Below, piece by piece: positions 1 to 32,000 of a DNA stretch of 32,000 nucleotides. This stretch comes from Sinorhizobium meliloti (GTDB lineage Bacteria > Pseudomonadota > Alphaproteobacteria > Rhizobiales > Rhizobiaceae), in assembly GCF_017876815.1 (NCBI RefSeq), contig NZ_JAGIOS010000002.1, positions 1,590,001 to 1,622,000 of the forward strand, in the 5' to 3' direction. Each line of letters opens with the position of its first letter. Within the stretch, counting starts at the first letter, position 1. Made by a program: the position numbers and the translations under genes. A model generated the notes under the pieces. The model was not told the origin of the DNA. It made no database searches and worked only from the letters and a program-made list of their open reading frames with translations.

Positions 1-171
1 GAATATCTGCAGGGGCGCAGCGGTGACCCGATCGCTGCACGAACGGCCGCGGGAGGCGGCGGGAGCCTTCTTTCACCGACGGGTACCCACTTCAGTGCTG
101 CCGCGAGCGAGCGATCGCTGCTCCGCGGTCGGCGCTGGTGGCGACCGTTGCCGCGACGATGAGGATATGGC

Positions 172-1521
172 ATGAGCCCGATCAACGACAATGTTTCCGA
201 AATCCTCCTGGACAAGGTCGCTGACTGGCTCATGCGAACCTCGCTCAGCGACGAAACGCTTGAAACCATCGTGCGCGGTTTCTGCGAACGGTTGGCGGCG
301 GCGGGCCTGCCGCTCATGCGCGTTCATCTGTCTTTCTCGATGCTTCATCCGCTTTACGACGCCCTCGGCTTTACCTGGTGGCGAGGTCAGGGTGTCGAGG
401 TGAGTGGTCTGCGTCATGAGGAACTGGCGCTCAATCCCGAGCGATTCCTGCACAGTCCGTATTATTACCTGCTCAGCAACAATCTCGACCATGTCAGGCG
501 TCGGATCGATCCCGCCTTGCCCTCGGAGTTTCCGATTTTCGACGAGCTGAAGGAGCAGGGAGCGACCGACTACATAGCCTTCATGCAACCTCTTGGAGCC
601 GAATCCGAACACGGAATGGTCGGCTCGTGGACGACGGACCGTCAGGGCGGCTTTAGCGACGACGTCATTGCGGCGCTCCTCAGACTTCAGAACCACCTGG
701 CGATCGCCGCCAAAGTGGCCGTGCTCGGCAAGCTCGCCGACAATATGTTGACCACCTATCTTGGCGCCAATGCCGGGCGCCGCGTAATGAGCGGCCAGGT
801 CCGGCGCGGCGACGGCGAGACGGTTCGCGCAGTTCTCGTCATGGCGGATATGCGCCAGTCGACGATGCTTGCCGAAAAGGAAGGCCGGCAGGCCTATATC
901 GAGTCGTTGAACGGATTCTTCGACGCGATCGCCACGCCCTTCAACCGCAACGGCGGACAGATCCTGAGCTTCATCGGCGACGGCTTCATCGGCGTCTACC
1001 CCTGCGGCCGACACAAGGAGCCGTCGGAGATGGCCAGCCGCGAGGCGTTCGCCGCCGTGGGCGCGGCGACGGCGCGCATGGCCGCCCTCAACGCGGAACG
1101 CAAGAGGCAGGGCCGCGACCCTATCGGCTACGGCATCGCCCTGCATGTCGGAAACGTCATGTTCGGCAATGTCGGCCTGCGCGACCGGCTGACCTTCTCG
1201 GTGTTCGGCTCCGCGGTGAACGAGGTTCAGCGGCTGCAGAACCTGACGAAGAAATATGCCCACAGCGTCGTCGCGAGCGAGGCCTTCGTGAATTATTGCG
1301 GCGGGGAATGGCAAACGCTCGGGCAGGAGAAACTGCGCGGGGTTCGCCAGAAGTTCACGGTCCTCTACCCGCGGGATACCGCCCTTGCTGCAATTGCGCA
1401 GGAGCGGGCATATGATGCAACCGAGGATGGACTTTCCGAGGCGGAGCATGTCATGTTGCTCTACCGCAACAAGAAGCGGCCGCCTGGCCCGCGCGGTCTG
1501 ATCGACAAGATGCTTCAATGA
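172..1521 (+). CDS. Class III adenylate/guanylate cyclase with an uncharacterised ~210-aa N-terminal domain
   Basis: The C-terminal half carries class III cyclase hallmarks: VLVMADMRQST (first metal Asp), FIGDGFIGVYP (second metal Asp) and GIALHVGNVMFGNVG...FSVFGSAVNEVQRLQ (Asn/Arg transition-state pair). No TM segments are seen. The stop overlaps the next start (ATGA at 1518-1521). Confidence 0.85.
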   Translation: MSPINDNVSEILLDKVADWLMRTSLSDETLETIVRGFCERLAAAGLPLMRVHLSFSMLHPLYDALGFTWWRGQGVEVSGLRHEELALNPERFLHSPYYYLLSNNLDHVRRRIDPALPSEFPIFDELKEQGATDYIAFMQPLGAESEHGMVGSWTTDRQGGFSDDVIAALLRLQNHLAIAAKVAVLGKLADNMLTTYLGANAGRRVMSGQVRRGDGETVRAVLVMADMRQSTMLAEKEGRQAYIESLNGFFDAIATPFNRNGGQILSFIGDGFIGVYPCGRHKEPSEMASREAFAAVGAATARMAALNAERKRQGRDPIGYGIALHVGNVMFGNVGLRDRLTFSVFGSAVNEVQRLQNLTKKYAHSVVASEAFVNYCGGEWQTLGQEKLRGVRQKFTVLYPRDTALAAIAQERAYDATEDGLSEAEHVMLLYRNKKRPPGPRGLIDKMLQ

Positions 1522-2498
1522 GGGGACCGATGTTTCGAATAGCTCTGCTGGCGGCGGCGATTGCCTTGCCGAGTCTCACCTATGCCCAGTCGGCGGACGA
1601 GCCGCCAATTTATGAACGGAGATTGTTCGACGGTTTCGAGGGTACGGATTTCGCGCCCGAAGGGGGACTCTACTACCGCGAGAATTTCGAGCAGAGCGCC
1701 GGCAGATACGAGTTCCAGAGCGCCGTCAAGCGCACCGGCAATGGTGGGCTGAAGCTCAGCATCGTGCCGAATTGCCCTGCGGATCACGACGGCTGCAGCG
1801 AACGCGCGGAGATCTGGGAAAAGACCGAGCTGCGGGTGCCCTACGACAAAGGGGTCTGGTACGGCTTCTCGGTAAAGTTCGCCGATCCGGTGCCGAGCGA
1901 CGACCACCGCTATCTCATCGCGCAGTGGAAGCGAGAGATCGATCCCGGTGCCGAGGGCGACTTCAGCCCCTTCCTGGCGCTGCGCATGAATTCTGGAAAG
2001 CTCTTCGCCACGGTCGAAACCAACCATCTGCCTCCGGTCTCCGCCGGCCTTGATGGCGTACCGGCGCGTTGCGCCCCAGGCCAGGCGCCGGTCTGGCTCC
2101 GTCCGGAAGTCAACCAGATGCGCATGCTGGTGGCGACCGACGGCAACTGGAAGCCGGAAGACGGCAACCTCTTCAATGCATGCACGGACGGGATCACAAT
2201 CACCAACCATGGCAATCCCCTGCCGGATCCGAGGTCCGGCTGGATCGATTTCGTCGTCTTCACGAAGCCCGGTCCCGACGGCTCGGGCCACATAGTGCTC
2301 TTTGCCAACGGCCAGCCGATCATCACCGTCAAGGGCCATGTAGGCCATGCGGACAAGGGCCTCGGTGAGAACCAGTACTTCAAGTTCGGACCTTATCGGG
2401 CCGCCGACACGACCGATTGGACGCTCTATTACGACGATTTCCGGCGTTCCCCGCGCTGCGAGGACGTCCTGACCAACGGCAGCTGCCCGTTCTCGTAA
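1518..2498 (+). CDS. Secreted ConA-like/polysaccharide-lyase-like protein (PF14099-type pattern, function tentative)
   Basis: Sec signal peptide MFRIALLAAAIALPSLTYAQS. SERAEIWEK...VWYGFSVKF...HRYLIAQWK...PFLALRMNSGKLFATVE resembles the RxE / hQW / beta-sandwich pattern of the polysaccharide lyase family. Coding status is strong; the product call is moderate. Confidence 0.6.
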   Translation: MRGPMFRIALLAAAIALPSLTYAQSADEPPIYERRLFDGFEGTDFAPEGGLYYRENFEQSAGRYEFQSAVKRTGNGGLKLSIVPNCPADHDGCSERAEIWEKTELRVPYDKGVWYGFSVKFADPVPSDDHRYLIAQWKREIDPGAEGDFSPFLALRMNSGKLFATVETNHLPPVSAGLDGVPARCAPGQAPVWLRPEVNQMRMLVATDGNWKPEDGNLFNACTDGITITNHGNPLPDPRSGWIDFVVFTKPGPDGSGHIVLFANGQPIITVKGHVGHADKGLGENQYFKFGPYRAADTTDWTLYYDDFRRSPRCEDVLTNGSCPFS

Positions 2499-2806
2499 GG
2501 CCGTTTCGACGCGTCCACACCTTTCCGGTGGCATGCTGGACAGCCCGTTTAACCTAGGCTACTGTTTTTGAGTGGCAAAAAGTTACAGTGCGTCCGGCGG
2601 GGCGGGCAACTTCGCTGTAAGCAATTGCATGTTCCCGTTGATCCTAGCTGATTAAAGGGCAAAAACATGCGGCGCTAAAAGGGTGGAGCGAGCTTTGCGC
2701 GCCTGATCAGACGCGCGGCGCTGCGGGAAGTGGCTGCATGATTTTATTTTGGGGGCGGCCTCGAGTTGGGATTGTGCAGGAGGGGTATTGAGGGAAGCGT
2801 GCTGCG

Positions 2807-4699
2807 ATGACGTCAGGAGCGGACCTGCTGCGAGTTGAGGGTCTGCGGATCACATTCTCGGTGCTGGGCGGCGAGGTTGAAGCCGTTCGAGGCGCGAATT
2901 TCAGAATTCTGCCCGGAAGGGTGACCGCGCTCGTCGGGGAGTCCGGCTCCGGCAAGTCGGCGATCAGCCAGGCGATCATGGGCATCCTGCCGAGCGTGGC
3001 AAGCGTCGGCGGCCGGGTGTTGTTCAACGATCCCGAAGCCGAGGCAAACCCCGTCGACCTGCTTTCGCTTGACAGGGACGGGCGCGACATCCAGGAGATC
3101 CGCGGCGCACGCATCAGCAAGATCTTCCAGGAACCGATGACATCGCTGTCGCCGCTTCACACGATCGGCAACCAGATCTCCGAAGTGCTGAAGATCCATA
3201 CGGATGCCGACAAGGCTGGGCGCCGCGAGAGGACGGAGGAACTGCTCGGCTATGTCGGGTTTTCCGATCCGAAGCGGGCATACGACATGTATCCCTTCGA
3301 ACTTTCCGGCGGCATGCGACAGCGCGCGATGATCGCCATGGCGCTGATCTGCCGTCCGGCCCTGCTCATCGCGGACGAACCGACGACGGCACTCGACGTG
3401 ACGGTTCAGGCGCAGATATTGCAGCTCCTGCGCGAGCTTCAAAGCAAGCTCAACATGGCCATGCTTCTGATCACCCACGATCTCGGGGTCGTTGCCAACA
3501 TGGCCGACGAGGTGGTCGTTATCTACCATGGCGAGATCGTCGAGGCCGGACCTGTGGATGCGATCTTCCGCAATCCTCGGCACCCCTATCTCAAGGGTTT
3601 GATGGCTGCCGTGCCGCACTTCGACATGAAACCGGGCGAGCGGCTGAAGGCGCTGCGCGAGGTGCCGGTCAAGGCCGGCGCGATCGTCGGCGACCGGGAA
3701 GTCAAGAAAGCGGCGGGTCCCAATGTCCTCGTGTCCGTCCGCAACCTTTCAAAGACGTTCTCCACGCGCAGCTCCGGCTGGTTCGGCAGCGGCACGGCAT
3801 ATCGGCATCGCGCTGTCGACAATGTCAGCTTCGACATCCGCCGCGGTGAATGCCTCGGGCTCGTCGGTGAAAGCGGCTGCGGCAAGACGACCGTAAGCAA
3901 GATCCTGATGCGGGCGGTGACGCCTGACAAGGGGACGATCACATTCGACGACGGGGAGGGTGCGCTCGACGTCCTGAAGCTCGACGGCGGGGAACTCAAG
4001 ACGTTGCGGGCCAAGATCCAGATGGTCTTCCAGGATCCCGTCTCGTCTCTTTCGCCGCGCATGACCGTGAAGAACATCCTCAGCGAGCCGCTGGAGATTC
4101 ACGGACGAGGGACGCCGAAATCGCGTGAGGAACACGTTCGCTCCCTTTTGCAGGCGGTCGGTCTCGACCAGCGCTTCATCAATCGCTATCCCCACAGCTT
4201 CTCCGGCGGCCAAAGGCAGCGCATCGGGATCGCCCGGGCGCTCGCGCTCGTGCCGCAGCTTCTCATCTGCGATGAACCCGTTTCTGCGCTCGATGTTTCG
4301 GTGCAGGCACAGATCCTGAACCTTCTCAAGGACTTGCAGAAAGAGCTCGGCCTGACGATGCTGTTCATCTCGCACAACCTCGCGGTCGTCGACTACATGG
4401 CCGACCGGATCGCGGTCATGTGCGCAGGCCGGATCGTGGAGCTGGCGCCGCGTGAGGTGCTGATGCGCAATCCGGTCCACCCGTACACGAGGTCGCTCCT
4501 CGCCGCCGTTCCCTATCCCGATCTCGACCGTAAGCTCGACTTCGATTCCCTTCAGGCGAGCGGCGGATCGGACCAGCAGCGCTGGGGTGCGCAATTCTCC
4601 GACGGCGGCGAGAACGGTGCTCTTATTCCCGCCGATCTCGGCGGCGGGCATTATGTCCTCGCCCGCAGATCGGTGGATGCCAGGGAGTTACGCCGATGA
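2807..4699 (+). CDS. Fused double-ATPase subunit of a peptide/nickel-type ABC importer (DppD-DppF / YejF-like)
   Basis: Two complete NBDs: GESGSGKS...LSGGMRQR...[12 protein letters not shown] and GESGCGKT...FSGGQRQR...[21 protein letters not shown] Shine-Dalgarno sits about 10 nt upstream of the ATG at 2807. Confidence 0.9.
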
Positions 4700-6597
4700 T
4701 CACCCGAAGAACTGCGCTTGGCATTCTCGCTTCGGCTGCATTTCCGAAAGCGATGCTCGCGGCCGCGGGCGGAACCGACGCGCTCGCCACCCTCGTTCAG
4801 GAAGGCAAGCTTCCGCCGGTCGGCGAACGATTGCCGAAGACGCCGCGGGTGATCGATGTCGCGGCGATGGGACGCAAGCCCGGCCGACACGGCGGCACGA
4901 TCCGCAGCCTGATCGGCAGTGCGAAGGACATTCGCCTGATGACGATCTACGGCTATACCCGCCTGGTCGGCTACGACGAGAAGCTCAATCTCCAGCCCGA
5001 CATTCTCGAAAGCTACGAGACGGTCGAGGATCGTATCTTCACCTTCCATCTGCGCGAGGGCCACAAGTGGTCGGACGGCACGCCGTTGACGGCCGAGGAC
5101 TTCCGCTACTGCTTCGAAGACGTGCTCCTCAACGAGGATCTGTCCCCGGCCGGCCTGCCGCCCGCGATGGTCATGGACGGACAGGCGGCTAAGTTCGAAA
5201 TCGTCGACGAGCGAACGGTTCGCTATTCCTGGCCGATGCCGAACCCGGTTTTCCTGCAGGAACTCGCCGCGCCGCAGCCGCTGGTCGTCGTCATGCCTTC
5301 GGCCTATCTCAAGCAGTTCCACACGAAATATCAGGATGAGGACAAGCTGAAAGCGTTCCTGAAGGAGCAGCGGGTCAAAAGGTGGAGCCAGCTCCACATG
5401 CGCATGGCGCGCTCCTACCGGCCCGAAAATCCGGATCTGCCGACCCTCGACCCGTGGCGCAACACCACGCCCCTGCCGGCCGAACAGTTCGTCTTCGAAC
5501 GCAACCCCTACTACCACCGGGTGGACGAAAACGGCTTGCAATTGCCTTATATCGACCGATTCGTGCTCAGCGTCAGTTCGTCCTCACTCATTCCGGCAAA
5601 GACCGGCACGGGCGAAAGCGACCTGCAGGCATATGGGATCGATTTCGTCGACTATACCTATCTCAAAGATGCGGAGAAGCGGCACCCGGTCGAGGTGAAG
5701 CTCTGGAAAAAGACTTCGGGATCACGCCTGGCGCTGCTGCCGAACCTCAACTCTGCCGACCCGGTGTGGCGGCCGCTGCTCAGGGACGTGCGCGTCCGTC
5801 GTGCGCTGTCGCTTGCAATCGACCGTCGCGAGATCAACATGGCGGCCTTTTATGGGCTGACGAAGGAAAGCGCCGACACGGTGCTGCCTGAAAGTCCTCT
5901 CTTCCGGCCCGAATTCGCAAGTGCCTGGATCGCCCATGATCCGGACCAGGCGAACGCACTGCTCGACGCGGCTGGGCTGGCCAAGCGCGGCAGCGACGGG
6001 ATCCGTATTCTTCCCGACGGCCGAAAGGCGCAGATCGTGGTGGAGACGGCCGGCGAAAGCACGCTCGATACCGATGTGCTTCAGCTCATAACCGATTACT
6101 GGCGCGAGGTCGGCATTTCGCTCTTCATTCGCACCTCGCAGCGGGATACCTTCCGCAGCCGCGCGGTCGGCGGCGAGATAATCATGTCGATGTGGTTCGG
6201 CCTCGACAACGGCGTGCCGACCGCGGACATGAGCCCCGGTCAGCTTGCACCGACCACGGACGACCAGCTGCAGTGGCCCGTCTGGGGATTGAACTATATG
6301 TCGCATGGCGAAATGGGCGAGGCGCCCGACCTTCCCCCGGTCGTCGAGCTCCTGGACCTGCTAAAGCGCTGGAGGCATTCCGCGGACGATGCCGAGCGTG
6401 CGGACATCTGGAGACAGATGTTGTCCATCTACACGGACCAGGTCTTCTCGATCGGGTTGGTCAACAGCTCGCTGCAGCCGATCCTCGTCACGAAGAAGCT
6501 GCGCAATTTCCCCGATGAGGGGCTGTACGGTTTCGACCCGACGAGCTACCTCGGCGCCTACAAGCCCGACACCTTCTGGCTGGAACAGGACGACTGA
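4696..6597 (+). CDS. Family-5 (peptide/nickel/opine type) periplasmic substrate-binding protein, large 633-aa form
   Basis: Signal-like N-terminus [26 protein letters not shown]. Length and sequence style fit SBP_bac_5. ATGA overlap with the ATPase gene at 4696-4699. Confidence 0.88.
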
Positions 6598-6598
6598 G

Positions 6599-7597
6599 AT
6601 GCTGCGGTACATTCTCTGGCGCATCGCAGTCATGGTCCCGACGCTTCTCATCATCTCGGCGCTCGTGTTCGCCATCATCGAGCTGCCCCCCGGCGACTAT
6701 TTCGAAAGCTACATCGCCGAGATCAGGGCGCAGGGCGAAGGCGTCAATATGGAACAGATCGAGGCGCTGCGTAAGCAGTATGGCTTCGACCAGCCGCCGA
6801 TCCTGCGCTATGTCCACTGGGTCGCGGGGATGCTCCAGGGCGATTTCGGCTATTCCTTCGAATATGAATTGCCGGTGAGCGAGGTCGTCGGCGAGCGCCT
6901 GTGGCTCACGGTCCTGGTCTCCTTCGTCACCATCATCTTCACCTGGGTCATCGCCTTTCCGATTGGCCTCTATGCCGCCACGCACCAGTACAGCTGGGGC
7001 GATTACGGCCTGTCGCTGATCGGACTCATCGGCATCGCGATCCCGAATTTCATGCTGGCCCTCGTCCTCATGTATTTCGCCAATATCTGGTTCGGAACCT
7101 CGATCGGCCATTTGATGGACCAGAAGTATCTTTCCGAGCCGATGAGCTGGGAAAAGGCGAAGTCGATACTGGAGCATATCTGGATCCCGGTCATCATCGT
7201 CGGCGCGGCCGGTACTGCCGGCATGATCCGGCGCCTCAGGGCCAATCTGCTCGACGAGCTCCAGAAGCAATATGTCGTGACCGCCCGCGCCAAGGGGCTT
7301 TCGCCCACGCGGACCCTGCTCAAATATCCGCTGCGCATGGCGCTCAATTTCTTCATTTCGGACATCGGCTCGATCCTGCCGGCGATCATTTCGGGCGCGG
7401 AAATCACGGCAATCGTGCTGTCCCTCGAAACCACCGGACCGATGCTGATCAAGGCACTGCAGAGCCAGGACATGTATCTAGCCGGTTCGTTCCTGATGTT
7501 CCTCGCGTTCCTCACGGTGATCGGAGTGCTGGTTTCCGATCTGGCGCTCGCCGTCCTCGATCCTCGAATTCGTCTGCAAGGCAGGAGCACAAAGTGA
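6599..7597 (+). CDS. ABC importer permease (DppB/YejB-like)
   Basis: The ATG at 6599 lies 2 nt after the SBP stop and gives MLRYILWRIAVMVPTLLIISALVF, a typical DppB-type N-terminus. The EAA-loop region is YVVTARAKGLSPTRTLLKYPLRMAL. The upstream extension to 6389 overlaps the SBP gene and was not used. Confidence 0.88.
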   Translation: MLRYILWRIAVMVPTLLIISALVFAIIELPPGDYFESYIAEIRAQGEGVNMEQIEALRKQYGFDQPPILRYVHWVAGMLQGDFGYSFEYELPVSEVVGERLWLTVLVSFVTIIFTWVIAFPIGLYAATHQYSWGDYGLSLIGLIGIAIPNFMLALVLMYFANIWFGTSIGHLMDQKYLSEPMSWEKAKSILEHIWIPVIIVGAAGTAGMIRRLRANLLDELQKQYVVTARAKGLSPTRTLLKYPLRMALNFFISDIGSILPAIISGAEITAIVLSLETTGPMLIKALQSQDMYLAGSFLMFLAFLTVIGVLVSDLALAVLDPRIRLQGRSTK

Positions 7598-8769
7598 CGT
7601 CACCGATCCCGGCGCCCGGCGAGCCCCTTCCGCACTACGTTTCGACCGCGCCCTTCGACCCGTATTCCGTGGAGGTCATGACCGAGGAGCAGGTGCGGGT
7701 GAACCAGGCATCACAGCTGCGCCTGATGTGGTGGAAGTTCAAGCGCCACAAGGTCGCGCTCGCCTCGGGCATCTTCCTCGCGGTGCTCTACGGCATGATC
7801 CTGATCTGCGAGTTTCTCGCGCCCTACGACCTGCACACGCGCAATGTCGATTTCATCTATGCGCCGCCGCAGAGGATTCACTTTTTCCACGAGGGTGAAT
7901 TCGTCGGCCCCTTCGTCTACGGCCGGACGATGACGCTGGACATGGACACGCTGAAGCGCAACTACGCGGACGATACGTCGAAGGTCGAGCCGATCCGGTT
8001 CTTCTGCCGCGGCGACGACTACCGTTTTTGGGGTTTGTTCGAAAGCAATCTGCATCTGGTTTGCCCGGCGGAGGGAGGGCAGCTTTTCCTCCTGGGCACG
8101 GACCGTCTCGGCCGCGACGTGCTGTCGCGGATCATCTACGGCGCGCGGATATCGCTGACGATCGGACTTCTCGGCATCACCGTCAGCTTCGTTCTCGGCA
8201 TCGTCATCGGCGGGCTTGCCGGATATCATGGCGGGATCTTCGACCTTGTGGTCCAGAGACTGATCGAAGTCCTGCAGTCGATACCGAGCATTCCGCTCTG
8301 GCTTTCTCTGGCGGCGATCATGCCGGCGACATGGAGCCCGCTTCTCATCTATCTGGGTATAACGGTCATCCTAGGCCTTCTCGACTGGACCGGCCTTGCG
8401 CGCGCCGTGCGCTCGAAGCTGCTCGCGCTCAGGGAGGAAGACTATGTCCTTGCGGCGCAGCTGATGGGCGCCAGAAGCGGACGCATCATAGGGCGACACC
8501 TCGTTCCGGGCTTCATGTCCCATCTCATCGCAACGGCAACGATCTCCATACCCGGCATGATCCTCGGAGAAACGGCGTTGAGCTTCCTCGGCCTCGGCCT
8601 GCGCCCTCCGATAACCAGCTGGGGAATCCTGCTCACCGAGGCAAAGAGCGTCAGCGTCATTGCCTTCTATCCTTGGCTGCTTTTCCCCACGATCCCGGTC
8701 ATTCTTGTGATATTGGCGTTCAACTTCCTGGGAGACGGGTTGCGCGACGCCGCCGATCCCTACAAATAA
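7594..8769 (+). CDS. ABC importer permease (DppC/YejE-like) with a ~90-aa N-terminal extension
   Basis: The GTG at 7594 overlaps the previous stop (GTGA). Motifs seen: LGTDRLGRDVLSRIIYGARISL and EEDYVLAAQLMGARSGRIIGRHLVP. The upstream part of ORF 6901-8769 lies inside the preceding permease gene and is Arg/Pro-rich junk. Confidence 0.85.
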   Translation: MTSPIPAPGEPLPHYVSTAPFDPYSVEVMTEEQVRVNQASQLRLMWWKFKRHKVALASGIFLAVLYGMILICEFLAPYDLHTRNVDFIYAPPQRIHFFHEGEFVGPFVYGRTMTLDMDTLKRNYADDTSKVEPIRFFCRGDDYRFWGLFESNLHLVCPAEGGQLFLLGTDRLGRDVLSRIIYGARISLTIGLLGITVSFVLGIVIGGLAGYHGGIFDLVVQRLIEVLQSIPSIPLWLSLAAIMPATWSPLLIYLGITVILGLLDWTGLARAVRSKLLALREEDYVLAAQLMGARSGRIIGRHLVPGFMSHLIATATISIPGMILGETALSFLGLGLRPPITSWGILLTEAKSVSVIAFYPWLLFPTIPVILVILAFNFLGDGLRDAADPYK

Positions 8770-8848
8770 GCCCCGGTATCGCTGTTGGCTGCAAGCGATC
8801 GCTGCAATAGACTTCGACGTTTCTATCTTTGAGCGAAAGGTTTTTCGT

Positions 8849-10063
8849 ATGACACGGCGCTTCGAGGATGCCCGCATCCTCATGTACAGCCACGATACCT
8901 TCGGGCTCGGCCATCTCAGACGTTGTCGCGCCATCGCCCATGCACTGGTGGAAGATTACAGCGGACTGCAGATCCTGATCATCTCCGGTGCGACCATCGC
9001 CGGCGCCTTCGATTATCGCGCGCGCGTCGACTTCGTGAAGATCCCGAGCGTCATAAAGCTCCGAAACGGCGAATATACCTCGCTGGACCGTCACATCGAG
9101 TTGCACGAGACCTTGAAAATGCGGCAGTCGATCATCCGTTCGACAGCGGAAACCTTCCGGCCGGATATTTTCGTCGTCGACAAGGAGCCGATGGGTCTGC
9201 GCGGCGAGGTAGAGGATACGCTCGCCTACCTGAAGACGCACGGCACCAGGCTGGTGCTTGGTCTGAGGGAAATCATGGACGCGCCGTACCTCCTTGAAGA
9301 GGAATGGAAGCGACGCGACACGATGCGCAAGATCGAGCAGTTCTACGATTCGATCTGGGTCTACGGACCGCCGGACTTCTACGATCCGCTGGTCGGGCTC
9401 GACGTGCCCGTTGCCGTGCGCGACCGCATGAACTTCGTCGGATTCCTGCAAAGAAGCGTTCCCAACGACGCACTGCCCGGCCATAAGCCGGAAGGCGACT
9501 ACATACTGGTCACCACCGGCGGCGGTGGTGACGGAGCGGACCTCATCCATGACGTGATCCACGCCTATCAGGAGGATCCCGAACTCACGCATAACGCGCT
9601 CGTCGTCCTCGGCCCCTACATGCCGGCAAAGCAGCGCAACAAGCTGATCAAGAAGGGAAGCAAGATCCCATTCATCAAGATAATCGAGTTCGACAATCGC
9701 ATGGAGGAACTGATAGCCGGCGCCAGGGGCGTGGTGTCGATGGGCGGCTACAACACCTATTGCGAGATACTCTCTTTCGACAAGCCCGCCCTGATCGTGC
9801 CGCGCCTTCAGCCACGCGAAGAACAATTGATCCGCGCCCAGCGTGCCTCGGCACTCGGGCTCGTCGACATGCTGCTTCCTCAGGAAGCGGAGGAGCCGTT
9901 GCGCCTTGCTGCGGCCCTGAAGGCGCTGCCGCAGCGCGCGCCTCCGTCGCTCCGCGCCAATGGCCTGAGGCTGGAAGGCCTCGTCCACATATCCGAGATC
10001 GTCGGCGAATGGCTCGATCATAGATCGAAAGAGCATTTGGCCGTCGTGAAAAGATCGAACTGA
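8849..10063 (+). CDS. GT-B fold glycosyltransferase (COG4671-like / GT28 C-terminal-domain type), paralog A
   Basis: N-terminal ILMYSHDTFGLGHLRRCRAIAHAL (GxGH nucleotide-sugar GT-B motif), mid TTGGGGDG, and C-terminal SMGGYNTYCEILSFDKPALIVP...REEQLIRA (MurG/GT1-like donor-binding region). A GAAAGG Shine-Dalgarno sits 8 nt upstream. Confidence 0.75.
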   Translation: MTRRFEDARILMYSHDTFGLGHLRRCRAIAHALVEDYSGLQILIISGATIAGAFDYRARVDFVKIPSVIKLRNGEYTSLDRHIELHETLKMRQSIIRSTAETFRPDIFVVDKEPMGLRGEVEDTLAYLKTHGTRLVLGLREIMDAPYLLEEEWKRRDTMRKIEQFYDSIWVYGPPDFYDPLVGLDVPVAVRDRMNFVGFLQRSVPNDALPGHKPEGDYILVTTGGGGDGADLIHDVIHAYQEDPELTHNALVVLGPYMPAKQRNKLIKKGSKIPFIKIIEFDNRMEELIAGARGVVSMGGYNTYCEILSFDKPALIVPRLQPREEQLIRAQRASALGLVDMLLPQEAEEPLRLAAALKALPQRAPPSLRANGLRLEGLVHISEIVGEWLDHRSKEHLAVVKRSN

Positions 10064-10069
10064 AGACAC

Positions 10070-11317
10070 GTGTCGCCGAAACCGAAGATCGCCGTCGTGC
10101 TGAAGGGTTATCCACGCCTTTCGGAAACGTTTATCGCGCAGGAACTGCTGGGCCTCGAAAGAGCAGGGCATGAGCTCGTCCTCGTCGCCCTGCGCCGTCC
10201 GACCGACAGGAAACGCCATCCCGTCCATGACGAAATACGCGCGGCCGTCCATTACCTGCCTGAATATCTGCATGAGGAGCCCTTGCGCGTTTTCCGAGCG
10301 CTGGTGAAGACCGTCCCGAAGCCCGGCTTCCGGCGGGTGCTCGGGTCGTTCCTCCGAGACCTCGCGCGCGACGTTTCACGCAACCGCTTCCGCCGTCTTG
10401 GTCAGGCGCTGGTGCTCGTCACCGAATGGCCGGAAGACGCCGCGTGGCTGCATGCCCACTTCATTCACACGCCGGCCTCGGTAACGGACTATGCCAGCAT
10501 AATCACCGGCATACCCTGGACCTGCTCTGCCCATGCAAAGGACATCTGGACCTCTAAGGATTGGGAGCTTTCGGGCAAGCTCGACCGGGCCCGCTGGACG
10601 GTGACCTGCACCCGAAGCGGCTATGAGCACCTGCGGGACCTGTCGAAGGACCAGACCCGGGTCCATCTGAGCTATCACGGCCTCGATCTCGATCGTTTCC
10701 CGGCCTTCGAAGGCGAGCATTCCCGGCGCGACGGCGCGGATCCCGACGATCCGGTGCGCATCGTCAGCGTCGGGCGCGCCGTTCCCAAGAAGGGATATGA
10801 CGTCCTCCTGAAGGCGCTGTCGTTGTTGCCTGCGGATATCAACTGGCGCTTCGAGCATATCGGTGCGGGAGAGCTCACCGGCGGGCTCCAGGCGCTTGCC
10901 GCAAAGCTTGGCATCGAGGATCGCATCCGCTGGCACGGGGCACTCGATCAGAAGGATGTTTTGGGCCGCTACCGTGGGGCCGACATCTTCGCACTGGCGT
11001 GCCGGGTGGCGGCCGATGGTGACCGCGACGGCCTGCCGAATGTGCTCGTGGAGGCGTCGAGCCAGCGGCTTGCCTGTATATCGACCGCAGTCTCCGGCAT
11101 TCCTGAACTTCTTGAAGATGGCAAAAACGGCCTGGTGGTGCCGCCGGAAAGCCCGGAGCCTCTTGCCGCGGCACTGGAGCGGCTGATCCGCGACCCGGAG
11201 CTCCGCCGGCGGCTTGGCGCCGCGGGGGAACGGCGCGTGCGCAGCGAGTTCGACCACCACTCCAGCGTCCGTCAGCTGGTCGGGCTCTTCGAAAGCGAAT
11301 GGAGAAGAAGTCCTTGA
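10070..11317 (+). CDS. GT4-family (group 1, WcaL-like) glycosyltransferase
   Basis: GTG start. KIAVVLKGYPRLSETFIAQELLGLERAGHE is a WcaL-type N-terminus. The C-terminal GRAVPKKGYDVLLKAL...GLPNVLVEASSQRLACISTAVSGIPELLEDGKNGLVVPP carries the E-x7-E region. Confidence 0.85.
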   Translation: MSPKPKIAVVLKGYPRLSETFIAQELLGLERAGHELVLVALRRPTDRKRHPVHDEIRAAVHYLPEYLHEEPLRVFRALVKTVPKPGFRRVLGSFLRDLARDVSRNRFRRLGQALVLVTEWPEDAAWLHAHFIHTPASVTDYASIITGIPWTCSAHAKDIWTSKDWELSGKLDRARWTVTCTRSGYEHLRDLSKDQTRVHLSYHGLDLDRFPAFEGEHSRRDGADPDDPVRIVSVGRAVPKKGYDVLLKALSLLPADINWRFEHIGAGELTGGLQALAAKLGIEDRIRWHGALDQKDVLGRYRGADIFALACRVAADGDRDGLPNVLVEASSQRLACISTAVSGIPELLEDGKNGLVVPPESPEPLAAALERLIRDPELRRRLGAAGERRVRSEFDHHSSVRQLVGLFESEWRRSP

Positions 11318-12501
11318 GCAGGCCTCGCGTCTTTTTCTATGTGCAGCATCTTCTCGGTATCGGGCATCTGGCGCGCGCGAGCCGCATTGCCGGAGCGCTG
11401 GTCGAGCGGGATTTCGAGGTCACGATGGTGACCGGCGGCACGCCGGTGCCGGGCTTTCCGGGGGAAGGTGTGCAGACCGTCGCACTGCCGACGGTGACTG
11501 CCGGCGACAAGGGGTTTTCCGGGCTTGTCGACGGCGACGGAAACCCGGTCACGGCCGCTTTTCAGGAGCACCGACGGGATCTGCTCGTCGAGGCGTTCCG
11601 CCGCACGGAACCGGAGGTCGTCATCATCGAGGCCTTCCCCTTCGGGCGTCGGCAGATGCGGTTCGAACTGCTGCCGCTGCTCGCTGAAATTGCGGCGAGC
11701 AGCCGGCCGCCGCTCGTGACGACGTCGCTGCGCGACATTCTGCAGGAGAGGGTCAAGCCCGGGAGGGCCGAGGAGACTGTCGAACTCGTCAAGAACCATT
11801 TCGACCTCGTACTCGTTCACGGTGACCCCGGATTCGCCCGTATCGAGGAGACATTTCCCCTTGCCGACGAAGTCCGCGACAAGGTCGTCTATACGGGCCT
11901 CGTCGCCCCGCCGCCGCCAAATGAGGCGGCGGAGAAGTTCGACATCGTCGTTTCGGCGGGCGGAGGCGCGGTCGGCAGGGAGCTGATCGGCGCGGCGCTC
12001 GAGGCCGCGAAGCTTCTGCCGAATGCACTTCGCTGGTGTCTGATAACCGGCCCGAACCTGCCGCAGGCGGATTTCGACACATTCGCGGCCGCGGCTCCAG
12101 AGGGCGTCAGCCTCTTTCGTTTCCGGCGGGATTTCGGTGGCTTGCTCGGCGGTGCCCGCCTTTCCGTCTCGCAGGCCGGCTACAACACCGTGTGCGACAT
12201 TCTGCGTGCCGGATGCGCGTGCCTCCTCATCCCCTTTACCGCGGGTGGCGAGACCGAACAGAGCACGCGGGCGGCACGGCTCGAACAGCTCGATCTCGCC
12301 GGCGTGCTGCCGGAGGAGGGGATCACGCCTGAGCTTCTGGCCGCGAAGGTGAGCTTCATGCTTGCCCGGCCAAGACCGGCCATCCCGCCGCTCGACCTCG
12401 ACGGAGCCGCCGGGACGGCGAGGATCATCGGCGAGCGGCTTTCGTCGAGACAGTCCTTTCCTCACCCAGCTCCAGGTCTTAGACCGACCCGATCAGCATG
12501 A
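11299..12501 (+). CDS. GT-B fold glycosyltransferase (COG4671-like), paralog B
   Basis: VFFYVQHLLGIGHLARASRIAGAL, SAGGGAVG and SQAGYNTVCDILRAGCACLLIPF...ETEQSTRA align motif-for-motif with the protein at 8849-10063. It overlaps the GT4 gene by 19 nt. Confidence 0.75.
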   Translation: MEKKSLSRPRVFFYVQHLLGIGHLARASRIAGALVERDFEVTMVTGGTPVPGFPGEGVQTVALPTVTAGDKGFSGLVDGDGNPVTAAFQEHRRDLLVEAFRRTEPEVVIIEAFPFGRRQMRFELLPLLAEIAASSRPPLVTTSLRDILQERVKPGRAEETVELVKNHFDLVLVHGDPGFARIEETFPLADEVRDKVVYTGLVAPPPPNEAAEKFDIVVSAGGGAVGRELIGAALEAAKLLPNALRWCLITGPNLPQADFDTFAAAAPEGVSLFRFRRDFGGLLGGARLSVSQAGYNTVCDILRAGCACLLIPFTAGGETEQSTRAARLEQLDLAGVLPEEGITPELLAAKVSFMLARPRPAIPPLDLDGAAGTARIIGERLSSRQSFPHPAPGLRPTRSA

Positions 12502-13153
12502 AGCGCGTGTATCTTTTTGTCGGCAGCGCTCCCGCGAAGTCGATCCGCGCGAGACGCGCCTGCGCTTGAAATTCTTCAAGCGACCTGACGCAGCTTATGT
12601 GGGTGGGTTCGCTGAAATAATCGTTCGATTGCAGGAGGACGCGCGTGCCGGGCGAAAGCAGGTCCAGCCAGTTCCGCAGTTCGCCGATGTGTTCGCAGCT
12701 CGTGTTGATCAGCAGATCCGCATTCAGGGCGCGATAGTCGAGCGTGTGCATATCGGCCGTCATCGCATGGAATCTGTCGCCGAAGGCTGCGTTGAGCGTG
12801 CGCGCCACCGGCTCAACCGCGGGATCGATGTCACAACTCACGGCGAATTCGATGTCGAAGCGCGAATCTTCGAGCAGCATGGCCGACAGAACGCCGTACC
12901 AGCCGCCGAGCACGATGATCCGACGACAGTCTGCGCCGATGCTCTCGAAGAGCTTGTCGCGGGCCCACATCTTGCAGTCGACCTGCTTGTGGTTGAAGGC
13001 ATTGGCAATGTTGGCTTGCGGATGCTTCGCGATGACCCTGGCTATGCCGCCGACGAGCCTGCTGCCGGAATAGGCAGCCAGCCCCCGGGCAAGGTCATGG
13101 GCGTTTTCGCGCCAATCTTCGAGAAGGCGGGGAGAGTGGCTGGCATGCGTCAT
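12479..13153 (-). CDS. Class I SAM-dependent methyltransferase-like protein
   Basis: Rossmann MTase motif order: IIVLGGWYGVLS (motif I), AVSCDIDP (acidic post-I), MTADMHTLDY, DLLINTSCEHI. It reads far more protein-like than the overlapping plus-strand ORF 12362-13234. It is convergent with GT paralog B and overlaps it by 23 nt. Confidence 0.6.
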   Translation of the reverse strand: MTHASHSPRLLEDWRENAHDLARGLAAYSGSRLVGGIARVIAKHPQANIANAFNHKQVDCKMWARDKLFESIGADCRRIIVLGGWYGVLSAMLLEDSRFDIEFAVSCDIDPAVEPVARTLNAAFGDRFHAMTADMHTLDYRALNADLLINTSCEHIGELRNWLDLLSPGTRVLLQSNDYFSEPTHISCVRSLEEFQAQARLARIDFAGALPTKRYTRFMLIGSV

Positions 13154-13263
13154 GCGGCTGTTGTAAGCTCACGGTCAAGTGAGCGCAAGGCGCCGGAGGT
13201 GGGCCGCAGGAGTGGAGGCAAGAGGCCTGCGTAGATGAGGCGGTACTGCATATCAGTCGGAGG

Positions 13264-13293
13264 CTTGACATGGCGCATCGCTCTGCTCTCATG
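13264..13293 (+). promoter_or_regulatory. Candidate promoter for the ABC exporter gene (CTTGAC-N18-CTCATG)
   Basis: The -35 matches the rhizobial CTTGAC consensus exactly. The -10 matches CTATAT at 4 of 6 positions. It lies in the divergent region between the minus-strand methyltransferase and the exporter. Confidence 0.25.
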
Positions 13294-13428
13294 CCGGGTA
13301 GTCACGATTTCGTGGAGGTAGCGCAGGCCCATTGACGATCAGGCGGACCGGCACCAAGTGCGGCGCTGTAGTCCGCCGGCAGAACAGCCGTGCGATCCCG
13401 AATTTCAGATAGGTCTCTTTACCGGCAC

Positions 13429-16140
13429 ATGGAACCACGTCTTTCCCGCTACATCTGGACTCACACCCGCAAGCAGCAACTCTGGATATTGCTGGTCGTG
13501 GCGCTGTCGATGGTTCCCTATTTCCTGTCCTTCGATCTGCCGAAGCAGATCGTCAACGGACCGATTCAGGGTGCAGGTTTCGACGGCCCCGAGGCGACCC
13601 AACCGTTCCTGCCGATTTCCTTCGACCTGCCGTTCTTCGGTGAGGTCAACCTCTTCTCGGGTTTCGATCTCGGCAGGGAAGGCATGCTGCTGGCCTTGAG
13701 TCTGGTGTTCCTGCTGCTCGTGATCATCAACGGGCTCTTCAAGTTCTATATCAATACCTACAAGGGCCGGCTCGGCGAGCGGCTTCTGCGGCGAATCCGC
13801 TTCGAGCTCGTCGACCGGGTCTTGCGCTTCCCCCCCGGCTATCTCAAGCGCGTGAAGCCGGCCGAAATCTCGACCATGATCAAGGACGAGGTGGAGCCGA
13901 TGGGCGGCTTCACCGGAGACGCCTTCGTGCAGCCCGCCCTTCTCGGTGGGCAGGCGCTGACGGCGCTGATCTTCATCCTCCTCCAGAGCTTCTGGTTGGG
14001 TATCATCGCAGCCTCGATCGTCGCCGTTCAGGCGGTCATTATCCCGCGCATGCGCAGGCGACTGCTGGTGCTCGGCCGCGAGCGTCAGTTGACGGCGCGT
14101 GAGCTGTCGGGCCGCGTCAGCGAGATCGTCGACGGCATCGGCACGATCCGCGCCCACGATACCTCCAATTTCGAGCGGGCCGACATTGCCGCGCGGCTCG
14201 GCCGGATATTCAAGATCCGCTACGACCTCTATCAGTGGAAGTTTCTGGTCAAGTTCCTGAACAACTTCCTGGCCCAGGTGACGCCGTTCCTGTTCTATTC
14301 GATCGGCGGATATTTTGCGCTTCAGGGCCGGCTCGACATCGGCCAGCTTGTCGCGGTCATCGGCGCCTACAAGGATCTTCCGGGCCCCTTGAAGGAATTG
14401 ATCGATTGGGACCAGGCGCGCCAGGATGTGCAGGTCAAATATGCCCAGGTTGTCGAACAGTTCAGCGTCGAACCTCTGATCGACCCCAAGGTGCAGGCAA
14501 TCTCCGTCGACCCGGCAACGCCGCTGACGGGAGCGCTGGCTGCCGTCAACCTTTCGGTGGCCGACGACGGTGGCTCGAAAGTCGTGGAGCATGTCTCGCT
14601 GCAGATCCAGCCCGGCGAGACGGTCGCGATTACCGGCGGCACGTCCGGGGGTGGCGAGGCGCTGGCCGAGGCTTTCGGCCGGCTGACCTGGCCCGCAACC
14701 GGCCGGATCGTCATAGGCGACGCCGATATACACGATTTGCCCGAATCGGTGGTGGGCAGGCGAATATCCTACGCCTCCTCCGACGTCTTCGCCTTCCAGG
14801 GCAGCCTCGGCGACAATCTGCTCTACGGGCTCAAGCATGCTCCGTTGACCGAGGTCGTCTATGAGGGCGACAGGGAAGCCCACCGCAGGTGGGAGCTTGT
14901 GGAGGCCAAGCTCGCCGGCAATCCGCATTACGATCTGAACAGCGACTGGATCGATTATCAGGCCGCGGGCGCGACCGGGCCGGACGACCTCTTCGCGAAG
15001 ATCAGGGCCGTGCTGGACGTCGTTCTGTTGAGCAATGACGTCCTGGCTCTTGCTGTCCGCTCGACCATCCATCCGACCGAGCACGTGGCTTTCGCCGGCG
15101 AGATCGTGGCGATGCGCAGCGCGCTTCGCCAGCGGCTCGAGGCCGAGAAGCTCAGCGATCTCGTCGTCTTCTTCGAACCGGGCTCCTACAATGTCGAGGC
15201 AACGGTCGGGGAGAACCTGCTCTTCGGCACGGTCACCGACAGCAACCGCTGGGAGACGGCGCTCGAGAACCATCCTTTCTTCAAGACCGTTTTAAAGCGG
15301 GCAGGCCTGCACGAGACCTTCTACGAGATGGGGCTCGAAATCGCCGAGAACGTCGTGGAACTGTTCCGCGACTTGCCGCCCGACCACCCGTTCTTCCAGC
15401 AGCTCACCTTCATGACGGCCGAGGAAATCCCTGCCTACGAAGCGCTTCTTCAGAAGGTAAGGGGAAAGCCGCTCGAGGAGGTGTCCGAGGATGATGCCAT
15501 CAGGATCATCCGCCTTTGCTTCGGCTATATCGAGCCGCGGCATCGTTTCGGTCTCCTGACGGACGAGCTCATGCAGAAGATCGTCGAGGCGCGGCGGGAG
15601 TTCAGCGACGGCCTCCCGGCCGATCTCGTCGGCATCATCGAGCATTACCAACCGGACCGCTACATGGCCTCGGCGACAATCCTGGACAACGTGCTCTTCG
15701 GCCGCATCGGGCACAAGCACACGGATGGCTCCGAGCGGATACGTGCGATCGTGCGCGATCTGTTCGAGTCGCTCGGGCTCTATAACAAGGTGCTCGTGTT
15801 CGGGCTGGATTTCGACGTCGGCGCCGGCGGCAAGCGGTTGACGTCCGGCCAGCGCCAGAAGCTCAATCTGGCGCGTGCCCTGATCCGGGTCTCGGATTTC
15901 TACGTGTTCAACCAGCCGCTTCTGGCGCTCGACCAGCGCACGCAGGACCAGATCACCCGCAAAGCCTTCGCCTTCTTGCGGGACGGCGAGCGCAAGCCCG
16001 CCATATTGTGGGTCCTTGCCAACCAGGACCTGGCGGAACTCTTCGACCGCGTCGCGCATTTCGAAAACGGGCGGTTGGCGCGCGACGAACCGGTGGAAAC
16101 GCATGCAAGAGACAGCGACTACAAGGAACTGGCATCTTGA
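13429..16140 (+). CDS. Fused TMD-NBD ABC exporter-type protein (type I exporter fold) with degenerate, expanded NBD
   Basis: N-terminal ABC_membrane-like six-helix region (LWILLVVALSMVPYFLSF, MLLALSLVFLLLVIINGLF, LTALIFILLQSFWLGIIAASIVAV and others). NBD motifs are present but substituted: P-loop GGTSGGGEA, signature LTSGQRQKL, Walker B FYVFNQPLLALD, H-loop VLANQ. The ATG at 13429 is preferred; an in-frame GTG at 13390 is possible. Confidence 0.8.
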   Translation: MEPRLSRYIWTHTRKQQLWILLVVALSMVPYFLSFDLPKQIVNGPIQGAGFDGPEATQPFLPISFDLPFFGEVNLFSGFDLGREGMLLALSLVFLLLVIINGLFKFYINTYKGRLGERLLRRIRFELVDRVLRFPPGYLKRVKPAEISTMIKDEVEPMGGFTGDAFVQPALLGGQALTALIFILLQSFWLGIIAASIVAVQAVIIPRMRRRLLVLGRERQLTARELSGRVSEIVDGIGTIRAHDTSNFERADIAARLGRIFKIRYDLYQWKFLVKFLNNFLAQVTPFLFYSIGGYFALQGRLDIGQLVAVIGAYKDLPGPLKELIDWDQARQDVQVKYAQVVEQFSVEPLIDPKVQAISVDPATPLTGALAAVNLSVADDGGSKVVEHVSLQIQPGETVAITGGTSGGGEALAEAFGRLTWPATGRIVIGDADIHDLPESVVGRRISYASSDVFAFQGSLGDNLLYGLKHAPLTEVVYEGDREAHRRWELVEAKLAGNPHYDLNSDWIDYQAAGATGPDDLFAKIRAVLDVVLLSNDVLALAVRSTIHPTEHVAFAGEIVAMRSALRQRLEAEKLSDLVVFFEPGSYNVEATVGENLLFGTVTDSNRWETALENHPFFKTVLKRAGLHETFYEMGLEIAENVVELFRDLPPDHPFFQQLTFMTAEEIPAYEALLQKVRGKPLEEVSEDDAIRIIRLCFGYIEPRHRFGLLTDELMQKIVEARREFSDGLPADLVGIIEHYQPDRYMASATILDNVLFGRIGHKHTDGSERIRAIVRDLFESLGLYNKVLVFGLDFDVGAGGKRLTSGQRQKLNLARALIRVSDFYVFNQPLLALDQRTQDQITRKAFAFLRDGERKPAILWVLANQDLAELFDRVAHFENGRLARDEPVETHARDSDYKELAS

Positions 16141-16236
16141 TGTAATATTGTTGTCAGGAGGCAAGCATATGTTCCCGCCGGCACGGGATAGGACCTGTTT
16201 GCACCAACCGCGACGCATTCGGAGAACCGGACTGTT

Positions 16237-16701
16237 ATGCTCCTAAAAGATGAAGTGGAAATGCTGCGCCGGATAACGCTGTTTTCCGGACTTCCGCCTG
16301 CCAAGCTCAAGCTTCTGGCTTTCACCTCCGACCGGGTGATGTACAGCATGGGAGAAGATCTGTTTCATCAGGGGGATATCGGCGACGCGGCCTATGTGAT
16401 CCTTTCGGGTAATGCGGATGTGCTCGTTTCGACGCCGAACGGACAGCTGAAAGTCGCCGAAGTGGAGCAGAATTCGATCGTCGGCGAGATCGCCATCCTC
16501 TGCAACACGCCGCGTACGGCAACGGTCAAGACGACCACCCCACTCGAAGCTCTGCGGATCCGGAAGGATGATTTCCTCAAACTGTTGGCTGATTTCCCGG
16601 AGATGGCAGTCGAGATCATGCGGGTGCTGGCCGACCGCCTCAGCCAGACGACTTCCGAGTTGACGGAGGCGCGCAGCCGCGCCCAGAGGGCAGAGGCCTG
16701 A
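16237..16701 (+). CDS. Stand-alone cyclic-nucleotide-binding (CAP/PKA-type cNMP) domain protein, no output domain
   Basis: FSGLPPAKLKLLA...FHQGDIGDAAYVILSGNADVL...IVGEIAILCNTPRTATVKTTTPLEALRI is a textbook CNB beta-barrel with a phosphate-binding cassette (GE...R[TS]A). At 154 aa there is no room for an HTH or other effector domain. Confidence 0.85.
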   Translation: MLLKDEVEMLRRITLFSGLPPAKLKLLAFTSDRVMYSMGEDLFHQGDIGDAAYVILSGNADVLVSTPNGQLKVAEVEQNSIVGEIAILCNTPRTATVKTTTPLEALRIRKDDFLKLLADFPEMAVEIMRVLADRLSQTTSELTEARSRAQRAEA

Positions 16702-16735
16702 GCCTCGTTCACCCGTTTCCCCCTCCGCGACGTCC

Positions 16736-16775
16736 CCGGAAAAACCGGTTTCCACTTCGCTTGAAAATGCTCTAG
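16736..16775 (+). repeat. Short rhizobial-type intergenic element ending in GCTCTAG (copy 1)
   Basis: CCGGAAAAACCGGTTTCCACTTCGCTTGAAAATGCTCTAG lies between the cNMP-binding and FkbM genes. It shares a CCGG..AACCG..CACTT..GCTCTAG skeleton with the reverse complement of 29480-29518. Confidence 0.35.
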
Positions 16776-16784
16776 AGAAGCGCG

Positions 16785-17534
16785 ATGCGCGCGATAACCT
16801 ATTTCCAGAGAACCGTTTATTTCCCAGACAAGCCGGAAAAGGCGCGCTTCTTCAGCCGGTTGCAGTCCGGCCAGTGGGAGCCCGGTACTTTTCGCAACAT
16901 CGCGCGCTTCGTCGACGGCAAAACGACCTATATCGACATTGGCGGCTGGATCGGGGTCACGCCCTACTGGGCGGCACAGGCTGCCGATAATGTCATTGTC
17001 GTCGAACCTGATCCGGTCTGTTTCGGCATTCTCACCGAAATGAAAGGCGCAAACACCGGGGAAGTGAAACTCGTCAATGCGGCCCTTTCGCAAGACGAAC
17101 GTCTCGTTCTCAATTCCGTGGGCGGCGGCTTCGGGAGTTCGGAAACGTCGGCGCTGATCGCCGACGACACCGGCATGACGATCGAGGCCAAGACGATCAC
17201 AATTCCCGAGCTTCAGGCGATGGCGAGGACCGAACGTCTCTGCCTCAAGATCGATATCGAAGGCTACGAATACAAGGTTCTCGACCAGTTTCGGGCGATC
17301 GACCGGAAGAGGACCGCCGGCGTGCTGCTCGCGGTGCACCCGCAGATCCTGGCCGCTTCGCTCTCCGGGCCTGCCGTTCTGCGCGTAATCAGGACTGCGT
17401 CGGCAACCTTCCGCCTGATACGAAGCCTGCGTGGCTTTCGATTGGAGAACCCGTCGGCGCTCTGGGGAGCGATCCGCAAATCGGTTTCCAAAGGCGAGAT
17501 CAGGGGCTTCGACCTGCTCTTCGTTGCGCGTTGA
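16785..17534 (+). CDS. FkbM-family methyltransferase
   Basis: YIDIGGWIGVTPYWAAQAADNVIVVEPDP (SAM motif I/post-I) and CLKIDIEGYEYKVL (the FkbM IDIEGxE signature). Confidence 0.8.
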   Translation: MRAITYFQRTVYFPDKPEKARFFSRLQSGQWEPGTFRNIARFVDGKTTYIDIGGWIGVTPYWAAQAADNVIVVEPDPVCFGILTEMKGANTGEVKLVNAALSQDERLVLNSVGGGFGSSETSALIADDTGMTIEAKTITIPELQAMARTERLCLKIDIEGYEYKVLDQFRAIDRKRTAGVLLAVHPQILAASLSGPAVLRVIRTASATFRLIRSLRGFRLENPSALWGAIRKSVSKGEIRGFDLLFVAR

Positions 17535-17609
17535 GGACAACGCCCGGGTACGCTTCATCCACAGGTGAGCGATCTCTGCGGCCAGTTATTAGGTTCGACT
17601 CAAAAAAGA

Positions 17610-17637
17610 TTCGACAGGCACGATCGGCTGATATATC
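17610..17637 (+). promoter_or_regulatory. Candidate sigma-70-type promoter of the LacI-regulated operon (TTCGAC-N16-TATATC)
   Basis: Read directly from the sequence. TTCGAC also occurs as a direct repeat 12 nt upstream (17594-17599). Confidence 0.3.
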
Positions 17638-17642
17638 GCAGC

Positions 17643-17654
17643 TTAATCGTTTAA
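17643..17654. promoter_or_regulatory. Candidate LacI-family operator (CG-centred palindrome TTAATCGTTTAA)
   Basis: Five of six half-site pairs are complementary around a central CG, the usual LacI/PurR operator geometry. It lies 28 nt upstream of the regulator start and just downstream of a candidate -10. Confidence 0.35.
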
Positions 17655-17681
17655 TCATCCGATGCGGCGGAAGATAAGGCC

Positions 17682-18752
17682 TTGGCACGTTCCGGACCCA
17701 AACTGACGAGGATAGCCACGGCACTTGGCGTCTCCGCGGCGACGGTCTCCAACGCGCTCTCCGGCAAAGGGCGCGTCTCCGCCGAGCTTGCCGAGAAAAT
17801 CCGCTCGGTTGCGGCCGAGATCGGATATGTTCCGAGCCAGGCGGGAAGGGCGCTCAGGACCGGCAAGAGCGCGGTCATCGGGCTGGTTCTGCCTGACATC
17901 AGCAATCCGCTCTTTCCCCAGATCGCACAGGCGATCGAGTTTGCGGCATCTTCTGCCGGTTACGGCGTGCTGATCGCAGACTCCCGCGGCGACGTCGCCG
18001 TCCAGACGAGGGCGATCGAACGCCTCATCGAGCGGGGCGTCGACGGCATGGTCATCGTGCCGCGGCGGGGAACCCGCATTGCCGATGTCGGTTGCCCGGT
18101 CGCTGTGGTGGACACGCCCTCGACACCCGGCAACACGGTGGCGGCGGACCATTGGGACGGCGGAAGGCAGATCGCCGAGCATCTCGTCGGACTCGGTCAC
18201 AGGCGCTTGCTGATCCTAGGCAACAATCCCGCCTCCAACGTGCAGAACGACCGGATCGGCGGGCTTCGCTCGGCCATGCGCGAAGGCGCGCAGGCGGAGA
18301 CGCTGTGGATCGAACGGCTGGAGCAGGTACACGGCAAGGGCTGCTCGCTCGGGCTCGCCGGGAAGGTGGCGGAAGGCGTGACGGCCTTTGCGGCCGTCTC
18401 CGACCTGCAGGCGCTGCGCGCGCTCACGGAACTGCAACGGGCCGGCATCCATGTCCCGGAACAGGCGAGCGTCACCGGGTTCGACGACCTGATCTGGTCA
18501 CCGGTGGTGACGCCGGCGCTGACCACGATTCGGATGGATATGGCGCGCATCGCGACGCTCGCGGTCGAGGCGCTGGTGCAGGCGATCGGCGCCGGCGAAG
18601 CCGAATTTCCATCCCACGGCACGCCCGTTGCCGCCACCATTTCGAAAGTGCCCATGCAACTCGTCGTCCGCCAGTCCACGGCGACGCCACCATCAAACGT
18701 GCAGCCAGCCCCCAACGTAAAGCCACCCAGCGAAGGAGAACCGCAGTCATGA
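17682..18752 (+). CDS. LacI/PurR-family transcriptional regulator
   Basis: N-terminal HTH LTRIATALGVSAATVSNALSGKGRVSAELAEKIRSVAAEIGYVPSQAGRALRTGKS, followed by a periplasmic-binding-protein-like core. TTG start. The stop overlaps the next ATG (ATGA at 18749-18752). Confidence 0.85.
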   Translation: MARSGPKLTRIATALGVSAATVSNALSGKGRVSAELAEKIRSVAAEIGYVPSQAGRALRTGKSAVIGLVLPDISNPLFPQIAQAIEFAASSAGYGVLIADSRGDVAVQTRAIERLIERGVDGMVIVPRRGTRIADVGCPVAVVDTPSTPGNTVAADHWDGGRQIAEHLVGLGHRRLLILGNNPASNVQNDRIGGLRSAMREGAQAETLWIERLEQVHGKGCSLGLAGKVAEGVTAFAAVSDLQALRALTELQRAGIHVPEQASVTGFDDLIWSPVVTPALTTIRMDMARIATLAVEALVQAIGAGEAEFPSHGTPVAATISKVPMQLVVRQSTATPPSNVQPAPNVKPPSEGEPQS

Positions 18753-19771
18753 AGAAAATCCTCATCGCCTCGACCGCGCTCCTCTTGATCGGCGCCCATG
18801 GCGCATCCGCTCAGGAGAAGACCCTGACCATCTCCGTCTACGGCTTCGCCCAGGACGCGTTCAAGGAGCTGGTCTATGATTCATTCGAAGCCAAGTGCGG
18901 CTGCAAGCTCGTCGTCGAAACGGGCAACAGCGTCGAACGCCTTGCCAAGATGGAGGCAAACAAGGCCAATCCGGTCGTGGACATGGCGGTGGTTTCCATG
19001 GCGGACGCGCTTTCCGCTACAAGGGCCGGCCTGATCGACAAGATCGATACTTCGAAGCTCAGCAATTTCGACAAGCTCTACGACATCGCCAAGGACCCGA
19101 ACGGCGACGGCATGAGCATCGGCTACACTTTCTACGCCACCTCGATCGTCTATCGTTCCGACAAGGTGGAAGTCACGTCCTGGGCCGATCTACTCGGCGA
19201 CAAGCTAGCCGGCCATGTGGCTCTCCCGAACGTCACGACCAACCAGGGTCCGCCGACGCTCTACATGATCGGTGAAGCGCTCGGCCAGAATACGCCGGAC
19301 CTCAAGGCCGCGATCGCCGCAGTCGGCGAAAAGAAGGACGATATCGTCACCTTCTACGTCAAATCCTCGCAGCTCGTGCAGTTAATGCAGCAGGAAGAAA
19401 TCTGGGCGGCGCCGATCGGCCGGTTCTCCTGGGAAGGTTTCACCAAGATGGATCTGCCGATCAAGTGGGCGACCCCGAAGGAGGGCCAGACCGGCGGCAT
19501 GAACGTCATGGTTCTGGCCAAGGGCTCGAAGAACCAGGATCTCGCGCTTCAGTTCATGGACTTCTGGTTGTCGACGGAAATCCAGACGGCGCTCGCCGAA
19601 AAGCTGGTCGACAGCCCCGCCAACAAGGAAGTGAAGGTCTCGCCGGAGATCGCCGAGAACCTCACCTACGGCGAAGAAACGGTCAAGAACCTGAAGCTCA
19701 TCCCGTCGGCAGTGGCACTCGACAATCGGGAAGCGTGGCTTTCCGAGTGGAACGCCAAGGTCGGCCAGTAA
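18749..19771 (+). CDS. PotD/PotF-type (spermidine/putrescine-family fold) ABC substrate-binding protein
   Basis: Signal peptide MKKILIASTALLLIGAHGASAQ. Size (~340 aa) and sequence style fit the PotD-like SBP family. The upstream part of ORF 18092-19771 lies inside the LacI gene and was rejected. Confidence 0.85.
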   Translation: MKKILIASTALLLIGAHGASAQEKTLTISVYGFAQDAFKELVYDSFEAKCGCKLVVETGNSVERLAKMEANKANPVVDMAVVSMADALSATRAGLIDKIDTSKLSNFDKLYDIAKDPNGDGMSIGYTFYATSIVYRSDKVEVTSWADLLGDKLAGHVALPNVTTNQGPPTLYMIGEALGQNTPDLKAAIAAVGEKKDDIVTFYVKSSQLVQLMQQEEIWAAPIGRFSWEGFTKMDLPIKWATPKEGQTGGMNVMVLAKGSKNQDLALQFMDFWLSTEIQTALAEKLVDSPANKEVKVSPEIAENLTYGEETVKNLKLIPSAVALDNREAWLSEWNAKVGQ

Positions 19772-19859
19772 GAGCCTGGCTCTTGCCTTGCGCGACGCCA
19801 GATCCTGCCGGCGTCGCGCCACGTATCCAACGGCGGCACTGCCGCGGAAAGGCGTAGAG

Positions 19860-20687
19860 ATGTTCCACAACCGGGCCGAGGCGCTGGCACTTGCCTTGCC
19901 GGCGGCCGTGTTCGCCGCCGTCGTCTTTCTGGCGCCGGTTGTCATCCTGCTTGCCGAAGGCTTCCGCAATGTCGATGGCTGGTCGGTATCCGCCTATACC
20001 GGGTTCCTATCCGATCCGCTCAACCGGACGGTGTTCCTGCGCACGCTGCGGCTCGGCGCGGCGGTAACCGTGGTCGCTGCCGTCATCGGCTATGCCGCTG
20101 CCTTCGCCATCGTCAACCTGCCGCCGAAAGGCAAGGGCCGGATGATCGGCCTCGTGGTGCTGCCGCTGATGATATCGCCGGTTGCGCGCACCTATGCGTG
20201 GATCGTCATTCTGGGGAGGACCGGGATCGTCAACCAGGCATTGACGAGCGTCGGCCTGACCGACGAGCCGGTGCGCTTCCTGTTCACGGAGACGGCGGTC
20301 TTCGTCGGGCTCCTGCAGCTCTTTCTGCCGCTGATGATCCTGGCTCTGATCAGTGCGCTCGAAAACATGCCGAAGGACGCGATCCCCGCAGCGCGGGTAC
20401 TCGGCGCCAATTGGTTTCAGGTCTTCTGGAAGGTCATTTTGCCGCTCACCAGGGAAGGTCTTGTGATCGGCGGAACGCTCGTCTTCACCGGCTCCCTGAC
20501 AGCCTATATCACCCCGGCGATCCTCGGGGGCTCCAAGGTCCTGATGCTGGAAACGCTTCTTTATCAGCGTGTGACCGTCGCCAATGATTTCGTCTCCGCA
20601 AGCGTCATCGCCTTCATCCTGATCGTCATGAGCTTCGCGGCCAATCTTCTCTTGAAGCGGCTCGCGACCGCGAGGAGCAAGCGATGA
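19860..20687 (+). CDS. ABC importer permease (PotB-like)
   Basis: The ATG at 19860 is preceded by GGAAAGG. The protein is a multi-TM protein with the EAA-type loop LENMPKDAIPAARVLGANWFQVFWKVILPL. Confidence 0.85.
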   Translation: MFHNRAEALALALPAAVFAAVVFLAPVVILLAEGFRNVDGWSVSAYTGFLSDPLNRTVFLRTLRLGAAVTVVAAVIGYAAAFAIVNLPPKGKGRMIGLVVLPLMISPVARTYAWIVILGRTGIVNQALTSVGLTDEPVRFLFTETAVFVGLLQLFLPLMILALISALENMPKDAIPAARVLGANWFQVFWKVILPLTREGLVIGGTLVFTGSLTAYITPAILGGSKVLMLETLLYQRVTVANDFVSASVIAFILIVMSFAANLLLKRLATARSKR

Positions 20688-21463
20688 ATTCCCGTCTTTT
20701 CCCCGTAACGGTGCTCGTACTCGTCACCGCGTTCCTGATCGGCCCCTTCTTCATCATCGTCGCGGCATCCCTGTCGGGGGGCGAGACGCTTGCCTTTCCG
20801 CCGCAAGGCCTTTCGCTGAAATGGGTCGCAAAGGTCTTCGAGGTCGAGAGCTTCCGCGAGAGCTTCGCCATGTCGATGCTGCTTGCCATCGGCGGGACGG
20901 CTGCCGCCCTTGCCCTCGGCATCCCGGCATCCTACGCGCTTTCGCGTTACCGGCTGCCCTTCGGCGAAACGGTCCGCACCGTCGTCTCCCTGCCGATCAT
21001 CGTGCCCGGCATCATCGTCGGCCTGGCGCTGCTACGCTATCTCGTCGTTCCCTTCGGGTTCAATATCACGCTGGCGCTCTTCCTTGCACACACGGCGCTC
21101 GTGTTGCCCTATGCGGTGCGCGTCGTCTCGGCGAGCCTCAACAATCTGCGCTCCGATATCGAGGAGGCCGCGGTGCTGCTCGGCTCGTCACGCGCCGGCG
21201 CCTTTTTCCGGGTGGTCATGCCGAACATCCGCAGCGGCATTCTCGCCGCCTTCATTCTCGGCTTCGTCACCAGCTTCAATCAGGTGCCGGTTTCGTTGTT
21301 CCTGTCCGGCCCGGGCGTGCGCACGCTGCCGATCGACATGCTCTCCTACATGGAGATCACCTATGACCCGTCGGTCGCGGCCCTGTCGGCGCTGCTCGCC
21401 TTCATGTCCATCGGCATCGTCTTCCTCGCCGAGCGTTTTCTAGGATTTTCCCGCTATGTCTGA
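20684..21463 (+). CDS. ABC importer permease (PotC-like)
   Basis: ATGA overlap with the preceding gene. EAA loop LRSDIEEAAVLLGSSRAGAFFRVVMPNI. Confidence 0.85.
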   Translation: MNSRLFPVTVLVLVTAFLIGPFFIIVAASLSGGETLAFPPQGLSLKWVAKVFEVESFRESFAMSMLLAIGGTAAALALGIPASYALSRYRLPFGETVRTVVSLPIIVPGIIVGLALLRYLVVPFGFNITLALFLAHTALVLPYAVRVVSASLNNLRSDIEEAAVLLGSSRAGAFFRVVMPNIRSGILAAFILGFVTSFNQVPVSLFLSGPGVRTLPIDMLSYMEITYDPSVAALSALLAFMSIGIVFLAERFLGFSRYV

Positions 21464-22484
21464 TCCCGCCTTCCTCAGCCTCGAAAAATTGACGCTCGCC
21501 TATGGCGACACCGTCGCCGTGAAGGATCTCGACCTGTCGATCCGAAAAGGCGAATTGGTTGCGTTTCTCGGGCCTTCGGGCTGCGGCAAGACCACGACGA
21601 TGCGCTCCATCGCCGGCCTGCTGAAGCCGCAATCGGGCCGTATCAGCCTCGACGGCGCCGACATTACCCGCGTTGCCGCGAACAGGCGTTCCGTCGGTCT
21701 TGTCTTCCAGTCCTATGCGCTTTTCCCGCATCTCACCGTCTTCGAGAATGTCGCCTTCGGTCTTCGGCTGAAGGGCCTCTCCGGAGCGGAGCTCGAATCC
21801 CGCGTCGGGACCGGCCTGAAATCCGTCGGATTGACGAGCTTTGCCGACCGGAAGCCGGCCGAGCTTTCCGGCGGTCAGCAGCAGCGCGTAGCACTTGCCC
21901 GCTCGATGGTGATGGAGCCGAAGGTGCTTCTTCTCGACGAGCCGCTTTCCAACCTCGACGCGCGTCTGAGGCTCGAGATGCGCACGGAACTGCAGCGGGT
22001 CCAGAGGGAAACCGGCGTCACGATGATCTTCGTCACCCATGATCAGGGCGAGGCGCTGTCGCTGGCCGACCGCATCGTGGTGATGCTGAACGGCGCGATC
22101 GAGCAGATCGGCACGCCGGAAGAGATCTATAACCGGCCCGCCTCGGCCTTCGTGGCCGATTTCGTCGGCTTCGAGAACATCTTTGCCGTCGAGAACGGCA
22201 AATTGCGCGCCGGAAACGGCCCGATCGAGCTTCCCGGGCCTTTGCCGCACGATGCGGCGGGGCTTGCCTGGCGTCCGCGCATGGTGACCCTGGGATCAGG
22301 TCCTTTCCAGGGCACCGTGCGCGGGGCCTCTTTTTCCGGCAGCACGCGGGAATACCTGCTCGATACGCCGCTCGGTGCGCTGAAGGCCGAAGTGGATGCG
22401 GCCGTGCCCGCGCATGCCGCAGGCACCACGCTCGCCTTCGATCTGCCGGTCGAAAAGGCCGCGAAGCTGGAAAGGTTCAATTGA
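21456..22484 (+). CDS. ABC importer ATPase (PotA/MalK-like)
   Basis: GPSGCGKTT (Walker A), LSGGQQQRVALARS, LLLDEPLSNLD, and a C-terminal TOBE-like tail. It overlaps the preceding gene by 8 nt. Confidence 0.9.
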   Translation: MSDPAFLSLEKLTLAYGDTVAVKDLDLSIRKGELVAFLGPSGCGKTTTMRSIAGLLKPQSGRISLDGADITRVAANRRSVGLVFQSYALFPHLTVFENVAFGLRLKGLSGAELESRVGTGLKSVGLTSFADRKPAELSGGQQQRVALARSMVMEPKVLLLDEPLSNLDARLRLEMRTELQRVQRETGVTMIFVTHDQGEALSLADRIVVMLNGAIEQIGTPEEIYNRPASAFVADFVGFENIFAVENGKLRAGNGPIELPGPLPHDAAGLAWRPRMVTLGSGPFQGTVRGASFSGSTREYLLDTPLGALKAEVDAAVPAHAAGTTLAFDLPVEKAAKLERFN

Positions 22485-22490
22485 TCCGCA

Positions 22491-23414
22491 ATGGGCATCT
22501 GGATCGACACCGATATGGGCTTCGACGACATCGCCGCGATGCTCGTCGTCCTTCACGCCGGTGAGGCCCTCGACGGCGTCTCGCTGGTCTTCGGCAATGT
22601 GCCGCTCGAACAGGTGAGGCGCAACGCCGCGGCAGCAGCGCACGCCTTCGGCTGGACCTTTCCGATCCATCGGGGACGGGCGCTCCCCGTGCTCGGAAAG
22701 CTCGAGACGGCGGAGTGTATCCTCGGACAGACCGGCATGCCGACGTCGGGGCTGAGCCTCCCCGATGCACCCGCCCTGCCGGATAGCGATGCGTTCCCTG
22801 CGCTCTGCGGCTGGCTGGAGGACGGCGAAGGTCCGCATCGTATCCTGGCGCTCGGGCCGCTTACCAATATCGCTGCCCTTGCCCTGGCACGCCCCGACCT
22901 CGCCGCGCGGATCGACGAGCTCACCTGGATGGGCGGCGGTGTTTCCAGCGGCAATCATACGGCGTCCGCCGAGTTCAACGCCTTTGCCGATCCGGAAGCG
23001 CTCGCCATCGTGTTTGCCCACGGCGTGCCGTTCAGGATGGTCGATCTCGACCTCTGCCGGAAGGTCATCGCTTATCCGGACGATGTGGAGGCGATACGCA
23101 CCGCAGGTGGCGCAAAGGCCGCGCTGCTTGCCGATCTTCTCGCCGGCTACGTCGCGATCGGCACGAGCCGTGGACGGACCGGCATGGCGATCTACGATCC
23201 CTGCGCAGCCGTTGCGCTGGTCGATGGAGACGCTGTGTCGTTTCGCCCGGCGCGCATCGACGTCGAGCTTGCCGGAGCCTTGACGCGCGGCCGGACGGTG
23301 GTCGAGACCCGGGGGAGCCACGCGACATTCAACGCCCAATATGCGGTGGACGTCGACGCGGAACGTGCCCGCCGGCACCTGCTCGGTGCGCTCGCCAAGG
23401 AAGCCGCCAGATGA
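22491..23414 (+). CDS. Inosine/uridine-preferring-type nucleoside hydrolase
   Basis: N-terminal IWIDTDMGFDDIAAML matches the DTDxGxDD calcium/ribose-binding signature of the IUNH family. About 307 aa. Confidence 0.85.
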   Translation: MGIWIDTDMGFDDIAAMLVVLHAGEALDGVSLVFGNVPLEQVRRNAAAAAHAFGWTFPIHRGRALPVLGKLETAECILGQTGMPTSGLSLPDAPALPDSDAFPALCGWLEDGEGPHRILALGPLTNIAALALARPDLAARIDELTWMGGGVSSGNHTASAEFNAFADPEALAIVFAHGVPFRMVDLDLCRKVIAYPDDVEAIRTAGGAKAALLADLLAGYVAIGTSRGRTGMAIYDPCAAVALVDGDAVSFRPARIDVELAGALTRGRTVVETRGSHATFNAQYAVDVDAERARRHLLGALAKEAAR

Positions 23415-25192
23415 CGGTACTGCAGCAACCCTCCGACCTCGACGACGCCTGCTGGCGGGCGCGCGCAGTTGCCGCCGCACGCGGTGATGCGCGCTTCGAT
23501 GTGCTCGTGGCCGGCGGCACGGTCGTGGATGTCGCGACAGGCGAATGCCGCGCGGCGGATGTCGGGATCGTCGGTGCCCTGATCGCGAGCGTCCATGCAC
23601 CCGGGTCGCGCAGCGACGCGGACACGGTCATCGATGCGGCGGGAGCCTACATTTCGCCCGGCCTTATCGACACGCATATGCATGTCGAAAGCTCGATGGT
23701 GACGCCCGCGGTCTACGCTGCCGCCGTGGTGCCGCGCGGCGTGACGACCGTCGTCTGGGACCCGCACGAATTCGGCAATGTGAGCGGACTTGCCGGCGTG
23801 CGCTGGGCCGTCGACGCAATGGGCGGTCTACCCTTGCGCGCCGTGGTGCTGGCGCCGTCCTGCGTGCCCTCCGCTCCCGGCCTGGAGCTCGCCGGCGCGG
23901 ATTTCGACGCCGAAGCCGTTGCGGAAATGCTGTCCTGGCCGGAGATCGGCGGGATCGCCGAGGTCATGAACATGCGCGGCGTCATCGACGGCGATCCGCG
24001 CATGACTGCGATCGTCGAGGCGGGACTGAAGGCGGGCAAACCGGTCAACGGGCATGCGCGCGGCCTGAAGGGAGCCGATCTGCAGGCCTTCGTAACGGCC
24101 GGCGTCAGCTCCGATCACGAGCTCGTTTCGGGTGACGACCTCATCGCCAAACTTCGCGCCGGCCTGACCATCGAGCTGCGCGGCTCGCACGATCATCTTC
24201 TTCCCGAGTTCGTGACAGCGCTCGGTACTCTGGGCCATCTGCCGCAGACGGTCACGCTGTGTACCGACGACGTTTTCCCGGACGATCTTCACCGCGACGG
24301 CGGCCTCGACGACGTGGTCCGCCGCCTCGTACGCTACGGGCTCAAGGCCGAGTGGGCGCTGCAGGCGGCAACCCTGAACGCCGCCCGGCGGCTCGGAAGG
24401 GCCGATCTCGGCCTGATCGCACCGGGTCGCCGTGCCGACATCGTCCTCTTCGAGGACATTCGCGATTTCCGAGCGCTCCATGTGCTGGCGAACGGCAGGC
24501 TGGTGGCGAGCGGCGGCGGGATGCTTCAGGCGCCCGTCGCGGCCGATGTCTCGCCCCTGCGCCACACGATGAAGATCGAACCGCTGACAGAGGACGACTT
24601 TCGCATCGCTGCCACGGGCAGCACGGCCCGCGTCGTGACGATCGACCGGCCGCGCTTCACCCGATGGGGCGAGGCGGGAGCCGAGGTTTCGGACGGATAT
24701 CTGGTGCCGCCTGATGGCACGACGCTGATTGCCGTCGCCCATCGGCATGGCCGCGCCGACAGCCGACCGCGGGTCGGTTTGCTTGAAGGCTGGGGCGAGT
24801 GGCGCGGCGCCTTTGCGACAACCGTTTCGCATGACAGCCACAATCTGACGGTCTTCGGCAGCAGCCCGCGCGACATGACGGTTGCGGCCAATGCGGTGAT
24901 CGAAGCCGGCGGCGGAATGGCGGTCGTTGCCGAAGGCAAGGTCGAGGCGCTGCTGCCTCTGCCGCTATGCGGGCTTGTCTCCGATGCGCCGCTTGCCGAG
25001 GTCGCAGCGGGTTTCGCGGCCATTCGCGAGGCTGCCGGCAGAATCGTAGAGTGGCAGCCTCCCTATCTCGTGTTCAAGGCCTGCTTCGGGGCGACGCTCG
25101 CCTGCAATGCCGGGCCGCACCAGACGGATCGCGGCATTGCCGACGTAGCGACCGGCAAGCTGCTGGAAAGCCCGGTCCTGGAGACCTTCTGA
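23411..25192 (+). CDS. ade: Adenine deaminase
   Basis: ISPGLIDTHMHVESSMVTP (amidohydrolase metal site typical of Ade), GIAEVMNMRGV, TDDVFPDDL, and length ~590 aa. ATGA overlap with the nucleoside hydrolase gene. Confidence 0.9.
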   Translation: MTVLQQPSDLDDACWRARAVAAARGDARFDVLVAGGTVVDVATGECRAADVGIVGALIASVHAPGSRSDADTVIDAAGAYISPGLIDTHMHVESSMVTPAVYAAAVVPRGVTTVVWDPHEFGNVSGLAGVRWAVDAMGGLPLRAVVLAPSCVPSAPGLELAGADFDAEAVAEMLSWPEIGGIAEVMNMRGVIDGDPRMTAIVEAGLKAGKPVNGHARGLKGADLQAFVTAGVSSDHELVSGDDLIAKLRAGLTIELRGSHDHLLPEFVTALGTLGHLPQTVTLCTDDVFPDDLHRDGGLDDVVRRLVRYGLKAEWALQAATLNAARRLGRADLGLIAPGRRADIVLFEDIRDFRALHVLANGRLVASGGGMLQAPVAADVSPLRHTMKIEPLTEDDFRIAATGSTARVVTIDRPRFTRWGEAGAEVSDGYLVPPDGTTLIAVAHRHGRADSRPRVGLLEGWGEWRGAFATTVSHDSHNLTVFGSSPRDMTVAANAVIEAGGGMAVVAEGKVEALLPLPLCGLVSDAPLAEVAAGFAAIREAAGRIVEWQPPYLVFKACFGATLACNAGPHQTDRGIADVATGKLLESPVLETF

Positions 25193-25198
25193 CGCTCT

Positions 25199-26368
25199 TC
25201 AGGCCTTGAGTTCCTGCTCCACCAGCGCGGTCCAGAAGGCAGCCCCGGGGCCGATCGCCGCGTCGTTGAAGTCGTAGGCGCTGTTATGGTGCAGCGCGCC
25301 GTCGACGGCGGGACCATTCCCGAGCCAGACATAGCAGCCGGGCGCCTCCAGCGCGAAGAAGGCAAAGTCGTCGCCGGCGGTCGAGGGTGGGAAGCTGGTC
25401 AGCGCCTTCTCACCGAAGACGGACCGGGCGGCCGAAAGGGCGCGTGCCGTCGCGTCGGGATCGTTGACGACCGGGGGAATACGCCGCTCGAAGCGATAAT
25501 CGGCCTCGATGCCGTACATCGCCGCGGTCCCCAGCGCCAACCGGCCGATCTCTTCTTCCAACTGGTCGCGCACATGCGGCGTATAGGCACGCGCCGTGCC
25601 GCCGATCTCGACCGTGTCCGGAATGACGTTCAGCGCCTTGGGGTCGCCTGCTTGCAGCGCGCAGGCGCTGACGACCGCCGGCTGCAGCGGGTCGACGACC
25701 CGGCCGACGACGGTTTGCAGGGAAGCGAGGAATGTCCCCGCCGCCGTGATCGGATCGCGGCCGAGATGCGGCTTGGCGCCGTGCGTCCCGACTCCGCGGA
25801 AGGTGAGGCGCCAGCTGTCCGAGGAGGCAAGCTGCGGCCCCGCCACGACGGCCATCTCGTCCACTGCAAGCCCCGGCATGTTGTGCAGTCCATAGACCGC
25901 GTCGCAAGGGAAAAGATCGAAAAGCCCGTCCTCCACCATGCGCCTGGCGCCGCCGCGGCCTTCCTCGGCGGGCTGGAAGATGAAATGGACCGTTCCTGAG
26001 AAGTTGCGCGTCGCCGCAAGGTGGCGCGCCGCGCCGAGCAGCATCGTCGTATGGCCGTCATGGCCGCAGGCATGCATCTTCCCCGCTACCGTGGATTTGT
26101 AGGGCCGGTCGGCGAGTTCCGGCATGGCGAGCGCATCCATGTCGGCGCGCAGGCCGATCGCGCGCGTGCCGTTGCCGACCTGCAGCGTGCCAACGACGCC
26201 TGTCTTGCCGAGGCCGCGGTGGATCCTGAGGCCTGCTTCTTCGAGGATTCTCGCCACAAGATCGCTCGTCCGCTCTTCCTCGAAACCGAGTTCGGGATGA
26301 GCATGCAGGTCGCGGCGAAAGGCCGTGAGAAAGGTCAGATCGTCGGCAATCCCGGGGGGCACGCGCAT
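25199..26368 (-). CDS. M20D-family amidohydrolase (hippurate hydrolase / N-acyl-amino-acid amidohydrolase type)
   Basis: FRRDLHAHPELGFEEERT and HACGHDGHTTMLLGAARHL are signature M20D motifs. Confidence 0.85.
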   Translation of the reverse strand: MRVPPGIADDLTFLTAFRRDLHAHPELGFEEERTSDLVARILEEAGLRIHRGLGKTGVVGTLQVGNGTRAIGLRADMDALAMPELADRPYKSTVAGKMHACGHDGHTTMLLGAARHLAATRNFSGTVHFIFQPAEEGRGGARRMVEDGLFDLFPCDAVYGLHNMPGLAVDEMAVVAGPQLASSDSWRLTFRGVGTHGAKPHLGRDPITAAGTFLASLQTVVGRVVDPLQPAVVSACALQAGDPKALNVIPDTVEIGGTARAYTPHVRDQLEEEIGRLALGTAAMYGIEADYRFERRIPPVVNDPDATARALSAARSVFGEKALTSFPPSTAGDDFAFFALEAPGCYVWLGNGPAVDGALHHNSAYDFNDAAIGPGAAFWTALVEQELKA

Positions 26369-26519
26369 CGGCAGGCATTCCTTGAGCAGTCTGGAAAGAG
26401 CCTGAATTCCCCAGCTTTGGTTGCTGGGACGTGCCCTTTCGGTTTGATCGAAGCGGCAATGGGTATAGACGAAAAACTTAGGGATCAGAACCTTTTACTA
26501 AGTCGAATGGACGCCAGGC

Positions 26520-27230
26520 ATGACTGAAACGAAACCGATGGAGCCGCACGATTACTGGCAGGAGGTCTTTCCACCCGGCAGCTTTGTCGGAGACGGCGGC
26601 TTCCGCACCTTTTTTCCAGCCACTCTCGCGGACGGACGCCAAATCCTCCTGCCGATCCGGCCGCTTTCGGACGGCAGACATGCGCTCGCCTCGCTGATCA
26701 TCAATCAGGCGAGCTTCGAGGTGGAGGACGCGCTCGCTGAGGAACTGGCCGCCCGACTGGCGCCCTTCCGACCGGAAATCGTCGCGGGTCTTCCGACACT
26801 CGGCCTGACGCTCGCCGCAGCCCTTGCCCGCAAGCTCGGCCACAAGCGCTATGTGCCGCTCGGAACCTCGCGAAAATTCTGGTACGTCGACGATCTCTCC
26901 GTTCCCCTGTCGTCCATCACGACGCCCGGTCAGAAAAAGCGGCTCTATGTCGATCCCCGCATGCTGCCGCTGTTGCGGGGCCGGCGAGTCGTGCTGATCG
27001 ACGATGTGATATCGAGCGGAGCCTCGATCCTTGCCGGCCTGTCGCTGATGGCGGCCTGCGGCATCGAGCCGGTCGCGATCGGTGCCGCCATGTTGCAGTC
27101 GGAACGGTGGCGCCAGCCGCTCGCCGAACTCTCTCCGCAATGGCCGGATCGGACTGTAGGAGTCTTCGCGACGCCGATGCTCGTCCGGGCCGACGACGGT
27201 GCCTGGACCGCGTCCGATTCTCGGATCTAG
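26520..27230 (+). CDS. Type I phosphoribosyltransferase-domain protein
   Basis: PRPP-binding loop RRVVLIDDVISSGASI. The substrate cannot be assigned from sequence alone. Confidence 0.7.
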   Translation: MTETKPMEPHDYWQEVFPPGSFVGDGGFRTFFPATLADGRQILLPIRPLSDGRHALASLIINQASFEVEDALAEELAARLAPFRPEIVAGLPTLGLTLAAALARKLGHKRYVPLGTSRKFWYVDDLSVPLSSITTPGQKKRLYVDPRMLPLLRGRRVVLIDDVISSGASILAGLSLMAACGIEPVAIGAAMLQSERWRQPLAELSPQWPDRTVGVFATPMLVRADDGAWTASDSRI

Positions 27231-27510
27231 CATCGCCGGCGCCCGAAGGAATGCCCCCGGAATTCGCTGGAAAACTTGAAAGTCTTTCGCGCTCGGCGTC
27301 GAAATCGGTGGCTAGCGGTCATGCGCGCGAAAACGCACAATCGGGTGCTTGCGATGGCGACCCATCCGGCGAGGCCGCACGGCCTGGATCATACACCCTG
27401 AAGGTATCGGGGCGCGCGATCAAATTGCAATGGCCGGGCTCTTGGAGGAGCAACACACCCGGTCTCTGTCGTTCGGCTGCGTCGAGATGACGTCTGCCAA
27501 GGGAGGAAAA

Positions 27511-28803
27511 ATGTTTGAACGACTCTTCAAGCTTAAGGAGCACGGCACGACCGTTCGCACGGAAGTGATCGCCGGCGTCACGACGTTCCTTACGATGTCC
27601 TACATCATCTTCGTCAATCCTGACATTCTGTCGACCACGGGCATGGACCGCAACGCGATTTTCGTCGCGACCTGTCTTGCGGCCGCTCTGGGCTCCGCCG
27701 TCATGGCGCTTGTCGCCAATTGGCCGATCGGCATGGCGCCGGGCATGGGCCTCAACGCATTCTTCGCCTTCACGGTCGTGGCCGCCCTCGGCTTCACCTG
27801 GCAGCAGGCGCTCGGCGCGGTCTTCATCTCCGGCATCATCTTCCTGTTCTTGACTGTCACGGGGGTTCGAAGTTGGCTGATCGCTGGGATCCCGCATTCG
27901 CTTCGCAGCGCGATTGCGACCGGTATCGGCCTGTTCCTGGGCATCATCGCCCTGAAAAACGCCGGCATCGTCGTCGACAACCCGGCGACGCTGGTCGGCC
28001 TCGGCGATCTCAAGCAGACCGGACCGCTGCTCGCGATCCTCGGCTTCTTCGTCATCGCCGTGCTCGACGCGCTCAATGTCCGCGGATCCATCCTCATCGG
28101 CATCCTGGTGGTAACGGTTCTGTCGATGTTCCTCGGCGTATCGGAATTCCAGGGCATCGTCTCTGCGCCTCCGAGCATTGCGCCGACCTTCCTCCAGCTC
28201 GACATCATGGGCGCCCTGCATGGCGGTCTCGTCCACGTCATTCTAGTCTTCGTGCTGGTCGAGGTCTTCGACGCGACCGGCACGCTGATCGGTGTCGCCA
28301 AGCGCGCGAAACTGGTGGAAGAGGGCAAGCCCAGCCGTCTCGGGCGTGCATTGCTTGCCGACAGCTCGGCCATCGTCGCCGGCTCGCTGATGGGCACCAG
28401 CAGCACGACCGCCTATGTCGAAAGCGCCTCGGGCGTGCAGGCGGGCGGGCGCACCGGTCTAACGGCGCTGACGATCTCGGTGCTGTTCCTCGCCGCGCTC
28501 TTCATCTCGCCGCTTGCCGCCGCCGTCCCGTCCTATGCGACCGCGCCGGCACTGCTTTACGTTGCCGGTCTGATGATGCGTGAGCTCACCGAGATCGAAT
28601 GGGACGACCTGACGGAGGCGGCACCCGCGGCGCTAACCGCTATCGCCATGCCCTTCACCTATTCGATCGCCAACGGTCTCGCCTTCGGCTTCGTAAGCTA
28701 CGTGGTCCTCAAGGTCTGCACCGGCAAGTGGAACGTCATCCACCCGGCGACCCAGCTCGTCGCGGCACTGTTCATCGTCCGCTTCGCATTCTTCGCCGAG
28801 TGA
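27511..28803 (+). CDS. NCS2/AzgA-family adenine/guanine/hypoxanthine permease
   Basis: MFERLFKLKEHGTTVRTEVIAGVTTFLTMSYIIFVNPDIL is the characteristic N-terminus of AzgA/PurP/GhxP-type permeases. A GGGAGG Shine-Dalgarno lies 5-10 nt upstream of the ATG at 27511. The in-frame extension to 27349 was rejected. Confidence 0.9.
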   Translation: MFERLFKLKEHGTTVRTEVIAGVTTFLTMSYIIFVNPDILSTTGMDRNAIFVATCLAAALGSAVMALVANWPIGMAPGMGLNAFFAFTVVAALGFTWQQALGAVFISGIIFLFLTVTGVRSWLIAGIPHSLRSAIATGIGLFLGIIALKNAGIVVDNPATLVGLGDLKQTGPLLAILGFFVIAVLDALNVRGSILIGILVVTVLSMFLGVSEFQGIVSAPPSIAPTFLQLDIMGALHGGLVHVILVFVLVEVFDATGTLIGVAKRAKLVEEGKPSRLGRALLADSSAIVAGSLMGTSSTTAYVESASGVQAGGRTGLTALTISVLFLAALFISPLAAAVPSYATAPALLYVAGLMMRELTEIEWDDLTEAAPAALTAIAMPFTYSIANGLAFGFVSYVVLKVCTGKWNVIHPATQLVAALFIVRFAFFAE

Positions 28804-28810
28804 CCGAACA

Positions 28811-28850
28811 GGGTTGGGGAGGGTCGCGACCGGCGCGGCCCCTCCAACCC
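28811..28850 (+). terminator. GC-rich hairpin just after the permease stop (possible terminator, weak T-tract)
   Basis: GGGTTGGGGAGGG ... CCCCTCCAACCC are imperfect inverted arms (about 11 bp with a small bulge) starting 8 nt after the TGA. It is followed only by a short CTCTTT run. Confidence 0.4.
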
Positions 28851-28966
28851 GCCACGCTCTTTGGCAAGCCGACGAACCTCTGGCGTTCTTGCCGGCCCAA
28901 AGACATACTCCTCGACTTCGCGGCGCTTGCGGGACAGCGTTGGACTTGAGTAACCCATCGTGATAG

Positions 28967-29083
28967 GTTACTAGCGCGGTCTGGGCTGATGGCATGAAGC
29001 GGGGCGATGTGCGCCGGGCGGTGCAGATCGTCAACGAACGGCAACAGCAATTCCTCGGCAGATGGAGGGAGATTCATGGCTGA
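28967..29083 (+). pseudogene. C-terminal remnant of a DUF4160-like gene
   Basis: The frame opens after the TAG at 28964-28966 and reads ...GMKRGDVRRAVQIVNERQQQFLGRWREIHG*. This resembles the C-terminal helix of DUF4160 proteins, which normally sit directly upstream of DUF2442 genes. No N-terminal half was found. It overlaps the next ATG by 8 nt. Confidence 0.4.
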
Positions 29084-29483
29084 ACTGACGGGCACCCAGA
29101 TCGACGCAGCTTTGGAAAGCGGCCGGATAGCGCGAGAGACAGAGCCGCGTGCTGCATCTGCGCGCTATGACGAGCGAAGCGGCCGCATTGTCGTGGAGTT
29201 GATCAATGGCTGCACGTTCGCCTTTCCGCCACGCCTGGCGCAGGGACTGGAAGATGGAAGCAGCGATCAGCTCGCCGCAGTCGAGATCCTTGGGGAAGGT
29301 TATGGCCTGCATTGGGAAGCCTTGGACGTCGATCTTTCGATTCCGGGCCTTTTGGCCGGCATATTCGGCACCAAGGCTTATATGGCACGAAGGGCAGGGC
29401 AAGCGACATCGCCGGCGAAGGCAGCAGCCGCGCGTGCTAATGGTGCCAAGGGCGGGCGGCCGCGCAAAGCGGCCCGCGGCTAG
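29076..29483 (+). CDS. DUF2442-family protein with a basic GRP (AT-hook-like) C-terminal tail
   Basis: GRIVVELINGCTFAFPPRLAQGLEDGSSDQLAAVEILGEGYGLHWEALDVDLSIPGLL fits the DUF2442 pattern. The tail reads ANGAKGGRPRKAARG. A GGAGGGAG Shine-Dalgarno lies upstream of the ATG at 29076. Confidence 0.7.
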   Translation: MAELTGTQIDAALESGRIARETEPRAASARYDERSGRIVVELINGCTFAFPPRLAQGLEDGSSDQLAAVEILGEGYGLHWEALDVDLSIPGLLAGIFGTKAYMARRAGQATSPAKAAAARANGAKGGRPRKAARG

Positions 29484-29530
29484 AGCGGATGAGAAAAGTG
29501 TGCGCGGTTCTTCGCCGGAATCCCGCTCTA
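29480..29530 (-). repeat. Short rhizobial-type intergenic element (copy 2, opposite orientation) with 8-bp terminal inverted repeat
   Basis: CTAGAGCGG...GAAAAGTGTGCGCGGTTCTTCGCCGG...CCGCTCTA. TAGAGCGG at 29481-29488 pairs with CCGCTCTA at 29523-29530. Confidence 0.35.
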
Positions 29531-29576
29531 ACCTATTGGAATCGGTCGCGTTCATTCAGGTCGACCAGACCCGAAG

Positions 29577-30599
29577 TCATCGTGATCTGGGGTCAGCGAC
29601 CCGGCCGTAAATGCGCAGCCGGCTGACGCCGCCATCCGGGTAGATGTTCAGGCGCACATGCGTGACCGGATCGGCATGTCTGAGCATATCGGACCCATAC
29701 TCATGGACGCTGTCGGCCGAAAGCTTCCGGTGCGGCAGAAGCTCGTTCCAGAACATCGCGGAGGAGGCAACGAGCATGTCGCACTCGGCAGTCATGCCTC
29801 CGAGGTCAGCCGCCTGTAGCGAGCAAGCATCCGGATAGTTGCCTTTGAAATGCGCGGTATCGACGAGGATCCGTTCGACGTGCCCGCGTGCGGCAAGCTT
29901 GACGATGATCCAGTCGTAGCCCGGTTCGCGCCGCCTGCGCGTTTCCCAGCCGTCGCCCATATTCGCGCCCCGCCCTGGGGCAATGAGGCGCTCGTGGCCG
30001 TAATGGCCGTTGGAGAAGGCGACGATCCGACCGCCGAGCAGGCAGGACGCAAGATCGATCGTCTCGTTCGCCATAGCCTTGAGATCGAGTGCCGGAGTGC
30101 CGTAGACCCGAAGCCGGGCGATACCTCCATCCGGATGGATGCGCAGCCGGATATGGCTGTAGACCGCGTCGGAGTGCGCGGCGAAGAAGTGATGTGCATT
30201 CGGTCCGAGGCCGGTGACCGGCAGCAGTTGGACCCACTCGGTCGCCTCGTCCGGATCTTCTGCCGAATGACAGGCTTCTATCGAGCAGGCGCTCGGATAA
30301 TTGCCGGTGAAGTGCGACGTGTCGACGTCGAAGCCGGCAATCCGCCCTTTCGCGGCGAGCGCGATAACCGCGTAGTCGTGGCCGGCGCCGCGGCGGCGGC
30401 GGGTTTCCCAGCCGTCCATCCATTTGCCGTGATCGTCGTAAAGGCCGGGGTGGAATGCGGCCGGTTCGTCCTTTAGCATACGCTCCAGCGGGCCGAAGAA
30501 TTCGTCCGTCGCAAAGAGCGCCCGGGCGCCAAGGCCTGCGGAAGCGAGGTTGATTGTCCCGCCCGCAAAGCCGGGCAGGACTTCGCCGGCACGCGTCAT
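29577..30599 (-). CDS. alc: Allantoicase
   Basis: Two-repeat architecture, each repeat carrying GWETRRRR and TxHFxGNYP (DGWETRRRRGAGHDY / DTSHFTGNYP and DGWETRRRREPGYDW / DTAHFKGNYP). Confidence 0.9.
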   Translation of the reverse strand: MTRAGEVLPGFAGGTINLASAGLGARALFATDEFFGPLERMLKDEPAAFHPGLYDDHGKWMDGWETRRRRGAGHDYAVIALAAKGRIAGFDVDTSHFTGNYPSACSIEACHSAEDPDEATEWVQLLPVTGLGPNAHHFFAAHSDAVYSHIRLRIHPDGGIARLRVYGTPALDLKAMANETIDLASCLLGGRIVAFSNGHYGHERLIAPGRGANMGDGWETRRRREPGYDWIIVKLAARGHVERILVDTAHFKGNYPDACSLQAADLGGMTAECDMLVASSAMFWNELLPHRKLSADSVHEYGSDMLRHADPVTHVRLNIYPDGGVSRLRIYGRVADPRSR

Positions 30600-30608
30600 G
30601 GCGCCGCC

Positions 30609-32000
30609 TCAGTCCGGCAGCGTGTCGCGCAGCCGCAGGAGCGCGATCCGCTCCACCTGGCGGCACGCGGTGACGAATTCCGTCTCCCGATCGTTGCCGA
30701 TACGGTTCTCGAAGGCGGCAAGGATCTCGTCCTTGCTGCGCCCCTTGACGGCCAGGATGAAGGGGAAGCCGAACTTCTCGACATAGGCATTGTTGAGGGT
30801 CGTGAAACGCTCGCGCTCCTGATCCGTCAGTGCGTCGAGGCCCGCCGAGGCTTGTTCCGAAGTCGAGCTCTCGGTCAGGCGTTTCGCCTGGGCGAGCTTG
30901 CCGGAAAGATCGGGGTGGGCGGTGAGGACGGCAAGCCGTTCCTCTTCGCTTGCCTCGCGAAAGACCGCGCAGAGCGCCGCGTGCAGTCCCGTCGCCGTAT
31001 CGTTGGCCGGGCCGAGTTCGCCTGCAAAGGCGCGTCTGGCGATCCAGTCCGAGTGCTCGAATACCCCTCCGAAGCGATCGATGAAGGCATCCTTCGAAAG
31101 CCGCGAGGGACGGTCTTCGTTCGGCTGGAACGGATAGGTCTCTGCCCAGTAACGGGCAATGTCGATGCGGCGGGCGAGCCAGACCTTCTCGTGGCTCTGC
31201 ACATAGTCGAGGAAGCGGGCCAGTGCGGCGGCGCGGCCGGGCCGGCCGACGAGACGGCAGTGAAGGCCGATGCTCATCATCTTCGGCGCGCCGGCAGTTC
31301 CCTCGGCGTAGAGAACGTCGAAACTGTCCTTCAGATAGCTGAAGAACTGGTCGCCGCTGTTGAAGCCCTGTGGCGTTGCGAAGCGCATGTCGTTGGCGTC
31401 GAGGGTATAGGGGATGACGAGCTGGTGCCGGCCGGCATGTTCATGCCAATAGGGCAGGTCGTCCGCATAGGCGTCGGAGACGTAGTCGAAGCCGCCGGCC
31501 TCGGTCACGAGATCGAGCGTGTTCACGGAGCAGCGGCCGGTGTACCAGCCGGTCGGCCGTTCTCCGGTTACGATCGTGTGGAGGCGGATCGCCTCGGCGA
31601 TCTCGGCGCGTTCGCGCTCGGCGTCGAAATCCTTGTGCTCGATCCATTTGAGGCCGTGGGAGGCGATCTCCCAGCCGGCGTCCTGCATGGCGGCCACCTG
31701 GGCGGGCGATCGCTTGAGGGCCGTGGCGACGCCGTAGACGGTGGCCGGTATTTGCCGGTCGGTGAACAACCGGTGCAGCCGCCAGAATCCGGCGCGCGCC
31801 CCGTATTCGTAGATCGATTCCATGTTCCAGTGGCGCTGGGCGGGCCAGGCCTGAGCGCCGACGATTTCCGAGAGGAAGGCCTCGGACGCCGCGTCGCCGT
31901 GAAGCACGCAGTTCTCTCCGCCCTCCTCGTAATTGATCACGAATTGAACGGCGATCCGGGCGCCATCGGGCCAGGCGATACGCGGGTTCGGACCATGGCC
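30609..32000 (-). CDS. Fused PuuE-type allantoinase (polysaccharide deacetylase fold) / OHCU decarboxylase (UraD); the 5' end lies outside the window
   Basis: The frame stays open to the window edge (…GPNPRIAWPDGARIAVQFVINYEEGGENC…), so the GTG at 31940 is not the true start. The C-terminal ~165 aa (FIDRFGGVFEHSDWIA...LTAHPDL...FPFILAVKG) is OHCU-decarboxylase-like. Confidence 0.85.
   Translation of the reverse strand, partial: GHGPNPRIAWPDGARIAVQFVINYEEGGENCVLHGDAASEAFLSEIVGAQAWPAQRHWNMESIYEYGARAGFWRLHRLFTDRQIPATVYGVATALKRSPAQVAAMQDAGWEIASHGLKWIEHKDFDAERERAEIAEAIRLHTIVTGERPTGWYTGRCSVNTLDLVTEAGGFDYVSDAYADDLPYWHEHAGRHQLVIPYTLDANDMRFATPQGFNSGDQFFSYLKDSFDVLYAEGTAGAPKMMSIGLHCRLVGRPGRAAALARFLDYVQSHEKVWLARRIDIARYWAETYPFQPNEDRPSRLSKDAFIDRFGGVFEHSDWIARRAFAGELGPANDTATGLHAALCAVFREASEEERLAVLTAHPDLSGKLAQAKRLTESSTSEQASAGLDALTDQERERFTTLNNAYVEKFGFPFILAVKGRSKDEILAAFENRIGNDRETEFVTACRQVERIALLRLRDTLPD

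Follow-up and report, generated by a model that had tools for sequence, protein, structure and literature searches.

A catalytically dead ABC protein paired with a cyclic-nucleotide-binding protein in the phazolicin-protecting polysaccharide locus of Sinorhizobium meliloti

What do seven adjacent genes for glycosyltransferases (GTs), methyltransferases, an ABC protein, and a cyclic-nucleotide receptor on S. meliloti pSymB amount to? We find that they form the 3' half of a module of ~20 genes (SMb21252-SMb21271) that is conserved and in which an ABC-fold protein without catalytic ATPase residues (ABC*) is coupled to a stand-alone cyclic-nucleotide-binding (CNB) protein. The locus is already known: it is the published cluster for the phazolicin-protecting polysaccharide (PPP). 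We are highly confident both of which locus this is and that ABC* is coupled to CNB. To the broader reading, a cyclic nucleotide (cNMP)-controlled membrane step of a uronate-containing envelope glycan that acts via the ATPase-dead ABC-fold protein, we give an even chance. The DNA analyzed (the window, 32,000 nucleotides) matches pSymB at 100%. Its positions 8849-17534 carry SMb21264 (redA) to SMb21271 and correspond to 837144-845829 of Sm1021, in agreement with the Tn-seq table coordinates for SMb21264-71. All seven predicted ORFs are in place and belong to the families first proposed for them, with weak evidence for the SAM methyltransferase:

8849..10063, + strand: RedA (SMb21264), COG4671-type GT-B enzyme whose C-terminal domain is GT28-like (PF04101, 45.5 bits)
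10070..11317, + strand: RedB (SMb21265), GT4 (PF00534, E 4e-35)
11299..12501, + strand: SMb21266, GT-B enzyme, RedA paralog (PF04101)
12479..13153, - strand: SMb21267, putative class I SAM methyltransferase (PGAP name), accessory
13429..16140, + strand: ABC* (SMb21268 and SMb21269 in the Sm1021 annotation), type IV ABC exporter fold, 903 aa
13830..13836, + strand: C7 homopolymer within the ABC* gene, codons F134-P135-P136
14836..15693, + strand: NBD insertion of ABC*, ~286 aa between Q-loop and signature motif, with two extra segment copies
16237..16701, + strand: SMb21270, stand-alone CNB protein, 154 aa (PF00027, E 1.4e-20)
16785..17534, + strand: SMb21271, FkbM methyltransferase, lineage-specific accessory (TIGR01444, 90.4 bits vs. 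a cutoff of 37.7)

The original prediction had called the locus an orphan, which it is not. The names redA and redB have been in use since 1999, and Travin et al. 2023 (PMC10128002) described cluster smb21252-smb21271, with genes and coordinates identical to those here, and called its product PPP. In their Tn-seq, nine PPP genes protected against phazolicin (log2FC -3.5 to -5.4). Five of these nine are among our seven, namely redA (-4.8), redB (-5.2), SMb21266 (-3.8), the ABC gene SMb21269 (-4.0 to -5.4), and the FkbM gene SMb21271 (about -4); the other four, SMb21252, SMb21253, SMb21256, and SMb21259 (-4.5), are nearby. Independent smb21252 and smb21265 (redB) mutants were likewise hypersensitive (PMC10128002). 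Expression of SMb21270 is detected and rises with that of SMb21264-66 and SMb21271 under Myxococcus attack.

Could the genes be neighbors by chance? We compared 80 loci with 10-kb flanks from other species, mostly Rhizobiaceae and Phyllobacteriaceae. The order redA-redB-GT-ABC-CNB was kept in 76-80 of the 80. Because the ABC* gene sits immediately 5' of the CNB gene in 80/80 loci and three GTs lie upstream of ABC* in 76/77, their adjacency is not accidental, and the proposed unit proves coherent and syntenic. RedA homologs (the name comes from UniRef) are 68-96% identical and syntenic across genera. The proposed extent of seven genes, however, is too small: SMb21252 (GT4, a fourth GT-B enzyme), SMb21253 (deacetylase), SMb21254 (MBL hydrolase), SMb21255 (DUF3095), and SMb21256 (COG0677 NDP-sugar dehydrogenase) are members of the larger unit, as are the genes directly upstream in the window, which include the cyclase and exported lyase that had been noted on the same strand:

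172..1521, + strand: SMb21258, cytoplasmic class III nucleotide cyclase (PF00211, 25.1 bits vs. a cutoff of 21.9)
1518..2498, + strand: SMb21259, exported beta-jelly-roll polysaccharide lyase (PF14099, E 4.9e-39)
2807..4699, + strand: SMb21260, fused double ATPase of an Opp/Yej-type ABC importer (two PF00005 and oligo_HPY)
4696..6597, + strand: SMb21261, family-5 periplasmic binding protein of the importer (PF00496)
6599..8769, + strand: SMb21262 and SMb21263 (6599-7597 and 7594-8769, limits from the ml21 annotation), importer permeases (BPD_transp_1, OppC_N)

The module's companions across genera are the cyclase, the PL20-like lyase, the acidic-oligosaccharide-type importer, the fourth GT, the deacetylase, and the MBL hydrolase. 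Importer genes fall inside the flanks of 73/80 loci, and 21/80 have a cyclase there alongside the ABC-CNB pair. In Mesorhizobium, Pararhizobium, and Phyllobacterium, homologs of SMb21252-55 are contiguous with the module, and Mesorhizobium-type loci also hold the NDP-sugar dehydrogenase, cyclase, and lyase inside their flanks. The R. etli cluster has its cyclase upstream of the importer and is without the lyase. As predicted, parts of classical pathways are missing: neither the window nor the cross-genus conserved module contains a priming transferase, Wzx/Wzy, Wzm/Wzt, OPX/PCP, or GT2 synthase, and a neighboring Wzx/Wzy cluster shows no synteny with the module.

Both methyltransferases are outside the conserved core. 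Close FkbM homologs adjoin the module in Sinorhizobium/Ensifer only, and SMb21267, which had no Pfam match and a best NCBIfam match of E 0.005 in the family search, has a homolog in 48/80 loci and is absent from the genes affected in the phazolicin Tn-seq (PMC10128002). The "short methylated oligosaccharide" once proposed as the product therefore rests on lineage-specific genes. RedA and SMb21266, both in the syntenic core, share 27% identity (E 6e-27) and a G[LI]GH motif.

ABC* is degenerate, as predicted, and the degenerate form is itself conserved. Its ORF was called as 13390-16140 (+); the conserved start is Met14, which gives the 903-aa protein listed above, and homologs span 896-932 aa, nearly all 900-905. 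In the Sm1021 reference the C7 run has become C8, and strain ml21 has C6, a frameshift in both; other species interrupt the run. At least 1000 contigs carry the intact form, and a handful carry frameshifted ones. The protein combines PF00664 with a split PF00005, and its AF2 model (pLDDT 80.6) has six TM helices and a tiny periplasmic loop, with Foldseek matches to MsbA, TmrAB, TM287/288, and PCAT1. ABC* has lost the Lys of Walker A, the Asp-Glu of Walker B, the Gln of the Q-loop, and the His of the H-loop, so that, judged by its sequence, ATP hydrolysis is impossible for it. The signature motif is near-canonical (LTSGQ). The NBD insertion adds two copies of a "Q-loop strand + ENLLFG + helices" segment, for three in total (pairwise hhalign probabilities 90.7, 98.4, and 94.2%; E 1e-6 to 8e-15), and is modeled as mostly helical at pLDDT 85-94. 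The segment matches 802 representative clusters (E <= 1e-3), and among the 150 matches listed, the near-full-length ones all carry it at the same relative position (starting at residue ~440-520).

The best sequence and fold matches of ABC* are MsbA, PglK, and NdvA/ChvA, type IV exporters that likewise fuse a six-helix TMD to an NBD; NdvA exports cyclic glucan, and this fold thus does serve rhizobial glycan export. Unlike them, ABC* has no catalytic residues, carries the ~286-aa NBD triplication, and has an obligate CNB partner or fused domain. Its assignment as "the exporter" is accordingly doubtful, both because it is catalytically dead and because members of the wider family are also found away from glycan clusters. 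CFTR and SUR use the exporter fold to gate or regulate in place of active transport, as we propose for ABC*, and CFTR is ultimately controlled by cAMP. CFTR differs in keeping one active ATP site and in relying on PKA phosphorylation of its R domain, whereas in ABC* both sites would be dead and the cyclic nucleotide would be bound by the CNB domain itself; the comparison is an analogy, with homology claimed for the ABC fold only.

How firmly is the receptor tied to this protein? Domain searches of SMb21270 found PF00027 only, with no HTH or DNA-binding domain; its phosphate-binding cassette, GEIAILCNTPRTATV, is intact, and its closest solved relatives are the CNB domains of PKA-R and PKG. In Azospirillum and many other lineages CNB is fused to the C-terminus of ABC*. 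The Azospirillum fusion AZL_RS29885 (1047 aa, PF00027 at residues 911-996) lies in a cluster with importer genes adjoining it, four GTs, a deacetylase, and a histidine phosphatase. Invariant adjacency, fusion elsewhere, and the co-located cyclase and MBL hydrolase bear out the prediction that a cNMP receptor belongs to the module. The genes that affect phazolicin fitness do not include SMb21270, the MBL gene, or the cyclase gene SMb21258 (PMC10128002), and loss of the receptor therefore has no detected phenotype; this could reflect an inhibitor role, redundancy, or a gene too small to score.

Two kinds of known system resemble this pairing. CNB-associated bacteriocin ABC exporters (TIGR03896, in a TIGR03796/7 context) also combine a small CNB protein with a type IV ABC exporter; they are presumably active ATPases that act on peptides, whereas the ATPase of ABC* is dead and its setting is glycan genes. 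SMb21270 matches TIGR03896 at 48 bits (E 1e-12), far under the cutoff of 161. In c-di-GMP-gated polysaccharide secretion (BcsA-PilZ, Alg44, PelD, and S. meliloti BgsA) a second-messenger receptor is physically coupled to the step at which exopolysaccharide is produced at the membrane, and PelD reuses a degenerate enzyme domain as a regulatory module, as we propose for ABC*. Here, by comparison, the messenger is a cyclic mononucleotide, the receptor is CNB, the membrane partner has an ABC fold, and there is no GT2 synthase.

We infer uronate chemistry from three neighbors: the NDP-sugar dehydrogenase, the lyase, and the importer's binding protein. SMb21259 has a Sec signal peptide ending at TYA/QS. 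Compared with PDB folds, its AF2 model (pLDDT 86.6) comes closest to 2ZZJ, the PL20 glucuronan lyase of Trichoderma reesei (E 7e-12, TMt 0.72), with heparinase I and alginate lyases next. The closest solved relatives of SMb21261 are 5IPW and SPH1118, the latter the pectin/oligogalacturonide-binding protein of Sphingomonas A1 (E 9e-68), ahead of an alpha-galactoside binder; on this similarity, its ligand is probably an acidic oligosaccharide. S. meliloti can make both glucuronan and a glucuronan lyase, and genes for either are unassigned in the literature. The modeled match to 2ZZJ has just 13% identity. The cluster contains no O-acetyltransferase, its four GT-B enzymes exceed the need of a homopolymer, and SMb21259 is ~33 kDa, whereas the published glucuronan lyase is reportedly ~20 kDa.

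How might the parts work together? Four cytoplasmic GT-B enzymes (RedA, RedB, SMb21266, and SMb21252) would assemble a glycan with uronic acid supplied by the COG0677 dehydrogenase, modified by the deacetylase and, in Sinorhizobium, tailored by the methyltransferases. The PL20-like lyase would trim it outside the cytoplasm, and the importer related to pectin-binding SPH1118 would take the fragments back up; a uronate glycan with such turnover has, in our estimate, about equal odds of being right or wrong. The ABC-fold protein would be the membrane step or its control: cNMP from the neighboring cyclase and/or CyaA would bind SMb21270, which would dock on the dead NBD with no ATP hydrolysis, and the MBL hydrolase might remove the nucleotide. 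Control would be post-translational and Clr-independent. We infer both how this step is gated and what structure the glycan has, and suggest only tentatively that ABC* is itself a cNMP-gated, ATP-independent conduit, through which efflux of an anionic glycan could be driven by membrane potential. The cyclase has an N-terminal domain of ~210 aa without assigned function; aligned to Cya2 (2W01) and bPAC, it retains both metal Asp, the Asn, and the Arg, and its nucleotide specificity is unreadable because both specificity positions are Ser.

Could the cNMP effect instead be purely transcriptional, with SMb21270 as a Crp/Fnr regulator or by way of Clr? PGAP names SMb21270 a "Crp/Fnr family transcriptional regulator". 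In the Tn-seq, cyaA insertions sensitize to phazolicin (-2.6, -3.9, -5.05) and a putative cNMP phosphodiesterase gene also scores; Travin et al. noted a cAMP link and explained the cyaA effect through polysaccharide genes under Clr control (PMC10128002). Yet clr insertions were neutral (+0.33, +0.18, 0) in the same data (PMC10128002), no Clr box occurs in the window, and the Clr regulon list includes the neighboring nodP2-smb21248 cluster but not the PPP genes. Together with a 154-aa receptor that has no HTH and is fused to the ABC protein elsewhere, these results largely refute purely transcriptional control, which we consider highly improbable. Also improbable, if less so, is a heterodimeric exporter with ABC* as its degenerate half: the LTSGQ of ABC* would complete one active ATP site with a canonical partner encoded elsewhere, and CNB would modulate ATP-driven export. 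The fairly well-kept signature and D-loop of rhizobial members and the structural matches to TM287/288 and TmrAB, which have one degenerate site, would suit such a partnership, but the signature is poorly conserved across the family (L-P/S/T-x-x-Q/A), a second ABC exporter gene occurs in 0/80 loci and not in the Azospirillum cluster, and no other exporter with a matching phenotype was reported in the phazolicin Tn-seq (PMC10128002).

A product that is a small glycoconjugate or glycolipid flipped by an MsbA-like protein, for example a GlcN-bearing lipid made by GT4 and deacetylase in the manner of PIG-A/PIG-L or MshA/MshB and extended by a few sugars, seems unlikely to us. SMb21252 and SMb21253 do overlap as a gene pair, the best named matches of SMb21252 include BshA, MshA, and GlcNAc-PG synthase, RedA and SMb21266 have MurG/MGD-like domains, a polymerase and chain-length regulator are absent, and the Azospirillum cluster has its histidine phosphatase; the family matches, however, all fall far under equivalog cutoffs, and the exported lyase and oligosaccharide-type importer argue for an extracytoplasmic uronic-acid polymer. 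A possibility to be taken seriously, if not one we favor, is that ABC*-CNB is a membrane signaling device rather than a conduit: its TMD would sense a lipid or glycan intermediate and, with cNMP, regulate the glycosyltransferases or the cyclase, while the glycan exits by an unlinked route such as a TolC-dependent one or a housekeeping flippase. The ATPase is dead in nearly all sampled members (among 195 sequences, the Walker B Asp survives in 21, the Walker A Lys in 34, and the H-loop His in 0), and some members are fused to GGDEF, sit beside a CHASE2 cyclase, or have no GT cluster nearby, which fits a general signaling module better than a dedicated glycan exporter; Travin et al. suggested that PPP depends on TolC (PMC10128002). 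Against this, insertions in ABC* are as strong in phenotype as those in the GT genes (PMC10128002), the model retains a six-helix type IV exporter fold at high confidence, and the periplasmic loop is so small that there is no obvious sensor domain.

The published cluster was defined by Tn-seq phenotype alone (PMC10128002); its description covers neither the loss of ATPase residues nor a CNB partner or fusion, nor the interplay of importer and lyase or the synteny, and ascribes the cAMP effect to Clr. To it we add cross-genus synteny, a dead and triplicated ABC protein, the CNB fusion, and the neutrality of clr. In our best reading, the PPP locus protects S. meliloti against the peptide antibiotic phazolicin by way of an envelope glycan. 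Since ABC* lacks the residues for ATP hydrolysis and is tied to a CNB receptor, cAMP or cGMP may act directly, and not by way of gene expression, on the glycan machinery.

Is the seven-gene core an orphan locus, as the original prediction had it? The stretch at 8849–17534 is 100% identical to pSymB in strains of S. meliloti and 99.6% identical to Sm1021 pSymB 837144–845829, and the mapping of the window on NC_003078.1 agrees with the coordinates of smb21264, smb21265, smb21266, smb21269, and smb21271 in a published Tn-seq table:

Core genes in the Tn-seq table (Sm1021 pSymB coordinates)
837144–838358, SMb21264 (redA), glycosyltransferase (GT)
838365–839612, SMb21265 (redB), GT4 glycosyltransferase
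839609–840796, SMb21266, glycosyltransferase
end at 844435, SMb21269, part of the ABC gene
845080–845829, SMb21271, FkbM-family methyltransferase

The first gene also carries the UniRef name RedA. The locus is thus already published, together with a phazolicin phenotype, as that of the phazolicin-protecting polysaccharide ("PPP," the authors' name for the product). In Sm1021 Tn-seq under phazolicin (Travin et al. 2023, PMC10128002), SMb21252, 21253, 21256, 21259, 21264, 21265, 21266, 21269, and 21271 were depleted, with log2FC of −3.5 to −5.4, and separately made smb21252 and smb21265 mutants were hypersensitive to phazolicin. That paper also cites PPP orthologs among the matches of a pyocyanin screen in A. 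tumefaciens and of symbiosis (in-planta) Tn-seq, with a suggested role in symbiosis. Seven of nine PPP genes are up in a Myxococcus attack transcriptome, and the tables of that study have SMb21270 up together with SMb21264–66 and SMb21271. Its supplementary predation table also groups SMb21270 and SMb21271 (window 16237–17534) with Pho-regulon genes such as phoC and cites PhoB for this group (Yuan et al. 2006), which suggests that these two genes are under phosphate-starvation control. Our literature searches found no paper on the PPP glycan or its mechanism and no functional study of redA or redB.

What do the core genes encode? Six-frame ORFs and profile searches recovered all seven genes originally listed. 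RedA and SMb21266, both GT-B enzymes whose C-terminal domain is of GT28 type, are paralogs (27% identity, E 6e-27) and share the motif G[LI]GH. Neither reaches equivalog level against MurG (TIGR01133; 18.2 and 34.1 bits, respectively, vs. a cutoff of 250); judged by sequence, they have in common with MurG only the generic GT28 C-terminal domain. RedB is a GT4, and SMb21271 clearly belongs to the FkbM methyltransferases (TIGR01444, 90.4 bits, cutoff 37.7; PF05050, 27.8 bits, cutoff 22.7). Methyltransferase support for SMb21267 is weak; its homology to a Methyltransf_17 gene beside an Azospirillum ABC gene was considered and rejected (E 0.37). The core is preceded, on the same strand, by genes for a class III cyclase and a putative exported polysaccharide lyase and by the four genes of an Opp/Yej-type importer. 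A promoter and terminator scan of 8000–18000 gave nothing above shuffled background, and PDB sequence searches returned no informative match for RedA, the lyase, or the DUF3095 protein. Directly downstream of the core, 17682–25192 forms an unrelated cluster for purine/nucleoside salvage, with genes for a LacI-family regulator, an ABC importer of sugar/nucleoside type, a nucleoside hydrolase, and an adenine deaminase. For strain ml21, the PLSDB gene table has no entry for the LacI gene, which may count as a pseudogene in that annotation.

How far does the module extend, and which of its genes are conserved? A synteny scan with one genome per species yielded 80 loci. In 80/80 loci, the gene for the small cNMP-binding protein (CNB, SMb21270) follows the ABC gene at a distance of 31–270 bp; of the 77 loci with sufficient flank, 76 also have redA-redB-SMb21266 upstream in the same orientation. 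The predicted coherent module is therefore real, and chance adjacency is ruled out by synteny across the 80 loci. The importer is present in 73/80 loci and the SAM-dependent methyltransferase-like gene (SMb21267) in 48/80. FkbM genes occur in 21/80, but a close, adjacent FkbM homolog is confined to Sinorhizobium/Ensifer. Methylation by these two genes is thus lineage-specific rather than the core feature it was taken for. In Mesorhizobium, Pararhizobium, and Phyllobacterium, the CNB gene is followed directly by homologs of SMb21254 (a metallo-beta-lactamase-fold [MBL] hydrolase), SMb21253 (deacetylase), and SMb21252 (GT4); in Mesorhizobium-type loci these are followed by SMb21255 (DUF3095) and then, where present, by SMb21256 (NDP-sugar dehydrogenase), the cyclase, the lyase, and the importer. 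The seven genes do belong together, but the real unit is bigger, as SMb21252–56, the cyclase, the lyase, and the importer also travel with them.

Some members of this larger unit merit separate mention. The DUF3095 protein SMb21255 (PF11294, E 7e-130) accompanies the module in Mesorhizobium-type loci, and the MBL hydrolase SMb21254 does so there and in Pararhizobium and Phyllobacterium; in S. meliloti ml21 the two genes occupy 3053–5314 of the locus (L083). At 7243–9363 of the same ml21 locus, between the GT4 genes SMb21250 and SMb21252, SMb21251 encodes a 706-aa MscS-family mechanosensitive channel, a 43% homolog of which lies near the module in one Rhizobium locus (L051).

No priming phosphoglycosyltransferase, Wzx/Wzy, Wzm/Wzt, GT2 synthase, or PCP/OPX was found in the window or the conserved module, so the predicted lack of classical polysaccharide pathway parts holds for the conserved module. 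Could the missing machinery be encoded next door? In S. meliloti the module adjoins the Clr-activated nodP2-smb21248 cluster, which encodes a sugar transferase, ExoF, Wzz, and an O-antigen-ligase family protein. We rejected this Wzx/Wzy cluster as the source of priming and export functions: it is co-located with the module in no other genus and is thus a separate system.

The ABC-fold protein of the core (ABC*, SMb21268/69) has its true start at Met14 of the 916-aa ORF, giving a gene at 13429–16140 and a protein of 903 aa. Homologs of 896–932 aa, nearly all 900–905, occur in Sinorhizobium, Ensifer, Rhizobium, Pararhizobium, Mesorhizobium, and Phyllobacterium. ABC* matches PF00664 (E 1.7e-19) and, in two pieces, PF00005; its AF2 model (pLDDT 80.6, pTM 0.76) has six long transmembrane helices, and Foldseek returns MsbA, TmrAB, TM287/288, and PCAT1 at TMt of about 0.6. 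On this model, the transmembrane domain (TMD) has the standard six helices of a type IV exporter and is joined to a RecA-like nucleotide-binding domain (NBD). Equivalog cutoffs were missed for MsbA (146 bits vs. 602), NdvA-type PRK13657 (94 vs. 733), PglK (42.5 vs. 1000), and HepA (114 vs. 725).

The catalytic motifs of the NBD have been lost. Walker A reads GGTSGGGEAL (expected GxxGxGK[ST]; Lys to Glu) and Walker B YVFNQP (expected hhhhDE; Asp-Glu to Asn-Gln), the Q-loop YASSD is without Gln, the H-loop WVLAN is without His, and the signature is LTSGQ. These substitutions are kept across genera. Of 195 family members, 34 have the Walker A Lys and 21 the Walker B Asp; His is outside the five commonest residues at every aligned H-loop column. 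From its sequence, ABC* is judged catalytically dead and unable to hydrolyze ATP. The description of the protein as degenerate was accordingly apt; as for "exporter," the fold is that of a type IV exporter, but an export role is doubtful for a protein whose ATPase is dead.

The ~286 residues that separate the Q-loop from the signature belong to a triplicated segment, "Q-loop strand + [DE]N[LV]L[FY]G + helices." Because profile–profile alignment gives three homologous copies (probability 90.7–98.4%, E down to 8e-15), the insert is not foreign DNA; in the AF2 model it is confident and mainly helical. A pseudogene or insertion artifact was likewise rejected for the 916-aa ORF, since the insert is conserved and confidently folded and homologs of matching length occur across genera at 64–89% identity. 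When the insert alone was searched against 1.84 billion representatives, it matched 802 clusters at E ≤ 1e-3, of which 506 had E ≤ 1e-10, and in every near-full-length match listed (about 820–1,200 aa) it starts at residue ~440–520. The gene also contains a C7 homopolymer (window 13830–13836, codons TTC CCC CCC), which is C8 in the Sm1021 reference and C6 in ml21 and is interrupted in all other species. The C8 frameshift accounts for the split SMb21268/SMb21269 annotation of Sm1021. The intact form is found on at least 1,000 contigs and frameshifted forms on only a few, which may be sequencing errors or rare slippage variants.

What ties ABC* to a cyclic nucleotide? SMb21270 matches PF00027 (73.5 bits, cutoff 27.5) over residues 35–118 of its 154 aa and has no other domain. 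Its phosphate-binding cassette (G-E-x-A-x(n)-R-[ST]-A) is intact (GEIAILCNTPRTATV) and aligns with those of PKA RI and PKG, PKA-R and PKG having the nearest CNB domains; SMb21270 is hence a predicted cyclic-nucleotide receptor. The "RTA" form of its cassette is typical of PKG. The protein is without a C-terminal helix-turn-helix (HTH; CRP score 45.5 bits vs. a cutoff of 266), so its PGAP name, "Crp/Fnr family transcriptional regulator," is misleading. In Azospirillum sp. B510, a single 1,047-aa protein (AZL_RS29885) has a TMD and a dead, insert-bearing NBD, followed at the C terminus by a cNMP-binding domain (residues 911–996); genes for an Opp-type importer, two GT28C-like and two GT4 glycosyltransferases, and a deacetylase are its neighbors. 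Such fused ABC*-CNB proteins (about 1,000–1,050 aa) are widespread in Rhodospirillales, several gammaproteobacterial lineages, and metagenomes, and a few have an added GGDEF domain. The domain order of the fusion is the gene order in rhizobia, classic evidence that ABC* and CNB work as one unit. Together with the 80/80 adjacency, the fusion bears out the claim that a cNMP receptor is wired into the locus. In our literature searches, we found no paper on CNB-coupled degenerate ABC exporters.

Two variants of the fused architecture are worth recording. The metagenomic proteins P0331–P0333 (L088 10001–13537), of about 1,180 aa, combine an ABC TMD, a dead NBD, a CNB, and a GGDEF domain, a composition predicted to couple the sensing of a cyclic mononucleotide with c-di-GMP synthesis on one ABC-fold scaffold. 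On a Rhodospirillales contig (L086 10001–15006), the fused gene overlaps the gene downstream of it, which encodes a CHASE2-guanylate cyclase, and has a globin-coupled cyclase gene upstream; there are no glycosyltransferases nearby.

Does cyclic-nucleotide control reach the module through the regulator Clr? In the phazolicin Tn-seq, cyaA, which encodes an adenylate cyclase, gives one of the strongest effects (−2.6, −3.9, −5.05) and a putative 3′,5′-cNMP phosphodiesterase also scores, whereas clr (SMc02175) is neutral (+0.33, +0.18, 0; adjusted P = 1) (PMC10128002). A Clr box search with HGTYHCNNNNGRWACW gave 0 matches in the window, and the Clr regulon paper lists the neighboring nodP2-smb21248 cluster but not the SMb21264–71 module. 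The Tn-seq, the box search, and the regulon are independent hints of cNMP control that bypasses Clr. Against cNMP control counts the absence of SMb21270, the cyclase gene SMb21258, and SMb21254 from the list of genes affecting phazolicin fitness. The cyclase (window 172–1521), aligned to 2W01 and bPAC, has both metal Asp residues, the Asn, and the Arg, but its specificity pair, Ser/Ser, differs from those for cAMP (K/D, K/T) and from that for cGMP (E/G). Because of this pair and the "RTA" form of the CNB cassette, the nucleotide made and sensed could be other than cAMP. A phosphodiesterase role for the MBL hydrolase SMb21254 is a guess: in sequence searches the protein resembles only RNase Z, and that weakly, and the cNMP-phosphodiesterase model scores 36.7 bits vs. 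a cutoff of 400.

What kind of glycan might be made? Three lines point to a product that contains uronic acid, is cut outside the cytoplasm, and is partly recycled. The PPP genes include a COG0677-type NDP-sugar dehydrogenase (UDP-ManNAc/GlcNAc dehydrogenase type). SMb21259 (1518–2498) is a putative polysaccharide lyase (PF14099, 134.8 bits, cutoff 29.9), and the best fold match of its model is the Trichoderma reesei PL20 glucuronan lyase 2ZZJ, followed by heparinase I and alginate lyases. The importer's binding protein (SMb21261; 4696–6597) has its nearest relative in SPH1118, which binds pectin/oligogalacturonide in Sphingomonas A1 (E 9e-68), and its next in an alpha-galactoside binder rather than in peptide binders; the importer is therefore probably, by homology, an acidic-oligosaccharide rather than a peptide transporter. 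In addition, the pairing of GT4 and deacetylase suggests a de-N-acetylated hexosamine. S. meliloti M5N1CS makes a beta-1,4-glucuronan and a glucuronan lyase, the genes for both of which were never found; given the 2ZZJ match, this locus is a candidate for them. That the PPP glycan is this glucuronan or a derivative is a separable possibility, a lead and nothing more, because the cluster is without an O-acetyltransferase and four GTs exceed the need of a homopolymer.

How might these parts act together? Beyond what is established (the locus identity and phenotype, the synteny, the dead ATPase, the triplicated segment, and the CNB fusion), we infer a pathway in which the glycan would be built in the cytoplasm by four GT-B enzymes and would pass a membrane step that needs ABC*, switched not by ATP but by cNMP bound to SMb21270 on the dead NBD; the lyase would then trim the glycan extracellularly, and the importer would take fragments back up. 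In its most specific form, ABC*-CNB would be an ATP-independent, cNMP-gated conduit, with cNMP closing the dead NBDs and opening a path for an anionic glycan that the membrane potential drives, a proposal we regard as unlikely. The main rival to the inferred pathway is that ABC*-CNB is a signaling device rather than a conduit, which is favored by the wider family, whose members are found beside a CHASE2 cyclase, fused to GGDEF, or without GT genes nearby. A heterodimer of ABC* with an unlinked active ABC half is a third possible arrangement, but no evidence supports it. What survives of the original interpretation is the module and its cNMP wiring, while orphan status, seven-gene extent, and core methylation do not, and "exporter" is questionable.

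Rhizobial surface glycans decide symbiosis and antimicrobial-peptide resistance, and to our knowledge their known posttranslational control is through c-di-GMP. S. meliloti has more than two dozen cyclases and few known receptors; the locus offers a candidate output for one of them. The ATPase-dead ABC*, its tie to a cAMP/cGMP receptor, and the Clr-bypassing cyaA effect argue for a cyclic-mononucleotide switch on the envelope machinery itself, and they make the question directly testable at a locus whose phenotype is already strong. ABC-fold proteins and second-messenger control of exopolysaccharides are known kinds; what is new is a family of dead ABC proteins coupled to CNB and a cNMP link independent of Clr. 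The analysis defines a broad, uncharacterized family of ABC exporters that are catalytically dead and carry a Q-loop segment in triplicate. If the conduit proposal were true, this would be the first posttranslational gating of polysaccharide export by cAMP/cGMP, and the family, about 800 clusters at 50% identity, would be a widespread one of "ABC exporters turned ligand-gated devices."

Follow-up and report, generated by a model that had tools for sequence, protein, structure and literature searches.

The occurrence, in a polysaccharide cluster of Sinorhizobium meliloti, of an ABC exporter whose nucleotide-binding domain (NBD) appears to have lost its catalytic residues raises the question of how such a protein would work and whether it would still depend on ATP. 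We have addressed this question for a reading frame located in a stretch of 32,000 nucleotides, hereafter called the window, whose features are compiled in Table 1. The reading frame is the orthologue of SMb21269 on the pSymB replicon of S. meliloti 1021, with position x of the window corresponding to x + 828295 of pSymB and the stop coinciding with the end of SMb21269 at 844435. The name is not new, as the gene already carries the label 'PPP-biosynthesis; ABC exporter' as part of the PPP surface-polysaccharide cluster of pSymB (PMC10128002). Its longest version extends on the forward strand from a GTG at 13390 to 16140 and comprises 916 residues; homologues begin with MEPRLSRY, equivalent to Met 14 and an ATG at 13429, which defines a protein of 903 residues.

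Table 1. Features of SMb21269 and its surroundings (nucleotide positions refer to the window)
Feature	Position	Strand	Basis
Class III cyclase-like ORF	172-1521	+	Pfam
Polysaccharide lyase SMb21259	1518-2498	+	Pfam
Opp-type importer, double-NBD ATPase	2807-4699	+	Pfam
Opp-type importer, SBP	4696-6597	+	Pfam
Opp-type importer, permeases	6599-8769	+	Pfam
GT28-like redA/SMb21264	8849-10063	+	Pfam
GT4 redB/SMb21265	10070-11317	+	Pfam
GT28-like SMb21266	11299-12501	+	Pfam
SAM-dependent methyltransferase-like gene, divergent from ABC gene	12479-13153	-	CP050561 annotation
ABC-exporter-fold gene SMb21269	13429-16140	+	ORF list, homologue starts, AF2, Foldseek
Transmembrane domain, aa 14-375	13429-14514	+	Pfam ABC_membrane; DSSP of AF2 model
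Poly-C tract C7 within SMb21269	13830-13836	+	Length varies among assemblies
NBD N-terminal half, aa 376-480	14515-14829	+	Pfam ABC_tran; ABCB4 and family alignments
Repeat R1, aa 428-565	14671-15084	+	hhalign
Repeat R2, aa 566-720	15085-15549	+	hhalign; invariant columns
Repeat R3, aa 721-835	15550-15894	+	NCBIfam second stretches; hhalign
NBD core, C-terminal part	15895-16098	+	Walker B remnant, D-loop, H-loop position
Stand-alone CNB protein SMb21270 (UniProt Q92VD3), 154 aa	16237-16701	+	Pfam cNMP_binding
FkbM-family methyltransferase SMb21271, 3' of CNB gene	16785-17534	+	TIGR01444, 90 bits

SMb21269 has the fold of a type-IV ABC exporter, with an ABC_membrane transmembrane domain (TMD) and a cytoplasmic domain that is homologous to NBDs. 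When its AF2 model (monomer, pLDDT 86.5, pTM 0.81) is used as query in Foldseek, the top matches are TmrAB, TM287/288, MsbA, PCAT1 and ABCB1, with TM-scores normalised to the target of about 0.6 for TmrAB, TM287/288 and MsbA. According to DSSP, the TMD of the AF2 model contains six long helices, with TM1 and TM2 separated by a small β-hairpin element, and residues 100–324 match PF00664 (E = 1.7e-19, 71 bits at a cut-off of 28). It is the best conserved part of the protein, with an intergenus identity of 77–81% compared to 53–62% for the insert described below, and displays the lowest dN/dS of all regions in the more distant comparisons. The match to ABC_tran (PF00005, 39.5 bits at a cut-off of 25) is confined to residues 400–492, equivalent to positions 2–80 of the 137 in the profile, while the C-terminal half of the NBD is covered by NCBIfam models at residues 753–903. 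The protein stays below the curated NCBIfam equivalog cut-offs for MsbA (146 vs 602 bits), NHLM ABC1 (120 vs 853) and NdvA-type exporters (94 vs 733), and likewise for CydDC and PCAT. MsbA and the NdvA-type proteins are the glycan exporters that provide its best NCBIfam matches, and NdvA is also among its matches in the PDB. The cyclic β-glucan exporter NdvA/ChvA, MsbA and PglK resemble SMb21269 in their half-transporter architecture and polysaccharide-cluster context but, unlike the latter, possess canonical ATPase motifs and neither an insert nor a cyclic-nucleotide-binding (CNB) partner.

The register of the catalytic motifs was defined by a HMMER alignment to ABCB4 and an alignment of 69 diverse family members, in which six catalytic residues were scored. 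The initial annotation had described an NBD that is degenerate at every catalytic position, and the alignments bear this out for Walker A, Walker B, the Q-loop, the H-loop and the A-loop; the peptides it quoted are all found in the forward-strand translation. In the Walker A remnant GGTSGGGEA (residues 416–424, nt 14635–14661, with GGTSGGGE at 14635–14658), the lysine position is occupied by Gly 422 and the Ser/Thr position by Glu 423, one residue off the previous reading of K to E and S/T to A. The Walker B remnant FYVFNQ (nt 15898–15915), contained in the stretch FYVFNQPLLALD (nt 15898–15933), carries Asn 841 and Gln 842 in place of the aspartate and the glutamate, as had been correctly assigned, whereas the histidine of the H-loop corresponds to Ala 877 (nt 16018–16020, within the peptide VLANQ at 16012–16026) and not to the adjacent Asn 878. 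Two losses absent from the earlier list concern the glutamine of the Q-loop, which is replaced by Ser 464, and the aromatic residue of the A-loop, which is replaced by Val 390. The signature LTSGQRQKL (nt 15838–15864, with LTSGQ at 15838–15852) appears nearly intact if compared to LSGGQ, keeping the leucine, a hydroxyl residue, one glycine and the glutamine, and the D-loop is retained as LALD.

Similar losses are found throughout the family. None of the six residues is retained in 32 of the 69 members, and any single protein keeps at most four. The Walker A lysine is replaced by Gly or Ala in 32/69, the Ser/Thr position is acidic (E/D) in 39/69 and the Walker B aspartate is an asparagine in 36/69, while the P-loop glycines equivalent to Gly 416 and Gly 421 are found in 51/69 and 53/69, respectively. 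The glycines of the signature are mostly lost (first glycine present in 5/69, second in 11/69). Three members still contain four of the six residues, with a GKS sequence among these in P0145 and P0184, so some lineages may still bind nucleotide. One could imagine that SMb21269 is still an ATP-dependent exporter, which hydrolyses slowly via non-canonical residues, with the conserved acidic residue at the Ser/Thr position of Walker A and the Walker B asparagine coordinating a metal ion or water and the CNB domain only modulating the rate. The preserved glycine-rich backbone of the P-loop, the non-random nature of the substitutions, the D-loop and the largely present signature of SMb21269 would fit such a mechanism, as would the example of HetC, a CNB-bearing ABC exporter with an essential catalytic glutamate (PMC10986499). 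Against it stands the concurrent loss of six independent nucleotide-contacting positions, including the aromatic residue of the A-loop and the Walker A lysine with its frequent replacement by Gly or Ala, together with the family-wide loss of the signature glycines. In ABC proteins, mutating just one residue of this set (K, D, E or H) is known to abolish or cripple hydrolysis. We consider slow turnover quite improbable, and infer that SMb21269 probably neither binds nor hydrolyses ATP.

The architecture is widely distributed, with relatives of SMb21269 in at least 568 GTDB species genomes and 767 insert-bearing clusters at 50% identity; all family members that can be assigned to a taxon are alphaproteobacterial. 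In all regions of the protein, including the degenerate NBD and the insert, dN/dS amounts to 0.02–0.04 in comparison to S. medicae and to 0.07–0.14 in comparison to S. fredii (overall range 0.02–0.15), and SMb21269 is thus under strong purifying selection. A decaying pseudogene or strain-specific artefact might be suspected from the poly-C tract, where the Rm1021 reference contains eight and RCAM1115 six cytosines, both of which shift the frame, the former accounting for the truncated annotation of the gene in Rm1021. This reading, to which we assign a negligible probability, is refuted by the conservation data: the tract of seven cytosines leaves the frame intact in the window and in seven other S. 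meliloti strains including Rm2011, and with a family that is degenerate throughout, low dN/dS values, a broad distribution and a Tn-seq phenotype (described below), the substitutions do not reflect decay in a particular strain.

A second peculiarity of the NBD is found in the distance between Walker A and the signature, which spans 401 residues compared to about 100 in ABCB4. NCBIfam exporter models align to SMb21269 in two separate stretches (residues ~92–492 and ~753–903), and this split, together with the partial match of ABC_tran, indicates that about 280 extra residues (~481–760) are real, close to the insertion of ~300 residues and the gap of ~400 that had been proposed before. The proposal also included three similar segments of the 'ENLLFG' type, two of which are located where they had been placed (nt 14764–14829 and 15163–15228), whereas the third is found at 15634–15702, 6 nucleotides upstream of the previous estimate. 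Each segment is part of a longer repeat. In R1, a strand and the Q-loop position are followed by GDNLLYG, a family-specific loop of about 50 residues and helices that include IRAVLDVVLLSNDVLALAV. R2 consists of a leading helix, a strand, VGENLLFG, two helices and a helical extension of about 75 residues (DLPPDHPFF...IEPRHRF), and includes Asn 609, Gly 613, Arg 576 and Arg 719, which rank among the best conserved positions of the family. R3 proceeds from a leading helix and a strand via ILDNVLFG and the helices of the helical subdomain into the signature LTSGQ, and is the copy that is aligned by canonical NBD profiles, with the second stretches of NCBIfam models (PhnC, LolD, PstB, CydC) beginning at residues 753–761.

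Comparison of family sub-alignments by hhalign relates R2 to R3 with a probability of 99.2% (E = 9e-20, 83 columns), R1 to R3 with 96.6% (E = 6e-10) and R1 to R2 with 93.7% (E = 2e-7). When unrelated segments were compared as controls, or when profiles were reversed or their columns shuffled (60 profiles), scores did not exceed 18 and E-values stayed at 0.02 or higher, which places the similarity of the three repeats well outside what chance would produce. A repetition of the helical subdomain within the insert, as had been proposed, is borne out by profile comparison only; the middle copy R2 on its own (pLDDT 87 for its isolated AF2 model) retrieves no ABC structure in Foldseek, no sequence in the PDB and no Pfam family. 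Across the family, the region that begins with the Q-loop strand and includes the initial helices of the helical subdomain is tandemly triplicated, adding about 280 residues.

Next to SMb21269 resides the CNB gene SMb21270, which had been overlooked in the initial annotation. Residues 35–118 of its product match cNMP_binding (PF00027, 73.5 bits at a cut-off of 27.5), and its phosphate-binding cassette GEIAILCNTPRTAT (nt 16483–16524) is intact and aligns with GEIALLLNRPRAAT of PKA RI, the CNB domains of PKA R-subunits being its nearest relatives of known structure (E = 2e-21). The database annotation as Crp/Fnr transcription factor is not borne out, since Pfam detects no HTH but only cNMP_binding in the protein and since CRP-type NCBIfam models score far under their cut-off. 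In 85 of 86 loci, the CNB reading frame is found on the same strand 7–190 bp 3' of the ABC gene, and in the remaining one it is fused to it; the cassette GEIAILC..RTAT (of the type G-E-x-A...R-[ST]-A) is conserved in 85/86. The CNB domains of the family, which likewise resemble the PKA regulatory subunit, comprise 150–180 residues where they are separately encoded. Among the 14 representatives exceeding 1000 residues, a C-terminal cNMP_binding fusion is confirmed by Pfam in five (P0153, P0184, P0198, P0234 and P0245) and was read by eye in the others. Some members also contain an extra GGDEF domain. The linkage is kept in L004 and L006, which are devoid of a glycosyltransferase neighbourhood, showing that it goes with the ABC protein as such.

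A second ABC-exporter TMD is found neither in the window nor within ±10 kb in 85 loci, in agreement with the earlier statement that no partner half-transporter is encoded here. The only universally co-inherited partner of the ABC protein is a CNB domain and not an ABC half-transporter. This bears on the possibility of a heterodimeric exporter with SMb21269 as degenerate half, in which a consensus partner encoded elsewhere in the genome would pair its Walker A and B motifs with LTSGQ to form one active site. Heterodimeric type-IV exporters such as TM287/288, TmrAB, LmrCD, PatAB and MsRv1273c/72c share the fold of SMb21269, are its best matches in Foldseek and phmmer searches and also contain non-canonical Walker B glutamate, H-loop or signature residues. 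It is common for heterodimers to possess one degenerate site (PMC12038006), and a pairing of this kind would fit SMb21269, in which LTSGQ and the D-loop are better preserved than any other motif. These exporters, however, keep one consensus site and are, as generally known for TM287/288, TmrAB, LmrCD, PatAB and Rv1273c/72c, encoded by adjacent genes, whereas in SMb21269 all catalytic positions are substituted, no partner is nearby and about 280 residues are inserted. With a signature that is itself degenerate across the family, we regard such a partnership as highly unlikely. A non-hydrolytic role would instead be the most economical reading, because the NBD is degenerate, a nearby partner half-transporter is missing and the substitutions are not a consequence of strain-specific decay.

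A physical link between ABC exporters and CNB domains is also found in HetC and the NHLM/PCAT exporters (TIGR03796/03797 with TIGR03896), which resemble SMb21269 and SMb21270 at levels below the cut-offs (E = 6e-35 for SMb21269 against TIGR03796 and 1e-12 for SMb21270 against TIGR03896). The CNB domain of HetC is needed for function (PMC10986499). HetC differs by its N-terminal CNB domain and C39 peptidase, neither of which is detected by Pfam in SMb21269, by its essential catalytic glutamate and by ppGpp instead of cAMP as ligand, whereas the SMb21269 family has a CNB domain at the C-terminus or as a separate protein, a canonical cassette and a presumably dead NBD.

With respect to the wider neighbourhood, the three glycosyltransferase genes (8849–12501) are conserved upstream of the ABC gene in 75–77 of 86 loci, the Opp-type importer is present in about 60, the SAM-dependent methyltransferase-like gene in 31 and the cyclase-like gene, at an identity of at least 57%, in about 14. 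No terminator-like site was found between the ABC, CNB and FkbM genes, and the conserved core of the cluster revealed no exporter gene besides SMb21269. In a Tn-seq screen under phazolicin, SMb21269 shows log2FC values of -4.0 to -5.4, equal to the glycosyltransferases of the cluster (PMC10128002 Dataset S1), a phenotype to which a polar effect on SMb21271 could contribute. Hits in the PPP cluster include the glycosyltransferases, the lyase SMb21259 and SMb21271, and chromosomal cyaA is depleted as well (PMC10128002). SMb21270 is absent from the listed hits (PMC10128002), which is weak evidence since the gene is short.

These data also relate to a role as non-transporting sensor or scaffold, where the ABC protein and the CNB domain would couple cyclic-nucleotide sensing to the glycosyltransferases, or to the Opp-type importer and the lyase, and the glycan would exit by other means. 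A dead motor, the invariable linkage to a CNB domain, its persistence in L004 and L006 entirely without glycosyltransferase neighbours and the extra GGDEF domain in some members, which is typical of signalling proteins, would all be compatible with such a role, for which SUR-type ABC regulators are generally known as precedent. We still deem it unlikely, as the strongest conservation of the protein resides in its TMD, which is better explained by a substrate pathway than by a mere anchor, as the conserved core of the cluster revealed no alternative exporter and as SMb21269 and the glycosyltransferases share the same Tn-seq phenotype.

We thus moderately favour, as best reading, that SMb21269 acts in glycan export as a homodimeric, non-hydrolysing protein of exporter fold under cyclic-nucleotide control. 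In the putative homodimer, the NBD-like domains would no longer serve as ATPase motor but as a module for dimerisation and regulation, whose open or closed state would be set by the cAMP- or cGMP-loaded CNB domain in a presumed physical interaction. This would gate or license the passage of the likely glycan substrate, or of a lipid-linked intermediate, through the conserved TMD. The glycan would be made by the adjacent GT28-like, GT4 and GT28-like enzymes, and its synthesis or a concentration gradient, instead of ATP hydrolysis, would provide the driving force. Given the lost catalytic residues and the adjacent or fused CNB sensor, SMb21269 may be operated by a second messenger instead of ATP; the depletion of cyaA in the phazolicin screen and the cyclase-like gene as frequent neighbour of the cluster point to cAMP.

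A comparable conversion of the exporter fold to gating or regulation, combined with a degenerate site, is found in CFTR and SUR1/SUR2 (ABCC7/8/9), which are alike in their working and not in their membership. In CFTR and SUR, both sites still bind ATP and one of them hydrolyses it, and the control of CFTR runs through the cAMP pathway, with cAMP acting indirectly via phosphorylation of the R domain by PKA. In SMb21269, by contrast, the CNB domain is directly attached, no consensus site is left and the lineages are unrelated. By analogy only, the c-di-GMP-dependent BcsA-PilZ, Alg44 and PelD illustrate how a second-messenger receptor on an export or synthesis machine licenses polymer output post-translationally, the receptor being a degenerate enzyme domain in case of PelD. 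These systems differ from SMb21269 in their messenger (c-di-GMP instead of cAMP/cGMP), in their receptor folds and in being synthase-dependent instead of ABC-fold machines.

With the linkage to a CNB domain, the earlier choice between a scaffold, a channel or a facilitator can be narrowed to one specific hypothesis, namely control by cyclic nucleotides. Beyond this, we tentatively suggest, with considerable reservation, that the family may represent a lineage of ABC-fold proteins in which cyclic-nucleotide binding has replaced the binding and hydrolysis of ATP as signal for closure and opening of the NBD dimer, so that its members would form cAMP- or cGMP-gated, ATP-independent conduits for a surface glycan, with the two extra copies of the Q-loop and helical subdomain serving as platform for docking of the CNB domain and transmission of its signal.

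The degenerate nucleotide-binding domain (NBD) and its insert are located in the 3' two-thirds of an open reading frame (Table), in a window from S. meliloti pSymB with 100% identity to NZ_CP021795 and 99.6% to the Rm1021 sequence NC_003078. With pSymB coordinates obtained by adding 828295 to window positions, the stop codon of this ABC gene lies exactly where SMb21269 (842345-844435) ends. In the supplement of a phazolicin Tn-seq study, from which the locus tags of the region were taken, SMb21269 is labelled "PPP-biosynthesis; ABC exporter" (PMC10128002), where PPP denotes a phazolicin-protecting polysaccharide, and its listing as a putative exporter is thus already known. Since close homologues are all 903 residues long and begin with MEPRLSRY, the likely start codon is the ATG at 13429. 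A poly-C tract inside the gene varies in length among assemblies, with an in-frame C7 in the window, Rm2011, SM11, BL225C, GR4, Rm41, ml46 and RU11/001, C6 in RCAM1115, for which no CDS is listed, and C8 in the Rm1021 reference. The frameshift caused by C8 accounts for the N-terminally truncated annotation of SMb21269 in Rm1021, which starts at M221 and calls for correction in the databases. The differences in the tract may reflect either sequencing error or real slippage or phase variation.

Features of the window and positions of NBD motifs, the latter assigned by alignment to ABCB4 and to the 69-sequence family
Feature	Window position	Strand	Residues	Remarks
Class III adenylate/guanylate cyclase-like ORF	172-1521
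Lyase and Opp-type importer genes	1518-8769
Overlap of GT4 and second GT28-like genes	11299-11317			19 nt
Overlap of methyltransferase and GT28-like genes	12479-12501			23 nt
ABC gene ORF (SMb21269)	13390..16140	+	916 aa	from GTG; residue numbers follow this ORF
Predicted beta element in TM1-TM2 loop	~13600-13671		~71-94
Poly-C tract	13830-13836
CNB gene SMb21270 (Q92VD3)	16237-16701		154 aa	single cNMP_binding domain, 73.5 bits
Genes past the cluster	17682-31940
A-loop aromatic position			V390
Walker A Lys position			G422
Walker A Ser/Thr position			E423
Q-loop Gln position			S464
Walker B Asp position			N841
Catalytic Glu position			Q842
H-loop His position			A877

The organization of the NBD deviates strongly from established exporters. 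In Pfam, ABC_membrane covers residues 100-324 and ABC_tran only residues 400-492, equivalent to profile positions 2-80 of 137, and the NCBIfam exporter models (MsbA, CydD/C, NHLM and NdvA-type) match in two stretches, ~92-492 and ~753-903, with scores that are far under cut-off, so that the protein does not reach any of these equivalogs. The gap of about 400 residues between Walker A and the signature described in the initial annotation amounts to 401 residues, compared to ~100 in ABCB4, which together with the split profile matches indicates that ~280 residues (aa ~481-760) are extra. With the register of motifs set by a residue-by-residue HMMER alignment to ABCB4 and by the 69-sequence family alignment, the protein, as judged from these alignments, lacks the catalytic motifs by which a competent ABC NBD is defined and has lost seven nucleotide-contacting positions, with only LTSGQ at the signature and LALD at the D-loop remaining near-canonical. 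The degeneracy is therefore stronger than initially annotated. The loss of both Walker A residues and of the H-loop histidine is confirmed, with the proposed replacements (Lys to Glu, Ser/Thr to Ala and His to Asn) having been read one residue off register. All quoted peptides were found at their assigned nucleotides except for the third ENLLFG-like segment, which is present in the translation 6 nt upstream of its estimated position. Residual ATPase activity could in principle be sustained by non-canonical residues, which we regard as rather improbable for this NBD.

The proposed triplication of a Q-loop/helical-subdomain module is supported by profile-profile homology. To compare the copies, the family alignment was split into R1 (aa 428-565), R2 (566-720) and R3 (721-835), and in hhalign R2 matched R3 with a probability of 99.2% (E 9e-20, 83 columns), R1 matched R3 with 96.6% (E 6e-10, 71 columns) and R1 matched R2 with 93.7% (E 2e-7, 70 columns). 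In controls employing transmembrane and other NBD segments, reversed and 60 column-shuffled profiles, the score was never >18 and E never <0.02. The repeat unit reads "...LP..l...I.f..p..Y...a[ST]l.[ED]N[LI]LFG", followed by a variable linker and "..vL...GL...v...GL". R1 is continuous with the Walker A half of the NBD and further contains a family-specific loop of ~50 aa, R2 carries a helical extension of ~75 aa, and canonical NBD profiles align to the R3 copy from aa 753-761 on. Matches to ABC_tran profile positions ~62-80 fall in the R1 region and, for relatives, in the R3 region as well, so that the unit comprises the strand, the Q-loop and the first helices of the helical subdomain, in line with the initial annotation. 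A full-length AF2 model based on 69 sequences (pLDDT 86.5, pTM 0.81, with pLDDT >90 across most of the NBD and the insert) matches TmrAB, TM287/288, MsbA, PCAT1 and ABCB1. The structural and profile test suggested initially upheld the repeats in hhalign and did not provide an independent match for R2: when modelled alone (AF2, pLDDT 87), R2 had no Foldseek counterpart at E <= 0.001, PDB sequences searched by hmmsearch with a profile built from 36 R2 sequences yielded nothing relevant (best E 0.12), and a Pfam scan of the 36 R2 members detected neither ABC_tran nor a convincing match to any other family. The homology of R2 to NBDs thus relies on the internal hhalign chain leading from R2 via R3 to canonical domains, and R2 constitutes an uncharacterised module of ~155 aa that no Pfam model matched here. 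The AF2 model also contains a small four-stranded beta element in the predicted periplasmic TM1-TM2 loop, which would be unusual for MsbA-type exporters.

A search with the insert alone (aa 486-748) against 1.8 billion representatives yielded 767 clusters (50% identity) at E <= 1e-3, of which 484 reached E <= 1e-10. Full-length members of the family contain 820-1206 aa; proteins of ~450-570 aa were dropped as candidates for stand-alone NBD proteins since their N-termini look like contig-end fragments. When one genome per GTDB species was scanned with an 8-sequence R2 alignment, relatives were found in at least 568 genomes, the best 80 of which belong to Rhizobiaceae, Phyllobacteriaceae, Brucella, Agrobacterium and Rhodobacterales, and Thalassospira is the source of one distant fused member. 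The homologue search proposed initially revealed a family-wide degeneracy. Scoring of six positions (Walker A Lys and Ser/Thr, Q-loop Gln, Walker B Asp, catalytic Glu and H-loop His) in 69 diverse members showed that 32 retain no canonical residue, 20 retain one, 13 two, one three and three four. These substitutions are patterned, with the Walker A Ser/Thr position occupied by Glu or Asp in 39 and the Walker B Asp position by Asn in 36 of the 69 members. Two members that have kept the GKS sequence (P0145 and P0184) already contain the insert and a partner with a cyclic-nucleotide-binding (CNB) domain, which suggests that both preceded the full loss of motifs. Ratios of dN/dS with respect to S. 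medicae are 0.02-0.04 throughout the gene, with the halves of the dead NBD and the two additional repeats being no exception, and 0.07-0.14 with respect to S. fredii. This purifying selection, the distribution in at least 568 genomes and the intact C7 reading frame in other strains led us to reject a pseudogene, whose probability we consider negligible. Within the protein, conservation is highest in the transmembrane domain (identity between genera of 77-81% vs 53-62% for the insert), which speaks for a real translocation pathway rather than a pure scaffold, and we thus view a function as sensor or scaffold without transport as unlikely.

Among solved structures, the protein encoded by the gene directly downstream, SMb21270, is most closely related to the CNB domains of PKA regulatory subunits (E 2e-21), and its phosphate-binding cassette GEIAILCNTPRTAT aligns to GEIALLLNRPRAAT of PKA RI. 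Neither a helix-turn-helix nor a kinase domain was found in SMb21270, and its annotations as 'Crp/Fnr family transcriptional regulator' or 'cAMP-dependent protein kinase' should be corrected, the protein being a bare CNB domain. Among 86 loci (80 from genomes and 6 from metagenomes), the CNB ORF is located on the same strand 7-190 bp 3' of the ABC gene in 85 and fused to it in one, and the phosphate-binding cassette is intact in 85. This coupling, missed in the initial annotation, is genomically obligate. It is preserved in two loci of relatives (L004 and L006) where the glycosyltransferase neighbourhood is absent, and the linkage thus belongs to the ABC protein and not to the cluster. A C-terminal CNB fusion was read by eye in 14 representatives >1000 aa and confirmed by Pfam in all five of those scanned (E 1e-14 to 1e-22). 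The Thalassospira WP_102784181 type is also a natural fusion. In two of the five (P0234 and P0245), the CNB domain is followed by a GGDEF domain (Pfam E 4e-4 and 3e-8), suggesting cross-talk between cyclic mononucleotides and c-di-GMP in part of the family. In L004, a metallo-beta-lactamase-fold protein (5192-5971 of that locus) directly upstream of the Thalassospira-type fusion matches Anti-Pycsar_Apyc1, a family of cyclic-mononucleotide phosphodiesterases, and may act as local cNMP-degrading enzyme. Heterodimeric exporters with a degenerate site have an adjacent partner gene, whereas the ±10 kb around the ABC gene contained no second ABC-exporter transmembrane domain in 85 loci, in agreement with the initial annotation. 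The same result argues against a consensus ABC partner encoded at a distance, which we judge very unlikely.

The core of the conserved cluster (SMb21258-SMb21271 in S. meliloti) is arranged in the order Opp-type importer (a double-NBD ATPase, SBP_bac_5 and two permeases), GT28-like, GT4, GT28-like, sometimes a SAM methyltransferase, ABC gene and CNB gene, with glycosyltransferases found in 75-77 and the importer in about 60 of the 86 loci. Genes for a polysaccharide lyase (PF14099) and a class III cyclase-like protein are frequent neighbours. In the window, the lyase SMb21259 (PF14099, Tn-seq hit) shares the cluster with a complete Opp-type importer containing a fused double-NBD ATPase, a combination suggesting that the exported glycan is cleaved and its fragments re-imported. 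The cyclase-like ORF of the window shows a weak Pfam match (E 1.5e-5); in about 14 of the 86 loci, a copy with >=57% identity lies no more than 10 kb from the ABC/CNB pair, which hints at a local source of cNMP. The GT4 gene overlaps with the second GT28-like gene, and a minus-strand methyltransferase gene overlaps with the 3' end of a GT28-like gene (Table). Neither sigma-70 promoters nor intrinsic terminators were found in a scan of 13100-17750. The genes past the cluster, a LacI-type regulator, a sugar- or nucleoside-type ABC importer and genes of purine catabolism (nucleoside hydrolase, adenine deaminase and allantoicase), appear unrelated to the ABC/CNB pair.

A phenotype of the cluster was described by Travin et al., who found fitness in phazolicin to be strongly reduced by insertions in SMb21252, redA/SMb21264, redB/SMb21265, SMb21266, the lyase SMb21259, SMb21269 and SMb21271, and who proposed an uncharacterised "phazolicin-protecting polysaccharide" (PMC10128002). 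The log2FC values of SMb21269 are -4.8, -5.4 and -4.0, cyaA, a chromosomal adenylate cyclase gene, is likewise depleted, and SMb21270 is absent from the hit list (PMC10128002). The phenotype of SMb21269 could be a polar effect on SMb21271. Genes of the cluster are also induced during Myxococcus predation (PMC10315480). Transcriptional control by cAMP via Clr was rejected, as the Clr-regulated polysaccharide genes described by Zou et al. (PMC5498481) form the neighbouring nodP2-smb21248 cluster and not SMb21258-21271, and the Clr structure paper contains nothing on the latter genes. In our literature search, no account of the degenerate NBD, the insert or its CNB partner came up, and only the PPP work and HetC were retrieved. 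HetC/NHLM exporters contain a peptidase and an N-terminal CNB domain, which are both lacking here. The novelty lies in an NBD that is dead throughout the family, in its triplicated module and in the constant partnership with a CNB domain.

Taken together, we observe an exporter-fold half-transporter with a stripped and enlarged NBD that is under purifying selection, without a nearby ABC partner, coupled in the genome to a bona fide CNB domain and belonging to a glycan cluster for which a loss-of-function phenotype is on record. We propose that the protein would act as homodimer, whose NBD-like domains have turned into a dimerisation and regulatory module, where binding of cAMP or cGMP to the CNB domain would replace ATP in setting the state of the NBD dimer and, in turn, the gate of the transmembrane domain, with glycan synthesis or a gradient providing the driving force. 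This composite model we hold to be somewhat better than an even bet. In fused relatives, the CNB domain resides at the C-terminus of the NBD, the same place as the regulatory domains of the importers MalK and MetN. In its working mode, the protein would be closest to ABC proteins such as CFTR and SUR, which have turned into gated or regulatory devices, and to second-messenger-gated polysaccharide machines (BcsA-PilZ, Alg44, PelD), although it is a member of neither group. The specific reading of a cNMP-gated, ATP-independent exporter fold is tentative, and we would not yet expect it to prevail.

ABC exporters are defined by the ATP-driven dimerisation of their NBDs, and to our knowledge degenerate sites have been accepted only if one consensus site persists. 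Here, a widespread and strongly conserved clade lacks any catalytic residue and is most simply viewed as homodimer, yet the gene is needed for phazolicin tolerance via PPP. A homodimer with dead NBDs and such a phenotype would show that ATP hydrolysis is dispensable for driving or gating the exporter fold. S. meliloti contains many adenylate/guanylate cyclases, about 26, and we know of few non-transcriptional cNMP effectors in this organism. The coupling to a PKA-like CNB domain offers a concrete hypothesis that is genetically testable in S. meliloti and, if true, would establish a direct post-translational route from cAMP or cGMP to the export of an envelope polysaccharide.
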